Positions 1 through 64,000 of a stretch of DNA of 64,000 nucleotides are shown piece by piece (position 1 is the first letter of the stretch; the number at the start of each line of letters is the position of its first letter). Source of the DNA: a virus. Taxonomy: Duplodnaviria > Heunggongvirae > Uroviricota > Caudoviricetes. Location: the IMG/VR virus record IMGVR_UViG_2660238580_000002, one strand, 5' to 3'. The position numbers were made by a program, and so were the translations under genes. The notes beneath the pieces are model-generated. The model worked only from the letters and a program-made list of their open reading frames with translations, made no database searches and was not told where the DNA came from.

Positions 1-20
1 ATTTCGTATAGAGTCTCACT

Positions 21-611
21 ATGTCTCGAATTTTTGCTTACTGTCGGATATCAACGCTGGATCAGACCACCGAAAATCAACGCCGGGAAATCGAAAGTGC
101 AGGTTTTAAAATCAAACCTCAGCAAATAATCGAAGAACACATTAGCGGCTCAGCAGCAACCAGTGAGCGTCCTGGTTTTAACCGGTTGCTTGCTCGCCTG
201 AAATGTGGTGATCAATTGATTGTGACAAAACTGGATCGCCTTGGTTGTAATGCAATGGATATCAGGAAAACAGTGGAACAACTGACCGAAACAGGTATCA
301 GAGTGCATTGCTTAGCATTGGGGGGCATTGACCTGACCAGTCCAACAGGAAAAATGATGATGCAAGTAATTTCAGCAGTCGCTGAATTTGAACGAGACCT
401 TTTACTTGAACGCACTCATTCCGGGATAGTAAGAGCCCGGGGCGCAGGGAAACGTTTTGGTCGACCACCTGTGTTAAATGAAGAACAGAAACAGGTGGTA
501 TTCGAACGAATTAAGTCAGGTGTAAGTATAAGTGCCATTGCCCGGGAATTCAAAACCTCGCGGCAAACCATTTTAAGAGCCAAAGCAAAACTTCAGACAC
601 CTGACATATAA
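21..611 (+). CDS. pin: Serine-recombinase DNA invertase (Pin/Gin/Hin family)
   Basis: 196-aa [18 protein letters not shown]... with catalytic-Ser N-terminus and C-terminal HTH; lies beside tfa/stf as in e14/Rac/Qin. Confidence 0.9.
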
Positions 612-708
612 AAAATAATCTCGGTGTGAGATGCTTTACGTCTTCCAAGCCACCTTCCTTGCCGTAAATGGAAAGATACATCTAATTATAGAATTTATAT
701 GTTTTACC

Positions 709-1284
709 CTACGGCAGTGCTGGCCATTCAATATCCTGTGCAGTTGACGTATCAACACGGTTCAGCAATACCCGATACTTTTTCCATGCTTCCAGCAACG
801 AGATTTCTTCCTCCGTTGCAATTTCCAGATCTGCAGCATCCTGAAGCGGCGCAATATGCTCACTGGCTACCTGCATCAGGCTGTTTTTTGTTTCTTCCGC
901 CTCCCGGATCCGGAACAGTTTTTCTGCTTCCGTATCCTTCACCCAGGCTGTGCCGTTCCACTTCTGATATTCCCCTCCCGGCGATAACCAGGTAACATTT
1001 TCCGGTAACGGACCGAGTTCAGAAATAAATAACGCGTCGCCGGAAGCCACGTCATAAACCGTTTTACCCCGATGATCTTCAACGAGATGCCACGATGCCT
1101 CATCACTGTTGAAAACAGCCACGAAGCCTGCCGGAATATCTGGCGGTGCAATATCGATACTGTTTGCTGGCAGACCTGTATGAGGCGGAATATATGCGTC
1201 ACCTTCACCAATAAATTCATTAGTTCCGGCCAGCAGATTATAAATTTTTATGGTCCGTGGTTGTTCACTCATTCTGAATGCCAT
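709..1284 (-). CDS. tfa: Tail fiber assembly protein
   Basis: 191-aa ORF directly downstream of stf, start overlapping stf stop; Tfa-like sequence. Confidence 0.8.
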
Positions 1285-4200
1285 TATGCAAGCCTCACAA
1301 TATAGTTAAATGCGATGTTTTTGACGGTGTTTTCCGCGTTACCAGCAGCGTTAACGGTGATGGTATGTCCATGTGAACCAATCGCAACGGAGTGCGTATG
1401 AGCACCAATACCGACAGTATGTGCGTGTGCACCTGCGCTTGCAGCAGTACCCGATACAGAGTGCGTATGAGCGCCTGCAGAAGAAGTGTTAACACTGTAT
1501 TTAGAGTAATCAGGTGATCCACTTCCCGGAGCACCACTGGAACCACCTGAAACAAATGTCATCGAATGGGTATGTGCACCGGCTGAAGCAGCCGTACCGC
1601 TAACACTATGGGTATGCGCACCAGTGTTATTCGTGGATTTAGTGCCGTAATCAAACGACGATGTGGTTTTCGTCCCCAAATCCGTACTGGATACGCTGGC
1701 GCTGTGGGTGTGTGATTTAATGCCGTCCTGTTCCTGAGACAATACGGCTCGATCACTGGCGGGCTTGCCCTTAATCGTCCAGCCACGCATATCAGGGATC
1801 ACGCCTGACGGATAAGCGGCTGCAAGTTTCGGGTAAGCAGATTTGTCAAAAGTCTGCCCCTGCATCAGGGCATAACCAGACGGAACGGTATCTGATGGCC
1901 ACGGGATTGGTGCACCGACTGGATAAAACTCTGCAGGAGGATGAGCCGAGGTGTAAAGCTGCGCCCACGGCGACCAGTTTGCGTCGGTCGTATCCCGTCG
2001 TGAACGAATAAATGCCGGAGCATGAGCACCGCTTGTACCACTCCAGCCGATGAGTAACTCACCTTCGCCAACGGCTGTCATCCCTTTCAGGTGAATGATA
2101 TTTCCATACGCTGTTGGATATCCGTTGTTATACACCTCGTATAACTCAAGACCTGTTGCCCCCTGCGTATTGTCTGTCAGCGCGGTTACCCGACCTTTTG
2201 AAGACAGATTAACTGATGATACTGCTGTTCCACCTGACGGTAACGCCCCGATCTCTGATGCCGTTGGCTTATTTCTGGAGTTATAGTCCCTTCGCCAGCC
2301 AGGTGAATAATCTGTTCCGTGATTAATATAGGTAAACTGGGCGTTAGTTGTTCCACCACCAGTGGAGGTGGTCGGTGTGGTAATGCGGATCGTCATCGCT
2401 GACTTTATCCCCATTACTTCAATGACAGCTCCGGCGAGATGAATATTACCGCAGCCAGTATCAGTAATGATTTTATTATTGCCATAAGACCAGGAACCCT
2501 TGCACATCCAGTATGGATGGTTAAATGCTCCCTGAGAATCCAGCCACTCGATAAACTGTGCAGTCGTCCAGTTTCCTGTTGTTGTGCTTACTGACCCACC
2601 GAAGGCACGGCAGGCACCAATATTTTTCGTAAAGGTGTCTTTGCCAGGGATATCCGCACCGTTCTGATCTTTCTGCAGACGTTTCTCAGCATTGTCATTG
2701 GCTGCTTTTACTGCCTTTGGCGTTGCCGCCAGCGTTTCAGACGTGCTGTTGGTCGCGCTGCTTAGCTGGATTATCCCTTTCTGTGCTGTCGTTGCATCCT
2801 GTGCGGTGTATTTCCCGTTAGCCAGGTCATACGCGGCCTTAACGGCTTTTGGCGTTGCCGCCAGTGACTCGGAAGTGCTGTTGGTCGCACTGCTGAGCTG
2901 TACTATCCCCTTTTTCGTCGTGCTCGCATCCTCAAGCGCCACGGCGGATGCAATATCCTCTGCCCGTTTTGCCGCTGTCTCAGCGCGCGTTGCTGCAGAT
3001 TCCGCCGTACTTTTGCTCTGAGCTGCTGCCGTCGCACTGCCAGCTGCCTCTGTCGCCTTCGTGGATGCCGTCGTGGCGCTACCCTTCGCTGCTGACGCCT
3101 GTCTGGTCGCCTCATCTTTTGAAGCAGACGCAGATGATGCCGATGACGACGCCGAACTGGCTGACGATGCGGCAGCCGTTTTTGAGGATTCTGCGCTGGT
3201 TTCCGACGCTTTCGCGTTCGTTTCGGATGTCTTCGCTGCGGAAGCAGACCTCGCTGCTGCGCTGGCCTGTTCAGTGGCTTCGCCAGCCTTCGTTGTGGCT
3301 GTTGAAGCAGACGATGCGGCGCTTTCTGCCGATTTTCCGGCGGCGGTGGCACTGGCTGAGGCCTGCCCGGCACTTGTTGACGCTGCACTGGCAGACGACG
3401 CAGCCGCTGTTTTTGAGCCTGCCGCAGCCGAGGCGCTCTGTCCCGCTGCCGTTTCAGAAGACCTGGCGTTCGTCTCTGACGTTTTTGCCGCCTTCGCGGA
3501 ATTTCCTGCCGCTGTTGCCGAGGAAGCTGCGCTACTGGCGCTCGAGGATGCGTTCGTTTCTGATGATTTTGCCGCCTCTTTTGAAGCCGCCGCATCCCGG
3601 GCTGAGGTGGCAGCTTCTGACGCTTTCGTAGTCGCGGTGGATGCAGAAGTGGCTGCTGATTGTTGTGACGCTGCAGCATTCGTTTCTGACGTTTTCGCGG
3701 CACTGGCACTGGTAGCTGCCGCGCTTTTTGAGGACTCTGCAGCGGCAGCACTTTTTGATGCTTCAGTGGCCTTTGTTGATGCCGTTCCTGCGCTGGAAGT
3801 CGCTGACTGAGCCGACGACGCGGCCTGTCCGGCTGACGTGCTGGCTGCGCGTGCTGAGCCTGCAGCATCAGTCGCATGGGTTGCCGCCTCACGGGCTGAT
3901 GTGCTGGCATCACTGGCTGACTTCTTCGCGGCTGCCGTGTTCTGTGCCACCACGGACGCGTTACGCGCCACCTCTTCCACCATCAGCTCAAAACGGCGCA
4001 GTGCCTCCGGACGGGCATCATCCTCCGTCATGGCACCGAGAAAATCATTCAGCGTACCGGGTCGGGAATCTTCATACACTGTGATGGTCCCGGCATGTGA
4101 CGGCGGGAATCCTTCCACCAACAGAATAACGCTGTACTGACCGTACTCAACGTCCATACTGTAACGCCCGGCTTCATCCGGATTTTCAGATGCCAGCGTG

Positions 4201-4313
4201 TTCACCACCACCGTGGTACTGTTACGTTTTGCTTTCAGCTGGATTGTGCAGTTCTGTACCGGTTTTCCTGTGCCGTCTTTCAGTACACCTGAAATTTTTA
4301 CTGCCATATTCAC
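1284..4313 (-). CDS. stf: Side tail fiber protein with Ala/Ser/Thr-rich central repeats and C-terminal GAHTHS repeats
   Basis: 1009-aa ORF; lambdoid Stf-like N-terminus, low-complexity repeat core. Confidence 0.85.
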
Positions 4314-4371
4314 CCCACAAAAAAGCCCGCCTGAACCGGCGGGCTGTCATAACACTGTGTTACCTGGCTAA

Positions 4372-4971
4372 TCAGAATTTATAACCAACACCCACGATGA
4401 ACCCGTCAGTGCGCCAGTCACCACTGCCGGAGCCTTCATAAGCGACATCAATGGCCACGGATTCGGTCGGGTTAAACTGCACGCCAGCTCCCCACGCCAG
4501 AGACGTGTTGCTGTGGCGACCGTCATCACTTCCGGTCAGCACGTCGTGCGTTTTCCCCTTGTTGTCAGTTACGCGGAGATAATCCCCGGAGAAAGTCGAC
4601 ACACGGCTGTAAGCCATACCCGCCATCGCATACGCGCTGAACCATTCATTCACGCGCACAGACGGCCCCGCCATCACGCTGAACCAGCGGTTACGCACGG
4701 AATCTTCATGCCAGCGGGTATCGCTGTAACGGGTAAGCTGGCGATTCTTGTCTCCTGCATAGCTGAATGACGTCACCAGCCCCAGTGTGTCCGTAAACTC
4801 ATAACGGTATTTCACGTTAATCCCGTTCAGATCATCGCTGCCGGGAACGTTCGTCGAGGCATGAAGATACCCCGCGCTCAGCGTGGACTGATGTTCAGAC
4901 GCCCATGCAGGCGCACCGGATACGGCCAGACAAATGGCTGCGGACAAAATGGCGGCATAAAGTTTACGCAT
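4372..4971 (-). CDS. lom: Lom-like outer membrane beta-barrel protein (Ail/Lom/OmpX family)
   Basis: 199-aa ORF with signal peptide and C-terminal ...GYKF; position between J and stf as in lambda. Confidence 0.85.
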
Positions 4972-5037
4972 AATTACCTCTCGCTTTTCTGCAATAAAAA
5001 AGGCGTCATTTCTGACGCCCGTTCTGGGTTATAAAAT

Positions 5038-8439
<3,402 letters not shown>

Positions 8440-8496
8440 TCACGCTCCATAAATGACAAAACCGCCCGCAGGCGGTTTCACATAAAACATTTTGCA

Positions 8497-9168
8497 TCAG
8501 CGACCAATCACCACAACCTGACCACCGTCCCCTTCGTCTGCCGTGCTGATCTCCTGAGAAACCACGCGTGACCCCACGCGCATTTCCCCGTACAGAACAG
8601 GCAGAACATTGCCCTGGGCAACCATGTTATCCAGTGAGGAGAAATAGGTGTTCTGCTTACCGTTATCCGTTGTCTGTGTACGGGGAGTTCTGGCTTTCGG
8701 TGCCAGCATCTGCGCCACACCACCGAACACCATACTGGCACCGAGAGAAAACAGGATGCCGGTCATACCACCGGCCCCAATGGCTGCCCCCCATGCTGCA
8801 AGGGTGGCTCCGGCGGTAAAGAATGATCCGGCAATGGCGGCAGCCCCCAGGACAATCTGGATTACGCCACCTGACTTGGCCCCGGCGACTCTGGGAACAA
8901 TATGAATCACAGCGCCATCAGGCAGAGTCTCATGTAACTGCGCCGTTAACCCGGACGTGCTGACGTCCCGCCCGGCAATCCGTACCTGATACCAGCCGTC
9001 GCTCAGTTTCTGACGAAACGCCGGGAGCTGTGTGGCCAGTGCCCGGATGGCTTCAGCCCCCGTTTTCACACGAAGGTCGATGCGGCGACCAAATCGTTGT
9101 AAATCCCCGTAAAGGCAGATGCGCGCCATGCCCGGTGACGCCAGAGGGAGTGTGTGCGTCGCTGCCAT
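8497..9168 (-). CDS. I: Tail assembly protein I
   Basis: 223-aa ORF, lambda gpI length and gene order. Confidence 0.9.
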   Translation of the reverse strand: MAATHTLPLASPGMARICLYGDLQRFGRRIDLRVKTGAEAIRALATQLPAFRQKLSDGWYQVRIAGRDVSTSGLTAQLHETLPDGAVIHIVPRVAGAKSGGVIQIVLGAAAIAGSFFTAGATLAAWGAAIGAGGMTGILFSLGASMVFGGVAQMLAPKARTPRTQTTDNGKQNTYFSSLDNMVAQGNVLPVLYGEMRVGSRVVSQEISTADEGDGGQVVVIGR

Positions 9169-9809
9169 TTGTCGGTGTACCTCTCTCGTTTGCTCAGTTG
9201 TTCAGGAATATGGTGCAGCAGCTCGCCGTCGCCGCAGTAAATTGCGGCGTGATTCGGCACCGATGAACCAAAACAGCACAGCAGCACATCGCCCGGCTGT
9301 GCCGCTGACAACGGCACCTGATACAGCCCCGTCGCCTCCAGATTATCCAGATAGAGATTCTGGCCGTTACGCCACCAGTCATCCTCACGATGAAAGTCCG
9401 GCATCTCAATCCCCGCCAGATGATAAGCATCCCGGAACAGTGTGTAACAGTCCGTCACACCGTGCTCAAAGCGCCGCCCGGTGAGATGCGGCACACAGCG
9501 GAACTTATGAATCGTCCCCCGGCAGACCAGCCACCACGGCAAATCACTCTGCACCTGCAGCCGCCGGTCGGCCTCACTCAGCCAGGGCAGACCACCGGGG
9601 TGGCTGTGGACCAGCGCCACAATCTCACCCTGCATTTCTGCCTGCAGCCAGTCTTCCGGCGACATACGGAAATACGCCTCCGGCTCACCGGAGATATTCA
9701 CGCAGGGGAAATATCTTTCCCCCTCCGGCGTGCTTACCACGAAGCCGCACGACTCCGCTGGCGCACATCGCCGGGCGTGCGCCAGAATCGCTGATTCTGT
9801 CTGTGTCAT
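9066..9809 (-). CDS. K: Tail assembly protein K (JAMM/MPN + NlpC/P60)
   Basis: ORF with HSHPGG JAMM-like motif; overlaps I as in lambda; true start may be internal. Confidence 0.85.
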   Translation of the reverse strand: MTQTESAILAHARRCAPAESCGFVVSTPEGERYFPCVNISGEPEAYFRMSPEDWLQAEMQGEIVALVHSHPGGLPWLSEADRRLQVQSDLPWWLVCRGTIHKFRCVPHLTGRRFEHGVTDCYTLFRDAYHLAGIEMPDFHREDDWWRNGQNLYLDNLEATGLYQVPLSAAQPGDVLLCCFGSSVPNHAAIYCGDGELLHHIPEQLSKRERYTDKWQRRTHSLWRHRAWRASAFTGIYNDLVAASTFV

Positions 9810-9814
9810 GGGAT

Positions 9815-10513
9815 TTACTGCGAAAGTTTGTTAATGGAAAGGAAGCCGCCAAAGTTGCCGACGTTATTGCGGAACTTACAACCGCTCAGGCATTTGCTGC
9901 ATTTATCCTTCGTGATATCGGACGTTGGCTGGTCATATTCATCCGCGACAGCCGGACCGCTATAACCGCACTCGTCACCGCGATAGGTCCAGGTGCAGGT
10001 GTTGGCCAGCATGATACGTCCCGGAAAAACAGCGCCATCCGTTTCCGTCGGCGTGGACAGTACAAAGGAGGCACTCACCGCGCTCAGTTCGCTGCACTGC
10101 TCAATGCGCCAGCGGCTGATCACCTCCTGCTCCGGATCGGCGTAACTGTTTCCGTTGACGAAGTTCACCGCATCCAGAAAACGGGCGTAAACCTTACGCC
10201 GGACCACCGTTCCGCCGACCAGACTCTGCATATCTTCCGCCATCCCGGTGACCATACCGTACAGGTTAGAAACCGTCAGCGTGGGGCGCGTACTGGTGCC
10301 TTTGCCATTCAGTTCAAAACCGCTCCCCTGAATGGGATACGGCTGATACTGTCGCCCCTGCCAGGTGACCGGCTCACCTTTTTCGTTCTGCTCATTACAG
10401 AAAAAATAACGTTCTCCACCGACCTCTGTCAGGTCGATTTCCCAGAGCACCACGCTGGCCGACTGCTCCGCACGGGTGCATTCATTCAGTGTTTCCTGCC
10501 GGATATCCTGCAT
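9815..10513 (-). CDS. L: Minor tail protein L
   Basis: 232-aa ORF, lambda gpL length and order. Confidence 0.9.
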   Translation of the reverse strand: MQDIRQETLNECTRAEQSASVVLWEIDLTEVGGERYFFCNEQNEKGEPVTWQGRQYQPYPIQGSGFELNGKGTSTRPTLTVSNLYGMVTGMAEDMQSLVGGTVVRRKVYARFLDAVNFVNGNSYADPEQEVISRWRIEQCSELSAVSASFVLSTPTETDGAVFPGRIMLANTCTWTYRGDECGYSGPAVADEYDQPTSDITKDKCSKCLSGCKFRNNVGNFGGFLSINKLSQ

Positions 10514-10842
10514 CAGTTCACCACCTGTTCAAACTCTGCGCTGAACTCAACACGCAGCATACTGACCCGCGACGACCATTTTGCGCAGGTCACCTTTATC
10601 TGCCGCCACTCATAAGGCGGCGTCCACAGAAAGGATTTCCAGCCCCCGTGCTCTTCCAGAAACGACTCCAGTACCGTGGCCTCCTCACGGGGGACAGAAA
10701 GCGTCACGCTGTACGTTTTCAGGTTGGCATTCAGCCCGGCAGGCGCTCGCTGAGAATAGCCATCACCAAAGCGCACCTTTCTTACAGAAGGGATCGAAGC
10801 CACATCCATACCGGGTTTCACTTTCCAGCGGAAGGTCTTCAT
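10513..10842 (-). CDS. M: Minor tail protein M
   Basis: 109-aa ORF, lambda gpM length and order. Confidence 0.9.
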   Translation of the reverse strand: MKTFRWKVKPGMDVASIPSVRKVRFGDGYSQRAPAGLNANLKTYSVTLSVPREEATVLESFLEEHGGWKSFLWTPPYEWRQIKVTCAKWSSRVSMLRVEFSAEFEQVVN

Positions 10843-13400
10843 CGTCCACCTCCGGAGAACAGGCCACCATCACGCATCTGTGTCTGAATTTCATCACGGG
10901 CACCCTTGCGGGCCATGTCATACACCGCCTTCAGAGCAGCCGGACCTATCTGCCCGTTCGTGCCGTCGTTGTTAATCACCACATGGTTATTCTGCTCAAA
11001 CGTCCCGGACGCCTGCGACCGGCTGTCTGCCATGCTGCCCGGTGTACCGACATAACCGCCGGTGGCATAGCCGCGCATCAGCCGGTAAAGATTCCCCACG
11101 CCAATCCGGCTGGTTGCCTCCTTCGTGAAGACAAACTCACCACGGTGAACAATCCCCGCTGGCTCATATTTGCCGCCGGTTCCCGTAAATCCTCCGGTTG
11201 CAAAATGGAATTTCGCCGCAGCGGCCTGAATGGCTGTACCGCCTGACGCGGATGCGCCGCCACCAACAGCCCCGCCAATGGCGCTGCCGATACTCCCGAC
11301 AATCCCCACCATTGCCTGCTTAAGCAGAATTTCTGTCATCATGGACAGCACGGAACGGGTGAAGCTGCGCCAGTTCTGCTCACTGCCGGTCAGCATCGCC
11401 GCCATATTCTGTGCAATACCATCAAAGGTCTGCGTGGCTGCACTTTTTACCTGCGACATACTGTCCGTGGCGCTCTCTTCCCACTCACTCCAGCCGGACT
11501 TCAGGCCTGCCATCCAGTTCCCGCGAAGCTGGTCTTCAGCCGCCCAGGTCTTTTTCTGCTCTGACATGACGTTATTCAGCGCCAGCGGATTATCGCCATA
11601 CTGTTCCTTCAGGCGCTGTTCCGTGGCTTCCCGTTCTGCCTGCCGGTCAGTCAGCCCCCGGCTTTTCGCATCAATGGCGGCCCGTTTTGCCCGTTGCTGC
11701 TGTGCGAATTTATCCGCCTGCTGCGCCAGCGCGTTCAGGCGCTCCTGATACGTAACCTTGTCGCCAAGTGCAGCCAGCTGGCGTTTGTACTCCAGCGTCT
11801 CATCTTTATGCGCCAGCAGGGATTTCTCCTGTGCAGACAGCTGGCGACGTTGCGCCGCCTCCTCCAGTACCGCGAACTGACTCTCCGCCTTCCACAAATC
11901 CCGGCGCTGCTGGCTGATTTTCTCATTTGCTCCGGCATGCTTCTCCAGCGTCCGGAGTTCTGCCTGAAGCGTCAGCAGGGCAGCATGAGCACTGTCTTCC
12001 TGACGATCGCCCGCAGACACCTTCACGCCGGACTGTTTCGGCTTTTTCAGCGTCGCTTCATAATCCTTTTTCGCCGCCGCCATCAGCGTGTTGTAATCCG
12101 CCTGCAGGATTTTCCCGTCTTTCAGTGCCTTGTTCAGTTCTTCCTGACGGGCGGTATATTTCTCCAGCGGCGTCTGCAGCCGTTCGTAAGCCTTCTGCGC
12201 CTCTTCGGTATATTTCAGCCGTGACGCTTCGGTATCGCTCTGCTGCTGCGCATTTTTGTCCTGTTGAGTCTGCTGCTCAGCCTTCTTTCGGGCGGCTTCA
12301 AGCGCAAGACGGGCCTTTTCACGATCATCCCAGTAACGCGCCCGCGCTTCATCGTTAACAAAATAATCATCCTTGCGCAGATTCCAGATGTCGTCTGCTT
12401 TCTTAAACGCAGCCTCTGCCTTAATCAGCATCTCCTGCGCGGTATCAGGACGACCAATATCCAGCACCGCATCCCACATGGATTTGAATGCCCGTGCTGT
12501 CCTGTCTGCCCAGGTCTCCAGCGTGCCCATGTTCTCTTTCAGGCGGCGGGTCTGGTCATCAAACCCTTTCGTTGCGGCCTCGTTCGCCGCCTGCAATGCC
12601 CCGGCTTCATCGCCGGAACGCTGCAACTGAGCAACATACGCAATCTGCTCCGCCGTCACGTTATGGAACTGGCGTGCCATCGCCGTCAGCCCCGACGTCG
12701 GGTCTGTGGTCAGCTTCCCGAAGGCTTCAGCGACCTTGTCCACCTCCACGCCGGATGCAGAGGAGAAACGCGCCACACTCTGGCTGATGGACGCAATCTG
12801 AGCCTCACCGCTTACCCCCGCCTTAACCAGTGCGCTGAGTGACTCGCTGGTCTGGTTAAACGTCAGCCCTGCCGCCTGCCCGGCTCTGGACAGGGCCAGA
12901 ATACGATCTGCCGTCAGTCCCGCCTGATTGCCGGAAAGGACCAGCGTTTTGTTGAAATCGGACAGGGTTGAGTTGCCCTGATACCAGGCATACGCCAGCG
13001 CACCGGTCGCCACCGCCAGCGAGGTGGCCCCCACCATCGGCAGGGTGATCGCACCGGCAAGCCCCCTGAACATGGGGATCATCCCGCCGAAGGAGTCCTT
13101 AACCTGACCACCCTGTTGCAGCAGGATCAGCCACGGACTTTGCCCGCCTGCAAGCTGCGTGGCCACGTCGGTGAACTGTGCAGGCAGCATACGCATGGCG
13201 GCTTTATACTGCCCGACGGAAATCCCCGCTTTCTGTGCAGCCAGCGCCTGTCGGCTCAGCGACTGTTCAACGACTGCCGCTGTTTTTTTCGCATCAGTTT
13301 CCGTACCGGAAAAATGACGCCTGACTCTGGCCATCTGCTCGTCAAATCTGGCCGCATCCAGACTTAAATCAACGACCAGATCGCCTACCGGTTCAGCCAT
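10839..13400 (-). CDS. H: Tail tape measure protein H
   Basis: 853-aa ORF, lambda gpH length, coiled-coil-rich. Confidence 0.95.
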   Translation of the reverse strand: MAEPVGDLVVDLSLDAARFDEQMARVRRHFSGTETDAKKTAAVVEQSLSRQALAAQKAGISVGQYKAAMRMLPAQFTDVATQLAGGQSPWLILLQQGGQVKDSFGGMIPMFRGLAGAITLPMVGATSLAVATGALAYAWYQGNSTLSDFNKTLVLSGNQAGLTADRILALSRAGQAAGLTFNQTSESLSALVKAGVSGEAQIASISQSVARFSSASGVEVDKVAEAFGKLTTDPTSGLTAMARQFHNVTAEQIAYVAQLQRSGDEAGALQAANEAATKGFDDQTRRLKENMGTLETWADRTARAFKSMWDAVLDIGRPDTAQEMLIKAEAAFKKADDIWNLRKDDYFVNDEARARYWDDREKARLALEAARKKAEQQTQQDKNAQQQSDTEASRLKYTEEAQKAYERLQTPLEKYTARQEELNKALKDGKILQADYNTLMAAAKKDYEATLKKPKQSGVKVSAGDRQEDSAHAALLTLQAELRTLEKHAGANEKISQQRRDLWKAESQFAVLEEAAQRRQLSAQEKSLLAHKDETLEYKRQLAALGDKVTYQERLNALAQQADKFAQQQRAKRAAIDAKSRGLTDRQAEREATEQRLKEQYGDNPLALNNVMSEQKKTWAAEDQLRGNWMAGLKSGWSEWEESATDSMSQVKSAATQTFDGIAQNMAAMLTGSEQNWRSFTRSVLSMMTEILLKQAMVGIVGSIGSAIGGAVGGGASASGGTAIQAAAAKFHFATGGFTGTGGKYEPAGIVHRGEFVFTKEATSRIGVGNLYRLMRGYATGGYVGTPGSMADSRSQASGTFEQNNHVVINNDGTNGQIGPAALKAVYDMARKGARDEIQTQMRDGGLFSGGGR

Positions 13401-13827
13401 ACCGGACTCCTCCTGCGATCCCTTCTGATACTGTCATCAGCATTACGTCATCCTCCGTCATGTCCGCCACATCCGGGGAAGCGGGGATAACTTCATTCCC
13501 GTCCGGGCCAAAACGAACGCCTCCGGCAAGCCCTGCCGCTTTCTGCATCAGCACATCATCTTCAGGCTCTTCGTCAGCCTCGCGCCGGTTCAGCAGACTG
13601 AAATCCAGCGGATGCATATCCGGATCGCTGAAAAACAGGCTGAGCACGGTGTACGTCAGCCCGGAAAAGTGCATATCCAGCAGAACATCATGAAAATAAT
13701 GGGTACTGTAAAAGCGGTGCCAGTCGGCATACTCCGTGGATGACATCCCGGCAAGCATGGCACGCCAGTCGGGTCGCCCCATCTCGCGCGCCAGTTTCAG
13801 GGCAAAACTCAGCTCACCGTCGAACAC
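13393..13827 (-). CDS. T: Tail assembly chaperone T segment (made as G-T fusion by -1 frameshift)
   Basis: ORF in -1 frame overlapping end of G; no ATG start. Confidence 0.8.
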   Translation of the reverse strand: MFDGELSFALKLAREMGRPDWRAMLAGMSSTEYADWHRFYSTHYFHDVLLDMHFSGLTYTVLSLFFSDPDMHPLDFSLLNRREADEEPEDDVLMQKAAGLAGGVRFGPDGNEVIPASPDVADMTEDDVMLMTVSEGIAGGVRYG

Positions 13828-14231
13828 TTTCCCGCAGAAACAGGCTCTGCAGGCCCGGCGTCCTCTGCCTGTTCAGGGGCATCATTCACCACAAACTCAT
13901 ACATACCAGACAGCCGGTACACCACGTTTTCAGCATGAGAAATTGCCTCCGTGGGCCAGGTGGTAAGCACTTCCTGCTCAATCTGTTTAACGGCTTCATT
14001 CATGGACGGCATCTGCGTCTTCTGCGGATGGTTATGCCACAGGGACATCGCCACCAGAAACGCGCCGGTTCTGATGGCGTCTTCCACAGTAAACTTCCGG
14101 TTGCTGTCTGACTCCGCCTGTTCTGCCTGCCGTTTCATCAGGGCGAGATGCTCAATGCGCTGCAGGGCTGACAGTTCAGAAAGCGTGACGGTCACACCGT
14201 TATGTTCAAATGATTCGGTTTTCAGGAACAT
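13809..14231 (-). CDS. G: Tail assembly chaperone G
   Basis: 140-aa ORF upstream of T, lambda order. Confidence 0.85.
   Translation of the reverse strand: MFLKTESFEHNGVTVTLSELSALQRIEHLALMKRQAEQAESDSNRKFTVEDAIRTGAFLVAMSLWHNHPQKTQMPSMNEAVKQIEQEVLTTWPTEAISHAENVVYRLSGMYEFVVNDAPEQAEDAGPAEPVSAGKCSTVS
13827..13833 (-). promoter_or_regulatory. Slippery heptamer GGGAAAG for the programmed -1 G-T frameshift
   Basis: GGGAAAG on minus strand in the G/T overlap; conserved lambda mechanism. Confidence 0.75.
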
Positions 14232-14246
14232 CGCTGACTCTCCGGA

Positions 14247-14987
14247 TTAACTGGCGGTGACGGTAATTTCTGCAACCGCAGCAAACTCACCATTACCGGA
14301 TACAACCGGAATGTTGACCTTGCCTGCAGCAACGCCGTTCACGGTGATGGTCATACCACTGACCGACACGGTGGCTTTTGTTTTATCCGCAGACACCGCA
14401 CGAAAGCTCTTGTCGGTTACGCCCTCCGGCTGGAAGGCCACGGTCAGCGTGGTGCTCTGCCCTTTCACCACCGAGGTGCTGGCAGGCGTCACGGTCATGC
14501 CGGTTGCCGCTGTTACCGTGCTGCGATCTTCTGCCATCGACGGACGTCCCACATTGGTGACTTTCACCGTGCGGGTGATCACTTCCTTCGCCGTCACCGC
14601 CTTACCGATACTGCTGACCCAGCCACGGAACACATCGACCGTGCCGTTCGGGAAGCGGATTTTATAGGCACGGGTATCGCCTTCATTAAACCACGCCAGC
14701 AGCGCCTGCTGCCCCTGCTCTCCGGGCATCCACGCCAGCGTGAAGCTGGTATCTCCGGCAGATTTCTGCCCCTGCCCGGTCGCAGTCCAGTCTGCATCTT
14801 CATCATCGAGATAGCTGTCGTCATAGGACTCAGCGGTCAGTTCGCCGGGCGTCAGGTCTTTAACTTTTGCCAGACGCGACCAGTCAACGTCTGAAAGCGG
14901 ATTCGCATAAGGGTCACCGCTCCCCTTATAAACCCACAGGGTGGTCCCGGCACCTTTCACCGGCATTGTAGGATTTGGTACAGGCAT
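14247..14987 (-). CDS. V: Major tail protein V
   Basis: lambda gpV sequence [16 protein letters not shown]...; C-terminal Ig-like domain. Confidence 0.9.
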
Positions 14988-14994
14988 AGCGTCC

Positions 14995-15390
14995 TCACAT
15001 TTCATAGGTAATGACATAAGTCAGATCGGCTGAACTCCACAGGCCCGCATCATCGTCGCGCCGGTAGTCATAGCCGCTGGCCACCATACTGGTGATCAAA
15101 TCTGACAGTGCCGGGATATCGCTCATCACCGGATAAATCCGGGACTCCATCCACGCATCCAGCTCTGAATCCGGCACCTGAGCAGGCAGGAAAACTTCGA
15201 TATGCAGCTCCGCCTGCCAGGTATCGCTGTCCAGCTCTTCGCCCGTGTATTCAGCGCCGGTGAGATAAACGGCAACTGCCGGAAAATCCGCCTCATCAAA
15301 AACAGCGGGGCGACCATCAAAAAACGTCGCCCCGGTGTCATGCTTCTCCAGTGCATCCAGTACGGCTGCACGGAGTTCAGTATGTTTCAT
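14995..15390 (-). CDS. U: Tail terminator protein U
   Basis: 131-aa ORF, lambda gpU length and order. Confidence 0.9.
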
Positions 15391-15965
15391 CGCTTTATTA
15401 CCATCCTCAGTTGATGCTGCAGCGCATAGCCCAGCTCTTTCGGAAGACGTTCACGCCGTATCCGCTCAATATTTTGTTTAAACGCCGTGGTCAGCGGCAC
15501 CGCCATCGGGATTTTCACCACATCAATGGGGTAACGGTTTTTCCCGGCCACACGCTGCATGACATGCCACCGGCCATTTTTCAGTTGCTGAATAAACGCG
15601 CCGGGAATACGACGGTTACCCACCACAAGCACGCTGCCGCCACCTTTCAGGGATGAACGCTGCCCCTTTTTACGACGCCTGCGGCGCGAAAGGACAACCC
15701 GCGCATTACCCAGCTTGATTACGGGCAAATCCCCCCGGTTAACTTTGATTCTGGCCTGCGGATTTTTGACCGTGGCCCTTTTCAGCCTGGCCCTTTCCTT
15801 TACCAGTTTCCGGCGTACCTTTGTCTCACGGGCAACTTGTGACGCCGACTGCGATATCGCGGATGAAGCAACGCGGTTAATGGCCATTGCGGCGGCACCA
15901 GGCACCGCCGTTTTGCTGATACGGCTGAGGTTTTCAACGGCCTGCTCAAGACCTTTTATGGCCAT
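15387..15965 (-). CDS. Z: Tail completion protein Z
   Basis: 192-aa ORF, lambda gpZ length and order. Confidence 0.85.
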   Translation of the reverse strand: MAIKGLEQAVENLSRISKTAVPGAAAMAINRVASSAISQSASQVARETKVRRKLVKERARLKRATVKNPQARIKVNRGDLPVIKLGNARVVLSRRRRRKKGQRSSLKGGGSVLVVGNRRIPGAFIQQLKNGRWHVMQRVAGKNRYPIDVVKIPMAVPLTTAFKQNIERIRRERLPKELGYALQHQLRMVIKR

Positions 15966-15976
15966 ACATCCCCCTT

Positions 15977-16330
15977 TCAGCGGCGACGGTTAACGGCAGG
16001 CGGTACGCCCCGTCCAAGCCAGAGATGACAACTTCCGCCATCATCCGGCGAAACCCGATCTACCCAGAAATTTTCCTCACCGATGGTCAGCGTGTCTCCA
16101 CGCCGCAGCTGCCGCACCTCATCAGTCCGGACAAACAGGGACGGGCTGGAGCCTTCAACGCGCACGCCCTGTCCGGCATAGCTGATATTTTCAGGGTCAT
16201 CAAAAACACCACGTATCACCGCACCTGACTGCTCACCGGATGTCATGGTGGCTGACGTTCCCATGTACCCGCGTATCGTTTCATCGGCGCGGGCAATGGC
16301 AGCATCGAACAGGTTATCGAAATCAGCCAC
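15977..16330 (-). CDS. FII: Head-tail joining protein FII
   Basis: 117-aa ORF, lambda gpFII length and order. Confidence 0.85.
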   Translation of the reverse strand: MADFDNLFDAAIARADETIRGYMGTSATMTSGEQSGAVIRGVFDDPENISYAGQGVRVEGSSPSLFVRTDEVRQLRRGDTLTIGEENFWVDRVSPDDGGSCHLWLGRGVPPAVNRRR

Positions 16331-16341
16331 AGCGCCTCCCG

Positions 16342-16740
16342 TTATTGCATTCTGGCCAGGCCGCGCTCTGTCATTTCGGCTGCCACACCGGCAGAGACAC
16401 GAAACGCCGTTCCCGGCAGCACAAATGCCACAGGTTCATCCCGCGTGGCGTGAAGTGCATCAGTATGCAGCTTCACCAGTGCCACGACCGTGACCAGTTC
16501 AGACGTATCCAGAATCACGGTATCCGGCTGCGCTGATCCCACCTCATTTTCATGTCCGGTCAGCACATTTTCCCGGCTGAGAGGGGTGTCCTGACCGGCA
16601 GTTTCATCCGTGTCATCAAGCTCCTCTTCCAGCTCTGCCACACGGAGCGCCAGTTCTTCTTTCGTCCCCGTCAGGCTGACATCACGGTTCAGTTGTTCAC
16701 CCAGCGAGCGGAGACGGGCAATCAGTTCATCTTTCGTCAT
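16342..16740 (-). CDS. FI: DNA packaging / head assembly protein FI
   Basis: MTKDELIARLRSLGEQ... 132 aa from internal Met of the 145-aa ORF. Confidence 0.8.
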   Translation of the reverse strand: MTKDELIARLRSLGEQLNRDVSLTGTKEELALRVAELEEELDDTDETAGQDTPLSRENVLTGHENEVGSAQPDTVILDTSELVTVVALVKLHTDALHATRDEPVAFVLPGTAFRVSAGVAAEMTERGLARMQ

Positions 16741-16781
16741 GGACTCCTCCACAGAGAAACAATGGCCCCGAAGGGCCATGA

Positions 16782-17572
16782 TTACGCCAGTTGTACGGAC
16801 ACGAACGCATCAGGGTCAGCCAGCAGCATCAGCGGTGCTGACTGAATCATGGTGAACTCACGCGCCGGATCGCCGGTGGTCACCCAGTTTTTCGGGTAAC
16901 GGGCAGAGGCGTTAATGCCTTCGCGCTGTGCGTCCGCATCCTGAATGCAGCCATAGGTGCGCAGACCGCGTGCCTGAGTGTTCCCCAGCACCATCGTGTT
17001 GTCCGGCAGGAAGTTCTTTTTGACGCCGTTTTCCACGTACTGTCCGGAATACACGACGATGGCCACATCGCCATACATCCCCTTATAGGACACCGCTTTG
17101 CCCAGGTCTTTCACCGCTGTCTCCAGCTCGGAATTAGAGCCACGACGGGTATCCAGCTTCTCCTTGACGGCTTTGAAGGAACGGAACAGCGCCCAGCCTT
17201 TCGGATCGAACACGATGATATTCACCACACCGCTGGCGTTCAGCGCGTAGGCTTCGATATCGTCGGTCGGGTCATACGTGGACTTGTCACGCTTGCTCCA
17301 CTCCGTGCCGCCGGACTGCGTGATGTTATTCTCCTCACTGCGGCCCATATCCACCTCAACCGGATCGAAGGCTTCACCGGTCATGGTGTATTTGCCCTTA
17401 AGCACGGCAGAAACTGCCTGCATCTCTTCGACCTGAGCAATGGCCAGCTCTTCGTCACGCATGTTCTGCATGATGATGCGACGGCGGCGGTAAGCCGGGT
17501 CCGCCAGATTCTGCGGATCTTCATCCGGCAGGCGACGCAGGGTCATCTGCGGATTCACTTCATGCTTCGGCT
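16782..17572 (-). pseudogene. E: Major capsid protein E, 3' fragment (from ...PKHEVNPQ to C-terminus), cut off from its 5' part by the satellite
   Basis: Reading frame continues lambda gpE from codon ~80 onward; no start codon or N-terminus here. Confidence 0.9.
17563..17572. repeat. Left junction direct repeat TGCTTCGGCT (att core within gene E)
   Basis: Identical 10-mer at 30000-30009; E-derived sequence stops being contiguous after it. Confidence 0.8.
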
Positions 17573-17706
17573 ACATGAGTCAAATATGAAAGGATGTGAA
17601 TGATTTGATTACGTTTTAGCTATAGAATTGAAATGGAAAATCCTTGAATGCAATACAACGTGCAATACATGGATGAAAACCATCACTCATTTAACAAGAG
17701 GAATCT

Positions 17707-18612
17707 ATGCGCTCACCCAACAGAATGCATGAACGCTCAACATTTTATAAGTATATGTCGTTGAATACCGCGAAGATTGTTCTTGATTCATGCAGCCTTA
17801 GATGGAGTTCTCCGGTCCTATTTAATGACCCTTTTGATGTTCCAAGAGAAGTTATGCCTGGTATTAACGAAATTAATATTGGCAAAGCTTTAGCCCGCAA
17901 GTTAATAGCGGAGTTGATTACCCCCAGAGAAGACATACAAAATTTAAACCCTAGAATTAGAACAATGCTAAGTGATTTCCAAAAGTCATTTCCTTTAGGC
18001 ATACCCGCAGGATTAATTGAAAGATTTCAAGAAATGGTAAACATTCCACCAGTTGGGATTGGCGCTCCTGCGGCAATACAAGAAATGAAAGATGTCTGGC
18101 GAGGAATGCTTAATAACAGAAGGATTTTGTGTTTATCTGAGAGCCCTATAATCACTCCTATGTGGAATCACTATGCCGATAAATATAAAGGTATAGTTAT
18201 CGAATTTGATTGTGTAGACTTTCTGGATAGCGCTTGGTTAATAGCCAAACCTATGAAATACACAGATAAAATGCCTCTAACTCACACTGCTGAAGGGATG
18301 GCCGAGTTGCTTTTCATGCCAGACAATAAGTCAATTGAATATATCAATAATGAGATAATATTCATAAAAACAGAAGAATGGGCATATGAAAGAGAGTGGA
18401 GAATTTCAACCTACGCTAGGCCAAATAGCACTGGTCAATATAGCGACTTAAAATTTCACCCTTTTGAGTTAAAATCTGTAATACTTGGTCCTCTTTTTGA
18501 TGCCAGCGAGTTCGATGAAGTCGCATCACTAGTTAAGATGTATCCAAGAGCGAAATTATTTAAAAGTTCATTTGGGAACGACAGAAAAATATCCATAGTA
18601 CCACTACCTTAA
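17707..18612 (+). CDS. DUF2971-like protein (uncharacterised satellite cargo)
   Basis: 301-aa ORF with motifs FYKYMS...LFNDPFD, YKGIVIEFD, EEWAYEREWR recalled as DUF2971 hallmarks; only plus-strand gene at this satellite end. Confidence 0.5.
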   Translation: MRSPNRMHERSTFYKYMSLNTAKIVLDSCSLRWSSPVLFNDPFDVPREVMPGINEINIGKALARKLIAELITPREDIQNLNPRIRTMLSDFQKSFPLGIPAGLIERFQEMVNIPPVGIGAPAAIQEMKDVWRGMLNNRRILCLSESPIITPMWNHYADKYKGIVIEFDCVDFLDSAWLIAKPMKYTDKMPLTHTAEGMAELLFMPDNKSIEYINNEIIFIKTEEWAYEREWRISTYARPNSTGQYSDLKFHPFELKSVILGPLFDASEFDEVASLVKMYPRAKLFKSSFGNDRKISIVPLP

Positions 18613-18718
18613 AAGGTCAAATGCTTTTGACAAATAAAATCTATCGCCAGTTTTACTGGCGACTTTTAAGCAACAAAGAACCACCTAAGCACTCTTCCTA
18701 CCTATGGTTTCATTTGTT

Positions 18719-19270
18719 TTAACTTCGCTGATTATCCTTGATATACCTTTCAGCCATATCTGGAATGTTATCTGAGATCTGGTAAGCTCGAATAAATGCT
18801 TTACTGACCTCCATCTTAATGAAGTCCTGATACCGTTTTTCCATGCCAGGAAACTGTCGACAGATCGCAAGTGGAAGACTATCAATGATTGCTCCAACTT
18901 CCCCAGTTAATTTCGACAAGGCATAAGTCGCAAATGCAGTGTCAATTACCTCACCTGTTTCGCTGGCATTCTTCAGTTCCTGTGCGTCGGCCTGCGCACG
19001 CGTAAGTCGATGGCGTTCGTACTCAATAGTCCCTGGCTGGAGATCTGCCTCGCTGGCCTGGCGCAGTTCTTCAACCTCCCGGCGCAGCTTTTCGTTCTCA
19101 ATTTCAGCATCCCTTTCGGCATACCATTTTATGACGGCGGCAGAGTCATAAAGCACCTCATTACCCTTGTCACCGCCTCGCAGAACGGGCATTCCCTGCT
19201 CCTGCTAGTTCTGAATGGTACGGATACTCGCACCGAAAATGTCAGCCAGCTGCTTTTTGTTGGCTTCCAT
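18719..19270 (-). pseudogene. Terminase small subunit Nu1 homologue with in-frame amber codon at codon 22
   Basis: ATG at 19270 reads MEANKKQLADIFGASIRTIQN then TAG (19205-19207) where helper Nu1 has TGG; ORF resumes at Met28. Confidence 0.8.
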
Positions 19271-19515
19271 TGTTCATTCCACGGACAAAACCAGAGAAAG
19301 GAAACGACAGAGGCCAAAAAGCCTGTTTTTAGCACCTGTCGTTTCCTTTCTTTTTAGGGGATGTTTTTAATAAAAACATTAAGTTACGGCGAAGAAGAAC
19401 GGAAACGCCTTAAACAGGAAAATTTTCACAAATAGCGAAAACCCGCGCGCCTGACGCCCCGTAGCCTGTCAGATCGCCGGAAAGGACCCGCCAGCCAGAG
19501 CGGGCCCTAATTTCA
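19271..19515 (-). promoter_or_regulatory. Satellite cos region (cosB-like conserved, cosN-equivalent divergent)
   Basis: Closely similar by eye to helper cos at 36190-36420, but the 12-mer at 19447-19458 differs from helper cosN at several positions. Confidence 0.6.
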
Positions 19516-19899
19516 TCAACCAATCAGCTTATAGCGACCATCCCGTGCATTGCGGCGTACACGCTCAATCTTGAGGCATAGCGCCGCATCTGGCTTTTTT
19601 GGGACAGGTACGCGGCAATATTCAGAAGCGCGAGGAATATTATTTATCCAGTCGATCACTTCACTTAAATACCAGGCCTTACGCCCTTCCGTAACCTGCA
19701 CACGCTCCGGGAACTCTCCACTAGCCTCAAGGTTTAGCAGTGTACGCCGACTCAGGGTTGTAATTTCCATCACCTGATTCATATCAACAAGGCGCTCGCT
19801 TAAACACATTTTGTCAGCGATAGCTTTTAATTCCTCTACAGCTGGATTCGGGTACATCATTTCGGCAATTGGCTTAAGGTCATTGTAATCATTCTGCAT
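19516..19899 (-). CDS. AlpA/excisionase-like HTH protein
   Basis: 127-aa ORF; C-terminal segment resembles AlpA-family HTH; lies next to satellite cos. Confidence 0.45.
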   Translation of the reverse strand: MQNDYNDLKPIAEMMYPNPAVEELKAIADKMCLSERLVDMNQVMEITTLSRRTLLNLEASGEFPERVQVTEGRKAWYLSEVIDWINNIPRASEYCRVPVPKKPDAALCLKIERVRRNARDGRYKLIG

Positions 19900-19910
19900 T
19901 GTATCCCCCT

Positions 19911-20252
19911 TTACACACGAGCCAGCGGCTGAACAGAAATACCTGAGCCAACAAACGCTGCAATCTTTACTGACAGTTCTTTTACAGACTCAGGCCAGTT
20001 CAGAGCATCAACATTTAAGACACCTGTCTTATAGACCTGAGCCCGTGTTTTTTTCGCGGTGTCGATTTGTACAGCGGAAACATAAACCGCTTTACCTACG
20101 CTCGAACCATCCCATACCACCAGTGCACCTGTTGCATCTTCCTGCATCAGTGGCGTAAATGCAGGAATTACCCCTTTATTAGCTGAAAATATCCCCAGCG
20201 TAGTCACCAGTGCTTCAGTGCCAGCCATGAGTTCAGTGTAATGAGTAGCCAT
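19911..20252 (-). CDS. Head decoration protein, gpD-like (satellite-encoded)
   Basis: 113 aa; aligns by eye with lambda gpD (PLM...WDG... core). Confidence 0.65.
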   Translation of the reverse strand: MATHYTELMAGTEALVTTLGIFSANKGVIPAFTPLMQEDATGALVVWDGSSVGKAVYVSAVQIDTAKKTRAQVYKTGVLNVDALNWPESVKELSVKIAAFVGSGISVQPLARV

Positions 20253-20261
20253 TGCTCCCCC

Positions 20262-21302
20262 TTAGCCAATGCGAACGGTAACAAAACGATTGATGCGGGC
20301 CGGTATTGGCTGTGGTGCTGAATGTGTCTGCACATATTCAATAGCCGGATCACCAGGTACAATATAGTTTTTCGGTGCAAGTTCGGCTTTAGTCAGCCCC
20401 ATTCGGATTAGCTCCGGATCCTGAATACCGCCATAGGCGACAATCCCCTGAAGAGCCGTATTGCCAAGCACCATCAAATCAGGATCAAGGAAATGTTTTT
20501 CTGTTCCGTCCTCGTCGGTATAACGCCCGCTGTAAACAACAATCGCAACATCGCCCATATACCCTTTAAAACTCACCGAATCACCAAGGTCTTTAAGGGC
20601 CGTTTCCAGTTCGGAATTAGAACCACGACGGGTATCCAAAGCCTCTTTTATCGCTCTGAATGAACGGTATTTCTTCCATACATTACCACCCATAATGATG
20701 ATATTAGTGACGCCCTCACTAAATTCTGCGTAGCTCTCAATATCATCATTTGGATCAAAAGTTTCTTTATCCTTACTTGACCACTCAGTACCGCCAGACT
20801 GAGTGATGATATTTTGTGGTTTTATATTCCAGTCCAGCTCATAACGTTCAATACCATCGCCCTCAATGATATTTTTCCCCGTTGTGATTGCCTGAACAGC
20901 AAGCCATTCAATACGTGCACGAATAGCTTTAGCTTGATTTACAATCGCCTGTTTAACTTTAATATTACGCGCCCCAAAAGCATTGTATTGCTCAGGTGAT
21001 ACACCAGCAGGGCGCACAGCTAACTTATTTGGATCAATGCTGCTTTTCGGCTTCATATAGCCTGGACGAATTGTTTTTGATTCGTACCCTTCGTCACGTG
21101 AAACTTTACTACCCACCATAGGAGAACAAAACGCTGCAATTGGGATATTTGGATCGTCGATTGTATCAAGAATAATATCGCGCGATTCAAACATTACCGA
21201 GCGAGTAAAAAACAAACTGGTAAACAACGCATTTAGTTGTTTTTGTACATCTACAGCATTAACCACCTGTACAAGCTGGGTAGGCGAATATAAATCAACC
21301 AT
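20262..21302 (-). CDS. Major capsid protein, gpE-like (satellite-encoded, divergent)
   Basis: ~347 aa from Met with AGAGGA RBS; C-terminal half close to lambda gpE (ITQSGGTEWS...DTRRGSNSELETA...), N-terminal half divergent. Confidence 0.75.
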   Translation of the reverse strand: MVDLYSPTQLVQVVNAVDVQKQLNALFTSLFFTRSVMFESRDIILDTIDDPNIPIAAFCSPMVGSKVSRDEGYESKTIRPGYMKPKSSIDPNKLAVRPAGVSPEQYNAFGARNIKVKQAIVNQAKAIRARIEWLAVQAITTGKNIIEGDGIERYELDWNIKPQNIITQSGGTEWSSKDKETFDPNDDIESYAEFSEGVTNIIIMGGNVWKKYRSFRAIKEALDTRRGSNSELETALKDLGDSVSFKGYMGDVAIVVYSGRYTDEDGTEKHFLDPDLMVLGNTALQGIVAYGGIQDPELIRMGLTKAELAPKNYIVPGDPAIEYVQTHSAPQPIPARINRFVTVRIG

Positions 21303-21587
21303 ACACATCCTCTTTGCATTCATTAAAAATAATTGTGGATATATGCTATCACCAATATTTGTCATGCGAATACATGCAACCGAGTGCAATGTTGTATAAA
21401 GTTTTGGGATGACAACTTCAGCGCGGATAATTAGTGTTAATATATTCACTCCCTTTGGTCGGGATTTATGTAGCATGCCGGAAAATTTATTTTTTCCGGC
21501 CTTTTTTATTGGCAATATTTAAAACGGAATATCATCTCCCCATTGCTCATTATCTCCCACTGGTGGATGGCTTCCTTGCTGATCTGC

Positions 21588-21968
21588 CTATTGTTTTGCT
21601 CTGTTCAGTGCGTCAGTAGCCTGACCCTGTTGACCTTTTTTGCCGCCCGGTCGCACCGTTCGCGCACTGATTACGCTGTCTGCGATAACCTGCCAGCCCT
21701 GCCGCGTTTCACCGTTCTGTCCAGTCCACTGGCTCACCTGCATGTTACCCGCCACGCTCAGGAGTTCGCCTTTGTGATGCTTTGCCAGCGCATCGGCTTG
21801 TCTGCCAAACGCCAGCACAGATAACCACATCGTCGCCGTTCCGTCATCTGCCTGGCTGCATGGCAAAGATACCGCCATCCGTGCCAGTGTCATGGGTGTT
21901 CCCTTGCTGGTATGTTTTACCTGTGGGTCGTCCACCAGCCGCCCGTAAGCTGCTATTTGCGCCGTCAT
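21588..21968 (-). CDS. SSB-like OB-fold protein
   Basis: 126-aa ORF with SSB-like pattern (W..VLAFGRQA..L.KG..L.V.G); weak. Confidence 0.4.
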   Translation of the reverse strand: MTAQIAAYGRLVDDPQVKHTSKGTPMTLARMAVSLPCSQADDGTATMWLSVLAFGRQADALAKHHKGELLSVAGNMQVSQWTGQNGETRQGWQVIADSVISARTVRPGGKKGQQGQATDALNRAKQ

Positions 21969-21979
21969 GCTGCCTGCTC

Positions 21980-22222
21980 TCAGGACTTAATATTGATGGT
22001 TGTCACTTCCTCCGCTTCGGCAATCTCCCGTTCGGTCAGCGTGGCAAAGTTTGCAGCCGCCGTTGTCATGAATGCGCTTATCAGTTCGGGATGTGCTTTC
22101 GCGTATCCTTCCCCGGCGTTGCGGTCTATTGCCTTAATCGCCACCCTTAGCCAGTGTTCAGCCATATCAAGGGCGCGGTAATGTGGCTTTATATGTTTGT
22201 TCAGTTTTCCTGATGTGTGCAT
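21980..22222 (-). CDS. Hypothetical protein
   Basis: 80-aa ORF between ori and SSB-like gene. Confidence 0.4.
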   Translation of the reverse strand: MHTSGKLNKHIKPHYRALDMAEHWLRVAIKAIDRNAGEGYAKAHPELISAFMTTAAANFATLTEREIAEAEEVTTINIKS

Positions 22223-22259
22223 TTTTATTTTTACCCCCTCGTTTAAAAAGTTTTTTGTG

Positions 22260-22500
22260 CACCACCACCTTGTCTACCTTGTCTACCTGATTAGTTATCA
22301 GGCCAGTAATGGCGCGGGTTTCAGAGAGGTAGACAGCCCCAAATAGCTGTCTACCTCATCTCTACCCGTCTCCTTACCTGTCTACAAAAATGGGTAGATA
22401 AGGTAGATAACAGGTAGACAGTGAAAAATAGTTATCTACCTGCATTAATACATTGAAATAAAAGTATTTTATTTCAGTCAGGTAGACAAGGTAGATAACC
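22260..22500. repeat. Satellite replication origin: ~12 iterons (GGTAGA[C/T]A core, both orientations) around an AT-rich tract
   Basis: Repeated gtctacc/ggtagac motifs directly upstream of pri-rep. Confidence 0.8.
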
Positions 22501-22511
22501 ATTGCCATTTT

Positions 22512-24263
22512 TTATAAAAACGCATCGCAATCATCAGTAGTCGTTGCGTTGGTCTGAGTGACTCCCTTAACTTTTCGCGTAATATATTCATATCCGTAAA
22601 CTTTCGCCGCTGACCTCATAGCCTTTCCGAACTCATTCACGCTCAAACATTTCCCCTTTCCTGTATATGCCATGAAGGCCATATAGACACGGTAAAGGCT
22701 GTTTCTGGTCGTGTACTTCACGGTGTCACCACCACCGCCCATCATTAGCCCACGAGCTTCCTCCAGAAACTCCAGCGCCGCGCAAAGCTCAACAACCGGA
22801 TCCGTTTGCTGCTTTATTGCCAGAGCTTCATCACCGTCACGCTGTTCCAGTAATAAAGCCCGTGCCTTTTCAGGGTCAGCAAAATTAGCCAGCAAGCGGC
22901 GGATAATTACGGGGATTTCTGCCGCTATCTTTTCCGGTAATTCCTTGTCTTTTTCGTCCTCCCTTACAATGTTGTCGAACCGGAAAATCACCCGACGGCG
23001 TGACACACCTCCGGCCCGTTCGGTAAAGATCATCGGGTCGTTATTGGTTGCCAGTACCACCGCCCTTATTATCGTCGTGAATCGCTTCTCATATTTCGGG
23101 TTAATTTCAACGGGATCGCCTCCCGTGATTTTCTTGATGCCCGTGCCTTCCCCCGTATATTTCGGCTGATCGGCAAGGACGATAAGACGACTCCCGACAA
23201 CCTGCGCGCGCCCTCCTGCATCATCGAGTGATGTCATCTCTGCGCTTACGGTGTTCTGTTTGCCAGCAAGCAGGGTGGCAATATGAGTAAATGTGCTCTT
23301 TCCGCTTCCCCCGTCTCCGGTGGCCTCAATGAACATCTGCCAGTCGTAGCGGTTCGCCATAATCATGTATAACGCGGCACATATACGCATCATCTTGCGC
23401 GGGTCTTTTCCTGCAGCATGTTCAAGCCATTTATGGAAATTTGGCGCATTATCGCGGATGTTTTCCCCTGCTACTGGTGGCGTGTACTCAATACCATTGT
23501 GCGTGGTGCTCCAGTGCTCCGGCGAGTGCGGAGAAAATTCCCCCGTTTTCAGATTAAGCACACCATTAGTGAACGGTAGCAAATCACCGGACGGCTCCCC
23601 CATGGGGGCGGCAATAACTTTTAACGCTTCCACGGCGTTATTGATTACGCGCTTGCTGAACGTGGCCCTGTGCTCTGAATAGATCGCCACCATTTCGCGG
23701 CTCAGCTCCATTGTGCTGACCGGACACCATACCCCGCCGCGCCATACGTGGACGATTTCACTTTCTGCATGAACACAAACACCATCAAAGCGATCGGCAA
23801 GTAGTTGTGCCCGCTCACTGTCTGCCATCTGTGAAAGTTGCGCCTTTTGCTTCGTCGGAAGATTAAGCACCAGGCTTTCCCCACGCTCGCATTCCTCTTT
23901 GAGTCGCGGCAACTGGTCGGATAAATCCACTGGGCTGGTGTCAGTAATCCCCGCGTATTCGTGTACGGTCTTCACTCCAGCCACAGCCAGTAACGTAACA
24001 ATCTGCGTCATGCTGTGCTCTGTGATATGTCCTGCGCGGTAAACACGCACACACTGACGATCTTCATCAATGATCCGGTAATCGGTGATGTTTTTCAGTT
24101 GCTCATCAGCCAACACGACAGGCGGCACATCGTCGGCGGCAATATGTTTACCCGCCCATTCCTGCCACTCTTTCGCATGGCTCCACGCATCACTACCTGC
24201 AAAGATGATTACCTCTGTCAGTCTGTCGCGTGGCTGTTTTTTTAAGTTCGGTGCCAGTTTCAT
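22512..24263 (-). CDS. Primase/helicase replication protein (Pri-Rep, P4-primase family)
   Basis: 583-aa ORF with P-loop GDGGSGKST and helicase-like C-terminus; adjacent iteron ori. Confidence 0.8.
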   Translation of the reverse strand: MKLAPNLKKQPRDRLTEVIIFAGSDAWSHAKEWQEWAGKHIAADDVPPVVLADEQLKNITDYRIIDEDRQCVRVYRAGHITEHSMTQIVTLLAVAGVKTVHEYAGITDTSPVDLSDQLPRLKEECERGESLVLNLPTKQKAQLSQMADSERAQLLADRFDGVCVHAESEIVHVWRGGVWCPVSTMELSREMVAIYSEHRATFSKRVINNAVEALKVIAAPMGEPSGDLLPFTNGVLNLKTGEFSPHSPEHWSTTHNGIEYTPPVAGENIRDNAPNFHKWLEHAAGKDPRKMMRICAALYMIMANRYDWQMFIEATGDGGSGKSTFTHIATLLAGKQNTVSAEMTSLDDAGGRAQVVGSRLIVLADQPKYTGEGTGIKKITGGDPVEINPKYEKRFTTIIRAVVLATNNDPMIFTERAGGVSRRRVIFRFDNIVREDEKDKELPEKIAAEIPVIIRRLLANFADPEKARALLLEQRDGDEALAIKQQTDPVVELCAALEFLEEARGLMMGGGGDTVKYTTRNSLYRVYMAFMAYTGKGKCLSVNEFGKAMRSAAKVYGYEYITRKVKGVTQTNATTTDDCDAFL

Positions 24264-24559
24264 TTTTTGCCCCTGAATGCGTTAATCATGCTTTTCATTT
24301 TCTGGATGTTTCCCCGCGCTTTTTCCCTGCTGATGGGCTTACTGCGGGGTGCGGCATATACCAGGGAAAAATCACGCCGGAACTGATAAACAGGCATCAC
24401 GCAGTCATAGCTATACCCCTCACGACGGTAAGTGATGCGCCGTTCTGCCACGCCTTTAATCGTTACCGTGCCGCCGTATTTATCGCGGTAAATATCGCCG
24501 TTCATAAATTCAGGCCGAGCGGGGCCGCTGGCAATAAAGCCAGAATTTTTCATTTCCAT
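24260..24559 (-). CDS. Hypothetical satellite protein
   Basis: 99-aa ORF, stop overlaps pri-rep start. Confidence 0.5.
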   Translation of the reverse strand: MEMKNSGFIASGPARPEFMNGDIYRDKYGGTVTIKGVAERRITYRREGYSYDCVMPVYQFRRDFSLVYAAPRSKPISREKARGNIQKMKSMINAFRGKK

Positions 24560-24576
24560 ATTATTTATTCCTCGAC

Positions 24577-24798
24577 TTAACTCGACTTATTTGATAGCAG
24601 GGCACTATTTATTGCGTCATTGAGTTTTTCTGCTGCTTCATCAATAAGTGACAACAGGCCATAAGCAATATTTGCATCTTCATTGTCATTTATGCAATCA
24701 AGCCACATATTTAATATTGCTTTTGCTGAATTATTTAAAGTTAATGAACTTTCTGCACATGCTAACAATTTAAAAAAGACTTCCCGTTCTGTATTCAT
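24577..24798 (-). CDS. Hypothetical satellite protein
   Basis: 73-aa ORF in minus-strand operon. Confidence 0.4.
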   Translation of the reverse strand: MNTEREVFFKLLACAESSLTLNNSAKAILNMWLDCINDNEDANIAYGLLSLIDEAAEKLNDAINSALLSNKSS

Positions 24799-24990
24799 TT
24801 AATCCCCCACCAGCTTACTTTCTTCCTCAATCAAAAAACTAGCGACACTTCCCGAAAGACGCGCCAGTAGGCTCGCCAGTGCGGATATATCAGCATCTGT
24901 AATTTTGTTCGGGTATACCTCAAGAAGGCGGCAAATAATTTCTGTCTGGTGCGCACGTTCAGCGGCTTCGTGTAATGTGATTTCCTGCAT
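24799..24990 (-). CDS. Hypothetical satellite protein
   Basis: 63-aa ORF in minus-strand operon. Confidence 0.4.
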   Translation of the reverse strand: MQEITLHEAAERAHQTEIICRLLEVYPNKITDADISALASLLARLSGSVASFLIEEESKLVGD

Positions 24991-25182
24991 TAATGCACCT
25001 CTTTTAATTCATACACTGCTGAAATAATGACTTGTGATAAGCCATATTCTGATGATTCGCTTCTCACCGCAGCAATAGCCGTCTGAACATTAACAGCCTT
25101 CACGTTCTGAGCGATACCAATTGTGTGGCCTAGTGGGTTAACCGCACGAGCAAATACACGGAAGGTTTTAAGCACGGCATAC
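24990..25182 (-). pseudogene. Satellite ORF body separated from its start by IS629
   Basis: Frame is open across the IS629 target site but has no ATG downstream of the insertion; the track ORF borrows IS sequence for its N-terminus. Confidence 0.4.
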
Positions 25183-25224
25183 TGAACCGCCCCGGGTTTC
25201 CTGGAGAGTGTTTTATCTGTGAAC

Positions 25225-26115
25225 TCAGGCTGCCAGATCATCGTTTCCGATGGAAGCATAATAAGCTTTTTCTGCTTCTGCCGGAGGAGTATGGCCCAGC
25301 CTTTCCAGCAATCGTCGATTGTTATACCAGTCCACCCACGTGAGTGTGGCCAGTTCCACTTCTGCACGGTTTTTCCAGCTCTTACGGTGTATTACCTCCG
25401 CTTTGTAAAGACCATTGATGCTCTCCGCCATCGCGTTGTCATACGAGTCGCCTGTACTTCCTGTTGATGCCAGTAATCCGGCTTCCTTAAGCCGCTGTGT
25501 GTAGGCCAGCGATACATACTGAGAACCTTTATCACTGTGATGGACCGTGCCGGACGGTCGACGGGCCCATAACGCCTGCTCCAGTGCATCCAGCACGAAT
25601 GTCGTTTCCATGGACGATGAGACCCGCCACCCCACGATGTATCCGGCAAACACATCAATGATGAACGCCACATAGACGAAGCCCCGCCATGTGCTGACGT
25701 AAGTAAAATCAGCCACCCACAGCTGGTCAGGTCGTTCTGCCACGAACTGACGGTTTACGCGGTCGCCTGCGGCAACGGCTTTCCGGCTGATGGTCGTACG
25801 GACCTTTTTACCCCGGAGAACACCGGCAAGTCCCATAACCGCCATGAGACGTGCCACAGTGCATCTGGCCACTCTGATACCTTCCCGTAACAACTGACGC
25901 CAGACTTTACGCACACCGTATACCTTGTGATTTTCATCGTATACGCGCTGTATCTCTTTCTTCAGCCAGTCATCGCGCTGCGCACGGGCACTGCGTTTAT
26001 CCGGATGATGTCGCTGTTGCTGACAGTGGTAATACGTTGACGGGGCAATATGCAGTTCGCTGCATAGCGGTCCGACCCCGTACTGCTCACGCAGCTTATC
26101 CAGCAGTGGCATCAT
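25225..26115 (-). CDS. IS629 transposase OrfB (DDE, made as OrfAB by frameshift)
   Basis: 296-aa [21 protein letters not shown]... Confidence 0.9.
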
Positions 26116-26438
26116 TTTTTCCAGAGGCGGTCGAACTCCGCCTTCGCAAAATAAGCGGAAGCCTGGCGAAGGATATCGTTACTGCGGCGCAGTTCACGAT
26201 TTTCACGTTCCAGCTCTTTCAGACGCTGACGTTCAGCGGTGGTGAGCCCTCCATCACCGCCCCCGGTATCCCGCTCATGCTGGCGAACCCAGACACGCAG
26301 AGTCTCCGGCGTACAGCCAATCTTTGGAGCAATGGAACAAATTGTCGCCCATTGTGAGTCATATTCGCTCTGACTTTCCAGAACCATACGGACTGCCCGT
26401 TGACGGACTTCGGGGGAAAAACGAGTATTTTTAGTCAT
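26112..26438 (-). CDS. IS629 OrfA
   Basis: 108-aa [22 protein letters not shown]... Confidence 0.9.
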
Positions 26439-26492
26439 CCTGTTTACCTCTTTCTCAGGAAGTTTAGTCTCCAGGATTCCCGGGGCGGTTCA

Positions 26493-26684
26493 TACCTCCT
26501 GACGAATACGGGCGGCAAATATCATCACGCAGCCAGTTGGGGATTGTTGGCGGGCTTCCTGTTCGCTGGCGGCCTCGATGTGTATTACGCGTGGTTGTGC
26601 GGTGCTCAGGGCGATAAAACGCCAGATGTATTTATTCAGGTTGTGCGGGTCCCGCCCTTGCGGGTGTGTGGTATGATTTCTCAT
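26493..26684 (-). CDS. Small satellite protein, last 3 codons replaced by IS629 end
   Basis: 64-aa ORF; stop codon supplied by the IS terminus. Confidence 0.45.
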
Positions 26685-26779
26685 AGCTATCTCGATACTG
26701 TTGCTATCGTTGGTGGTTAGAAGCCCGTTGGTGTTCCTAGCGCCTTCGGGCTTTGCTTTTTTAAGTGCCTCCGTGTTAA

Positions 26780-26823
26780 GGTGGTCACCTAACAGTAAAA
26801 AGGCTAATTCAATAGGTGGTCAC
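26780..26823 (+). promoter_or_regulatory. Two GGTGGTCAC direct repeats (operator-like) in the divergent promoter region
   Basis: Identical 9-mers at 26780-26788 and 26815-26823, 35 bp apart, upstream of the RHH gene. Confidence 0.35.
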
Positions 26824-27015
26824 TTGTCAACAATCAAACGCGATAAAAGTCCTAAGGGTGATGGGCAATCTCCACAATTCAGAATGCGAATTTCTCCAGA
26901 GCTAAAAGAGCAATTCGACAAAGAAGCGCAGAGCGACGGCATAAGCCTAGCCAACTGGCTTAAAGAATTAGGGCGCAAAGAGCTGCTACGGCGCGGTATT
27001 GAACCAAAAGGATAA
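26824..27015 (+). CDS. Ribbon-helix-helix (Arc/MetJ-like) DNA-binding protein, candidate satellite repressor
   Basis: RHH-like FRMRISPELKEQFDKEA...LANWLKELG; possible TTG start after AGGTGG (ATG alternative at 26884); divergent from leftward operon. Confidence 0.45.
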   Translation: MSTIKRDKSPKGDGQSPQFRMRISPELKEQFDKEAQSDGISLANWLKELGRKELLRRGIEPKG

Positions 27016-27042
27016 GAGTAATTGAAGTCAAGGAGCTAACAC

Positions 27043-27399
27043 ATGAAATACGAATTCTTCGCAACAAGTAGCAGTAGTTTGGATGTATACATAGTCACTG
27101 TATCAAACGATTCTAGCTCGCTAATCATGACTTGCAATTGTCCAGCAGGAAGTAAAGGTATTCTATGTAGACACCGTAAAGCTTTAATTACCGGAAAAAT
27201 CCGTGGTATATTCACTCCCCCAAGAAGGAATAATCCCGAAAAGTTACAAGAAGCTATAAATTTAATAACCACATATGGCATAGATAAAACATTAAAGTTG
27301 TACACTGATGAGTTAGAACGAGCAGAACAGACTTGGATAAGTGTTCGCGATAATTTGAGAGCAATGATAAACGCTCTTGTTGAACCACCTAAATATTGA
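27043..27399 (+). CDS. SWIM-zinc-finger-like small protein
   Basis: 118-aa ORF with CNCPAGSKGILCRH (CxCxnCxH). Confidence 0.4.
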   Translation: MKYEFFATSSSSLDVYIVTVSNDSSSLIMTCNCPAGSKGILCRHRKALITGKIRGIFTPPRRNNPEKLQEAINLITTYGIDKTLKLYTDELERAEQTWISVRDNLRAMINALVEPPKY

Positions 27400-27530
27400 A
27401 CTGTTCACATTGCCTATCAGTCGACAACCTCGTATTCTGATTAAGGCTAACTATATACTCACATTGGCGACCAATTCTGGTCGCCTTTATCCACCATTTT
27501 TATAACATCATAGATTAAAAGTGTTAATCC

Positions 27531-28361
27531 TTACCCCCTGAATGGAATTGATGAGGATTTAATTTCCACTGAACTAAATCCTTTTGAATCCAAGAACATT
27601 TTTATACCAGCCTCAATGAAATCATAATCGTTTGTCGGGCCAATAGTAATACTTTTAATTGGTAACTTCCTATGATCTTTATTACCAATGATGATATAAG
27701 GGATGACACCATTATTATTTATTCTGAATTGCACATCTGGTATTAGTATGCGCGGAGTAAATACCAATCTAAATTCATTTTCTTCGATAAAACTAGGATG
27801 TTTAAAAAATGGGATGTATTTAGATATAAATTGATACGTAGAGGCCATTGTTACAAAATGATCATTCTTTTCTTTAATATTAATACCATTACAAGAAAAA
27901 AACGCCCCCAACTCCTTACTCATCTTAGTAACATCGTTATTATTTGAATATATAACATCATGTGCAACACAATTTAAATAAATATTTTGAGAAAAGCTCA
28001 CAAGTTCATCCGCATCAAACTCAATGCAAACACCCTGTTTATTTCCGTAACCTCTCCACTGACTTAACTTATCGTTTTCCTTACAAAAAGAGATGCTATA
28101 AACATGTTTATCAATCCCTTTTTCTTTTTGTAACCTCCCTTTCTCATACATGTCAAGAGACTTGAGCAAAATAGTTTTCTTATCTTTTGGAATGATATTG
28201 TCATCAACTATTTTAATTGTATTTCGAAAGCATTCACATCCATGGTTAGACTCCTCTTTATCATTTAAGAAATATATGTTTGTAGCCCATAAAGAATTAG
28301 AGTCTAATATACCTTTCAAACCAAAAAGATCTGTATAATGAAATATAGCCACAATGCCCAC
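27531..28361 (-). CDS. DUF2971-like protein (second copy; cargo downstream of alpA)
   Basis: 276-aa ORF with FHYTDL...LWATNIYFLNDKEE, SQWRGYG..GVCIEFD, FIEENEFRL motifs. Confidence 0.5.
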   Translation of the reverse strand: MGIVAIFHYTDLFGLKGILDSNSLWATNIYFLNDKEESNHGCECFRNTIKIVDDNIIPKDKKTILLKSLDMYEKGRLQKEKGIDKHVYSISFCKENDKLSQWRGYGNKQGVCIEFDADELVSFSQNIYLNCVAHDVIYSNNNDVTKMSKELGAFFSCNGINIKEKNDHFVTMASTYQFISKYIPFFKHPSFIEENEFRLVFTPRILIPDVQFRINNNGVIPYIIIGNKDHRKLPIKSITIGPTNDYDFIEAGIKMFLDSKGFSSVEIKSSSIPFRG

Positions 28362-28368
28362 CTAATAG

Positions 28369-28599
28369 TTAAGTTGTTTCCCACTCACCTCGAATCCATG
28401 CCTGCACTTCTGAAAGACGATATGCAACAGCAGTGGAACCAATCTTGATCCGCTTAGGAAATTTTCCTTCCTTCTCCAGCTTCCAGCGTGTGCTGTTCGC
28501 AAGAGTGGTTAGCTCCCGACATTCTTTCTCACGGATCATTCGGTCAATGTTAGGAATGTACTCCAGACCCTTTTTATCAACAATTGCCATTTTTTTCAT
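28369..28599 (-). CDS. alpA: AlpA-family transcriptional regulator
   Basis: 76-aa ORF directly downstream of int, AlpA-like HTH. Confidence 0.75.
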   Translation of the reverse strand: MKKMAIVDKKGLEYIPNIDRMIREKECRELTTLANSTRWKLEKEGKFPKRIKIGSTAVAYRLSEVQAWIRGEWETT

Positions 28600-28600
28600 G

Positions 28601-29836
28601 TTAACCAGCCTTTTGTTTGAGGATTGTCACTTTTGAATCAGCACCTGCGATGCTATTGAGATATGTAGTCCAGAGTTCCAGAGCATCCAGTTTTTTAGCC
28701 ATAAACTTACTCCGGTTGTAAACACCTGCCACGCCAGGTAGCGCATGGCCTAACAGTTGTTCTACTACATAAAATTCAACACCGAGATCACTTAGATGAG
28801 TAGATAGCGTTCTTCTAAGGTCGTGTAGTGACCATTGTTTTTCATGGCCCAAACGTTTACCGATTTTCCCCCCAATCTTGCTTACGCTTTCTCTAATTCG
28901 CAGACTTCCCAGCACATAACCAGTATGTTTTGTCTCTTCGTGAACATCCGTTACCCACTGTCGTAGAATTTCAGGTACTGGTCTGACGATTTCAACACCG
29001 GTTTTTGAGTGTTCTTTTGGTACAGTCCAAACCCAACTTTCTAGATCCCATTCGCTCCATTCTGATAATCGGGCTTCACTCATTCGACATCCAAATACTG
29101 TACAAAGCACAAACATTTTTCGCGTGTATTCAGACATTAGTTTTAAATCAGGCTCGACAAAAATTGCCTTCCAGAGCTGGCCCAGTTCGGCTTCATCCAG
29201 AACCCGATCCCGCTTACCTGCAATCTGCCCCACATCACTCATGCGCAAATCCTTTAAAGCATCACACGTCGCGTACTGGCGTACCCGACAAAAACGAAGA
29301 GCTAATTTAGTGTCAGAAAAAACATACGCCGCCATAACTGGTGCATTACGTTTAATTCGGTCAAAACAGTCCAGCCATTCATATAGGTGAGTGTCATTTA
29401 CGGGCAAATGACCGATATAGGGAAAGATATGCTTTCGAAATCTGCCAAGCGTTACAGCATGAGTTTTACGACGCACCTTACAGTAATTTTCATACCAGTA
29501 ATTTAGTGCATCCTCCACTGTGACCGGCTTTAAGCGTTCTTCAGCCTGAATCTTAATCTGGATACGCGGATCACGTTTGTCAGCCAACCAACCACGGCAC
29601 TCGTCGCGCTTTTCTCTTGCCTGTTTGAGTGACATATCAGGATATTTACCCAACGTTAGCCAGACCGGAGCAGCCCGGCCACCTGCTAACCTGTAGAAGA
29701 AAACAAAGCTCACAGCCCCCTTAGTACTCACACGAATAGAAAGCCCCTTTCCATCAGCAATGGTGATCTGCTTTTCTCTGGGTTTCCCCAGATATCCTTT
29801 AAGCGCTTTGTCGCTCAGTTTGTTCTCGCCAGCCAT
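28601..29836 (-). CDS. int: Tyrosine integrase (P4-type)
   Basis: 411 aa from MAGENKLSDKALKGY; catalytic HDLRRT...LGH...Y region; adjacent to right att repeat. Confidence 0.9.
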   Translation of the reverse strand: MAGENKLSDKALKGYLGKPREKQITIADGKGLSIRVSTKGAVSFVFFYRLAGGRAAPVWLTLGKYPDMSLKQAREKRDECRGWLADKRDPRIQIKIQAEERLKPVTVEDALNYWYENYCKVRRKTHAVTLGRFRKHIFPYIGHLPVNDTHLYEWLDCFDRIKRNAPVMAAYVFSDTKLALRFCRVRQYATCDALKDLRMSDVGQIAGKRDRVLDEAELGQLWKAIFVEPDLKLMSEYTRKMFVLCTVFGCRMSEARLSEWSEWDLESWVWTVPKEHSKTGVEIVRPVPEILRQWVTDVHEETKHTGYVLGSLRIRESVSKIGGKIGKRLGHEKQWSLHDLRRTLSTHLSDLGVEFYVVEQLLGHALPGVAGVYNRSKFMAKKLDALELWTTYLNSIAGADSKVTILKQKAG

Positions 29837-29968
29837 TTTTAGCCCCAAAAAGCAATACAAGCTGCAATACAGAGATGATTGCAACACACAGATAACGAGG
29901 AAAATCCAGTGAAAGCGCCAGATAATCTTATTCTTTATTATCAAAGAATTAAGTGTAAAAACCAGCAA

Positions 29969-30244
29969 CTACACGAAAGCCTCAGAAAGCCATGCTAAGT
30001 GCTTCGGCTTGACATATCCCGGCGTAAATTCAGAGGTGGAGCCGCCACGGGAACGGATAACCTCACCGGAAACAATCGGCGAAACGTACAGCGCCATGTT
30101 TACCAGTCCCGGAATTTGTGAGAGATAGACTTTCTCCGTGGTGAAGGGATAGCTCTCACGGAAAAAGAGACACAGAAACAGCGGATCAAACTTAAATTTC
30201 TGCTCATTTGCCGCCAGCAGTTGGGCGGTTGTGTACATCGACAT
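29969..30244 (-). pseudogene. E: Major capsid protein E, 5' fragment (codons 1-82 fused to 9 satellite codons and a stop)
   Basis: MSMYTTAQLLAANEQKFKFDPLF...GYVKPKH then LAWLSEAFV*. Confidence 0.9.
30000..30009. repeat. Right junction direct repeat TGCTTCGGCT (att core within gene E)
   Basis: Identical to 17563-17572; E sequence resumes immediately after. Confidence 0.8.
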
Positions 30245-30299
30245 AAAAAAATCCCGTAAAAAAAGCCGCACAGGCGGCCTTTAGTGATGAAGGGTAAAG

Positions 30300-30632
30300 T
30301 TAAACGATGCTGATTGCCGTTCCGGCAAACGCGGTCCGTTTTTTCGTCTCGTCGCTGGCAGCCTCCGGCCAGAGCACATCCTCATAACGGAACGTGCCGG
30401 ACTTGTAGAACGTCAGCGTGGTGCTGGTCTGGTCAGCAGCAACCGCAAGAATGCCAACGGCAGCACCGTCGGTGGTGCCATCCCACGCAACCAGCTTACG
30501 GCTGGAGGTGTCCAGCATCAGCGGGGTCATTGCAGGCGCTTTCGCACTCAATCCGCCGGGCGCGGTTGCGGTATAAGCCGGGTCACTGTTGCCCAGCGGC
30601 TGGTAATGGGTAAAGGTTTCTTTGCTCGTCAT
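30300..30632 (-). CDS. D: Head decoration protein D
   Basis: [12 protein letters not shown]... 110 aa, lambda gpD. Confidence 0.95.
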
Positions 30633-30641
30633 AAACATCCC

Positions 30642-31941
30642 TTACACTGGTGTGTTCAGCAAATCGTTAACGGCATCAGATGCCGGGTTACCTGCAGCCA
30701 GCGGTGCCGGTGCCCCCTGCATCAGACGATCCAGCGCAGTGTCACTGCGCGCCTGTGCACTCTGTGGTGCTGCGGCCAGAATGCGGCGGGCCGTTTCCAC
30801 GGTCATACCGGGGGTTTCTGCCAGCACGCGTGCCTGTTCTTCGCGTCCGTGAGCCTCCTCACAGTTGAGGATCCCCATAATGCGGCTGTTTTCTGCCGCA
30901 ACCGCTGCGGTGATCTGCGCGTTCACGTCCGGCTGCGCCGCGCTGGCGTTTTCGCCCTCCGTCGCTGGCACCACGTCAGTAACGTCAGCCTGCGAAGCAG
31001 TGGCTGAAACAGTTGTTGATTGAGTCTCTTTGGTCATTCGCCCTCCTGAGAGACGGGATTTACGTGCATCCAGTGCATCACGCATGACGGTGATCGCATC
31101 GGTGCTGTTAACAAGTTCATCAGCCAGTCCGGCATCAATGGCCTCCTGACCGCTGTACACTGCAGCCTCGGTATCCAGCACAGCCTGCACGGACAGGCCG
31201 GTATATGCCGACACCTTCTGCGCAAACATCTGGCGGGTTGCGTCCATCCGGGACTGCAGTGTCTCCCGGACGTCATCCGGAAGATGGCTGTAGGGGTTGC
31301 CATCCACCTTATGGCTGCCGCTGTAAATCAGAGTGATTTCCACACCCTGTTTCTCCAGCGCAGCACCGTAATTACTGTGAGCCATCATGACGCCGATGGA
31401 GCCTGTCCGGGCGGTCTGCGTGACCAGACGCCGGGAGGCGGCACTGGCAAGCAGCTGACCTGCACTGCAGTTCATGTCGTTGGCCAGCGCCCATACCGGT
31501 TTTATGTCACGCACACGGGCGATGATGTCAGCGCAGTCAAATGCCCCCGCCACCATCCCTCCGGGCGTGTCCATATCGAGCAGAATGCCGTCCACCATCG
31601 GATCGCTGGCAGCCTGTTGCAGACGGGCGATAATGCCGTTGTAACCGGTCATCCCCGAATACGGCTGCAGCGCCCGCGTCCGGCTGACCAGCGTGCCGGA
31701 CACCGGCAGCACGGCGATGCCGTTCATGACCTGATAACTGCGGGCCTGTCGTGGTCCGTCATCATCAACGGATAACGCCAGCGCCGCGGGTGCCTCTCCG
31801 GCAGTCAGGCTGTCGCCGGACACCGCATCCGTCAGGCGGCTGATCCCAAGCTGGCCTGCAAGCGCACAAAAGAAAACCCGCGCATAGGCGGGTTCAAGCA
31901 TCAGCGGCTCATTAAAAGCCATGCTGGCAATATGCGGGAGA

Positions 31942-31961
<20 letters not shown>
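30642..31961 (-). CDS. C: Capsid assembly protease/scaffold C (Nu3 nested in frame), GTG start
   Basis: VTAELRNLPHIASMAFNEPLML...; first codon GTG where lambda has ATG (from memory). Confidence 0.85.
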
Positions 31962-33743
<1,782 letters not shown>

Positions 33744-33747
<4 letters not shown>

Positions 33748-35669
33748 TCATCCTCTCCGGATAAGGCACGGGCGTAATCTGCCAGTGTTTTCTTGTTGGT
33801 TGCTGCACCATCCTCTTCCTGCAGGCTCGCCAGCAGTGCACTGAGATCCAGCTGCCAGCGGGAAATACTGATGCGCAGCGCCGCCAGCGCATAAACGAAG
33901 CAGTCGAGTGCCTCATTGCGTCGCTTTTTGCTGTCCCACAGTATTTTTTTCCTGCCATCCACCCATTTTTCGACCTGCTCTTCAGCAGTCAGCTGCTGCG
34001 CTTCGGTCAGATCAAAAATATCCGGGTTATTCGGGAAGTGAACGGCACCGGGAAGCGGTTCATCCCCTTCCGGCGTCAGTGTGAAGCGGTTATAAATCTG
34101 CTCTTTCGCGGTATCCGTACCGATTTCGGTAAGGTAAACCCCGTTTTTGTTTCGCTTACGTGGCATGCTGGCCACCGGCTTTCCGTAGACGGATGCCCCT
34201 TTAATGGGGATCACCCGGAACAGCCCATGTTTTTTCGAGCGTTCATACACAATGGTCGGGTCAATCCCGCCAGTATCCCAGCAGATACGGGATACCGACA
34301 TTTCTGCACCATTCCGGCGGGTATAGGTTTTATTGATGGCCTCATCCACACGCAGCAGCGTCTGTTCATCGTCGTGGCGACCCATAATAATCTGCCGGTC
34401 AATCAGCCAGCTTTCCTCACCCGGCCCCCATCCCCATACGCGCATTTCGTAGCGGTCCAGCTGGGAGTCGATACCGGCGGTCAGGTAAGCCACACGGTCA
34501 GGAACGGGCGCTGAATAATGCTCTTTCCGCTCCGCCATCACCTCAGCATCCGGACGTTCGCCGATTTTCGCTTCCCATGTCTCACCGAGCGTGGTGTTCA
34601 CGAAGGTTTTACGTTTTCCCGTATCCCCTTTCGTCTTCATCCAGTCTTTGACAATCTGCACCCAGGTGGTGAACGGGCTGTACGCCGTCCAGATGTGAAA
34701 GGTCACACTGTCCGGCGGCTCAATCTCTTCACCGGATGACGAAAACCAGAGAATGCCATCACGGGTCCAGATCCCGGTCTTTTCGCAGATATAACGGGCA
34801 TCAGTAAAGTCCAGCTCCTGCTGGCGGATGACGCAGGCATTATGCTCGCAGAGATAAAACACGCTGGAGGGGTCATCCGGCGTCCATTTGAGGCCAAACG
34901 GCGTCTCTTTGTCGCCAAATTTAAGATACTGCTCCTCCCCGCAGTGCGGGCAGGCAACATGAAAACGCATAAAATGCAGGGATTCACTGGCTGCACGCTC
35001 AATCTGGCAGGTGCCTCTCACTTTGGGCGTGGAGCCACGGATGGACTTTGGCCAGACCGAGCCTTCAATACGTTTGTCGCCAAGGAACGTCGGAGAGCCT
35101 TCCTGTTCAATATCCTCATCAAAGGCAGCAAGTTCATCATAACCCGCCACATCCACCGACTTTTCACGGTAGTTTTTTGCCGCTTTACCGCCCAGGCACC
35201 AGAAGCCACGACCATTGGAAAAACGCTTCATAGTGAGCGTGTTATCCCGGTGCTTTTTGCCATACCACGGAGCCAGCGCCAGCAGCGACGGAATATCGCG
35301 GATGGTCGGCTCAACGTGGGTTTTCATAAAGTTCTCGGCATCACCATCCGTCGGCAACCAGATAAGGGTGTTGCGCTGCTTATGCTCTATAAAGTAGGCA
35401 TAAACACCCAGCAGCATTTTGGAATAACCGACACGGGCAGACTTCACCACATTCACCTCACGGATGTAGTCGCTGCCCATCGCATTCATGATGGCCCGCT
35501 GAAAGGGCAGTGTTTCCCAGCGCCCTTCCTGGTATGCGGATTCTTTCGGGAGATAGTAATTAGCATCCGCCCATTCAACGGCGGTCTGTGGCTCCGGCCT
35601 GAACAGTGAGCGAAGCCCGGCGCGGACAAAATGCCGCAGCCTGTTAACCTGACTGTTCGATATATTCAC
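33744..35669 (-). CDS. A: Terminase large subunit A
   Basis: 641-aa ORF MNISNSQVNRLRHFVRAG..., lambda gpA. Confidence 0.95.
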
Positions 35670-36189
35670 TCAGCAACCCCGGTATCAGTTCATCCAGCGC
35701 GGCTGCTTTGTTCATGGCTTTGATGATATCCCGTTTCAGGAAATCAACATGTCGGTTTTCCAGTTCCGGAAAACGCCGCTGCACCGACAGGGGGATCCCG
35801 TCGAGAATACTGGCAATTTCACCTGCGATCCGCGACAGCACGAAAGTACAGAATGCGGTTTCCACCACTTCAGCGGAGTCTCTGGCATTTTTCAGCTCCT
35901 GTGCGTCGGCCTGCGCACGCGTAAGTCGATGGCGTTCGTACTCAATAGTCCCTGGCTGGAGATCTGTCTCGCTGGCCTGCCGCAGTTCTTCAACTTCCCG
36001 GCGCAGCTTTTCGTTCTCAATTTCAGCATCCCTTTCGGCATACCATCTTATAACGGCGGCAGAGTCATAAAGCACCTCATTACCCTTGCCACCGCCTCGC
36101 AGAACGGGCATTCCCTGTTCCTGCCAGTTCTGAATGGTACGGATACTCGCACCGAAAATGTCAGCCAGCTGCTTTTTGTTGACTTCCAT
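35644..36189 (-). CDS. Nu1: Terminase small subunit Nu1
   Basis: 181-aa ORF MEVNKKQLADIFGASIRTIQNWQEQG..., lambda Nu1. Confidence 0.95.
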   Translation of the reverse strand: MEVNKKQLADIFGASIRTIQNWQEQGMPVLRGGGKGNEVLYDSAAVIRWYAERDAEIENEKLRREVEELRQASETDLQPGTIEYERHRLTRAQADAQELKNARDSAEVVETAFCTFVLSRIAGEIASILDGIPLSVQRRFPELENRHVDFLKRDIIKAMNKAAALDELIPGLLSEYIEQSG

Positions 36190-36420
36190 TGTTCATTCCA
36201 CGGCCAAAAACAGAGAAAGGAAACGACAGAGGCCCAAAAGCTCGTTTTCAGCACCTGTCGTTTCCTTTCTTTTCAGGGGGTATTTTAAATAAAAACATTA
36301 AGTTACGACGAAGAAGAACGGAAATGCCTTAAACCGGAAAATTTTCATAAATAGCGAAAACCCGCGAGGTCGCCGCCCCGTAACCTGTCGGATCACCGGA
36401 AAGGACCCGTAAAGTGATAA
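36190..36420 (-). promoter_or_regulatory. Prophage cos site (cosB/cosN/cosQ); cosN 12-mer at 36367-36378
   Basis: Reverse complement contains GGGCGGCGACCT flanked by lambda left/right end sequence. Confidence 0.85.
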
Positions 36421-36577
36421 TGATTATCATCTACATATCACAACGTGCGTGGAGGCCATCAAACCACGTCAAATAATCAATTATGACGCAGGTATCGTAT
36501 TAATTGATCTGCATCAACTTAACGTAAAAACAACTTCAGACAATACAAATCAGCGACACTGAATACGGGGCAACCTC

Positions 36578-36811
36578 ATGTCAACGAAGAACAGAACCCG
36601 CAGAACAACAACCCGCAACATCCGCTTTCCTAACCAAATGATTGAACAAATTAACATCGCTCTTGAGCAAAAAGGGTCCGGGAATTTCTCAGCCTGGGTC
36701 ATTGAAGCCTGCCGCCGGAGACTGTGCTCAGAAAAAAGAGTTTCTTCTGAAGCAAACAAAGAAAAGAGTGACATTACTGAATTGCTCAGAAAACAGGTCA
36801 GACCAGATTGA
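36578..36811 (+). CDS. Small lambdoid protein (YnfO-like)
   Basis: 77-aa ORF adjacent to cos, same position as Qin ynfO. Confidence 0.4.
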   Translation: MSTKNRTRRTTTRNIRFPNQMIEQINIALEQKGSGNFSAWVIEACRRRLCSEKRVSSEANKEKSDITELLRKQVRPD

Positions 36812-36868
36812 AGCAATTTAGATAATCGTGCAGACTACGCCCCCTCATATCACATGGAAGGTTTATCT

Positions 36869-37279
36869 ATGGATCAGGTAGTCATTTTTAAACAAATATT
36901 TGATAAAGTTCGAAACGATTTAAACTATCAATGGTTTTATTCTGAGCTAAAACGTCACAATGTCTCACATTACATTTACTATTTAGCCACAGAGAATGTT
37001 CATATTGTATTAAAAAATGATAATACAGTGTTATTAAAGGGCCTAAAAAACATTGTGTCTGTCAAATTTTCAAAGGATAGGCATCTTATAGAAACGACCT
37101 CTAATAAGCTGAAATCCAGAGAGATCACATTTCAGGAATACAGAAGAAACCTTGCTAAAGCAGGAGTTTTTCGGTGGGTTACAAATATCCACGAACAAAA
37201 AAGATATTACTATACCTTTGATAATTCATTACTATTTACTGAAAGCATCCAGAAAACTACACAGATCTTACCACGCTAA
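36869..37279 (+). CDS. ydfO: YdfO-like protein (DUF1398)
   Basis: [35 protein letters not shown]... resembles Qin YdfO. Confidence 0.6.
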
Positions 37280-37430
37280 ACCATAACGTCCGGCTTCTCT
37301 CACTCCTGAGCCGGACTGCATTGGTTTAATAAAAACCATCAACAATTGTGATTTAGATATTCGGAACCATTCAAATATAACAAAACCCCGTAAAAACGAG
37401 GTTTATGGATAAATTTTATTATTGAATACA

Positions 37431-37603
37431 TCAGATTAAATTAATCTTGACATCATAGCTTTCAAGACCCGTCATTTTTTCCCGTGCGGTAAACTGAATA
37501 CTGGTAACTTCTTTCCCGGTCTTTTTCTTAAGTTCAATAATTTTTTTGTTATATATTCAGAAATATCTGCTTCTGCTTTTGTTTTTAAGTTTTCAATATT
37601 CAT
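37431..37603 (-). pseudogene. gnsB: gnsB-like gene with apparent -1 frameshift in an A/T homopolymer
   Basis: 173 nt between GnsB-like start (MNIENLKTKAEADISEY) and GnsB-like end (FTAREKMTGLESYDVKIK); 174 nt would give an intact 57-aa ORF; T7 run at 37551-37557. Confidence 0.5.
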
Positions 37604-37774
37604 CATTTCCTCTTTTAGTCTGTTATGACTTTCCAGTTACACAGTAAGTCGATTATATGGTGCAAACGTGTAAAAGATAAGATGAAACATCGCAATAATC
37701 AACATACGATAGTCTAAATTTTACACAAACAGACAAAGAGAATTTTCCTGAATTATCAATGCAATAGCATCAAA

Positions 37775-38005
37775 TCAACTCAAGAGCCTTATTGCTGCTT
37801 CCAGAATTTCTTCTGAAGTAACATGTCGATCCGCGGCTACATAAATGACTTTATGATCTCCGGTCAGAGATGGAAACCCTGCGGCCATTACAGTAAGGTG
37901 TGTTTTTTCGCCATTTGGATATTCACGCATGATGGTGTTAACTCCAGTCATCGCTGGCACTACCACTGCTGGTTCAGAGTTAAAAAAAACTATGATTTTT
38001 TTCAT
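37775..38005 (-). CDS. Hypothetical small protein (gnsB/ynfN neighbourhood)
   Basis: 76 aa from MKKIIVFFNSEP...; ORF only. Confidence 0.35.
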   Translation of the reverse strand: MKKIIVFFNSEPAVVVPAMTGVNTIMREYPNGEKTHLTVMAAGFPSLTGDHKVIYVAADRHVTSEEILEAAIRLLS

Positions 38006-38276
38006 GATGTTACCGTAGTATGTGAGTATCCATCGAATAGACACCAAGCAAAAAAGCTCCCGAAGGAGCCTTCATTTTCACTTTTTTAAATCCAACGACA
38101 GACGGCTGGCATTTAAGTATTGTGAAATATTATCAAATGTAATCATCATTGATTTACAAAAGATACATTTTGCCCCGAAAGGATTCATGTCAGAAACATC
38201 AAAAGATGATGTTCTATACTGGGAACCATGACAACACGGGCATCTAAAGTGAATATGGTTTGTAATATTGTCTACC

Positions 38277-38489
38277 TCAAAGCGCCACTACATGAACAGC
38301 GGCAGGACCTTTAGGTCCGTTCTCAATACCAAATTCAACTTCCTGATTCTCAGTTAATGTTTTGAAATCGTTGCTCTGAATTGCTGAGAAATGGACAAAC
38401 ACATCTTTGCTGCCATCTTTCGGCGTGATGAAACCAAAACCTTTTTCAGGGTTAAACCATTTCACTAAACCAGTCATTTTGTTAGACAT
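38277..38489 (-). CDS. cspI: Cold-shock protein CspI-like
   Basis: 70-aa CspA-family [24 protein letters not shown]. Confidence 0.85.
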
Positions 38490-38851
38490 AATTATTACCT
38501 TTTGAAGAAATTAGCCCTTGGGCAGAATGGTCCGAAAAAAAATATCAGAGAGAAAAACCAACAAGGAAATCTCAAGAGGTACAAATAATAAAATTATAAC
38601 AATGACTGCTTCAGATAAATTTGTAACAAACCAGAACACCATTAACGCATGATTAACCACCCATAGCAAGGATTACTTTTGTAAAGAAAAACACAGCAAT
38701 GAAAGAATAGCTTTATTTATTAATAAAACGTGTCATTCTGATTAAGACCTTTTATCTTACCCTTAAGATTTCAGGAATTTTGGCTCATGGAAGAGTCCTT
38801 TTTATTTAAATTTTACATTCCGCGATGTAAATGTTCCGATTTAATATTACC

Positions 38852-39875
<1,024 letters not shown>

Positions 39876-39879
<4 letters not shown>

Positions 39880-40187
39880 AGATATTTATGATGAGGACGC
39901 TCGTGCTTATTGGCAGGATTTTCAATCTTAAAGGAGTACTGATGCTGCAGATAAGACTCAACTTTTTCTGACAATTTTTCTGCTACTTCCAGGAAGACTT
40001 GCCGGACGCTCCTTCTGGCTGCTGCCTCATAAAACTCCAGCGCAGCTCCTTCAACACGGTCCATGGCGACATCCAGGTCAAAAATTTCACCGTCAAAGCG
40101 TTCTTTGTCCTGTAAGGCTACAGTTACCGTAACTTTATTCTCAAAATTACGGACTCCTTTCACAACCAGTTCATAGTCTTGAGTCAT
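39876..40187 (-). CDS. ydfR: YdfR-like protein (DUF1327)
   Basis: 103-aa ORF between holin and endolysin as in Qin. Confidence 0.6.
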
Positions 40188-40191
40188 TGGA

Positions 40192-40407
40192 TTACTCTCC
40201 TCTCGCAGCCTTACGCCTGTCTTCTTTAATCTTGAAATAAAGATTTGTCAGATACGTCAGCAGGCCAAAAACCAGGCTACCCAGCACACCGATTGCAGCC
40301 CACTGTGACGGAGTTACTTTATCGAGTAACTGCAATGCCCAGAAACCAGCATTACCCGCCGATGTGCCATAGGCAACACCTGTTGTTAACTTATCCATTG
40401 ATTTCAT
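40192..40407 (-). CDS. essQ: Holin (EssQ-like)
   Basis: 71 aa from [14 protein letters not shown]... with TM segments. Confidence 0.8.
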
Positions 40408-40575
40408 ATCCTCACCCCGATGTACACGGATGGTGCAATATGTTTGAAAAGATCGGAGTCTACGGGGTAGTTTTGACAGCACACGTTGTTCTCAACGGCG
40501 CTAAAAAAACATACACATTAAAAATGTGGGTAATTATTTTGAAAGAAAGTCATATATAAAATAATAATACGAGAA

Positions 40576-40797
40576 ATGTTTTCATATTTAGTGTACTGTA
40601 TACGGCCATTTATACAGGAAAAGCCTATGTCAGAACGTAAAAACTCAAAATCACGCCGTAATTATCTCGTTAAATGTTCCTGCCCAAACTGCACCCAAGA
40701 GTCAGAACACAGTTTTTCAAGAGTACAAAAAGGTGCCCTTTTGATCTGCCCTCATTGCAACAAAGTATTCCAGACAAATCTTAAAGCTGTAGCCTGA
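40576..40797 (+). CDS. Zn-ribbon small protein (YdfK/YnaE-like)
   Basis: CSCPNC...CPHC motifs; start may be internal Met at 40627. Confidence 0.5.
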   Translation: MFSYLVYCIRPFIQEKPMSERKNSKSRRNYLVKCSCPNCTQESEHSFSRVQKGALLICPHCNKVFQTNLKAVA

Positions 40798-41160
40798 TTG
40801 ATTTTATTAGTAACAAGTATTTTTTATATTTTAATAATATATTTAAAGCAGATAATAAAAAACCCGCCTGAGCGGGTTTGAGATTGTGGTGCTTTTTGTG
40901 GGAGTCATCCACTTACGCACTTTGTTTTGCCATGCCAGCAGTTAGCTTCTGCTGTAAAACTATTCATGCAGCAAACCTGCACTTCACCACAATGGTTAGC
41001 ATACTTTTCCTGATTAATATTTTGCCAAATATGCTAGCCATTGTTTCATGTATTGGACCTCCTTACTTTTTATTAAAGAGATCCAATATTCACTACTCTG
41101 TCCGTATCTCTACTCAGGCATCAGCCTTCTTCGTTATCGTATACAGACGAGCGATGAATT

Positions 41161-41376
41161 TTAATCAGTAATGATGACATTTGCTGCTGCAGGACCTTTA
41201 GCACCACTCTCTATAGAGAAGGTAACCTTTTGACCTTCAAATAAGGTTCGATAATTATCATTCTGAATCGCAGAAAAATGCACAAACACATCTTTACTAC
41301 CATCAACAGGAGAAATAAAGCCGAAACCTTTATCAGCGTTAAACCATTTTACTAAACCAGTCATTTTATTTGACAT
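41161..41376 (-). CDS. cspB: Cold-shock protein CspB-like
   Basis: 71-aa CspA-family ORF. Confidence 0.85.
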
Positions 41377-41676
41377 TCTACATTCCTTAACTTGAGCCTT
41401 TCGGCATAAATGGTTTGCATAACAGAAACGACTTCGTACTTAATTGGAGAGACTCAAAGAAGGAATAAGTGAATAACACCTGAAATGAGAACTGCTTTAG
41501 TAAACTACTTCGTATATCGTCTGTTCTTCAAACCGACGCAATCATTAACGCATAGTTGAACATATGAAGCAATGTTTATTTTAGACATCCAGCCATCTTC
41601 AACCCCATCAAAAAACTATAGCTTTCTTCAGGAACGTGTGTATAGTGCGCCAAGTTATCAGTATTAAGGAATTTTT

Positions 41677-41889
41677 TTGTCCCGTAAAATGACAGGAATT
41701 GTCAAAACCTTTGACGGCAAAAGCGGCAAGGGTCTTATCACCCCATCCGATGGTCGTATCGATGTCCAGCTTCATGTTTCAGCGCTCAATCTCCGCGATG
41801 CAGAAGAAATTACCACCGGATTACGCGTGGAATTTTGCCGGATAAATGGTCTGCGTGGCCCTTCAGCTGCCAATGTTTACCTTTCATGA
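41677..41889 (+). CDS. cspF: Cold-shock-like protein CspF-like
   Basis: 70-aa [24 protein letters not shown]. Confidence 0.8.
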
Positions 41890-42181
41890 GCTATATTAAA
41901 GCTTTAATTTCAGGCCCCATCGGATCACACATGGAGAGTTTTTATGAATAACCCCGTCTGTCTTGATGACTGGTTGATTGGCTTTAAAAGCTTATGCTGT
42001 ACTTTGGCCGTAATAGCTCTGCTAATAATATAATAAGCAGACTCATTGTGTTTAGGGACATTGTACTGGAAGAAAACATTTTAAACATCAGGCAAATAAC
42101 CAAGTCACCAGCTAAATAATAAGTTAACAGACATGAGTCCCGGGATGAGATTCAACATTACCATTGCCCCATTTAAAGCAC

Positions 42182-42214
42182 AAAACCCGCTCATCAGCGG
42201 GTTTTCTACTTTTT
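42182..42214 (+). terminator. Rho-independent terminator-like hairpin with T tract
   Basis: AAAACCCGCTCATCAGCGGGTTTT followed by CTACTTTTT. Confidence 0.5.
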
Positions 42215-42310
42215 CTTAACGTCGGGTATACAAAGCCCATCGTTGAAAAAATTTTATCCATATTTTTTGAAAAATGCAAACATCATGTCGCCATCTTCAG
42301 CAAAAATCAT

Positions 42311-43063
42311 TTATCTCGTCACCTTCCTCAATTGCGCTTCCGCGTATGCTTCTTCCTGCCAGCACTTTGTTACCAGTTTACCAATGACGTCCGCATACCC
42401 CTTATACCACTGATAATCGGTCAGGTCTGGTACCAGCTTCTGGACATGACGTCGTGCCAGCGTGGTCGGTAAACGACTAAACCGGTTTCCATTACAACGC
42501 CCACAAATCTTATATACCGGTACGCCATGAAACCGGGTTCTTTTTTCATCCAGAACAATCCCTTTACCCTTACACCCTCTGCACGCTGTGCTGGCTTCGC
42601 CCTTACCATGGCAATGCTGACATAGTTCCTTCACCCATTCTTCCTTGATTACAGATTCCCCGCGTCTGTAGTGTTTCACCACTTCGCGCAATACATTATA
42701 AAATCCCGTACCTGAACAATGCTCACCGCGAGCCTTACTTGCCGCAGACCTGGAGTAATCAGCAAAGGCAAAACTCACGAGGTAAGGAATAATCTGTAAC
42801 CGGATTTCTTCACTCAATTTGTTCAATGTCGGGTTATCCAGTGCCATCGCGTAATTTAGCAGGCCTTCAATCGCAAACTGAGGGTCCTGAACACCAACTT
42901 TTGCCAGAAATAAGGCCAACCCAAGTGGTGCTTTCGACTGCACCATCCCCTGCGCTGCCATTACATCCGTAATTGTTAAACAACCGGTGCCTGTCGCTGG
43001 AGCGTCATCGCTCAATTTTGGAGATTTTGGGGAGTAATATTTTGGTAAGGCTTCAAGGTTCAT
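42311..43063 (-). CDS. quuQ: Late-gene antiterminator Q (QuuQ-like)
   Basis: 250 aa from MNLEALPKYY...; Cys-rich zinc-binding region; upstream of lysis genes. Confidence 0.8.
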   Translation of the reverse strand: MNLEALPKYYSPKSPKLSDDAPATGTGCLTITDVMAAQGMVQSKAPLGLALFLAKVGVQDPQFAIEGLLNYAMALDNPTLNKLSEEIRLQIIPYLVSFAFADYSRSAASKARGEHCSGTGFYNVLREVVKHYRRGESVIKEEWVKELCQHCHGKGEASTACRGCKGKGIVLDEKRTRFHGVPVYKICGRCNGNRFSRLPTTLARRHVQKLVPDLTDYQWYKGYADVIGKLVTKCWQEEAYAEAQLRKVTR

Positions 43064-43076
43064 GCTCGTTCTCCAC

Positions 43077-44165
43077 TTACGCCAGTACGCCAATTGCCAG
43101 CGCGCGATCGATAAAACGAAATATCAGCTCCAGTTGGGAGCCATACTTATCTTCAAATGCCACTGTATCCGTATGCAGCTCGTTGTGATGCTTTCTGCAC
43201 AAAGGCAACACAAAGAGATCATGTGCTTTTGTTCCCATTCCGCCCTGCCCGTGACCAATCAGATGATGCGGATCGTCGGCTGGCATACCGCAGCAAGCAC
43301 ACGGCTGTGTCTTAACCCAACGTGTGTATTTCTCCTTAACCCAGCGGCGACGTTTAGGCAGCTTCATGAAAGATTCCGGAGACTCTGGATCAACGGTGAT
43401 GCTTACCACCGTCTTTTCCTGTGGTGATTTTTGTTGCTGGTGGGCGTAAGGCAACGGTGCAAGATTTTTTGTGCGTTGTTTCAATATGCTGGTGGCGGTC
43501 TGCTCTCCCGGTACGATGTCGCTTTCGCGGTACACCGAGCAGATTTTTTCCGCTGGTAATCCCAGCGAACGACGCGATACAGCCTCAGGTAGTGCATCCA
43601 CCACCTGATTGCAGACCGCCCACCAGGATAATTCAGCCAAAGATAATTCCCGCTCCTGCGTACCGCTTATTGCGTGACGGATGACGTCAATCACCCATGC
43701 TGTCAGATTTTGTTGAGCAAGCAGCTCCAGTGATTCCGATGTCTGGTCACGCAGTTGGTTGTCGCAGTGCCAGCACAACACCATTGCGCCGGTACCATAA
43801 CGGTGAATGACTGTTTCAGTGTGATGGTAATCGCCATTAGGCCACTGGCAGGATGTAACATGACGTAATAGCCAGTCGGACAATGCGCCAACGCCGCCAG
43901 CAGCACGAATCACCCGTTCGTTACTAAAAAACGGCAGCAATGTTTTGTCTTCCGCCAGCGGCTGGCGAACGGCAGGAACGACTCCGGATGGCAGATTACG
44001 CATGCTTTTTGGTTCCGGTTCCACCAGCACTCGAGGATTATGAAATATCTGTATGGATTCACGGCCCGGCTTAAGGACCACCAGCCCAAGCTCAGGCACC
44101 AGAACAGGTCTAAGTAATACCCGCACGTTACCTCCAGATCCGTTGCTGGAAAGTGCGGGACGCAC
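43077..44165 (-). CDS. ydfU: YdfU-like protein (DUF968)
   Basis: Large ORF upstream of Q as in Qin; start codon uncertain. Confidence 0.6.
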   Translation of the reverse strand: MRPALSSNGSGGNVRVLLRPVLVPELGLVVLKPGRESIQIFHNPRVLVEPEPKSMRNLPSGVVPAVRQPLAEDKTLLPFFSNERVIRAAGGVGALSDWLLRHVTSCQWPNGDYHHTETVIHRYGTGAMVLCWHCDNQLRDQTSESLELLAQQNLTAWVIDVIRHAISGTQERELSLAELSWWAVCNQVVDALPEAVSRRSLGLPAEKICSVYRESDIVPGEQTATSILKQRTKNLAPLPYAHQQQKSPQEKTVVSITVDPESPESFMKLPKRRRWVKEKYTRWVKTQPCACCGMPADDPHHLIGHGQGGMGTKAHDLFVLPLCRKHHNELHTDTVAFEDKYGSQLELIFRFIDRALAIGVLA

Positions 44166-44472
44166 GTGGTGGGCGTTCGGAATAAGGCAGCCTGACAGAG
44201 ATTATCCAGTGCCGATAGTCGAGACTGAGAGCTTTCTTAACCTCGAACCCGCGCCTGCGGTAAGAATGAATCAGCCATTCGGCCTGTTCTGCAGTGCATG
44301 GAGGGTGCTGGAACCATTCAGACTTGAATGCGTGAGAATACCGCCCGTGCGTGCAGGCAAGAACGGGCGAATTATCAGAATTGTAATATTTTGCGTTGCG
44401 TGCCATCGGTTTTCTCCGGTGGCACGGTGTTACTCAGCGGGAGTTCAGCCCCGCGCAAGATTGTAGATGAGT

Positions 44473-44724
44473 TTATTCTCCTGAAAAAGCAGAAAAGCCA
44501 GCTTTTATTCCGATCTCTTTCAATGCCTGTAATGAAGTGACAAACTCACCTTCGCGCAAGATAAATCCGTCCGTGACCCGAGCATCCACAAAATTAATTA
44601 ACGCAGCCCCATTCTTTCGCAAACACATAATGCGGTAATGACTAACAAGATTTCCATTTTCAACGCACACAGCATAGAGGCCATCTTCACAAAAAATTTT
44701 ACGCAGTTCTTCGATGTTCATCAT
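44473..44724 (-). CDS. rem: Rem-like protein
   Basis: 83-aa ORF MMNIEELRKIFCEDGLYAV... Confidence 0.75.
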   Translation of the reverse strand: MMNIEELRKIFCEDGLYAVCVENGNLVSHYRIMCLRKNGAALINFVDARVTDGFILREGEFVTSLQALKEIGIKAGFSAFSGE

Positions 44725-44940
44725 CAGAATCCTTCCGGATAATTAGCTCTCCCCTTTAAGGGACCATCCCTCTTATCCCTGCGCGCTACTTAAGTATTTT
44801 TGATTCTATTCCGGCACCGTCCAGAACTTCAAACGCGTTGAAAATAAAAACAAAAACCCGCCGAAGCGGGTTAAGTGCGGGTGCGTTGAGGATGCCTGCC
44901 ACATCAGAGGTGGCGAGGGATTTCTCCCCCGCCGGGTCTC

Positions 44941-45096
44941 TTACTCCTCAGGTTCGTAAGCTGTGAAGACAGCGACCTCCGTCTGGCCGGTTCGGATTCG
45001 TACCTCGCAGAGGTCTTTCCTCGTTACCAGTGCCGTCACTATGACGGTTAAACAGATGACGATCAGGGCGATTAACATCGCCTTTTGCTGCTTCAT
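44941..45096 (-). CDS. hokD: Hok-family type I toxin (HokD/RelF-like)
   Basis: 51-aa ORF read from sequence: MKQQKAMLIALIVICLTVIVTALVTRKDLCEVRIRTGQTEVAVFTAYEPEE; not in ORF track (<60 aa). Confidence 0.85.
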   Translation of the reverse strand: MKQQKAMLIALIVICLTVIVTALVTRKDLCEVRIRTGQTEVAVFTAYEPEE

Positions 45097-45167
45097 AGCC
45101 TGCTTCTCCTGTCAACGCAAAGCAGAAGTGTCACCTTCGGTGCGAAACAGAGATGTCATGCTTTGGT

Positions 45168-45455
45168 TCAGAGAATGCGTTTGACCGCCTCGCTATATAC
45201 TTCCGAGCGTTCTCTTTTCCCAACAGAAATCACGAAAACGACAACTTTCTCGTCTATAACCTGGTATACAAGGCGATAGCCTGAAGACCGGAGCTTAATC
45301 TTGTAACAATCAGGCATACCACGGAGCTTGTTTGCTTCAATCCGGGGTGACTCAAGTACTTCAACCAGCTTCTTTTTCAACTGTTCACGTACCGTCGAGC
45401 CCAGCTTTCGCCATTCCTTTAGTGCCCGCTCGTCAAAATCCAGAAAATACGCCAT
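45168..45455 (-). CDS. relE: RelE toxin (mRNA interferase)
   Basis: 95-aa ORF MAYFLDFDERALKEWRKL... Confidence 0.9.
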   Translation of the reverse strand: MAYFLDFDERALKEWRKLGSTVREQLKKKLVEVLESPRIEANKLRGMPDCYKIKLRSSGYRLVYQVIDEKVVVFVISVGKRERSEVYSEAVKRIL

Positions 45456-45694
45456 CAGAGTTCATCCAGCGTCACACGTACTGGCTTAGGATTACGAAGC
45501 CGTTCTTTCACTATCTCCACAAGTTCAGCATCTTCATCACTCAGGAGTGTCTGTTTGAACGGCAAGCGTTCATTGTCAGCGATATACTCGAGCATGAGAC
45601 GAAGCGCTTCAGAAGGAGTTACACCCATTTTTTCAAGCGCGGCGTAAGAACGCGCTTTAAGTTCATCGTCAATACGCAGGTTAATGCTACCCAT
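45455..45694 (-). CDS. relB: RelB antitoxin
   Basis: 79-aa ORF MGSINLRIDDELKARSYAALEKMGV...; stop/start overlap with relE. Confidence 0.9.
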   Translation of the reverse strand: MGSINLRIDDELKARSYAALEKMGVTPSEALRLMLEYIADNERLPFKQTLLSDEDAELVEIVKERLRNPKPVRVTLDEL

Positions 45695-45718
45695 GTCTTA
45701 CACCTCTTGTAATTACAA

Positions 45719-46024
45719 ATGTCATTACAAGTATCGCACTACAACATGCTTAGGGCAAGTCACGAAGGAAGTCAGAAAGTAGTCGTAAGAACGGTGATCA
45801 CTGTCCGCTTTGTGCCAGGAGCAGCCATTGCTAAGTCCATCCTGTATTGTGCAGGTCAGCTCGTTTTTAAAGAGTCCGGCCATCATCTTACTGGTACAGA
45901 CACCATATACTTTGTGACGGTCAGGCTACATATGCACAACTCAACTTATTCATCTATTTTTTGCTTTAGCATGTCAGTGTTGCTTTCTCGTCGGCGGGTG
46001 AGCGGTGACCTGACCTGTCGATAA
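45719..46024 (+). CDS. YdfV-like hypothetical protein
   Basis: 101-aa ORF at Qin ydfV position; weak. Confidence 0.35.
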   Translation: MSLQVSHYNMLRASHEGSQKVVVRTVITVRFVPGAAIAKSILYCAGQLVFKESGHHLTGTDTIYFVTVRLHMHNSTYSSIFCFSMSVLLSRRRVSGDLTCR

Positions 46025-46226
46025 AGGAACGTAACACGTTTTATGCAACACCCGCATGCGGCAGAAAATTATTGCCGAACGTTTACCCCTGTCAACAAGC
46101 TTTACTTTCTGAGGCGCGCCAGCCCGCGAGGAAAACAATCTGAACATCAAACAATTAATGACACAAGAAATACGATTAAAGATTTTTTTGTGCATGCCGA
46201 TAGTGCTTTTTTAAAAGGAGAAATCT

Positions 46227-46559
46227 ATGTCTGTCACAATTCAGGGAAATACCTCAACCGTTATTTCAAACAACTCCGCCCCGGAAGGAACATCAGAAAT
46301 AGCCAAAATCACAAGACAAATTCAGGTGCTGACTGAAAAGCTTGGGAAAATCTCATCGGAAGAGGGGATGACGACACAGCAGAAAAAAGAAATGGCTGCA
46401 TTGGTACAGAAGCAAATTGAAAGCCTCTGGGCTCAACTGGAGCAGTTGTTAAGGCAGCAGGCAGAGAAAAAGAATGAAGACGCGACAGTTCAGCCTGATA
46501 AAAAAGAAGAGAAAAAAGACGATACAAATACCGCTGGCACCATTGATATTTACGTCTAA
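46227..46559 (+). CDS. flxA: FlxA-like protein
   Basis: 110-aa ORF MSVTIQGNTSTVISNNSAPEG... Confidence 0.8.
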   Translation: MSVTIQGNTSTVISNNSAPEGTSEIAKITRQIQVLTEKLGKISSEEGMTTQQKKEMAALVQKQIESLWAQLEQLLRQQAEKKNEDATVQPDKKEEKKDDTNTAGTIDIYV

Positions 46560-46995
46560 GTGACAGCCGTATTGTGGCCCTCATCGGGCCACTTTTCGCC
46601 ATCAGCCTTTTCTTTAAAGACATATTATCTTTGTATCATTTCTGATAGTTAACATTACAAGATATAAGTAATGGACGCACTCCCAATTAGTCTATTTAAA
46701 TCGCCACGAGTTTAACTGACAACCCATGATCAATTATGAATTGCAACTATTTCTGTAGTCACTTTTGTGGGGACAGTCCACAAAACTGCCAACTTCCGCT
46801 TCTTGCTCTTAGCGGACATTAGCATAGGCTATTTACCATAACGCCTCATTACGCGCACCGCCCAGACTGACTCAGCGCGTTTCTGGCATATCCCCGGTAA
46901 AACAAGTAACAAACCACCCGAAAATGAACACCAGAAACGCGACTTAAGAATCTACCCTATGAATGGATATGCACTCAACCGAATCGATCTTGGTT

Positions 46996-48309
46996 TCAAT
47001 CTTTTTTATCGGGATCAGGCTTCTTTTTAGGTAACTTCGGGGGCTTAACTTGCTGATGACTTTGCGTTCGGCGCGTAAGCCAGGGATGGTCAGCTTTAGG
47101 TTTAACATAGTATTTTGAGCGTAAATCAATACGGGCATTATCCACTCGTTCATGGACACTCTTTTCATCATCCAGTGGTATAGGCTCCGGGCCATCAACA
47201 TACTTTTCCCAGCCCAGCGCTTTCCCGTCATACAGAACGTTAATTTCACCGTCAAAGTTCTCGCATACAGTAACAACCGAATGCCTAAGTCGATATCCCC
47301 GGCCCTCACTGCGTACCTGAAACGCACTGCTTTTGTACTGGAAAGTGAGATTTTTAGACAGAACGCGCTTCGCCTGTAGGCTGAAGATATAACCCAGTTC
47401 CTCTTCAGAATGGTGCACATCAAGATGAGCATTATCAGTAGTACGAGGCGACGTAGCGAACCGGTTGTTATAGGCTTCAATAAAGGTCGGCAACCATGCA
47501 TTTGCTGTTTCAATATCACTGATATTCTGAAGCCGCATTTCTTTGACCAGCCTGTCCTGTAGTGTCTGATTGGCGCGCTCTACCCGCCCTTTTGCCTGCG
47601 GGCTGTTGGCATGGATTGGCTCGATGCCCAGTGTCTTTATCGCACGAGTGAACTGGGTCAGCTCACCTTCCCGCTCTGGGTTATTTACCCTGAATATACT
47701 GTGTCTATCAGAGTAGAGAGCGAGCGGTACGCCATGATCATTAAGGTAACCCCGGAGGGTTTCCATGTAAGCCCGGGTTGTTTCAGCAGGCACAAAACGC
47801 AACGCCATCAACGCACTGGTGGCATCATCAATGAAAACGATCAGTGTACATCTGGGGCCTCGATTTTCAAACCAGTCATGAGGTGAGCCATCAATCTGGA
47901 TCAGTTCACCGTAAGATGGTCGTCGCATGCGGCGTTGATATATACGGGCAATTTTACGACGGCGTTCACGCCATAACCCCTCTTCTATCATCCACTTTCT
48001 GAGGGTTTCAACGGATAAAGATAAACCGTGTATCTCGCGCAATTTTTCGCACGCAAACGTAGGTCCAAAATCAGCGTAACGGCCTTTGAGGAGTGAAATT
48101 ACTGTTGCTCTGAATTCAGTAGAAAAGGAATTATTAGGACGCTTTCCACGTCGGTGGGAAACCAGACCAGAAGGCCCTTCATTTCTATACCGTTGCACCA
48201 GACGTTTAACCTGCCGAATAGAAATGCCAATGCGTGCCGCAGCTTGTTCCTGAATAATCTGAAGTCGGTGGAGTTCCTTATGACTCATCGTAACAGTCTC
48301 TTTGATCAT
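46996..48309 (-). CDS. DDE transposase (HTH + rve integrase core; IS481/ISNCY-like)
   Basis: 437-aa ORF with N-terminal HTH and integrase-core-like middle region; element boundaries not resolved. Confidence 0.6.
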   Translation of the reverse strand: MIKETVTMSHKELHRLQIIQEQAAARIGISIRQVKRLVQRYRNEGPSGLVSHRRGKRPNNSFSTEFRATVISLLKGRYADFGPTFACEKLREIHGLSLSVETLRKWMIEEGLWRERRRKIARIYQRRMRRPSYGELIQIDGSPHDWFENRGPRCTLIVFIDDATSALMALRFVPAETTRAYMETLRGYLNDHGVPLALYSDRHSIFRVNNPEREGELTQFTRAIKTLGIEPIHANSPQAKGRVERANQTLQDRLVKEMRLQNISDIETANAWLPTFIEAYNNRFATSPRTTDNAHLDVHHSEEELGYIFSLQAKRVLSKNLTFQYKSSAFQVRSEGRGYRLRHSVVTVCENFDGEINVLYDGKALGWEKYVDGPEPIPLDDEKSVHERVDNARIDLRSKYYVKPKADHPWLTRRTQSHQQVKPPKLPKKKPDPDKKD

Positions 48310-49862
48310 GAAAAATCCCCCAGAGAATTGTCTGGGGACATTTTAGAATGGTTCAAAGGGGACATTACAGCTTGGTGTTAACAATAGCCTGCTTCTCCGT
48401 GCCTTTCGGCACGTAAGAGGCTAACCTACATGTGTCTAGCATGAAATTGGCCTCAGATTAATGTTAAGCGTCTTGCAGGACGCGTAATGTTAACTGGGGC
48501 TTTTCTCTATCTGCCGTTGGTGTCCATGCCCGAGGCAGATAGCCTCAAGCACCCGCAGTCATTCTACTTAACTAAGATTTCCCCGCAAACCGTTTTTGTC
48601 CAGCACAGTAAATATCCAACTAAACCAATGGAGTTCGCTGTATTTACCGCCAGTATTCAATGCACATGACCGCCATGAACACCCCTAAAAAAAGGGCATT
48701 TATATATCCAAATATTAATATCAAAACATCAACTTTTTCCATATACCTTGCTGTGAAGATGATGGGCATACATGATGCGAACAACCAGAACGCAACAAAC
48801 AAAAACTGCAATGCGTTTTTCATTATTCCTCCTACAATCAATGTGCAATTACATTTAAACACACCTCAATTTGGCCGGACATATAAATATCTAAACCAGA
48901 AAAAATCACTTACATAGCGTTACAAACTCTTTAGTCTAAAGGTTCATCGTAAAACATTCCCCATACTTATCAGTCCGTTCCGCGCCAGGTAGCTCATTGC
49001 CTTATCTGGCAACCTGTAATCAGGTTTCCGCTTTTTCAGTTGGCTGGTCGTTTAACCGACATAGTTAATCCATTAATCTAGTTGCCGGATGTTGGTGGAT
49101 TTTCGCGTTTTAGTTGTTCATAAAAGTGCACAGCTTTAACCAGTTCTTCTGATGTAACTGGGACTGGTGAGGCAGTGAATAAGGCCTGAATTTGATAGTT
49201 CGGCCTGTCGTTACAATCCTCTTTTTTCGGTACATATTTCCAGTCACCAGACCACTACTTCCCCTGAAAGTCCGTAACGCCTTTTTTCACGTAGCGATAT
49301 CGCCATGCCACTGGTTTTGCTTGCCCCGCCGTTTCATGCCCTTCCTGATAATTAATCTCGCTCATTCATCGCCCCACTCATCACAATATGCTTCGACCGG
49401 AGTTTTTCCCGCTTCATAGTCATCACGCTAGGATTCGACATCAGCAGCACTTCCACCGCGTAACTCACCATAGTCCATTAATAGTTCATCCCGCTCTTCA
49501 AAACTGATGTTATATTTAGCTGAACAAAAATCAGCCACTTTGTTCTTCCTCATCGTCTTTTATTTCGTGGTATGAGTAATTGCAGTAGTTAAAGAAAATT
49601 TCTTATGCTCCGTCATGAATTTCCGTAAGCGTAAACTGACCGCCGTATGTAGCCATCAGACGAGAATTGGTAACTTAGACGCCCATCTGATATAGACGGA
49701 CATCTAAGTATGGAATTACAGGACTGGCGAAAAGAACCTCGTAAAAACTATTCGAATGAATTCAAACTTCGTAGACTGGCCCCCTGAATCTCCAGACAAC
49801 CAATATCACTTAAATAAGTGATAGTCTTAATACTAGTTTTTAGACTAGTCATTGGAGAGCAG

Positions 49863-50228
49863 ATGATTGATGTCTTAGGACCGGAGAAACGCAGACGGCG
49901 TACTACACAGGAAAAGATCGCTATTGTTCAGCAGAGTTTTGAACCGGGAATGACGGTCTCCCTTGTTGCCCGGCAACACGGTGTGGCAGCCAGCCAGTTA
50001 TTTCTCTGGCGCAAGCAATACCAGGAGGGAAGTCTTACTGCTGTGGCCGCAGGAGAGCAGGTCGTTCCTGCCTCTGAACTTGCTGCTGCCATGAAGCAGA
50101 TTAAAGAACTCCAGCGCCTGCTCGGCAAAAAAACGATGGAAAATGAACTCCTTAAAGAAGCCGTTGAATACGGGCGTGCAAAAAAGTGGATAGCGCACGC
50201 GCCCTTATTGCCCGGGGATGGGGAGTAA
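49863..50228 (+). CDS. insC: IS2 InsC (OrfA)
   Basis: [26 protein letters not shown]... Confidence 0.9.
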
Positions 50229-51091
50229 GCTTAGTCAGCCGTTGTCTCCGGGTGTCGCGTGCGCAGTTGCACGTAATTCTCAGACGAACCGATGACTGGA
50301 AAGATGGTCGCCGCAGCCGTCACTCAGATGATACGGATGTGCTTCTCCGTATACACCATGTTATCGGAGAGCTGCCCACGTATGGTTATCGTCGGGTATG
50401 GGCGCTGCTTCGCAGACAGGCCGAACTTGATGGTATGCCTGCGATCAATGCCAAACGTGTTTACCGGATCATGCGACAGAATGCGCTGTTGCTTGAGCGA
50501 AAAACCGCTGTACCGCCATCGAAACGGGCACATACTGGCAAAGTGGCCGTGAAAGAAAGCAATCAACGATGGTGCTCTGACGGGTTCGAGTTCCGCTGTG
50601 ATAACGGAGAAAAACTGCGAGTCACGTTCGCGCTGGACTGCTGTGACCGTGAGGCACTGCACTGGGCAGTCACTACGGGCGGCTTCGACAGTGAAACAGT
50701 ACAGGACGTCATGCTGGGAGCGGTGGAACGCCGCTTCGGCAACGAGCTTCCGGCGTCTCCAGTAGAGTGGCTGACGGATAATGGTTCATGCTACCGGGCT
50801 AATGAAACACGGCAGTTTGCCCGGATGTTGGGGCTTGAACCGAAGAACACGGCGGTGCGGAGTCCGGAGAGTAACGGCATAGCAGAGAGCTTCGTGAAAA
50901 CGATAAAGCGTGACTACATCAGTATCATGCCTAAACCAGACGGGTTAACGGCAGCAAAGAACCTTGCAGAGGCGTTCGAGCATTATAACGAATGGCATCC
51001 GCATAGTGCACTGGGTTATCGCTCGCCACGGGAATATCTGCGGCAGCAGGCCAGTAATGGGTTAAGTGATAACAGGTGTCTGGAAATATAG
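50186..51091 (+). CDS. insD: IS2 InsD transposase (OrfB)
   Basis: 301-aa [24 protein letters not shown]... Confidence 0.9.
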
Positions 51092-51103
51092 GGGCAAATC
51101 CAC

Positions 51104-51471
51104 TTCGTATGGTGGAACTGGCATCACAACCTGGAGCTTGTGTTGCACAGATTGCACGTGAAAATGGCGTCAATGATAATGTTATTTTCAAATGGCTCAG
51201 GCTCTGGCAGAACGAAGGGCGTGTTTCGCGGCGTCTTCCGGTAACGACCTCTTCTGACACTGGCGTTGAATTATTACCTGTAGAAATAACGCCGGATGAG
51301 CAGAAAGAACCTGTGGCGGCCATTGCGCCGTCTTTATCCACTTCCACTCAGACCAGAGTCAGTGCCAGTTCCTGCAAGGTGGAATTCCGTCACGGTAACA
51401 TGACGCTGGAAAATCCATCGCCAGAGCTGCTCACAGTGTTGATCCGTGAACTGACCGGGAGGGGAAGATGA
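51104..51471 (+). pseudogene. IS66-family TnpA, 3' portion (5' 21 codons lie at 49710-49772 upstream of IS2)
   Basis: Frame reads [21 protein letters not shown] | IS2 | MVELASQPGACVAQIARENG... Confidence 0.75.
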
Positions 51472-51818
51472 TCTCACTCCCATCAGGTACCCGTATCTGG
51501 CTCGTTGCCGGCGTTACCGATATGCGTAAATCCTTCAACGGACTGGGAGAACAGGTACAACATGTGCTGAATGATAATCCCTTCTCCGGTCACCTGTTTA
51601 TCTTCCGTGGCCGACGGGGTGACACCGTCAAAATTCTTTGGGCTGATGCTGATGGTCTGTGCCTGTTCACCAAACGCCTGGAGGAAGGCCAGTTTATCTG
51701 GCCTGCGGTACGTGACGGCAAGGTATCCATTACCCGCTCGCAACTGGCAATGCTCCTCGATAAGCTGGACTGGCGTCAGCCAAAAACATCCAGCCGTAAC
51801 TCACTGACAATGTTGTAA
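51468..51818 (+). CDS. IS66-family TnpB
   Basis: 116-aa ORF MISLPSGTRIWLVAGVTDMRKSFNGL... Confidence 0.85.
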   Translation: MISLPSGTRIWLVAGVTDMRKSFNGLGEQVQHVLNDNPFSGHLFIFRGRRGDTVKILWADADGLCLFTKRLEEGQFIWPAVRDGKVSITRSQLAMLLDKLDWRQPKTSSRNSLTML

Positions 51819-51848
51819 AAAACTCCTGACCGCATTATAAAAACGGTC

Positions 51849-53462
51849 ATGAGTCAGAAATACCTCATTCGCATCGCAGAGCTGGAAAGGTTGCTCTCTG
51901 AGCAGGCTGAAGCCCTCCGTCAGAAAGACCAGCAACTGAGTCTGGTTGAAGAGACGGAAGCCTTCCTGCGCTCTGCACTGACACGTGTCGAAGAAAAGAT
52001 CGAAGAAGATGAACGGGAAATAGAACATCTGCGGGCTCAGATAGAAAAACTGCGCCGGATGCTGTTCGGTACCCGTTCTGAAAAACTGCGTCGTGAAGTT
52101 GAACTGGCTGAGGCTCTGCTGAAACAACGTGAACAGGACAGCGATCGTTACAGTGGGCGGGAAGACGATCCTCAGGTTCCCCGCCAGTTGCGACAGTCGC
52201 GCCATCGTCGTCCGTTACCGGCACACCTTCCCCGTGAAATACACCGCCTGGAGCCAGAAGAAAGCTGTTGCCCGGAGTGTGGCGGTGAGCTGGATTATCT
52301 GGGGGAAGTCAGCGCTGAACAGCTGGAACTGGTGAGCAGTGCCCTGAAAGTGATCCGCACAGAACGGGTAAAAAAAGCCTGTACAAAATGTGACTGTATT
52401 GTTGAAGCACCGGCGCCGTCCCGCCCGGTAGAGCGTGGTATCGCGGGCCCCGGATTACTTGCCCGCGTGTTAACGGGAAAATACTGCGAACATCTGCCAC
52501 TGTATCGTCAGAGTGAAATCTTTGCCCGCCAGGGTGTCGAACTGAGCCGGGCCTTACTCTCCAACTGGGTTGACGCGTGCTGCCAGTTAATGACACCGGT
52601 GAATGATGCCCTGTACCGTTATGTAATGAACACCCGCAAGGTTCACACTGATGACACACCGGTAAAGGTACTGGCACCGGGTCAGAAAAAGGCGAAAACA
52701 GGGCGTATCTGGACGTATGTCCGGGATGATCGCAATGTGGGTTCGTCATCTCCTCCAGCGGTCTGGTTCGCGTACTCGCCGAACCGGCAGGGGAAACACC
52801 CGGAGCAACACCTCCGCCCCTTCCGGGGTATCCTGCAGGCGGATGCGTTCACAGGTTACGACAGGTTGTTCAGTGCAGAACGTGAAGGTGGTGCACTGAC
52901 AGAAGTTGCGTGCTGGGCCCATGCCCGGCGAAAAATCCACGATGTATACATCAGCAGCAAAAGTGCGACGGCAGAAGAAGCCCTGAAGCGAATCAGTGAA
53001 CTGTACGCCATCGAGGATGAAATACGGGGATTACCGGAGTCAGAGCGTCTTGCCGTCAGGCAGCAGCGAAGCAAAGTGTTACTGACGTCGCTGCATGAAT
53101 GGATGGTGGAGAAGAATGGTACGCTGTCGAAAAAATCCAGACTGGGCGAAGCGTTCAGCTATGTACTGAATCAGTGGGATGCCCTCTGTTATTACAGTGA
53201 TGACGGTCTGGCGGAGGCGGATAATAATGCTGCGGAAAGAGCGCTTCGTGCAGTCTGTCTCGGAAAGAAAAACTTTATGTTCTTTGGCAGCGATCACGGC
53301 GGCGAGCGTGGAGCACTGTTGTACGGGCTGATCGGCACCTGCCGTCTGAACGGTATCGATCCGGAAGCGTATCTGCGCCATATCCTGAGCGTACTGCCGG
53401 AATGGCCTTCCAACCGAGTTGATGAACTCCTGCCATGGAACGTAGTACTCACCAATAAATAA
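51849..53462 (+). CDS. IS66-family transposase TnpC
   Basis: 537-aa ORF with N-terminal coiled coil, Cys zinc motif and DDE region. Confidence 0.85.
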   Translation: MSQKYLIRIAELERLLSEQAEALRQKDQQLSLVEETEAFLRSALTRVEEKIEEDEREIEHLRAQIEKLRRMLFGTRSEKLRREVELAEALLKQREQDSDRYSGREDDPQVPRQLRQSRHRRPLPAHLPREIHRLEPEESCCPECGGELDYLGEVSAEQLELVSSALKVIRTERVKKACTKCDCIVEAPAPSRPVERGIAGPGLLARVLTGKYCEHLPLYRQSEIFARQGVELSRALLSNWVDACCQLMTPVNDALYRYVMNTRKVHTDDTPVKVLAPGQKKAKTGRIWTYVRDDRNVGSSSPPAVWFAYSPNRQGKHPEQHLRPFRGILQADAFTGYDRLFSAEREGGALTEVACWAHARRKIHDVYISSKSATAEEALKRISELYAIEDEIRGLPESERLAVRQQRSKVLLTSLHEWMVEKNGTLSKKSRLGEAFSYVLNQWDALCYYSDDGLAEADNNAAERALRAVCLGKKNFMFFGSDHGGERGALLYGLIGTCRLNGIDPEAYLRHILSVLPEWPSNRVDELLPWNVVLTNK

Positions 53463-53851
53463 GCGTCAATACGGTGCTCCGTTGACGCTTACGAATTTCC
53501 TCAGGTGTTGCGTCATCGTCCACTTCGAATACATCCTCAAAATCTCCACCAGCTATTCCCGTTTCAATAATAATTTTGAACTTTCGCATTTCACTACCGC
53601 CCTTTCGGGCGGCCTCCTGATGTTCTGAGGGTGCAGAAATCCATCCGGTTAAGGATTAAATTTTATTTACAGAACTGAATTTAATTATTCAGATATACGT
53701 ATCTGTAGCCTTACGAATCTACTCACTGGATGCCTCTTTCATAAAAATAATCCAGTGGGTTTTATCGTTTTTTCCCTGTTCGTTGACAGATAACAGGTTT
53801 TCTGTCTGTCAGTGCCAGAATCTGGCTTACCGGTATTTGCGTTTCATTCCA

Positions 53852-54208
53852 TTAAAAAATCAGAACGCCGTGCGGCCTCAACACCCGAAAGGCTTCTTTA
53901 AATCTCTGTCGCGAATCATCACGCCAGGCATCTTTATTCAGCCGTCCATATTTCTTTCCCATCCAGGCGTTATCACCAACACTCTCAAGATGCGGAGGGT
54001 CTAATACAACCATCGAAAAAGATGCGTCTGCAAATGATAATGCACGAAAATCTGCGATAATGTCAGGGCTGATAATCAAGCGTCTCCCATTGCGTAATGT
54101 GTATCCTTCTTTTCTGATATCGCTGAATATCGCCCGTTCGTCAGACTTATCGAACCAGAACATGCGGCTGCCACAGCACATATCAAGAATGGTTGCCGGT
54201 GCACTCAC
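53852..54208 (-). CDS. DNA methyltransferase-like fragment (SAM-binding + DPPH motif), possibly truncated
   Basis: 118-aa ORF with DMCCGSRMF and VVLDPPH; too short for a complete MTase. Confidence 0.35.
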   Translation of the reverse strand: MSAPATILDMCCGSRMFWFDKSDERAIFSDIRKEGYTLRNGRRLIISPDIIADFRALSFADASFSMVVLDPPHLESVGDNAWMGKKYGRLNKDAWRDDSRQRFKEAFRVLRPHGVLIF

Positions 54209-54627
54209 TGCGCCACGTCCTGAAAATTACCCTGATAGAAAGCCAGTATGCGCTGCATAACTTCGCTCTTCCGGCACTCGCGACAGATTATGTTTAGGCG
54301 ACTGTCGTAGCGACGTATTTCTCCGTCAGGTGATGACCAGATAAGGTCCGGATCAACCACAGCAGGTTTCTTCACCTTTGCCCTCGAGAGTTTTTTGCGG
54401 GCGTTTTGCCAGTCCTTACGCGCCTGTTCAGAGGGGAATAACCCGTAGCCGGAGTTGTATACATCGCCACTGGCTACCAGCTCTCTGGCAAGAACGCTCA
54501 TCAGATATCTAGTCGCACCTGTTTTAGCTTCCAGTTGCCGTAACGTCTCACGGCCGCTCTGGCGCACGAGTTCCACCACCTGCCATTTAATTTTTTCCCG
54601 CTCTTCTTGTGTAAAAACTTTTGCCAC
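54205..54627 (-). CDS. Hypothetical phage protein (replication-region)
   Basis: 140-aa ORF, stop overlaps start of downstream ORF. Confidence 0.4.
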   Translation of the reverse strand: MAKVFTQEEREKIKWQVVELVRQSGRETLRQLEAKTGATRYLMSVLARELVASGDVYNSGYGLFPSEQARKDWQNARKKLSRAKVKKPAVVDPDLIWSSPDGEIRRYDSRLNIICRECRKSEVMQRILAFYQGNFQDVAQ

Positions 54628-54667
54628 AAGTCCCCCTTAAAATTACCTCATGACCTGAAATCAACAC

Positions 54668-55687
54668 TTATCCTCTGAAACCAGGCGGAATTTCTGTATC
54701 CGGTTCAGAAATATGATTAACACAACGCTGTACAGGTGAACGTCCCAGGCGGATGACCAGTTCGTCCCATTTTTCGCGGAGCTTTGACGGGCTCATGATG
54801 TTTTTTACCCAGAATGGATCTCGCTGAACCCGACCAAACATTTCGCAAATTTGTCTGTGGCTTCTGCCATCCAGCATCCGCATTGTGCGCACGTCATTGG
54901 CCCAGGCAGTCCAGTTAGGCTCTTTTGGTCGCATGATCTCGCCATCATCACTGGCTGCCTGTTCGTAGAGACCCACGATCCGCCCCCAGATCCACTGCGC
55001 ACACGCCAAATCCTCCCTGCTACCCCACTGGCGTTTTTTCGCACTAAACACAACCGCGTCGGAGTTCCGGGTTAAAAAATCCTGTTCAGTCGTCTGCGGG
55101 TCCGGTTGCGAAGCTTCCGGACGAAAAGTGTTTTTATTCTCTGTAGTAATCTCTGTTGTATTCTCTGTAAGATCATCAGGCCATTTTGACCCGATGACAT
55201 TGGGTCGTTTTGAACCAATGGAGCGTTTCATTTTGACCTCTTCCATCGTGTCATTTTGACCTGATGGAGCGGCGCATTTTGAACCGATGGATTCGCTCAA
55301 TTTGCCACCATCTAAAAGCTCGCTCCCATAGTTGATCGTGTAGAAATTGGTCATATCGCGCTTTGATTTATTGAGCTTTTCACAACGCAAAAGCCCCAGC
55401 GTTTTCAGACTTGCAAACGCGCGCTTTAACGTTGACTCTGACCAGAATGGGAACTGTTCCAGCCATTGTTCCGTTGTGTTATAAATCCAGCGAACACCAT
55501 CACATTCCATGCCGGAGTTGGTATCTCTCAACCAGTAGTGCAGTTGTTGCAAAACAATGGCTTCGTTTAAGCCAATTTTCATTGCCAGCTGCGTGTTTAT
55601 AACCAGTGGGCGTTCAGCAAAAAGAAGGCTCATAATTCCATCCAGCTTTTTGTTGGTATTGCTGTCGATACGCAAGTTTGAAAGCAA
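54668..55687 (-). CDS. Replication initiator (O-like replisome organiser) with internal iterons
   Basis: 339-aa ORF; coding region contains ori-type direct repeats. Confidence 0.65.
   Translation of the reverse strand: MLSNLRIDSNTNKKLDGIMSLLFAERPLVINTQLAMKIGLNEAIVLQQLHYWLRDTNSGMECDGVRWIYNTTEQWLEQFPFWSESTLKRAFASLKTLGLLRCEKLNKSKRDMTNFYTINYGSELLDGGKLSESIGSKCAAPSGQNDTMEEVKMKRSIGSKRPNVIGSKWPDDLTENTTEITTENKNTFRPEASQPDPQTTEQDFLTRNSDAVVFSAKKRQWGSREDLACAQWIWGRIVGLYEQAASDDGEIMRPKEPNWTAWANDVRTMRMLDGRSHRQICEMFGRVQRDPFWVKNIMSPSKLREKWDELVIRLGRSPVQRCVNHISEPDTEIPPGFRG
55182..55285. repeat. Five CATTTTGA(A)CC iterons inside the O-like gene (prophage ori)
   Basis: Direct repeats spaced ~22-25 bp. Confidence 0.7.
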
Positions 55688-56135
55688 TTGCTTTTTCTAT
55701 AAGTTCGTCAGTTTCACGATCCACTACGGCAGGATCAGCAAAAAGCAGTCCGGACTCCACCACATCGCCATATTCTTTGTTTAACCCGGCGATCATGCAC
55801 GTGATGCTTTTTCCGTCAGTAATTTCACGATACAACCTGAAATCATTAATCCGGATAGCCTCCATAATTGCAGGCACTAGCGCCGTGAACTTTTCACGCT
55901 TATCCCTGGTGTCGATAGCCTTCCAGCGTTCAAATATCTTCACTCGATTAACGCCAAGCGCTCGCTGATCAATCGCGCCACCTTCATATGTGACACGCTG
56001 AACATCGATGTTCGGGCGCTCTTTCAAAGCCCAGAATGCTTCAGTGATTAATATCGTCGCCTGCTCCTGTGTCATTCCTGGTCGACATATCCAGGCATCC
56101 AGAGCCTCACGAGCCTGTTCAGGAGTGATTTTCAT
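55614..56135 (-). CDS. YdaT-like protein
   Basis: 173-aa ORF; central region resembles remembered Rac YdaT; overlaps O-like ORF start. Confidence 0.45.
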   Translation of the reverse strand: MKITPEQAREALDAWICRPGMTQEQATILITEAFWALKERPNIDVQRVTYEGGAIDQRALGVNRVKIFERWKAIDTRDKREKFTALVPAIMEAIRINDFRLYREITDGKSITCMIAGLNKEYGDVVESGLLFADPAVVDRETDELIEKAIAFKLAYRQQYQQKAGWNYEPSFC

Positions 56136-56349
56136 TGTTCAACCGCCCCGCCCGCTTCGTCTTACGATATTCATCATAAACTTTGGGATCATACTGAAGC
56201 TCCCCGCCAGATGCCTCCTGTAGACGCATCGCGCGACCTTCGGGAACTAAATCCCCTTTCCAGCTATAAAGCGAAGCCAAACGAATACCTGCTGCTTGTG
56301 CAAGTTTTGTTTTTGAACCGAAATACAAAAGAGCGTCAGTTTTAAGCAT
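56119..56349 (-). CDS. dicC: DicC (Cro-like regulator)
   Basis: 76-aa ORF MLKTDALLYFGSKTKLAQAAGIRLASLYSWKGD...; divergent from dicA. Confidence 0.85.
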   Translation of the reverse strand: MLKTDALLYFGSKTKLAQAAGIRLASLYSWKGDLVPEGRAMRLQEASGGELQYDPKVYDEYRKTKRAGRLNNENHS

Positions 56350-56432
56350 TTAAAACACCTTTATTGTTAGTCATAACTAACAAGATAGATGTTAACAAAA
56401 ACATAGTCAATACGATTTAGCATTAGCTAACT

Positions 56433-56840
56433 ATGGAAACAAAAAATTTAACTATCGGCGAACGCATCAGGTATCGTCGGAAAAACCTCAAACACACCCA
56501 AAGGTCTCTTGCTAAAGCCCTGAAAATCTCCCATGTGTCTGTATCACAATGGGAACGGGGTGATAGTGAACCTACAGGGAAGAACCTTTTTGCCCTCAGC
56601 AAAGTATTGCAATGCTCACCAACATGGATTCTATTTGGCGATGAAGACAAGCAACCAACACCACCTGTTGAGAAGCCAGTTGCCTTATCCCCCAAAGAAC
56701 TAGAGCTCCTTGAGCTGTTTAATGCACTGCCAGAATCAGAACAGGATACCCAGCTCGCCGAAATGCGAGCTCGAGTAAAAAACTTCAATAAACTCTTTGA
56801 AGAATTACTAAAAGCCCGTCAGCGGACAAATAAAAGATAA
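56433..56840 (+). CDS. dicA: DicA repressor (HTH-XRE)
   Basis: 135-aa ORF METKNLTIGERIRYRRKNLKHTQRSLAKAL... Confidence 0.9.
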   Translation: METKNLTIGERIRYRRKNLKHTQRSLAKALKISHVSVSQWERGDSEPTGKNLFALSKVLQCSPTWILFGDEDKQPTPPVEKPVALSPKELELLELFNALPESEQDTQLAEMRARVKNFNKLFEELLKARQRTNKR

Positions 56841-57006
56841 CATCATCAATGAGTTATCTTTTACCACATCAATTATGTTAGCTATAGCATACAAAATCAC
56901 TTGACCGATATGTTAGTCATGGCTAATCTTGTTTGCATCAACACACCGCACGGTGTTCTCAGCAAACAGTTCCGCTACCCCAGCGTTAAGGGGAAATGAG
57001 GTCAGC

Positions 57007-57162
57007 ATGGATACTATCGATCTTGGCAACAACGAATCTCTGGTGTACGGCGTGTTTCCAAACCAGGACGGCACGTTCACCGCAATGACGTATACCAAAA
57101 GCAAAACGTTTAAAACCGAAAATGGTGCCCGTCGCTGGCTGGAAAGAAACTCAGGTGAGTGA
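57007..57162 (+). CDS. ydfA: YdfA
   Basis: 51 aa MDTIDLGNNESLVYGVFPNQDG... Confidence 0.8.
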   Translation: MDTIDLGNNESLVYGVFPNQDGTFTAMTYTKSKTFKTENGARRWLERNSGE

Positions 57163-57163
57163 T

Positions 57164-57292
57164 ATGGATTTCGACACAATCATGGAAAAGGCTTACGAAG
57201 AATACTTCGAAGGCCTTGCCGAAGGCGAAGAAGCTCTCAGCTTCAGTGAGTTTAAACAGGCGCTTTCCAGTTCGGCAAAATCTAACGGCTGA
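57164..57292 (+). CDS. ydfB: YdfB
   Basis: 42 aa MDFDTIMEKAYEEYFEGLAEGEEALSFSEFKQALSSSAKSNG, read from sequence. Confidence 0.75.
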   Translation: MDFDTIMEKAYEEYFEGLAEGEEALSFSEFKQALSSSAKSNG

Positions 57293-57321
57293 TAAGCGAA
57301 ACAGCACCGCGAGGAATCAGT

Positions 57322-57540
57322 ATGCAGAAACGAGAACCCGTCATCATCGCGCCAGACTATACCGATGATGAACTTTATGAGTGGATGCGCCAGAAAATTA
57401 ATGCAGCGCAGGATCTGAAATGGGCTAATGAAGCCAGGGCTAAGCAGGCTGAAAATCTGTCCGCTCTGGAGCAGGATATCACCAATCTGGAAAAAGCAGC
57501 GGCATTAAGCATTGCCAGAATGATTACATACCCGCGTTAG
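57322..57540 (+). CDS. ydfC: YdfC
   Basis: 72-aa ORF MQKREPVIIAPDYTDDELYEWMRQ... Confidence 0.8.
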   Translation: MQKREPVIIAPDYTDDELYEWMRQKINAAQDLKWANEARAKQAENLSALEQDITNLEKAAALSIARMITYPR

Positions 57541-57880
57541 TAGCTAATCAACAAAGCTAAGGTTAGTAATTAAGGAGTTCTCCACGGGTGAGGTGGAGTG
57601 CGTGCGCCGGACACGGGTGCGCATCCGGAACTGACAGTTTACTGAAAGGATATTTCCCTGAAAAGTCAGACCATAACGCGAAAGCGCACGGCGAGGTAGC
57701 TGGTTCATAGATAGCCTGTCGTTAAATTTTCGTCGACCGTGCGCTTCCGGTTGTGGCAACCCGCGAAATGGCGCGGCGGTAAGTATGGCGGGGTTATTCC
57801 TTCCCCGTTGAGGACACCGGGTTGTCAGGTTGACCATACGCTTAAGTGACAACCCCGCTGCAACGCCCTCTGTTATCAAT

Positions 57881-57933
57881 TTTCTGGTGACGTTTGGCGG
57901 TATCAGTTTTACTCCGTGACTGCTCTGCCGCCC
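57881..57933 (+). ncRNA. dicF: DicF small regulatory RNA (ftsZ-targeting)
   Basis: TTTCTGGTGACGTTTGGCGGTATCAGTTTTACTCCGTGACTGCTCTGCCGCCC then T tract; between ydfC and dicB. Confidence 0.85.
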
Positions 57934-58107
57934 TTTTTAAAGTGAATTTTGTGATGTGGTGAATGCGGCTGAGCGCACGCGGAACAGTTAAAACCCAAAA
58001 CAGTGTTATGGGTGGATTCTCTGTATCCGGCGTTAATTGTTAACTGGTTAACGTCACCTGGAGGCACCAGGCACTGCATCACAAAATTCATTGTTGAGGA
58101 CGCGATA

Positions 58108-58296
58108 ATGAAAACGTTATTACCAAACGTTAATACGTCTGAAGGTTGTTTTGAAATTGGTGTCACTATCAGTAACCCAGTATTTACTGAAGATGCCATT
58201 AACAAGAGAAAACAAGAACGGGAGCTATTAAATAAAATATGCATTGTTTCAATGCTGGCTCGTTTACGTCTGATGCCAAAAGGATGTGCACAATGA
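58108..58296 (+). CDS. dicB: DicB cell-division inhibitor
   Basis: 62 aa MKTLLPNVNTSEGCFEIGVTISNPVFTEDAINKRK... Confidence 0.9.
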   Translation: MKTLLPNVNTSEGCFEIGVTISNPVFTEDAINKRKQERELLNKICIVSMLARLRLMPKGCAQ

Positions 58297-58390
58297 ATTC
58301 AGCATTTGTGCTTGTTCTGACAGTTTTTCTTGTTTCCGGAGAGCCAGTTGAACCGCCCCGGGTTTCCTGGAGAGTGTTTTATCTGTGAAC

Positions 58391-59281
58391 TCAGGCTGCC
58401 AGATCATCGTTTCCGATGGAAGCATAATAAGCTTTTTCTGCTTCTGCCGGAGGAGTATGGCCCAGCCTTTCCAGCAATCGTCGATTGTTATACCAGTCCA
58501 CCCACGTGAGTGTGGCCAGTTCCACTTCTGCACGGTTTTTCCAGCTCTTACGGTGTATTACCTCCGCTTTGTAAAGACCATTGATGCTCTCCGCCATCGC
58601 GTTGTCATACGAGTCGCCTGTACTTCCTGTTGATGCCAGTAATCCGGCTTCCTTAAGCCGCTGTGTGTAGGCCAGCGATACATACTGAGAACCTTTATCA
58701 CTGTGATGGACCGTGCCGGACGGTCGACGGGCCCATAACGCCTGCTCCAGTGCATCCAGCACGAATGTCGTTTCCATGGACGATGAGACCCGCCACCCCA
58801 CGATGTATCCGGCAAACACATCAATGATGAACGCCACATAGACGAAGCCCCGCCATGTGCTGACGTAAGTAAAATCAGCCACCCACAGCTGGTCAGGTCG
58901 TTCTGCCACGAACTGACGGTTTACGCGGTCGCCTGCGGCAACGGCTTTCCGGCTGATGGTCGTACGGACCTTTTTACCCCGGAGAACACCGGCAAGTCCC
59001 ATAACCGCCATGAGACGTGCCACAGTGCATCTGGCCACTCTGATACCTTCCCGTAACAACTGACGCCAGACTTTACGCACACCGTATACCTTGTGATTTT
59101 CATCGTATACGCGCTGTATCTCTTTCTTCAGCCAGTCATCGCGCTGCGCACGGGCACTGCGTTTATCCGGATGATGTCGCTGTTGCTGACAGTGGTAATA
59201 CGTTGACGGGGCAATATGCAGTTCGCTGCATAGCGGTCCGACCCCGTACTGCTCACGCAGCTTATCCAGCAGTGGCATCAT
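58391..59281 (-). CDS. IS629 transposase OrfB
   Basis: Translation identical to copy 1 OrfB. Confidence 0.9.
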
Positions 59282-59604
59282 TTTTTCCAGAGGCGGTCGA
59301 ACTCCGCCTTCGCAAAATAAGCGGAAGCCTGGCGAAGGATATCGTTACTGCGGCGCAGTTCACGATTTTCACGTTCCAGCTCTTTCAGACGCTGACGTTC
59401 AGCGGTGGTGAGCCCTCCATCACCGCCCCCGGTATCCCGCTCATGCTGGCGAACCCAGACACGCAGAGTCTCCGGCGTACAGCCAATCTTTGGAGCAATG
59501 GAACAAATTGTCGCCCATTGTGAGTCATATTCGCTCTGACTTTCCAGAACCATACGGACTGCCCGTTGACGGACTTCGGGGGAAAAACGAGTATTTTTAG
59601 TCAT
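59278..59604 (-). CDS. IS629 OrfA
   Basis: Translation identical to copy 1 OrfA. Confidence 0.9.
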
Positions 59605-59889
59605 CCTGTTTACCTCTTTCTCAGGAAGTTTAGTCTCCAGGATTCCCGGGGCGGTTCAAGTTGATATTGCAGTCAGTGTTCACAGGACAATGCAGGAGTG
59701 TATGACTGCAGCAACCGAACAGAAAATTCCCGGTAACTGTTACCCGGTCGATAAAGTTATTCACCAGGATAATATCGAAATCCCGGCAGGTCTTTAAAAC
59801 AGTTCCGTAATAAATATCCGGTTTCATTCTTATATGCCAGCAATGGCAGGGATTTGTTCATCCTTAAATCTGTCATGAGGTTAAAACAA

Positions 59890-62361
59890 ATGAGTAAAGT
59901 CTTTATTTGCGCCGCTATTCCTGACGAACTGGCAACAAGGGAAGAAGGCGCTGTGGCTGTAGCCACAGCCATTGAAGCTGGCGACGAACGCCGTGCTCGA
60001 GCAAAATTTCACTGGCAATTCCTGGAACATTATCCGGCTGCTCAGGACTGCGCTTATAAATTTATTGTCTGCGAGGATAAACCTGGCATACCCCGCCCTG
60101 CCCTCGATTCATGGGATGCTGAATATATGCAGGAAAACCGCTGGGATGAGGAGTCTGCTTCTTTTGTCCCGGTTGAGACTGAATCCGATCCGATGAACGT
60201 CACTTTTGACAAGCTGGCCCCTGAAGTACAGAACGCTGTCATGGTTAAGTTCGACACATGTGAAAACATCACCGTTGATATGGTTATTAGCGCACAGGAA
60301 TTGTTGCAGGAAGACATGGCAACATTCGACGGACATATCGTTGAAGCGTTGATGAAAATGCCAGAAGTTAACGCCATGTATCCGGAGCTTAAGTTGCACG
60401 CCATTGGGTGGGTTAAGCATAAATGTATTCCTGGTGCTAAATGGCCCGAAATTCAGGCAGAGATGCGCATCTGGAAAAAACGTCGCGAAGGTGAACGCAA
60501 GGAAACCGGAAAATACACGTCTGTTGTTGATCTCGCCCGCGCCAGAGCCAATCAACAGTACACTGAAAATTCAACAGGAAAAATCAGCCCGGTCATTGCT
60601 GCCATTCATCGCGAATACAAGCAGACATGGAAAACACTGGATGACGAACTGGCCTACGCTCTCTGGCCTAGTGATGTGGATGCCGGAAACATTGACGGCA
60701 GCATCCATCGCTGGGCAAAAAAAGAAGTTATCGACAACGACCGCGAAGACTGGAAGCGTATCTCGGCATCAATGCGCAAACAGCCTGATGCCCTTCGCTA
60801 CGACCGCCAAACTATTTTTGGCCTTGTCCGTGAGCGTCCGATCGACATTCACAAAGATCCCGTAGCACTGAACAAATATATCTGCGAATACCTGACGACA
60901 AAGGGCGTGTTTGAGAATGAAGAAACAGACCTGGGCACTGTTGATGTTCTCCAGTCATCAGAAACACAAACTGATGCAGTGGAAACTGAGGTATCTGATA
61001 TCCCAAAAAATGAAACCGCGCCGGAAGCTGAACCATCTGTAGAGCGTGAGGGGCCGTTCTATTTCCTCTTCGCAGATAAGGACGGAGAAAAATACGGTCG
61101 CGCAAACAAACTCTCTGGTCTGGATAAGGCACTGGCTGCTGGCGCCACTGAAATCACAAAAGAAGAATATTTTGCCCGAAAAAATGGCACATACACGGGC
61201 TTACCGCAAAATGTAGATACCGCTGAAGATTCAGAACAACCAGAGCCGATAAAAGTTACCGCTGACGAAGTAAACAAAATTATGCAGGCAGCCAATATCA
61301 GCCAGCCTGACGCCGATAAGTTGCTTGCTGCATCACGTGGTGAATTTGTTGAAGGGATTAGTGACCCGAATGATCCGAAATGGGTTAAGGGGCTCCAGAC
61401 CCGCGATTCTGTGAACCAGAACCAGCATGAATCGGAACGGAACTACCAAAAAGCGGAACAAAACAGTCCAAATGCGTTACAAAACGAGCCAGAAACGAAA
61501 CAGCCTGAACCAGTAGCGCAACAGGAAGTGGAAAAAGTCTGCACCGCCTGCGGTCAGACCGGCGGCGGCAACCGCCCTGATTGTGGCGCGGTGATGGGCG
61601 ACGCAACATACCAAGAAACATTCGATGAAGAGTATCAGGTTGAAGTTCAGGAAGATGATCCGGAGGAAATGGAAGGCGCTGAACATCCACACAAGGAGAA
61701 CACTGGCGGCAATCAGCATCACAATAGCGATAATGAAACTGGCGAGACGGCAGATCACCCAATTAAGGTGAACGGTCATCACGAAATCACATCCACCAGC
61801 AGGACGTGTGACCATCTAATGATCGACCTTGAAACCATGGGAAAAAATCCTGATGCCCCGATCATCTCAATAGGTGCAATATTTTTCGATCCGCAAACCG
61901 GAGATATGGGACCGGAATTTAGTAAGACTATCGATCTGGAAACTGCTGGCGGAGTCATTGATCGGGACACCATTAAATGGTGGCTTAAGCAATCACGCGA
62001 AGCGCAATCTGCCATTATGACCGATGAAATCCCGTTAGATGATGCACTGTTACAATTGCGAGAATTTATCGACGAAAACTCCGGTGAATTTTTTGTTCAG
62101 GTTTGGGGAAATGGAGCCAACTTCGACAACACGATTTTGCGCCGTTCATACGAACGGCAGGGGATCCCCTGCCCGTGGCGTTACTACAACGATCGCGATG
62201 TACGCACAATCGTTGAGCTGGGGAAAGCCATAGACTTCGATGCCAGAACGGCTATTCCATTCGAAGGTGAGCGCCATAATGCACTTGATGACGCCCGTTA
62301 CCAGGCAAAATACGTTTCAGTTATCTGGCAAAAACTGATCCCGAGTCAGGCTGATTCTTAA
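59890..62361 (+). CDS. Large YdfE-like early protein with C-terminal DEDDh 3'-5' exonuclease domain
   Basis: C-terminus HLMIDLETMG...WGNGANFD...HNALDD is DnaQ-like; start taken at Met with GAGG RBS; in-frame ATG at 59854 possible. Confidence 0.6.
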   Translation: MSKVFICAAIPDELATREEGAVAVATAIEAGDERRARAKFHWQFLEHYPAAQDCAYKFIVCEDKPGIPRPALDSWDAEYMQENRWDEESASFVPVETESDPMNVTFDKLAPEVQNAVMVKFDTCENITVDMVISAQELLQEDMATFDGHIVEALMKMPEVNAMYPELKLHAIGWVKHKCIPGAKWPEIQAEMRIWKKRREGERKETGKYTSVVDLARARANQQYTENSTGKISPVIAAIHREYKQTWKTLDDELAYALWPSDVDAGNIDGSIHRWAKKEVIDNDREDWKRISASMRKQPDALRYDRQTIFGLVRERPIDIHKDPVALNKYICEYLTTKGVFENEETDLGTVDVLQSSETQTDAVETEVSDIPKNETAPEAEPSVEREGPFYFLFADKDGEKYGRANKLSGLDKALAAGATEITKEEYFARKNGTYTGLPQNVDTAEDSEQPEPIKVTADEVNKIMQAANISQPDADKLLAASRGEFVEGISDPNDPKWVKGLQTRDSVNQNQHESERNYQKAEQNSPNALQNEPETKQPEPVAQQEVEKVCTACGQTGGGNRPDCGAVMGDATYQETFDEEYQVEVQEDDPEEMEGAEHPHKENTGGNQHHNSDNETGETADHPIKVNGHHEITSTSRTCDHLMIDLETMGKNPDAPIISIGAIFFDPQTGDMGPEFSKTIDLETAGGVIDRDTIKWWLKQSREAQSAIMTDEIPLDDALLQLREFIDENSGEFFVQVWGNGANFDNTILRRSYERQGIPCPWRYYNDRDVRTIVELGKAIDFDARTAIPFEGERHNALDDARYQAKYVSVIWQKLIPSQADS

Positions 62362-62433
62362 TGTTCAACTGTCGCCGGTTGTGACTGGTATTCTGCAACC
62401 GGCGCTCGTCTGATGTAAGAGATAAAGAAATCG

Positions 62434-62685
62434 ATGAGCGAAGTAATCATGATTGTCTCTCCCGGCAAATGGGTATCCGAAGAGCAGTTAATTGCGCTGA
62501 AAGGAATAAAAAAAGGTACGTTAAAAAAGGCCCGGGAAAAATCGTTTATGGAAGGAAGGGAATATAAGCATGTCGCTCATGACGGTATGCCATGGGATAA
62601 CAGTCCATGCTTTTACAACCTGGAAGAAATTGATCGCTGGATTGAGCGCCAGGCATCAGCGAGACCAAGACGTCATCTTACTTGA
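62434..62685 (+). CDS. xis: Excisionase-like protein
   Basis: 83-aa ORF directly upstream of int. Confidence 0.5.
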   Translation: MSEVIMIVSPGKWVSEEQLIALKGIKKGTLKKAREKSFMEGREYKHVAHDGMPWDNSPCFYNLEEIDRWIERQASARPRRHLT

Positions 62686-62719
62686 CTAAAAGCCACACTA
62701 ACTAATGAGAGAAGTTGAA

Positions 62720-64000
62720 ATGAAATATCCGACAGGCGTGGAAAACCATGGAGGGAAATTACGTATCTGGTTTGTTTATAAAGACGTAAGAGTCAGGGAA
62801 AATCTGGGGGTTCCTGACACAGCAAAAAACAGGCGCGTTGCAGGTGAACTACGCTCCTCTGTTTGTTACGCAATAAAAACTGGTGTTTTCGACTATGCAA
62901 AACAGTTTCCCTCCTCACGCAATCTGGAAAAATTTGGTGAGGCCCGACAAGATTTAACCATAAAAGAACTGGCTGAAAAATTTCTGGCACTGAAAGAAAC
63001 TGAAGTCGCCAAAACATCACTCAACACATACCGTGCCGTCATCAAAAATATCCTGAGCATAATCGGTGAAAAAAATCTTGCCTCATCGATTAATAAAGAA
63101 AAATTACTGGAGGTTCGTAAAGAGTTACTGACTGGATACCAGATCCCCAAAAGTAACTATATTGTTACACAACCAGGGAGATCGGCTGTAACTGTAAATA
63201 ATTACATGACAAATCTTAACGCCGTGTTCCAGTTTGGTGTTGATAACGGTTACCTGGCAGATAATCCGTTTAAGGGGATCTCGCCATTAAAGGAATCAAG
63301 AACCATTCCGGATCCTCTTTCGCGGGAAGAATTTATCCGTCTTATCGATGCGTGCAGAAATCAGCAAGCAAAAAATTTATGGTGTGTTTCTGTTTATACT
63401 GGAGTTCGCCCTGGTGAGCTGTGTGCACTTGGATGGGAGGACATAGATCTGAAAAATGGAACAATGATGATCAGGAGAAATTTAGCAAAAGACCGTTTCA
63501 CGGTACCAAAAACACAGGCGGGAACCAATCGGGTCATTCATCTTATTAAGCCAGCAATCGACGCTCTCCGGAGTCAGATGACATTAACGAGACTGAGCAA
63601 AGAGCATATCATTGATGTTCACCTCAGAGAGTATGGCAGAACAGAAAAACAAAAATGCACCTTTGTTTTTCAACCTGAAGTGTCAGCGAGAGTAAAAAAT
63701 TATGGTGACCATTTTACCGTTGACTCAATAAGGCAGATGTGGGACGCAGCGATAAAACGTGCCGGACTCCGCCATCGAAAATCATATCAGTCGAGACATA
63801 CTTATGCCTGCTGGTCGCTGACAGCTGGTGCTAACCCGGCATTTATAGCAAACCAGATGGGCCATGCAGATGCGCAAATGGTATTTCAGGTATACGGAAA
63901 ATGGATGTCTGAAAACAATAATGCACAGGTAGCTTTGTTAAATACACAGTTAAGCGAGTTTGCCCCAACCATGCCCCATAACGAAGCAATGAAAAATTAA
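62720..64000 (+). CDS. int: Prophage tyrosine integrase (IntQ-like)
   Basis: MKYPTGVENHGGKLRIWF...; catalytic R..HxxR..Y region; stop TAA at window end. Confidence 0.85.
   Translation: MKYPTGVENHGGKLRIWFVYKDVRVRENLGVPDTAKNRRVAGELRSSVCYAIKTGVFDYAKQFPSSRNLEKFGEARQDLTIKELAEKFLALKETEVAKTSLNTYRAVIKNILSIIGEKNLASSINKEKLLEVRKELLTGYQIPKSNYIVTQPGRSAVTVNNYMTNLNAVFQFGVDNGYLADNPFKGISPLKESRTIPDPLSREEFIRLIDACRNQQAKNLWCVSVYTGVRPGELCALGWEDIDLKNGTMMIRRNLAKDRFTVPKTQAGTNRVIHLIKPAIDALRSQMTLTRLSKEHIIDVHLREYGRTEKQKCTFVFQPEVSARVKNYGDHFTVDSIRQMWDAAIKRAGLRHRKSYQSRHTYACWSLTAGANPAFIANQMGHADAQMVFQVYGKWMSENNNAQVALLNTQLSEFAPTMPHNEAMKN

Follow-up and report, generated by a model that had tools for sequence, protein, structure and literature searches.

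Two described systems come closest to the locus reported here, on the one hand, the insertion sequence IS629 as found in the prophages of E. coli O157, and on the other hand, the phage satellites embedded in the capsid gene of a helper prophage. In O157, 62% of the IS629 copies lie in prophages and the target duplications flanking the element are 3-4 bp long (PMC3271280). In E. coli O157:H7, full-length IS629 copies that had newly inserted recombined homologously with another IS629, and 54-63 kb of an island were thereby deleted (Bielaszewska et al., 2011; PMC3064760). As for the satellites, a site group of helper-embedded PICIs designated E:Phage_cap_E_80, with a 10-bp identity block in the capsid gene, was described by Tommasini, Mageeney and Williams (2023; PMC10111431), and excision and transfer on helper induction were demonstrated experimentally for their model strain. 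The window considered here, i.e., the whole stretch of 64,000 nucleotides analysed (IMG/VR record IMGVR_UViG_2660238580_000002; Caudoviricetes), brings the two systems together, and its present structure is very probably the outcome of two separate and recent transpositions of an apparently active IS629 into a Qin-type prophage that carries a helper-embedded PICI in its capsid gene E.

The window corresponds to almost one whole composite element, namely a Qin-type lambdoid prophage located between ydfJ and rspB, with a satellite in its capsid gene E. On the helper side, pinQ, the tail fibre and the tail genes occupy 1-16.7 kb and the head and packaging genes 30.0-36.2 kb; the lysis genes lie near 39 kb, with Q, relBE, hokD, dicA, dicB and ydfD beyond them, and the exonuclease, xis and int genes close the element at 59.9-64 kb. 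Several RNAs typical of Qin-type prophages are matched by Rfam models, namely (i) DicF (57882-57933), (ii) the sok antitoxin RNA adjoining hokD (48383-48554), (iii) two cspA-type thermoregulator leaders (38250-38635 and 41145-41537), and (iv) the IS009 RNA in the tail-fibre assembly region (743-941). As for P4-type immunity RNAs, neither the C4 nor the isrK model of Rfam gave a match above threshold in the window. Of note, the early region of the helper is interrupted by two further transposable elements, i.e., the IS66-family ISEc23 (tnpA, tnpB and tnpC, the latter at 51849-53462) at about 49.7-53.5 kb and a partial ISNCY transposase towards 47 kb.

The satellite spans about 12.4 kb (17563-30009, minus strand) inside the helper major capsid gene E; a 10-bp identity block, which reads AGCCGAAGCA on the minus strand, delimits it at 17563-17572 and 30000-30009. 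The N-terminal 82 codons of gene E end in ...GYVKPKH at about 30000 and the reading frame resumes with PKHEVNPQ... at about 17570; the same major capsid gene is annotated as split in relatives, and excision of the satellite would restore it. As identified by profile matches, a tyrosine integrase (28601-29836) and an adjoining AlpA (28369-28599) stand at the upstream end, followed by a DUF2971 gene (27531-28352), then by a SWIM gene, which is opposite in orientation to the operon and lies between the DUF2971 and Icd-like genes. Further on come a primase with D5_N/DUF5906 Pfam domains (22512-24263), an ssb gene carrying a premature stop (21519-21968), the satellite's own capsid E (20262-21302) and decoration D (19911-20252) genes, a second AlpA-family gene (19516-19899) situated in the late zone between the decoration and Nu1-like genes, and a truncated Nu1-like gene (18719-19192), which together with a cos-like region falls within 18719-19351; a second DUF2971 gene (17854-18612) lies on the plus strand, in opposite orientation. 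The succession of integrase and AlpA at the upstream end, primase, and late genes, all on the minus strand, is that of helper-embedded PICIs.

Compared with the PICIs of site group E:Phage_cap_E_80 (11capE type), the likeness extends to the integrase, AlpA, D5-type primase and own capsid E and decoration D genes, as well as to the co-orientation of the satellite with the helper capsid gene, the insertion at about codon 80 and the 10-bp identity block. Since gene content, capsid E site and identity block all match the published description (PMC10111431), the terms satellite and helper, as employed in the initial annotation, refer to real entities of an already published type. Two differences are nonetheless found, namely that the helper is here a Qin-type prophage at ydfJ/rspB while that of the model strain is an icd-site prophage, and that the satellite of the window carries an IS629.

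Some features of the satellite deserve mention in their own right. The ssb product is 126 aa long instead of 149 aa in ES10, and the stop is common to E. coli LST200A (NZ_CP110858.1), where it is annotated as an internal stop. The Nu1-like gene lacks about the first 26 positions of the profile and an internal stop is annotated in relatives; a cos-like hairpin region lies beside it, within 18719-19351. This same stretch resembles the helper nohA/cos region (35643-36270), with repeat families 88% (direct) and 77% (inverted) alike and a blastn identity of about 93.6% over 531 bp. An ORF at 26701-27015, on the plus strand and immediately upstream of the Icd-like gene, gives a weak match to the HicB family (E 0.0014, below threshold) and overlaps a stretch where relatives have a broken hypothetical gene annotated on the opposite strand; it could encode a small DNA-binding regulator facing the promoter region of the operon.

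The two IS629 copies are located at 25183-26492 (copy 1) and 58349-59658 (copy 2), both on the minus strand. Each is 1310 bp long; reading of the sequence and comparison by script revealed 0 differences between them, with the identity ending exactly at both termini, and a repeat finder recovered the same pair, 33,166 bp apart from start to start. As the transposase genes of both copies are on the minus strand, the copies are direct repeats; copy 1 runs in the same direction as the satellite operon, and copy 2 is antisense to the dicB-ydfD-exonuclease-xis-int genes of the helper. The termini begin with TG and end with CA, as expected of IS629 within the IS3 family, and form imperfect terminal inverted repeats, TGAACCGCCCCGGG...CCCGGGGCGGTTCA, which match at 24 of the first 27 positions in both copies. 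When the window was scanned for this terminal repeat with 2 mismatches allowed, the four true IS629 ends were retrieved together with one chance match at 34039, and further IS629 fragments in the window were thereby ruled out.

Each copy encodes two partly overlapping products, given here with the coordinates of copy 1. The orfA gene (26112-26438, minus strand) specifies 108 aa, i.e., the length of annotated IS629 OrfA, with a Pfam HTH_Tnp_1 domain (E 7e-13), and orfB (25225-26115, minus strand) specifies the DDE core of 296 aa, matching Pfam rve (E 8e-28) and NCBIfam transpos_IS3 (E 1e-93); the IS3 transposase model of NCBIfam matches both genes. At the orfA/orfB overlap of both copies, Rfam detects the ALIL pseudoknot of -1 frameshifting (RF01497), which in copy 1 spans 26041-26157 on the minus strand and scores 120 bits against a gathering score of 50. 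Members of the IS3 family transpose by a copy-out-paste-in route. Judging from these intact genes and ends, both copies are complete and apparently functional, and the transposition activity of the element is inferred from the same features together with the presence of two insertions that are missing in a near-identical relative.

The name IS629 rests on an element annotated as mobile_element 'IS3 family IS629' in LC567824.1, a record from a phage collection, to which the window copies are 99.5% identical over 1310 bp, with 6 substitutions, no gaps and the same end points; the IS1203-type copies annotated in O157 are about 97% identical. The element is widespread, with matches in 4,264 of the 5,426 complete E. 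coli genomes, many of them to copies that are 100% identical, and copies with 100% identity also occur on many plasmids of E. coli and Salmonella, on E. coli chromosomes and in a phage 21 int-region record. Respective to IS629 and its isoforms IS1203 and IS3411, the element itself thus shows no difference, and only the two insertion sites are new. The initial annotation had called copy 1 a complete IS629 of 1310 bp, with which length, ends, open reading frames and database match agree, and had reported an identical second copy in the same orientation with an AGT duplication of its own, as borne out by the 0 differences between the copies and by the AGT on both flanks of copy 2.

At the nucleotide level, copy 1 is flanked by TAC on its left (25180-25182) and right (26493-26495), and sequence comparison places an AGT on the left (58346-58348) and right (59659-59661) of copy 2. 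Both duplications are 3 bp long and fit the 3-4 bp range published for IS629 (PMC3271280). More direct evidence comes from relatives in which the sites are empty. A 12-kb query around copy 1 is covered to at least 80% in at least 26 complete E. coli genomes and, in the closest relatives among the matches listed, the 89% of the query that is covered corresponds to everything but the IS. The closest of all among the matches listed, E. coli LST200A, is collinear with the whole window in the same order and orientation, with identities of 99.87% (window 1-18348), 99.99% (16000-25182), 99.96% (26491-39408), 99.99% (37661-49773), 100% (51102-58351) and 99.98% (59659-64000). The alignment stops at 25182 to restart at 26491, and stops at 58351 to restart at 59659, so that both IS629 sites are empty in LST200A and hold one copy of each triplet, a single TAC in place of copy 1 and a single AGT in place of copy 2; relative to the window, only the two IS629 copies and a 1331-bp IS2 are absent from this genome. 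These empty sites with single triplets constitute stronger evidence of insertion than the duplications alone, and it follows that two separate insertions took place into an otherwise unchanged element. A comparison with IS-free homologues had been suggested earlier and LST200A provides it at both sites; the earlier view that the insertions were independent is sustained by the differing duplications, the two empty sites and the collinearity of the intervening DNA.

An identical IS pair in direct orientation bracketing a block of DNA is also what would be seen if both copies and the 31.9 kb between them had arrived together as one composite transposon. In that case a single outer duplication would be expected, while each copy exhibits an inner and an outer member of its own pair (TAC/TAC and AGT/AGT), and collinearity with LST200A, where both sites are free of IS, holds for the DNA within the pair as well as for that around it. 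A composite-transposon origin was therefore rejected, its probability being practically nil. Likewise, assemblies often go wrong at IS elements present in several identical copies, and one or both copies could in principle be repeats misplaced by the assembler. A misplaced repeat, however, would not create a target duplication, whereas both copies here show exact 3-bp duplications, and their sites are uninterrupted in a relative of more than 99.8% identity, the flanks being free of rearrangement, which makes an artefact extremely unlikely. Two separate insertions thus stand as the preferred reading, and their age can be approached from the junctions. With a 600-bp query, junction 1 was covered by no record among the 5,426 complete E. 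coli genomes, and around junction 2 just nearby, non-identical IS insertions were found, in five of these genomes. The exact 30-nt patterns of both junctions had no match in species-representative genomes, and that of junction 1 had none in JGI metagenome contigs. As neither junction occurs in the collections searched, both insertions are recent and private to the source strain.

A third insertion is likewise private to the window prophage. A 1331-bp element at 49772-51102, presumably IS2 in view of its length, its end sequences and its 301-aa ORF, sits in the tnpA of ISEc23, where it is flanked by the duplication CTTCG (49767-49771 and 51103-51107), and is absent from LST200A. That three IS insertions are new with respect to a near-identical strain suggests that IS elements have recently been active in the source lineage. 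Conversely, ISEc23, the partial ISNCY and the internal stops in the satellite ssb and Nu1-like genes are all common to LST200A. Since the former two are shared, the helper was probably defective before IS629 inserted, and the composite element as a whole was probably impaired or decaying by then. The same set of differences could be viewed otherwise, i.e., the insertions would have been selected for silencing harmful prophage functions, such as the lysis protein YdfD and satellite replication, rather than being neutral accidents. As many as three IS insertions, two IS629 and one IS2, indeed separate the window prophage from the near-identical one of LST200A, and ydfD is annotated as encoding a lysis protein. 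Yet IS629 commonly lands in prophages anyway, as the 62% of copies in O157 indicates (PMC3271280), one of the three new insertions lies inside another IS with no apparent benefit, and no parallel insertion was found in the other genomes among the 5,426 complete E. coli ones. As such, selection appears improbable.

Upstream of the satellite primase, an Icd-like gene and a 61-codon ORF share 8 bp, and copy 1 inserted inside this overlap. The copy had been placed between the regulators and the primase, and its flanks are indeed the integrase/AlpA end on one side and the primase gene on the other side. The Icd-like ORF (26490-26684, minus strand) now encodes 64 aa, formerly 67, the intact end ...QEVCRA being reduced to ...QEV and the TGA stop being supplied by the first three bases of the IS, exactly the replacement of the last 3 codons that had been described. 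As the match to the NCBIfam model NF033153 phage_ICD_like (E 8e-20) spans residues 19-62, the domain is kept despite this loss; the IS-free form of the gene is annotated in both LST200A and ES10. Directly downstream of copy 1, the 61-codon ORF (24990-25175, minus strand) is annotated in IS-free relatives and has no Pfam or NCBIfam match. It had been reported as separated from its upstream start, which holds only in part. The annotated GTG start (25173-25175) remains attached and stands 7 bp from the IS, whose end (…GGGGCGGTTCAGTATGCC) has replaced AGGAGGTATGCC in front of it, so that the AGGAGG ribosome-binding site lies 1313 bp away, and the alternative upstream in-frame TTG as well as the overlap with the Icd-like gene are also cut off. 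Read from this arrangement, any translational coupling of the 61-codon ORF to the Icd-like gene is lost.

Downstream of the insertion, the chain comprises a 63-aa ORF, a 73-aa ORF, a DUF4222 gene and the D5_N/DUF5906 primase (22512-24990, minus strand; Pfam), with overlapping or abutting coordinates. From the Icd-like gene through the primase, the genes overlap or abut except for one 17-bp gap, and a single transcription unit is thus a reasonable inference. On this basis, a polar effect of copy 1 on the downstream satellite genes, as anticipated in the initial annotation, is plausible. A consensus scan of IS629 for signals acting on the operon strand returned one weak terminator-like hairpin (25725-25710, minus strand), no strong terminator inside the element and no outward promoter at its downstream end, and a literature search on IS629 polarity or outward promoters returned nothing specific. 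Because the IS points in the same direction as the operon and contains no strong terminator, read-through is possible and the effect could be partial; copy 1 would then reduce, but need not abolish, the expression of the downstream small ORFs and of the primase. An insert of 1.3 kb that is largely translated only after a rare frameshift favours Rho-dependent termination, and Rho acting on the poorly translated orfB is a possible route to polarity.

Pushed to its limit, read-through from the satellite promoter, aided by the IS's own promoter, could keep the primase operon expressed and leave copy 1 functionally silent. The co-orientation of the IS with the operon is in keeping with such an outcome, as are the single weak terminator-like hairpin on the operon strand within the IS and the retention of nearly all the coding sequence in both flanking ORFs, residues 19-62 of the Icd-like protein being intact. 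Nevertheless, the 1.3 kb added are of the kind that favours Rho-dependent termination, as they are in large part translated only after a rare frameshift, and the first downstream ORF is deprived of its AGGAGG and of its coupling, which leaves silence a doubtful though still appreciable possibility next to the reduced expression preferred here. Whatever the level of expression, integrase and alpA are upstream of copy 1 and untouched, and excision of the satellite should therefore remain possible, and with it the restoration of the helper capsid gene. Given that both flanking frames are essentially whole while integrase and alpA are untouched upstream, it may even be conceived that copy 1 uncoupled satellite replication from excision, turning the PICI into an excisable switch of the capsid gene that no longer competes as a parasite. 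This bolder proposal is very unlikely; if true, the prophage or the host would thereby have begun to domesticate the satellite.

Copy 2 lies in the early region of the helper, where it splits ydfD (58293-59797, plus strand; 63 aa when intact) within codon 19. When the empty site is reconstructed, its translation yields the complete YdfD sequence, annotated in LST200A as 'lysis protein YdfD'. Being antisense to the dicB-ydfD-exonuclease-xis-int genes, copy 2 is likely more polar than copy 1. In phage lambda, expression of xis and int at induction comes from the early-left transcript. By analogy, copy 2 may hamper excision of the whole composite prophage.

The presence of two 1310-bp direct repeats has a further predicted consequence. 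RecA-dependent recombination between them would delete 33,166 bp, in agreement with the approximately 33 kb first estimated, and would leave one IS629 flanked by TAC and AGT. On the satellite side, the DNA between the copies comprises the Icd-like, SWIM, DUF2971, alpA and integrase genes and the int-proximal attachment site. On the helper side, it comprises the first 82 codons of gene E, followed by D, protease, portal, terminase and cos, and then the lysis genes, Q and the majority of the early genes as far as ydfD. The content first proposed for this deletion needs correction for one of its parts. Helper head, lysis and most early genes would be lost as stated; the half of the satellite that holds replication, capsid and cos functions would not, the primase, capsid and Nu1-like genes and the cos-like region (17.6-25.2 kb) lying to the left of copy 1 and outside the deletion interval. 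The remnant would be immobile. The route is the same as that of the IS629 deletions of O157:H7, with the difference that the window shows the precursor state only (PMC3064760). No genome with the deletion product was encountered, nor was one to be expected, the insertions being absent from all other genomes searched.

Taken on its own, the behaviour of IS629 at this locus is ordinary prophage decay and already known; IS629 insertions in prophages and IS629-IS629 deletions are well documented, and the finding has little import beyond the annotation of the window strain. Of greater interest is the arrangement of a satellite within a capsid gene, which, however, has been known since 2023 (PMC10111431). 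Some practical value nevertheless lies in the corrected map of the DNA that the predicted deletion would remove, and in the observation that the excision genes of the satellite are untouched, so that the helper capsid gene can probably still be restored. Finally, with prophages that differ by three IS insertions, the window strain and LST200A constitute a matched pair for the study of IS polarity in a helper-embedded satellite.

Follow-up and report, generated by a model that had tools for sequence, protein, structure and literature searches.

A divergent DUF2971 gene after alpA in a helper-embedded PICI of E. coli, a candidate stand-alone anti-phage ADP-ribosyltransferase

The window analysed here is a stretch of 64,000 nucleotides from a Caudoviricetes record (IMGVR_UViG_2660238580_000002). 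Between about 17562 and 30009 it carries a phage satellite that interrupts the lambda-like major capsid gene E of a lambdoid prophage. The satellite holds two genes of the DUF2971 family, one next to alpA (the alpA-side gene, which is the subject of this study) and one in the slot after terS (the terS-side gene). The genes and sites on which the argument depends are the following.

16782-17558, minus strand: C-terminal fragment of the split E gene
17562..17570, no strand: att core GCCGAAGCA, where the satellite meets the C-terminal part of E, located from the sequence
17649..17669, minus strand: doubled motif TGTATTGCAnnnTGTATTGCA, about 83 bp from the att core
17707..18612, plus strand: terS-side DUF2971 gene (301 aa; PADLOC subfamily PDC-S31), in the slot after terS
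26701..27015, plus strand: small ribbon-helix-helix/HicB-like regulator gene (weak HicB match)
27043..27399, plus strand: small SWIM zinc-finger gene (Pfam SWIM, 3.2e-5; phrog_13130), convergent with the alpA-side gene
27466..27485, no strand: hairpin GGCGACC-AGAATT-GGTCGCC with a 7-bp stem, between the convergent DUF2971 and SWIM genes
27531..28352, minus strand: alpA-side DUF2971-family gene, 273 aa, predicted ADP-ribosyltransferase fold
28358..28363, minus strand: Shine-Dalgarno-like AGGTGG, 5 nt upstream of GTG 28352, read from the sequence
28369..28599, minus strand: alpA, excisionase/activator (Pfam Phage_AlpA, 3e-15)
28601..29836, minus strand: tyrosine integrase of the satellite (Pfam Arm-DNA-bind_3 and Phage_integrase; 411 aa in RefSeq)
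29851..29871, minus strand: second copy of the doubled motif TGTATTGCAnnnTGTATTGCA, about 132 bp from the att core
29969-30271, minus strand: N-terminal fragment of the split E gene, from the ORF list
29999..30009, no strand: att core where the satellite meets the N-terminal part of E, located from the sequence

The genes int, alpA and alpA-side DUF2971 follow one another on the minus strand; the int stop and the alpA start are one base apart, and 16 nt lie between the alpA stop and GTG 28352. The earlier note had described a 276-aa ORF immediately 3' of alpA on the same strand; position and strand are as described, but the protein is likely to be shorter. The ORF list places the frame at 27531..28361 on the minus strand, and its mechanical start, GTG 28361, falls within the Shine-Dalgarno-like AGGTGG. 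The likely start is GTG 28352, which gives 273 aa, the annotated length of WP_016247984.1 (RefSeq, from other E. coli genomes) and the length of most close homologues. A consensus scan of the 16-nt gap behind alpA found no promoter-like or terminator-like site. At the other end, the hairpin at 27466..27485, T-rich only on its plus-strand side, forms the downstream edge of the single-gene DUF2971 cassette. Beyond the SWIM gene lies the HicB-like gene, whose true start is probably later than annotated and whose homologue at another locus (L076) matches HicB, Arc and RHH_1; it borders the variable slot in many satellites, where clusters C8 and C16 recur. The SWIM gene was considered as an obligate partner or antitoxin of the DUF2971 gene and rejected, being present without it at L067 and missing beside it at L049, L056 and L003.

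Satellites of this kind have been described before, as helper-embedded PICIs at site E:Phage_cap_E (Tommasini, Mageeney and Williams 2023, PMC10111431). For such PICIs a doubled motif tgTGTATTGCantgTGTATTGCa is reported, at distances of about 81 and about 132 bp from the centre of attP (PMC10111431); the doubled TGTATTGCA motif is present here as well, with spacings to the att core of about 83 and 132 bp, and a search with the doubled-motif pattern returned two matches against 0.31 expected by chance. The int-alpA-primase run is parallel to the interrupted capsid gene E, as described for the type, with int, alpA, primase and the split E gene all on the minus strand, and captured E- and D-like late genes are carried by this satellite too. 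Besides its own E-like capsid and D-like decoration proteins it encodes a P4-type primase, an SSB, a second AlpA-like regulator and a Nu1-like small terminase. RefSeq copies in other genomes have both E fragments labelled as partial "major capsid protein", and of 5426 complete E. coli genomes, 179 have the satellite integrase. When the satellite was scanned with Rfam, the IS3 frameshift pseudoknot was the only match, and no P4-like immunity RNA was found.

Both DUF2971 assignments stand above the Pfam gathering threshold of 22 bits (PF11185), at 46.5 bits and E 9.8e-12 for the alpA-side ORF and 40 bits and E 1e-9 for the terS-side ORF, and both proteins match phrog_1762 over their full length (1e-27 and 1e-68, respectively). 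Pairwise and profile alignment, which the earlier note had proposed as a check, both relate the two: BLASTP aligns them at 21% identity over 167 aa (E 5e-5), and hhalign of the two families, with profiles built from 63 alpA-side and 54 terS-side homologues, gives 95% probability and E 2.6e-8 over 233 columns. As far as sequence comparison can tell, the two proteins are homologous along their whole length. Their homologue lists do not overlap. The PADLOC model PDC-S31 matches the terS-side ORF strongly (2e-32, model positions 5-246 of 259) and the alpA-side ORF weakly and in part (1.3e-5, model positions 93-174, or 82 of 259), so that they represent two distinct subfamilies of one family. The claim that the two ORFs carry the same motif set with little overall identity is thus supported by the alignments and by a series of common conserved positions, given here for the alpA-side and then the terS-side family.

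H5-Y6 and K15-Y16
N30-D31 and N40-D41
W99..Y102 and W153..Y156
K184 and K221
E191-x-E193-x-R195 and E228-x-E230-x-R232
G238-P239 and G261-P262

Among the 63 aligned alpA-side homologues, H5 is conserved in at least 90%, and Y6, Y102, E191 and E193 are invariant. The motifs described for DUF2971 are a poorly conserved His (motif I), a strictly conserved Tyr and ExE (PMC12522546), and the conserved alpA-side residues match this modified H-Y-E / ExE motif at the level of sequence; the motif set is present in both ORFs, as K15-Y16, Y156 and E228-x-E230 in the terS-side family. In a bioinformatic survey, DUF2971 was assigned to the ADP-ribosyltransferase superfamily, close to DarT, AbiGi and Tox-ART-HYD1, to which it is reported to have sequence similarity (PMC12522546). 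A Pfam scan of the alpA-side ORF with E up to 10 returned DUF2971 and a sub-threshold Tox-ART-HYD1 match (E 0.048) and nothing else, with no match to the DarT sequence family.

AlphaFold models of the two DUF2971 proteins have mean pLDDT values of 89.1 and 94.0, and for both the best structural matches are two nucleic-acid-modifying enzymes, DarT (a DNA ADP-ribosyltransferase) and Tpt1. The models were compared with each other through their shared PDB matches; because both match the same DarT and Tpt1 structures, the shared fold is not refuted, and structure prediction agrees with the proposal of the earlier note that the two genes belong to one family. The alpA-side protein is predicted to have an ADP-ribosyltransferase fold with a split beta-sheet core, and the modelled similarity to DarT and Tpt1 appears moderate. 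In the model, the ExE lies at the start of the strand formed by residues 193-200 and H5-Y6 on strand 1, and large helical inserts occupy residues 31-74 and 141-182. When the sequences of solved structures were searched with a profile of the family, no solved DUF2971 structure was found; the GABA receptor matches that the search returned were dismissed as chance, arising through an "LW..FLND" word. A Foldseek search of predicted viral structures (BFVD) matched none but uncharacterised proteins, and these at low TM-scores.

The position of the alpA-side gene is a variable one. Among 67 IMG/VR loci with an integrase 89-100% identical to that of the satellite, the 66 that retain alpA were compared, and at least 13 unrelated cargoes were found behind alpA. 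Homology to sister satellites ends in the last alpA codons, at 28378-28394, which marks the upstream breakpoint of the slot. The occupants are listed with the number of loci, the strand relative to alpA and the best match.

178-aa membrane protein: 20 loci, opposite strand, no match
DUF2971: 11 loci, 9 of them with the SWIM gene, same strand, Pfam DUF2971
CAP12/TIR protein: 7 loci, same strand, candidate PDC-S35 (5e-67)
putAbiC protein (AbiC-like): 5 loci, opposite strand, Pfam putAbiC
241-aa protein: 4 loci, opposite strand, no match
PD-T7-1: 3 loci, opposite strand, E 7e-151
HNH nuclease-like protein: 3 loci, same strand, PDC-M68A (7e-28)
rarer occupants: a DUF5677 protein, a DUF3800 protein and several without a match

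About a third of the occupants have no recognisable defence annotation, including the commonest one, the 178-aa membrane protein. At one locus (L067) an unrelated 273-aa gene stands in the place of DUF2971, from the end of alpA to the hairpin, while the SWIM gene is kept and homology resumes at 27488; since DUF2971 alone is swapped there, it can be regarded as a single-gene cassette. The features of a defence hotspot are present, namely conserved flanks and interchangeable content that includes known defence systems. The earlier note had held that unrelated genes without a defence association in related satellites would speak against its reading; unrelated genes do occur in the slot, and many of them are validated or candidate defence genes. 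Comparable arrangements are known from the P4 psu-int hotspot (Rousset et al. 2022, PMC9122126) and from the accessory regions of PICIs (de Sousa et al. 2023, PMC10085698), where conserved flanks likewise enclose interchangeable defence genes, both validated and candidate. The two positions seen here, after alpA and after terS, are those described for PICI accessory regions. The P4 and PICI hotspots belong to another satellite lineage and have other flanking genes than the slots here. In the main text of the paper that defined the helper-embedded type (PMC10111431), in which "defense" appears once and "cargo" never, the post-alpA region is named a dynamic "Bro zone" with no defence-gene slot described.

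The slot after terS is hypervariable like the slot after alpA, with at least nine cargo types among the 29 IMG/VR loci surveyed that reach the C-terminal fragment of E.

AbiJ-like: 6 loci
301-aa DUF2971: 5 loci
322-aa protein, unannotated: 4 loci
438-aa protein, unannotated: 4 loci
229-aa protein, unannotated: 3 loci
HEPN and GmrSD_N pair: 2 loci (NsnA 9e-60, PD-T4-2_A 1e-38)
TIR protein: 2 loci
Mrr-type nuclease (Mrr_cat): 1 locus

One paralogue accordingly sits at each variable end of the satellite, as had been noted, and the terS-side copy is encoded on the strand opposite to the rest of the satellite. The cargo catalogue of the helper-embedded family, with its at least 13 and at least nine types, appears to be unpublished in the literature searched.

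Homologues of the alpA-side protein extend this association with alpA and also reach beyond it. Of 22 IMG/VR loci with homologues at least 36% identical, 17 have the gene immediately downstream of an int-alpA pair, with integrases down to about 50% identity, and one more has an unrelated integrase (24% identical) and a similar primase module next to it, with no alpA detected. About 500 nt separate alpA and the DUF2971 gene at two loci (L091 and L093). A Klebsiella aerogenes homologue (59% identical) lies in a different helper-embedded satellite, beside the helper's terminase gene, and Enterobacter homologues (43-47% identical) follow alpA and an extra gene of 254-255 aa. This extra gene was considered as a general partner and set aside, as neither E. 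coli nor Klebsiella has it and it could be matched to no family. Nor is the alpA-side clade exclusive to satellites, a possibility that was likewise discarded, for the subfamily was found on 547 plasmids and also at chromosomal sites. For example, a K. pneumoniae IncFIB plasmid has the order AlpA-AlpA-DUF2971 flanked by IS5 copies, and on an E. coli IncI plasmid the gene adjoins a DUF3800 gene and one annotated as "abortive infection family"; in Deinococcus a homologue adjoins an MmeI restriction-modification gene, and in Symbiopectobacterium one is found among toxin-antitoxin modules. No neighbour is conserved across the Klebsiella, Enterobacter, Symbiopectobacterium, E. soli and Deinococcus contexts. 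No DarG macrodomain antitoxin is found beside the alpA-side gene, whose neighbours are alpA and SWIM, or in the other contexts examined, and no antitoxin or immunity gene is evident for it.

The reading that we favour, at a probability of about 0.6, is that the alpA-side gene is an intact DUF2971 cassette encoding a stand-alone, Abi-type anti-phage ADP-ribosyltransferase in a helper-embedded PICI, and that the second copy is independent of it. The closest analogy is Aristaios, a 316-aa DUF2971 protein of the Lactococcus plasmid pUCCL641 (Grafakou et al. 2024, PMC11381338), described as a single-gene Abi-like system that blocks phage transcription or protein production (PMC11381338, PMC13064643, PMC12967558); it is the only DUF2971 protein found with experimental evidence of anti-phage (Abi-like) activity. 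A single DUF2971 gene, a predicted ADP-ribosyltransferase fold and carriage on a mobile element are common to Aristaios and the alpA-side gene, which stands alone with no conserved partner, as in an Aristaios-type single-gene system. The likeness is one of domain and description; Aristaios comes from a Gram-positive plasmid and the alpA-side gene from an enterobacterial phage satellite. PDC-S31 is also a single-gene DUF2971 defence candidate, itself a prediction, of which the terS-side copy is a clear member and from which the alpA-side gene stands apart as a separate subfamily; the term "PDC-S31" was not found in the literature searched. With respect to the DarT of DarTG, the alpA-side gene differs in standing alone, with no adjacent DarG and no Pfam DarT match, and in the large helical inserts of its model.

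By this analogy the protein would act as a single-gene effector of the abortive-infection type, like Aristaios. During infection it may transfer ADP-ribose from NAD+ to a nucleic acid or to some part of the expression machinery, as Aristaios and the modelled DarT/Tpt1-like fold suggest, and such modification would shut down phage gene expression. The helical inserts at residues 31-74 and 141-182 are a candidate regulatory or sensing part. As to its expression, the gene is probably transcribed together with int-alpA, which is the simplest reading of the layout, and the same strand, the 16-nt spacing and the lack of a detected promoter or terminator make such co-transcription plausible. Read-through from the helper late promoter may also reach the gene, because the satellite is parallel to the interrupted late operon of the helper. 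Coupling to alpA does not hold for the slot as a whole, since at least six of its cargo types are on the strand opposite to alpA. Were co-expression with alpA its only source of transcript, the gene would be silent in a resting lysogen, which fits the cycle of the satellite better than it fits standing immunity.

Each part of the favoured reading has its alternative. That the two DUF2971 proteins work together, for instance as a heteromer or as a sensor and an effector, is the two-component arrangement that the earlier note had set beside separate acquisition, and it might be suggested by the common family, the shared predicted fold and the presence of both genes in this satellite. In complete E. 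coli genomes, however, the alpA-side gene occurs in 36 and the terS-side gene in 33, with 28 carrying the former only and 25 the latter only; the eight genomes that carry both compare with 6.6 expected under independence (odds ratio 1.35, p 0.48), in a test made within the 179 integrase carriers, assuming all gene carriers to be among them, and on genomes that are not phylogenetically independent. Moreover, in two of these eight double carriers the alpA-side copy matches over 73% of its length only, either gene can be found alone with other cargo at the other slot (L002 and L075), and the two lie 9 kb apart on opposite strands. The two genes are separate cargo genes, independently acquired and exchanged, and not a pair, so the first of the two earlier options is supported, the second is not, and joint action of the two proteins is scarcely credible. 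It is also very improbable that the alpA-side gene is catalytically inert or decaying cargo with no current function. The satellite is indeed damaged elsewhere, with an IS3-family element inserted at about 25.2-26.5 kb and an in-frame stop in its terS gene, but the alpA-side ORF itself is intact, retains all 20 family-invariant residues and yields a high-confidence model. Its E. coli alleles differ by 2.6-5.2% in nucleotide sequence, dN/dS is 0.11-0.44 and none of the alleles compared has a broken frame, and from these sequences the gene is judged to be intact and under purifying selection. In the window allele, replacements are clustered at residues 201-208, directly behind the ExE strand.

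Other alternatives concern the role of the enzyme. The gene could be a weapon of the satellite life cycle. On induction of the helper it would be expressed along with alpA, or through read-through of helper late transcription, and its product would harm the DNA or the expression of the helper and let the satellite win packaging; it would not serve as standing host immunity. Such a role would suit the close placement behind alpA on the same strand with no promoter detected between them, the 17 of 22 homologue loci just downstream of an int-alpA pair and the AlpA-AlpA-DUF2971 remnant on the K. pneumoniae plasmid; helper-embedded PICIs are reported to receive passive helper-driven late transcription (PMC10111431), and DarT-like enzymes to block DNA replication (PMC12522546). 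Yet the same slot holds many unrelated genes in either orientation, validated host-defence systems among them; the gene is dispensable for the satellite, being absent from 80% of the E. coli copies; the same clade occurs without alpA in defence-like clusters on plasmids and chromosomes; and at two loci about 500 nt lie between it and alpA. This role is unlikely. [quoted passage not shown] Less probable than either would be an addiction toxin, which stabilises the satellite by the killing of cells that lose it, or a counter-defence enzyme that ADP-ribosylates host defence proteins to aid establishment of the satellite or helper. The ADP-ribosyltransferase fold is typical of toxins and the Symbiopectobacterium homologue lies among toxin-antitoxin modules, but no cognate antitoxin gene is conserved next to DUF2971, no similarity to known anti-defence proteins was found, and what else occupies the slot points to defence. 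The favoured reading remains a stand-alone anti-phage effector.

Much of the setting of this gene is already published, namely the satellite type, the existence of defence hotspots in satellites and DUF2971 as an ADP-ribosyltransferase-like anti-phage domain. Current concepts are unchanged by the present findings, which extend satellite hotspots and ADP-ribosyltransferase-based immunity to a known satellite type. Possibly new in detail are a divergent DUF2971 subfamily, barely detected by current defence-finder models and recurrent after alpA in diverse PICIs, and the catalogue of both variable zones as defence hotspots rich in unannotated candidates. With this E. coli satellite, two divergent DUF2971 genes are available in a host that is genetically tractable, and natural "swap" controls exist for each of them, in which the same satellite backbone bears other cargo. 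In usefulness, the wider hotspot result may outweigh the single gene. Both slots of this capsid-gene-embedded PICI family behave as defence hotspots, and their compact unannotated cargo, which includes the 178-aa membrane protein and proteins of 241, 273-275, 305, 467, 322, 438 and 229 aa, provides candidates for new anti-phage functions.

The satellite is inserted whole in a lambdoid prophage, where it interrupts the major capsid gene E; it also has E-like and D-like capsid genes of its own. Its att core and the spacing of the doubled motif confirm that it has the configuration published for such elements as the 'helper-embedded PICI' (PMC10111431).

Features of the satellite in the window
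17562-30009: satellite, inserted in gene E of the lambdoid prophage
18719-19273, minus strand: Nu1-like small terminase gene of the satellite, with an in-frame stop
about 25183-26490: IS3-family insertion sequence, splitting the satellite
25225-26115 and 26112-26438: ORFs of the IS3-family element
26041-26157: ALIL frameshift pseudoknot, part of the same element
27043-27399, plus strand: small SWIM zinc-finger protein gene (phrog_13130, 2.5e-81)

The copy in the window carries two lesions. The in-frame stop in the small terminase gene (…IQN*QEQG…) removes the N-terminal 26 residues, and self-directed packaging may have been lost in this copy; among the comparison loci, the gene is annotated as a pseudogene in RefSeq in L001 and is intact in L075. 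The IS3-family element lies between the small regulator genes on one side and the replication operon on the other, and is absent from clean copies of the satellite such as L001.

In all E. coli copies, the DUF2971 gene on the alpA side is accompanied by the SWIM zinc-finger gene, which is also retained where DUF2971 has been swapped out, and whose product has a weak and partial PADLOC match to PDC-S62 (3.4e-5). The differences between E. coli alleles of the DUF2971 protein (27531-28352, minus strand) include a cluster at residues 201-208, namely R201W, I202M, L203Q, I204M and Q208H. These residues lie in the loop directly following the strand that bears the ExE motif, and this patch could be specificity-determining.

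Satellites with a DUF2971 gene also occur in other enterobacteria. Besides its DUF2971 gene of 59% identity, a distinct helper-embedded satellite of Klebsiella aerogenes (loci L003 and L004; CP142846.1 and CP142848.1) encodes a DUF927 primase and a ClpP-capsid fusion. It appears both integrated, adjoining a prophage terminase gene, and as a separate circular record of 10.5 kb in the same assembly, which suggests that sequencing caught the excised form. In the Enterobacter satellites (L005-L007 and L076), alpA is separated from the DUF2971 gene by a gene of 254-255 aa without a family match, which could be either a partner specific to this lineage or simply a second cargo gene.

The most frequent occupant of the alpA slot, found in 20 of the 66 loci (cluster C5; L017, L019, L021 and others), is a predicted membrane protein of 178 aa, encoded directly after alpA on the opposite strand with a companion 100-aa ribbon-helix-helix-like gene. 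It had no match in Pfam or PADLOC, and neither did alpA-slot cargo proteins of 241, 273-275, 305 and 467 aa (from L059/L061, C58; L067, C128; L040, C69; L058, C113; and L046, C33) or terS-slot cargo proteins of 322, 438 and 229 aa (clusters K13, K15 and K10). Because of their position in these two hotspots, the unmatched compact cargo genes of both slots are candidate new anti-phage genes.

Follow-up and report, generated by a model that had tools for sequence, protein, structure and literature searches.

An IS629-group insertion sequence interrupts ydfD in the dicBF operon of a Qin-like prophage

The gene ydfD was described in the Qin prophage of Escherichia coli K-12 (b1576), where it encodes a 63-aa product, overlaps the end of dicB through an ATGA sequence, and is preceded by dicA, ydfABC, DicF, and dicB, in that order. 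Ectopic YdfD was found to lyse E. coli and to bind IspG, and its effect was countered by overexpression of ispG, by DicB, or by SulA (PMC8835842). Removal of 1, 2, or 5 residues from either end of YdfD already made survival possible, and neither its N-terminal nor its C-terminal domain worked alone in cells: the N-terminal domain (residues 1 to 28) bound IspG in vitro without being functional by itself, and a fragment without residues 1 to 28 did not bind IspG (PMC8835842). Northern blots of K-12 revealed species interpreted as ydfABC-dicF (1,146 nt) and ydfABC-dicFB-ydfD (1,608 nt), and none longer (PMC10448788). Beyond ydfD, the K-12 prophage is reduced, with ydfE retaining only its first 768 nt ahead of an IS2 remnant and with a truncated int.

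The element group concerned here is also well described. IS629 produces duplications of 3 to 4 bp, IS1203 and IS3411 are treated as its isoforms, with subtypes 4 to 5% apart, and 62% of the IS629 copies in O157:H7 are located in prophages (PMC3271280). Gene inactivation by IS629/IS1203 has been reported in pathogenic E. coli, for instance in O-rough O157:H7 and in lacZ of O121:H19, and these cases share with the present one the element group, the 3- to 4-bp duplication, the preference for prophages, and the resulting gene knockout (PMC3271280, PMC9397093). They differ in the target gene and in the host lineage, the closest relative here being the non-O157 strain LST200A, and the copy studied here differs by about 4% from the "IS1203" type of O157/O111. 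The case nearest in position was found in O111:H8 strain SF4-1 (NZ_CP077442.1; L001 4394..5703), where an independent IS1203-type insertion in the same orientation, also with a 3-bp duplication (CTG), lies some 200 bp farther downstream within the same part of the operon. In that strain, however, ydfD is intact, the exonuclease gene is cut near codon 22, and the IS differs at 50 positions from the copy studied here.

The DNA analyzed here, referred to as the window, is a stretch of 64,000 nt from the virus record IMGVR_UViG_2660238580_000002. By BLAST, it was collinear with the chromosome of E. coli LST200A (NZ_CP110858.1, 2478347..2418310) from pinQ to the end of int and corresponds to a Qin-like lambdoid prophage integrated beside rspB. 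About 29 substitutions separated the two sequences over 64 kb, together with exactly three segments extra in the window, all of them IS insertions: an IS629-type element at 25183..26492, an IS2 at about 49774..51101, and an IS629-type element in ydfD. Three private IS elements against about 29 substitutions point to unusually active IS elements or to a strong tolerance of the prophage. Relative to Qin of K-12, the prophage is much more complete, with an 823-aa exonuclease gene, xis, int, and head and tail genes, and only here is ydfD split, at codon 19/20.

The region around ydfD has the organization of a dicBF operon, comprising the dicA/dicC immunity pair (dicA at 56433..56840), ydfABC, the DicF small RNA, and then dicB. 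The DicF gene (57882..57933, plus strand) was intact and matched the full Rfam model RF00039 (positions 1 to 52) with 76.7 bits against a gathering score of 48. Likewise intact, dicB (58108..58296, plus strand) encodes the 62-aa cell division inhibitor, matched Pfam PF05358 (DicB) over its full length at 1.9e-40 as well as NCBIfam NF049927, and was identical to the K-12 copy on alignment. The entire segment 51102..58351, carrying dicC, dicA, ydfABC, DicF, and dicB, was 100% identical to LST200A. On the other side, the segment 59659..64000, carrying the 3' part of ydfD, the exonuclease gene, xis, and int, showed one mismatch and no gaps. The exonuclease gene (59890..62361, plus strand), called ydfE-like in the preliminary description of this DNA, is full length at 823 aa, the same length as the LST200A gene annotated as a 3'-5' exonuclease, and ends in a Pfam PF16473 domain (Rv2179c-like 3'-5' exoribonuclease, 2.4e-67). 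It is followed by xis at about 62434..62685 and int at 62720..64000.

Directly after dicB, in the position expected for YdfD (DUF1482), the ydfD start codon (ATG, 58293) and the dicB stop codon overlap within the sequence ATGA (58293-58296). The frame opened by this ATG reads MNSAFVLVLTVFLVSGEPV for 19 codons and then enters TGAACCGCCCCGGGTTTCCTGGAGA; the IS supplies its own first base, T at 58349, as the last base of codon 19. Direct translation on the plus strand gives a truncated ydfD' of 31 aa (58293..58388), in which the 19 YdfD codons are extended by 12 IS-encoded codons (MNSAFVLVLTVFLVSGEPV followed by EPPRVSWRVFYL) up to a stop at 58386-58388, inside the IS. The element is flanked by a target-site duplication, AGT, with the left copy at 58346..58348 and the right copy, by direct reading, at 59659..59661; a single AGT is present in the uninterrupted sequences of K-12 and LST200A. 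The orphaned 3' part of ydfD, comprising the last base of codon 19 and all that follows up to the stop codon, occupies 59662..59797 on the plus strand, as determined from the ORF list, translation, and alignment. It contains an ATG-led ORF (59690..59797) that starts 28 nt beyond the IS and corresponds to YdfD residues 29 to 63. A tblastn search of the window returned the fragment on the 58293 side and 59662..59797 as the only ydfD fragments. The 63-codon frame of YdfD is thus broken after codon 19, which makes this a disrupted allele. The preliminary description had reported a ydfD start overlapping the dicB stop, 19 codons, an IS with an AGT duplication, and a continuation past the IS, and each of these features was recovered where it had been placed.

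It had further been proposed that the two flanks belong to a single ydfD-like frame, verifiable by alignment to K-12 ydfD. When the IS and one AGT copy were removed, 58293..58348 joined to 59662..59797 in an ORF of 192 nt whose 63-aa product was identical over its whole length to K-12 YdfD (WP_001083297.1). The rebuilt product matched Pfam PF07358 (DUF1482) at 3.9e-26 and is therefore a member of that family. In a four-way alignment, the flanks abutted without gaps or mismatches on 551 nt of K-12 MG1655 and LST200A, and the rejoined region of 1,088 nt had 100% matches in nine complete genomes, annotated there as dicB, lysis protein YdfD, and exonuclease. The two flanks do, then, form one gene.

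The inserted element spans 58349..59658 on the minus strand (1,310 bp) and was delimited by its ends and inverted-repeat pattern, with IRR at 58349..58373 and IRL at 59634..59658. The terminal inverted repeats start with TGAACCGCCCCGGG and read TGAACCGCCCCGGG(TT/AA)TCCTGGAGA, matching at 23 of 25 positions; this pattern occurred four times in the window, which accounts for two IS copies, against 0 expected from 100 shuffles. Two genes were recognized on the minus strand. The first, orfA (59278..59604), encodes 108 aa with a helix-turn-helix (Pfam PF01527 HTH_Tnp_1, 7.4e-13) and covers positions 1 to 86 of the NCBIfam profile NF033516. The second, orfB (58391..59281), encodes 296 aa with a DDE integrase core (Pfam rve PF00665, 8.3e-28, and HTH_21) and scored 314.6 bits against the cut-off of 160 for NF033516 (IS3-family transposase). 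orfB overlaps orfA in the -1 frame at an A6 slippery run (..TGGAAAAAATGATG..). An ALIL pseudoknot, of the kind that stimulates frameshifting in IS3-family transposase mRNAs, was found at 59207..59323 (minus strand; full model of Rfam RF01497, 120.2 bits against a gathering score of 50).

A length of about 1.3 kb, imperfect TG...CA repeats, a 3- to 4-bp duplication, and two overlapping ORFs with a slippery A-run and a frameshift-stimulating structure are the structural features of an IS629-type element in the IS629/IS1203 group of the IS3 family, and the element in ydfD shows them all. By the ISfinder criterion, isoforms share 95% or more nucleotide identity with the reference IS629. The copy in ydfD was 96.2% identical (50 mismatches) to the O111:H8 copy labelled IS1203 by RefSeq, a value that fits the 4 to 5% divergence between IS629 subtypes (PMC3271280). 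On this structure and this identity to an IS1203-labelled copy, the name IS629 used in the preliminary description was upheld for the isoform group; assignment to a subtype goes beyond that claim. Full-length copies with 100% identity were common, both on the chromosomes and plasmids of E. coli and on plasmids of Salmonella, with the RefSeq label reading only "IS3 family transposase."

The second IS629-type copy, recognized by the same inverted-repeat pattern, lies at 25183..26492 on the minus strand, in the same orientation, and is flanked by its own duplication, TAC (25180-25182 and 26493-26495). The two copies, 33 kb apart, were identical at 1,310 of 1,310 positions, and the second copy is likely the donor or a sister of the copy in ydfD. 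That the second copy is identical and carries a duplication of its own indicates recent transposition without recombination between the two. With intact orfA and orfB, an A6 slippery site, an ALIL pseudoknot, and an identical sister nearby, the element in ydfD also looks active. Two identical 1,310-bp copies within one window are, on the other hand, a classic source of misjoins, and an assembler could have misplaced a repeat copy. A misjoin would swap flanks or leave no duplications, whereas each copy here has its own perfect 3-bp duplication (AGT and TAC), single-copy in the reference, and flanks that are contiguous in LST200A. An assembly artifact is therefore extremely improbable.

The second copy is inserted three codons before the end of a gene for an Icd-like cell division inhibitor (minus strand, from 26684). 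The IS opens with an in-frame TGA that now serves as the stop codon, which shortens the product from 67 to 64 aa and costs it only its last three residues. The idea that both IS629 copies disarm small toxic genes was accordingly rejected for this site. The window also carries a phage-satellite-like (PICI-like) element of ∼11 kb at about 17571..29998, among whose genes are those for an integrase of its own, a primase, a small terminase, a head decoration protein, and a major capsid protein, as well as the Icd-like gene. It splits the major capsid gene of the prophage into fragments at about 16782..17570 and 29999..30244, and the same arrangement was seen in E. coli LST200A. A 531-bp stretch of this element (18960..19490) was about 94% identical to the nohA region of the prophage (35879..36409). 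The IS2 at about 49774..51101 (insC/insD ORFs at 49818..51091) is nested in the tnpA accessory gene of an IS66-family element, ISEc23; LST200A lacks it, and its junction was present in 0 of 5,426 complete E. coli genomes.

To determine how widespread the interrupted allele is, the left ydfD-IS junction was searched as a 200-nt query, and no true match was found in 5,426 complete RefSeq E. coli genomes. One match with 100% coverage was rejected, as it consisted of two pieces 493 bp apart and represented a different insertion site, in O111:H8. The junctions of the other two IS elements of the window were likewise found in 0 of these 5,426 genomes. Scans for the exact 36-nt ydfD-IS junction in GTDB representative genomes, IMG/VR, and JGI metagenome contigs gave no match, and neither the 31-aa nor the 49-aa hybrid ORF was retrieved by exact-product look-up. 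A look-up of the 35-aa ORF M29-L63 returned 96 blocks and was rejected as evidence of other ydfD disruptions. The contigs read all began at the equivalent of 59688 or 59690, and none contained IS sequence; an exact-product look-up retrieves only contigs that break there, so these matches reflect selection bias. In the complete genomes carrying a ydfD match, ydfD was contiguous in 3,895 of 3,913 (about 99.5%), and its disruption is rare by this count. A full-text literature search found no paper pairing ydfD with IS629. Since the junction was absent from all collections searched, the ydfD::IS629 allele, represented by one sequence, appears to be private to the source strain.

With regard to function, the preliminary description had called YdfD a prophage lysis-type toxic protein, in agreement with published work (PMC8835842), and had proposed that the insertion inactivates it. 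The latter is a strong inference, as only residues 1 to 19 stay joined to the start codon and intact YdfD is needed for killing (PMC8835842). Because killing by YdfD depends on its N- and C-terminal halves together, and on the residues at its very ends, the best inference from the truncation mutants made by others is that the interrupted allele would be null for YdfD-mediated, IspG-targeting lysis. Given that residues 1 to 28 bind IspG in vitro, the 31-aa hybrid peptide might conceivably retain some activity.

The disruption of a killing gene raises the question of selection. The insertion could be a selected disarmament of a host-killing gene in a derepressible operon, or an on/off switch, given that IS629 can be precisely excised in the presence of the IS-excision enhancer (IEE). 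YdfD is lethal when expressed (PMC8835842), and interrupted genes, among them lacZ in O121:H19, are restored when IEE promotes the excision of IS629-type elements (PMC9397093, PMC9943667); the intact AGT duplication would permit precise reversion. The neighborhood has also been hit independently, by the IS1203-type element in the exonuclease gene of O111:H8 SF4-1 and by the IS2 of which a remnant persists in K-12 ydfE. The contiguity of ydfD in 3,895 of 3,913 genomes nevertheless argues against a general pressure for its loss, and the allele was seen only once. Moreover, two other private IS elements in the same 64 kb brought no obvious benefit, one taking three codons from the Icd-like gene and the other lying inside another IS, and a burst of IS activity combined with the tolerance of prophages is enough to explain the pattern. 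Selection or switching is thus an unlikely explanation. Its broader form, in which toxic early-operon genes are silenced under selection, possibly reversibly through IEE, and the region downstream of dicB is a recurrent IS target, we regard as decidedly unlikely. If true, blocking the operon downstream of dicB would protect the host, or would lock the prophage in place by severing exo-xis-int from pL-type transcription. Independent IS hits nearby fit the general tolerance of prophage DNA for insertions.

Effects on transcription were also considered. The IS is antisense to the dicBF operon, and transcription of its transposase genes is directed at dicB. In consensus scans, the IS ends were no richer in promoter-like or terminator-like sites than shuffled controls. 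The hairpins flagged at 58340..58400 (IS end) and 59798..59870 (after ydfD) folded no better than shuffles (z = -0.10 and -0.88, respectively). IS3-family ends can contribute promoter elements, and the main consequence of the insertion might accordingly be regulatory rewiring, either through an outward IS promoter driving the 3' fragment of ydfD, the exonuclease gene, xis, and int, or through a transposase transcript that leaves the IS at IRR and acts as antisense RNA against dicB and DicF. The antisense orientation of the IS, with transposase transcription running toward dicB, and the ATG-led ORF for residues 29 to 63 just past the IS would suit such a role. The scan, however, found no sigma-70-like site on the plus strand near 59600..59890, and promoter-like sites over the whole scanned region numbered 3 against a shuffle mean of 4.6. 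Transposase promoters of the IS3 family are, in addition, generally weak. Rewiring is therefore very unlikely to be the main outcome.

Long untranslated RNA is a classic setting for Rho-dependent polarity, and a transcript passing the new stop codon would extend through about 1.27 kb of IS sequence, antisense and untranslated, where such polarity would probably set in. The preliminary description had suggested that read-through from the dicB operon toward the exonuclease gene may be altered. As the K-12 northern blots showed no transcript extending beyond ydfD, the exonuclease gene may receive little native read-through that could be lost or altered.

Taken together, the data make it highly probable that a recent IS629-group hit in ydfD is one of three neutral or near-neutral private insertions in an already defective prophage. 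In the sequence of events that we propose, an active IS629-group element of the IS3 family, moving by copy-out-paste-in, would recently have transposed into codon 19/20 of ydfD, a small lysis gene whose translation is coupled to that of dicB in the pL-like dicBF operon. The insertion duplicated AGT and left the IS antisense to the operon. The ydfD start codon now heads a 31-aa hybrid of 19 native and 12 IS-encoded residues, and the other 44 codons are stranded 1.3 kb downstream with no recognizable promoter of their own. The genes upstream (dicA, dicC, ydfABC, DicF, and dicB) and downstream (exonuclease, xis, and int) are untouched.

The finding is real, and it is a routine insertional inactivation of a known prophage gene by an IS in a decaying Qin-like prophage. 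For annotation, ydfD of the source strain is a pseudogene (ydfD::IS629), and the insertion matters little beyond that. With its dicBF operon otherwise intact, the strain would provide a natural YdfD-null and a possible control for work on DicB, DicF, and YdfD toxicity, and each of the three private IS junctions can serve as a typing marker specific to the strain. The two identical IS629 copies, being directly oriented, offer a ready substrate for recombination that would delete ∼33 kb of the prophage, with the loss of the lysis cassette, Q, relBE, hokD, dicA/dicC, and the dicBF operon through dicB. Such a deletion illustrates prophage decay driven by IS activity.

What the first reader, a model, noticed from the sequence alone, without database searches (positions are those of the whole stretch)
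59890..62361. Full-length YdfE-like early protein with a C-terminal DEDDh exonuclease domain
Seen: an ORF of about 820 aa whose C-terminus has DnaQ-like motifs (DLETMG, WGNGANFD, HNALDD) and whose middle is acidic and low-complexity. It occupies the exo/recE position between int/xis and dicB. Inference: a recombination or anti-restriction exonuclease of a different fold from lambda Exo or RecE. K-12 Qin retains only a fragment at this position (ydfE, as I recall).
Basis: partly seen in the sequence, partly recalled or inferred. Interest (0 to 1): 0.4.

Follow-up and report, generated by a model that had tools for sequence, protein, structure and literature searches.

The report
RecE-like prophage protein with DexA-type exonuclease
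This is a common, already annotated early gene of Qin/Tritos-type lambdoid prophages: an 823-residue protein with a RecE-like non-catalytic body and a T4 DexA-like 3'-5' exonuclease domain where RecE has its 5'-3' nuclease; its biological role has not been tested.

Summary
Window 59890-62361 (+) is an intact 823-aa ORF. Its last 183 residues are a DEDDh exonuclease (Pfam PF16473, E=2.4e-67) with D646/E648/D746/H796/D801 invariant in homologues. The closest solved structure is T4 DexA. K-12 Qin keeps only the first 767 nt, cut by IS2 (ydfE).

The protein is a RecE relative whose PD-(D/E)XK nuclease, and whose partner RecT, are absent.

Relatives share one N-terminal body, with a YdfE-type or RecE-type head plus a common N2 segment. 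That body is joined to a DEDDh exonuclease, a RecE-type nuclease, or a Rad52-family annealase (for example phage ZF40 gp07, annotated 'exonuclease').

The gene is not new. It matches 4800 of 5426 complete E. coli genomes and several phage records: PhiR42_1 (100% identical), HannyBb and Tritos. A 2025 paper lists Tritos as the prototype of a 'nuclease-only', Chi-rich recombination module.

Function is inferred only. My best guess is 3'-end trimming of phage DNA in a phage that relies on host RecBCD/Chi. The main rival is exclusion of modified-DNA phages, as reported for the E. coli DexA homologue EcD. Interest is modest.

The parts
59890..62361 (+). Complete CDS, 823 aa plus stop ('exonuclease' / '3'-5' exonuclease' in RefSeq)
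   Evidence: Three alleles are all intact, with overall dN/dS 0.18-0.27.
59877..59880 (+). GAGG ribosome-binding site, 9 nt before the ATG
   Evidence: Read from the sequence.
59890..60585 (+). N1, 'YdfE-type' N-terminal head (aa 1-232); the part that survives in K-12 ydfE
   Evidence: No hit in the local Pfam copy. Newer Pfam accessions PF27430/PF27432 are attached to homologues. PHROG 5943. AF2 pLDDT is about 67 for aa 1-69 and 80-90 for aa 101-206. dN/dS 0.09-0.11.
60586..60924 (+). N2 (aa 233-345), a segment shared by RecE (about 278-340) and by nearly all relatives whatever their C-terminus
   Evidence: The AF2 model here is poor.
60925..61221 (+). Acidic linker with the conserved island 'GPFYF..GRANK..EITKEEYFARKNG' (aa ~385-435), shared with the Rad52-fusion relatives
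61222..61809 (+). RecE-like middle region (aa 445-640), acidic and predicted disordered; DNA 85.5% identical to recE over query nt 1420-1867
61540..61587 (+). C-x2-C-x8-(C)-x2-C zinc-ribbon-like motif (aa 551-566); this allele has R562 where RecE and about 40 homologue clusters have Cys
61810..62358 (+). DEDDh (DnaQ-like) 3'-5' exonuclease domain, DexA-like (aa 641-823). Catalytic codons: D646 61825-61827, E648 61831-61833, D746 62125-62127, H796 62275-62277, D801 62290-62292
58108..58296 (+). dicB, upstream gene of the same early-left operon
   Evidence: Pfam DicB E=1.9e-40.
58293..59797 (+). ydfD (DUF1482), split by an IS3-family element at about 58352-59658 (transposase genes on the - strand)
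62434..62685 (+). Excisionase (DUF1233)
62705..64000 (+). Tyrosine integrase (Arm-DNA-bind_2 + Phage_integrase)

Best explanation
Shown: this is an intact early-left-operon gene of a Qin/Tritos-type lambdoid prophage. It encodes a modular RecE-family protein. The body consists of a YdfE-type head, a shared N2 segment and a RecE-like acidic, disordered middle with a zinc-ribbon-like motif. In place of RecE's PD-(D/E)XK 5'-3' nuclease it carries a DexA-like DEDDh domain with all five catalytic residues. The phage has no annealase and no Gam-type RecBCD inhibitor, and it is Chi-rich.

Inferred: after induction the protein is made from the DicA-controlled leftward operon. The non-catalytic body brings the nuclease to the same partner or DNA substrate that RecE and the Rad52-fusion relatives use. 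The nuclease then removes 3' single-stranded tails from phage DNA ends in the 3'-5' direction. That would leave blunt or 5'-tailed ends that host RecBCD can load on, so the phage's Chi sites can drive the recombination-dependent replication it cannot support with its own enzymes.
For: Domain identity: Pfam PF16473 E=2.4e-67. D646/E648/D746/H796/D801 are invariant in 17 homologues. T4 DexA is the best solved relative by profile (E=2.5e-15) and by fold (Foldseek E=4e-11), with domain pLDDT 78-93.

RecE kinship: BLASTP E=1e-60 over aa 262-627 and an NCBIfam RecE partial hit.

The body is tied to recombination enzymes. Among 63 cluster representatives of at least 500 aa that share it, the C-terminus is DEDDh (11), RecE-type PDDEXK (15), a Rad52-like domain (20) or a fourth unknown domain (6), on either type of head. 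The Rad52 assignment rests on stand-alone homologues that pass Pfam PF04098 and are named Rad52/Rad22 by NCBI. ZF40 gp07 matches the profile at E=1.9e-104 and sits next to a Mu Gam-like gene.

Context: always dicB-ydfD-exo-xis-int, at several integration sites and in phage records. No RecT, Rad52-like, RecE nuclease, Gam or MuGam in the window and none annotated in PhiR42_1. Nine Chi sites against 2.15 expected, seven on the late-gene strand.

Literature: Zheng et al. 2025 (PMC12315714) list Tritos, whose gene is 98.9% identical, as the prototype of a 'nuclease only, no anti-RecBCD, Chi-rich' Rec module, and report DnaQ-like nucleases in lambdoid Rec modules.

All modules are under purifying selection: dN/dS is 0.09-0.11 for N1 and 0.11-0.24 for DEDDh.
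Against: No experiment bears on this protein. 3'-5' exonucleases remove the 3' tails that RecA and annealases need, and Zheng et al. themselves note that they usually inhibit recombination. The end-blunting idea rests on my recollection of E. coli ExoI/ExoX/SbcCD genetics, not on a tool result. Substrate (DNA or RNA) is not established: the Pfam family is named for an exoribonuclease. Stand-alone 180-190-aa versions of the domain sit next to xis-int without any RecE-like body. That fits an accessory gene as well as it fits a recombination gene. Chi density in the window is above the shuffle expectation, but by my recollection it is not above the E. coli chromosome average.
Confidence: 0.4

Rival explanations
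1. Exclusion or defence nuclease against phages with modified DNA (HREX-like). The DexA-like domain would selectively degrade 5hmC-type DNA of superinfecting T-even phages, protecting the lysogen or the induced cell.
For: Kang et al. 2025 (PMC12153337) report that EcD, an E. coli DexA homologue, degrades T4 DNA but not unmodified DNA and protects cells from T4. DexA is the closest solved relative of this domain. Stand-alone homologues sit at the int-proximal end of prophages, a typical accessory-gene site. The gene is retained intact in 3537 of 5426 E. coli genomes, including in defective prophages.
Against: EcD's sequence could not be retrieved, so its closeness to this domain is unverified. 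In my alignment the residue that the paper says must be absent (DexA D90) is Asp here, and DexA D169 aligns to Ala. The gene lies in the DicA-repressed leftward operon behind dicB, so it should be silent in a lysogen (established knowledge of Qin; not tested here). This reading does not explain the 640-residue RecE-like body or its fusion to annealases. The PADLOC hit is only a weak generic DEDDh match.
Confidence: 0.2
2. Nucleic-acid scavenging or RNA turnover. The protein would work like DexA in host-DNA breakdown, or like Rv2179c/RNase AS, Orn and RNase T in RNA 3'-end trimming, supplying nucleotides or reshaping RNA during lytic growth.
For: Pfam family name and structural neighbours: RNase T, REXO2/Orn, ERI, RNase AS. 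DexA has a host-DNA scavenging role.
Against: Temperate lambdoid phages are not known to degrade the host chromosome (general knowledge). The kinship with RecE, the slot in the Rec-module region and the fusion of the same body to annealases all point to DNA transactions. RNase AS ranks only 44th among fold matches.
Confidence: 0.1
3. Anti-defence factor. It would destroy host immune nucleic acids that have free 3' ends (for example retron msDNA, guide DNAs or linear signalling oligonucleotides), or remove ssDNA that triggers host sensors.
For: It is an early-expressed phage gene with an orphan nuclease and no partner. DEDDh enzymes act on short 3'-OH substrates (neighbours).
Against: Nothing links it to any defence system, and no known anti-defence family was hit. 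This reading does not explain the RecE/Rad52 modular kinship.
Confidence: 0.07
4. A decaying or functionless prophage remnant.
For: K-12 carries only a fragment. This allele has C562R in a conserved Cys motif. An IS sits just upstream.
Against: The gene is intact and under purifying selection in every module. It is 100% identical in the phage record PhiR42_1 and near-identical in the phage records HannyBb and Tritos. All catalytic residues are present.
Confidence: 0.03

Closest known systems
RecE (exodeoxyribonuclease VIII) of the Rac prophage
   Same: Same operon slot just upstream of xis-int. A large acidic protein of similar length (866 against 823 aa). Homologous N2 and middle regions (aa 262-627 to RecE 278-592, E=1e-60), including the CxxC..CxxC motif. 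There is even 85% DNA identity over about 450 nt.
   Different: RecE's PF06630 head and PF12684 PD-(D/E)XK 5'-3' nuclease are both absent. There is no recT next door. The NCBIfam RecE score is 276.8 against a cutoff of 1269. The nuclease polarity is expected to be opposite.
T4 DexA (PDB 8KEL) and its E. coli homologue EcD ('HREX')
   Same: Same DEDDh subfamily (PF16473). DexA is the best sequence-profile and fold match. All catalytic residues align.
   Different: 27% identity to DexA. This domain lacks DexA's extra loops and helices. It is the C-terminal domain of an 823-aa protein rather than a free enzyme of about 190-227 aa. The D90 equivalent is retained and D169 is not.
'Tritos-type' nuclease-only Rec module and DnaQ-like Rec-module nucleases (Zheng, Casjens, Davidson, Amundsen, Smith 2025)
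   Same: The Tritos gene is 98.9% identical. Both have no SAP, no SSB and no anti-RecBCD, and both have many Chi sites.
   Different: The main text of the paper does not describe the domain make-up of this nuclease, and its supplements were not readable here. So I cannot say whether the authors typed it as RecE-like or DnaQ-like.
Body-Rad52 fusion proteins (ZF40 gp07; PHROG 2489; probably the 'RecE-2' proteins of Zheng et al.)
   Same: Same YdfE-type head, N2 and GPFY island, and the same operon position.
   Different: The C-terminus is a Rad52/Rad22-family annealase domain plus a coiled coil, not a nuclease.

Membership tests
DEDDh / DnaQ-like 3'-5' exonucleases, PF16473 (Rv2179c/DexA) branch | Profile match above the curated cutoff over the whole domain | tested here: met
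   226.5 bits against a cutoff of 27, profile positions 2-177 of 177.
DEDDh / DnaQ-like 3'-5' exonucleases, PF16473 (Rv2179c/DexA) branch | Exo I D-x-E, Exo II D, Exo III H-x4-D catalytic residues | tested here: met
   D646, E648, D746, H796 and D801 are invariant in 17 homologues and aligned to DexA.
DEDDh / DnaQ-like 3'-5' exonucleases, PF16473 (Rv2179c/DexA) branch | RNase H-like alpha/beta fold | tested here: met
   AF2 pLDDT 78-93 for aa 640-819. The top Foldseek hits are DexA, RNase T, ERI, Orn and ExoX.
DEDDh / DnaQ-like 3'-5' exonucleases, PF16473 (Rv2179c/DexA) branch | Metal-dependent 3'-5' exonuclease activity | not testable with these tools
   Needs a biochemical assay.
RecE / exodeoxyribonuclease VIII (NCBIfam NF007259 equivalog) | Full-length profile match above the cutoff | tested here: not met
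   276.8 bits against 1269, and only model positions 271-600 matched.
RecE / exodeoxyribonuclease VIII (NCBIfam NF007259 equivalog) | C-terminal PD-(D/E)XK nuclease (PF12684) | tested here: not met
   Absent from the protein and from the window.
RecE / exodeoxyribonuclease VIII (NCBIfam NF007259 equivalog) | N-terminal Exonuc_VIII domain (PF06630) | tested here: not met
   No hit here. It is present in RecE and in the L003 variant.
RecE / exodeoxyribonuclease VIII (NCBIfam NF007259 equivalog) | Adjacent recT annealase gene | tested here: not met
   xis follows directly, and tblastn with RecT finds nothing.
RecE / exodeoxyribonuclease VIII (NCBIfam NF007259 equivalog) | Homologous central non-catalytic region | tested here: met
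   BLASTP E=1e-60, aa 262-627 against RecE 278-592.
HREX / EcD modified-DNA defence exonuclease (Kang et al. 2025) | DexA homology with an intact active site | tested here: met
HREX / EcD modified-DNA defence exonuclease (Kang et al. 2025) | Loss of the tetramer-forming Asp (DexA D90; Ala in EcD) | tested here: not met
   Asp is retained in 'PLDDAL' by MAFFT alignment. Some stand-alone homologues, such as P0229, have Ala.
HREX / EcD modified-DNA defence exonuclease (Kang et al. 2025) | Conserved 5hmC-recognition Trp and acidic residue (DexA D169) | tested here: inconclusive
   D169 aligns to Ala, but the alignment is weak in that loop. The Trp position is not given in the text I read.
HREX / EcD modified-DNA defence exonuclease (Kang et al. 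2025) | Protection against T4 and selectivity for modified DNA | not testable with these tools
   Needs plaque and nuclease assays.
Nuclease-only ('Tritos-type') lambdoid Rec module | Nuclease gene in the early-left operon with no SAP, SSB or anti-RecBCD | tested here: met
   Redbeta, Erf, Sak4 and Abc2 were excluded only through the annotation of the PhiR42_1 record.
Nuclease-only ('Tritos-type') lambdoid Rec module | Many Chi sites, mostly on the late-gene strand | tested here: met
   9 Chi (7 on the - strand) against 2.15 expected; 0 of 100 shuffles reach 9.

The most novel reading that the evidence does not exclude
The shared non-catalytic body (YdfE- or RecE-type head, N2 and the acidic middle) would be a general recombination adaptor. 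Lambdoid phages would use it to tether interchangeable DNA-end enzymes (a 5'-3' nuclease, a 3'-5' nuclease or a Rad52-type annealase) to one common partner or substrate. The DEDDh version would define a RecBCD/Chi-dependent 'end-blunting' strategy. This would give a first functional handle on the roughly 600-residue RecE N-terminal region, described as being of unknown function in a 2023 review.
Probability: 0.2. Interest if true: 0.6.

Novelty: already known. Interest (0 to 1): 0.3.

Why it matters
On its own the gene is ordinary. It is one of the commonest prophage genes in E. coli, it is correctly labelled an exonuclease, and the type was noted in a 2025 survey of lambdoid recombination modules.

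What could matter is the pattern around it. The same large non-catalytic body is joined to three different recombination enzymes. That argues the long-unexplained N-terminal two-thirds of RecE has a function of its own, and it offers natural domain swaps to test that function. RecE is widely used in recombineering, and the full-length protein is needed for efficient linear-linear cloning.

The analysis also flags a likely annotation error. Proteins such as ZF40 gp07 are called 'exonuclease' but carry a Rad52-type annealase domain. If so, ZF40 would have its own annealase, which Table 1 of that survey does not credit it with.

Tried and rejected

2. Full-length model. MAFFT misplaced the C-terminal fragments in a composite alignment, so I modelled only aa 440-823. 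The middle came out disordered and the zinc-ribbon-like motif was not resolved.

3. Rad52 assignment by direct routes failed. There was no PDB sequence hit for the third C-terminal domain. The assignment holds only through intermediate stand-alone homologues.

4. Identifying EcD (HAK9828821.1). The cluster look-up of ten stand-alone homologues did not list that accession.

5. Literature on ydfE and on Rv2179c in phages held nothing specific. The supplements of Zheng et al. are not held.

6. PADLOC gave only a weak generic Cas-associated DEDDh hit, which I do not take as evidence of defence.

7. The pseudogene/remnant idea was rejected on dN/dS and on the gene's presence in phage records.
Full report

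Yes. The ORF listing gives one long ORF, 59854..62361 (+), 835 aa from a TTG. The in-frame ATG at 59890 gives 823 aa. It is preceded by GAGG at 59877-59880 and is the start used in RefSeq, where the whole 2472-nt query is matched by genes called 'exonuclease'.

Pfam places aa 642-813 in PF16473 (Rv2179c-like 3'-5' exoribonuclease) at E=2.4e-67 over the full profile, with a weak second hit to RNase_T. In an alignment with 16 homologues of 58-87% identity, D646, E648, D746, H796 and D801 are invariant. This is the DEDDh set.

An AlphaFold2 model of aa 440-823 has pLDDT 78-93 for aa 640-819. Its best PDB fold matches are T4 DexA (8KEL, E=4e-11), then RNase T, 3'hExo/ERI and REXO2/Orn. Rv2179c itself (RNase AS) ranks only 44th. 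A sequence profile also finds DexA first (E=2.5e-15).

The middle (aa 346-640) is 20.7% Asp+Glu with net charge -36. For aa 440-640 the model predicts disorder.

**2. Surroundings**

The window is essentially one lambdoid prophage. It aligns along most of its length to Escherichia phage PhiR42_1 (host ECOR13). The gene under study is 100% identical to the PhiR42_1 copy.

The leftward early operon reads dicA-like repressor, ydfA/B/C, dicB (58108-58296), ydfD, this gene, xis (62434-62685, DUF1233), int (62705-64000). In the window ydfD is split by an IS3-family element at about 58352-59658 that PhiR42_1 lacks.

The same dicB-ydfD-exo-xis-int order is found in O157:H7 and in a prophage at the ompW locus.

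A K-12 derivative has nt 1-767 at 100% identity, followed by IS2 and a truncated integrase. So ydfE is indeed the stump of this gene.

I found no annealase. None is annotated in the 76 genes of PhiR42_1. tblastn with RecT and the RecE nuclease, and an HMM of the Rad52-like domain described below, find nothing in the six-frame translation of the window.

**3.

NCBIfam's RecE model hits aa 246-623 (model positions 271-600 of 877), but at 276.8 bits against a cutoff of 1269. BLASTP against a Rac RecE aligns aa 262-627 to RecE 278-592 at E=1e-60. From about aa 470 the two are nearly identical: 'DADKLLAASRGEFV.GISDPNDPKWVKG.QTRD', a C-x2-C-x8-C-x2-C motif, and an acidic 'DPEEMEGAEHPH' tail. The DNA is 85.5% identical to recE over about 450 nt, so exchange was recent.

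RecE's own ends are different. It has PF06630 at the N-terminus and the PF12684 PD-(D/E)XK nuclease at the C-terminus. A second E. coli phage allele (vB_EcoS-640R1, 813 aa) has the RecE-type PF06630 head with the DEDDh tail.

**4. A combinatorial family**

An exhaustive HMMER search with aa 1-345 found 171 cluster representatives. I sorted the 63 representatives of at least 500 aa by BLAST against reference segments.

| Head type | Rad52-like | DEDDh | PDDEXK | Fourth domain (unknown) | Unknown/none |
|---|---|---|---|---|---|
| YdfE-type | 18 | 3 | 3 | 5 | 1 |
| RecE-type | 1 | 8 | 6 | 0 | 9 |
| Unclassified head | 1 | 0 | 6 | 1 | 1 |

The common denominator is N2 (aa 233-345).

The 'Rad52-like' tail has no hit in the local Pfam copy and none in the PDB by sequence. 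Its profile does retrieve about 243-aa stand-alone proteins at E around 1e-60. NCBI names some of these Rad52/Rad22 family proteins, and four of them pass Pfam PF04098's cutoff (23.0-34.0 bits against 20.3).

Pectobacterium phage ZF40 gp07 is annotated 'exonuclease'. It matches the profile at E=1.9e-104 over aa 437-642. It lies in the same slot, followed by a Mu Gam-like gene, xis and int.

So one non-catalytic body is joined in nature to a 5'-3' nuclease, a 3'-5' nuclease or an annealase. Only the PD-(D/E)XK version was seen with recT next door.

Pairwise dN/dS among three intact 823-aa alleles:

| Module | dN/dS |
|---|---|
| N1 | 0.09-0.11 |
| N2 | 0.12-0.20 |
| Linker | 0.28-0.35 |
| Middle | 0.34-0.46 |
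| DEDDh | 0.11-0.24 |

The head is as constrained as the nuclease.

**5. What is already known**

The gene matches 4800 of 5426 complete E. coli genomes, and 3537 carry at least 80% of it, with a median of two places per genome. RefSeq calls it 'exonuclease', '3'-5' exonuclease' or '3'-5' exoribonuclease domain-containing protein'. It is PHROG 2082. Homologues carry the newer Pfam accessions PF27430/PF27432 on the head.

It is also present in the phage records HannyBb, Tritos, mEp460, Evi and the PPompW phages.

Zheng, Casjens, Davidson, Amundsen and Smith (Genome Res 2025, PMC12315714) surveyed 325 lambdoid genomes. They report DnaQ-like 3'-5' nucleases in Rec modules. They list Tritos as the prototype of a four-member class with a nuclease but no annealase, SSB or RecBCD inhibitor, and with many Chi sites. 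They also mention 'RecE-2' proteins that lack a nuclease domain, and they class ZF40 as having only an anti-RecBCD gene. The window fits that class: 9 Chi sites against 2.15 expected, 7 of them on the late-gene strand.

Kang et al. (NAR 2025, PMC12153337) solved DexA. They report that an E. coli homologue, EcD, degrades 5hmC-DNA only and protects against T4. I could not obtain EcD's sequence.

A 2023 review still calls RecE's N-terminal region a domain of unknown function.

**6. How it most likely works**

Shown: the domain architecture, an intact active site, the operon position, the lack of a phage annealase or Gam, Chi enrichment, and purifying selection.

Inferred: the protein is made from the DicA-controlled leftward operon on induction. 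The shared body delivers the nuclease to the substrate or partner that RecE and the annealase fusions also use. The DEDDh domain removes 3' single-stranded tails from phage DNA ends. I favour the idea that this blunts the ends so that host RecBCD can load and the phage's Chi sites can promote recombination-dependent replication. That step rests on my recollection of the roles of ExoI, ExoX and SbcCD in E. coli, and I rate it about 0.4.

The main rival, at about 0.2, is an EcD-like exclusion nuclease for modified DNA. Several points count against it. By alignment the residue said to be lost in EcD (DexA D90) is Asp here, and D169 aligns to Ala. The gene sits behind dicB in a repressed operon. 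The large RecE-like body is left unexplained.

In its favour, stand-alone 189-aa versions lie immediately upstream of the same type of xis-int pair in Salmonella prophages, next to a DndB-like gene. That position also suits an accessory gene.

Scavenging or RNA turnover, anti-defence and 'dead remnant' are less likely (see the rival explanations).

**7. Verdict**

It is incomplete about the RecE kinship, and the proposed function is untested.

The gene is already known and very common, so the finding itself is of low to moderate interest. The by-products of some value are the three-way modularity of the RecE-type body and the likely mis-annotation of the Rad52-fusion proteins.

Noticed in passing
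window 58352-59658: An IS3-family insertion sequence (orfA 59278-59604 and orfB 58391-59281, both on the - strand) splits ydfD directly upstream of the exonuclease gene. The otherwise near-identical phage PhiR42_1 lacks it. It may be polar on leftward early transcription into the exonuclease, xis and int.
   Followed up: partly
window 61573-61575 (codon 562): This allele (also in PhiR42_1 and strain cq9) has Arg where RecE and about 40 homologue clusters have the third Cys of a C-x2-C-x8-C-x2-C motif. Only one other cluster deviates, with Ser.
   Followed up: partly
L010 4968-7133 (Pectobacterium phage ZF40 gp07); PHROGs 2489 and 7838: Proteins annotated 'exonuclease' carry the YdfE-type head but end in a Rad52/Rad22-family annealase domain and a coiled coil, with no nuclease domain found. 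If so, ZF40 would have its own annealase, unlike its published classification as 'anti-RecBCD only'.
   Followed up: yes
window, 9 sites, e.g. 61793-61800 (-) inside the gene: Chi (GCTGGTGG) occurs 9 times against 2.15 expected from shuffles. Seven sites are on the strand of the late genes. This is as described for lambdoid phages that lack their own recombination system.
   Followed up: partly
L005-L008 4743-6570 (Salmonella prophages): A stand-alone 189-aa version of the DEDDh domain sits between a DndB-like gene (369 aa) and the same type of xis-int pair (DUF1233 + Arm-DNA-bind_2). The nuclease domain plus xis-int may travel as one mosaic block.
   Followed up: no
P0240 aa ~437-697 (PHROG 26058): A fourth C-terminal domain of unknown function, with no Pfam hit, is attached to the same YdfE-type body in 6 of 63 cluster representatives.
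   Followed up: no
P0237 (527 aa): A natural internal-deletion variant joins the segment matching window aa 1-368 directly to most of the DEDDh domain, removing the whole acidic middle.
   Followed up: no
window 17572-30000 and 49624-53493: These two stretches have no long counterpart in PhiR42_1, while the rest of the window is 96-100% identical. This looks like mosaic replacement in the structural and early-right regions.
   Followed up: no
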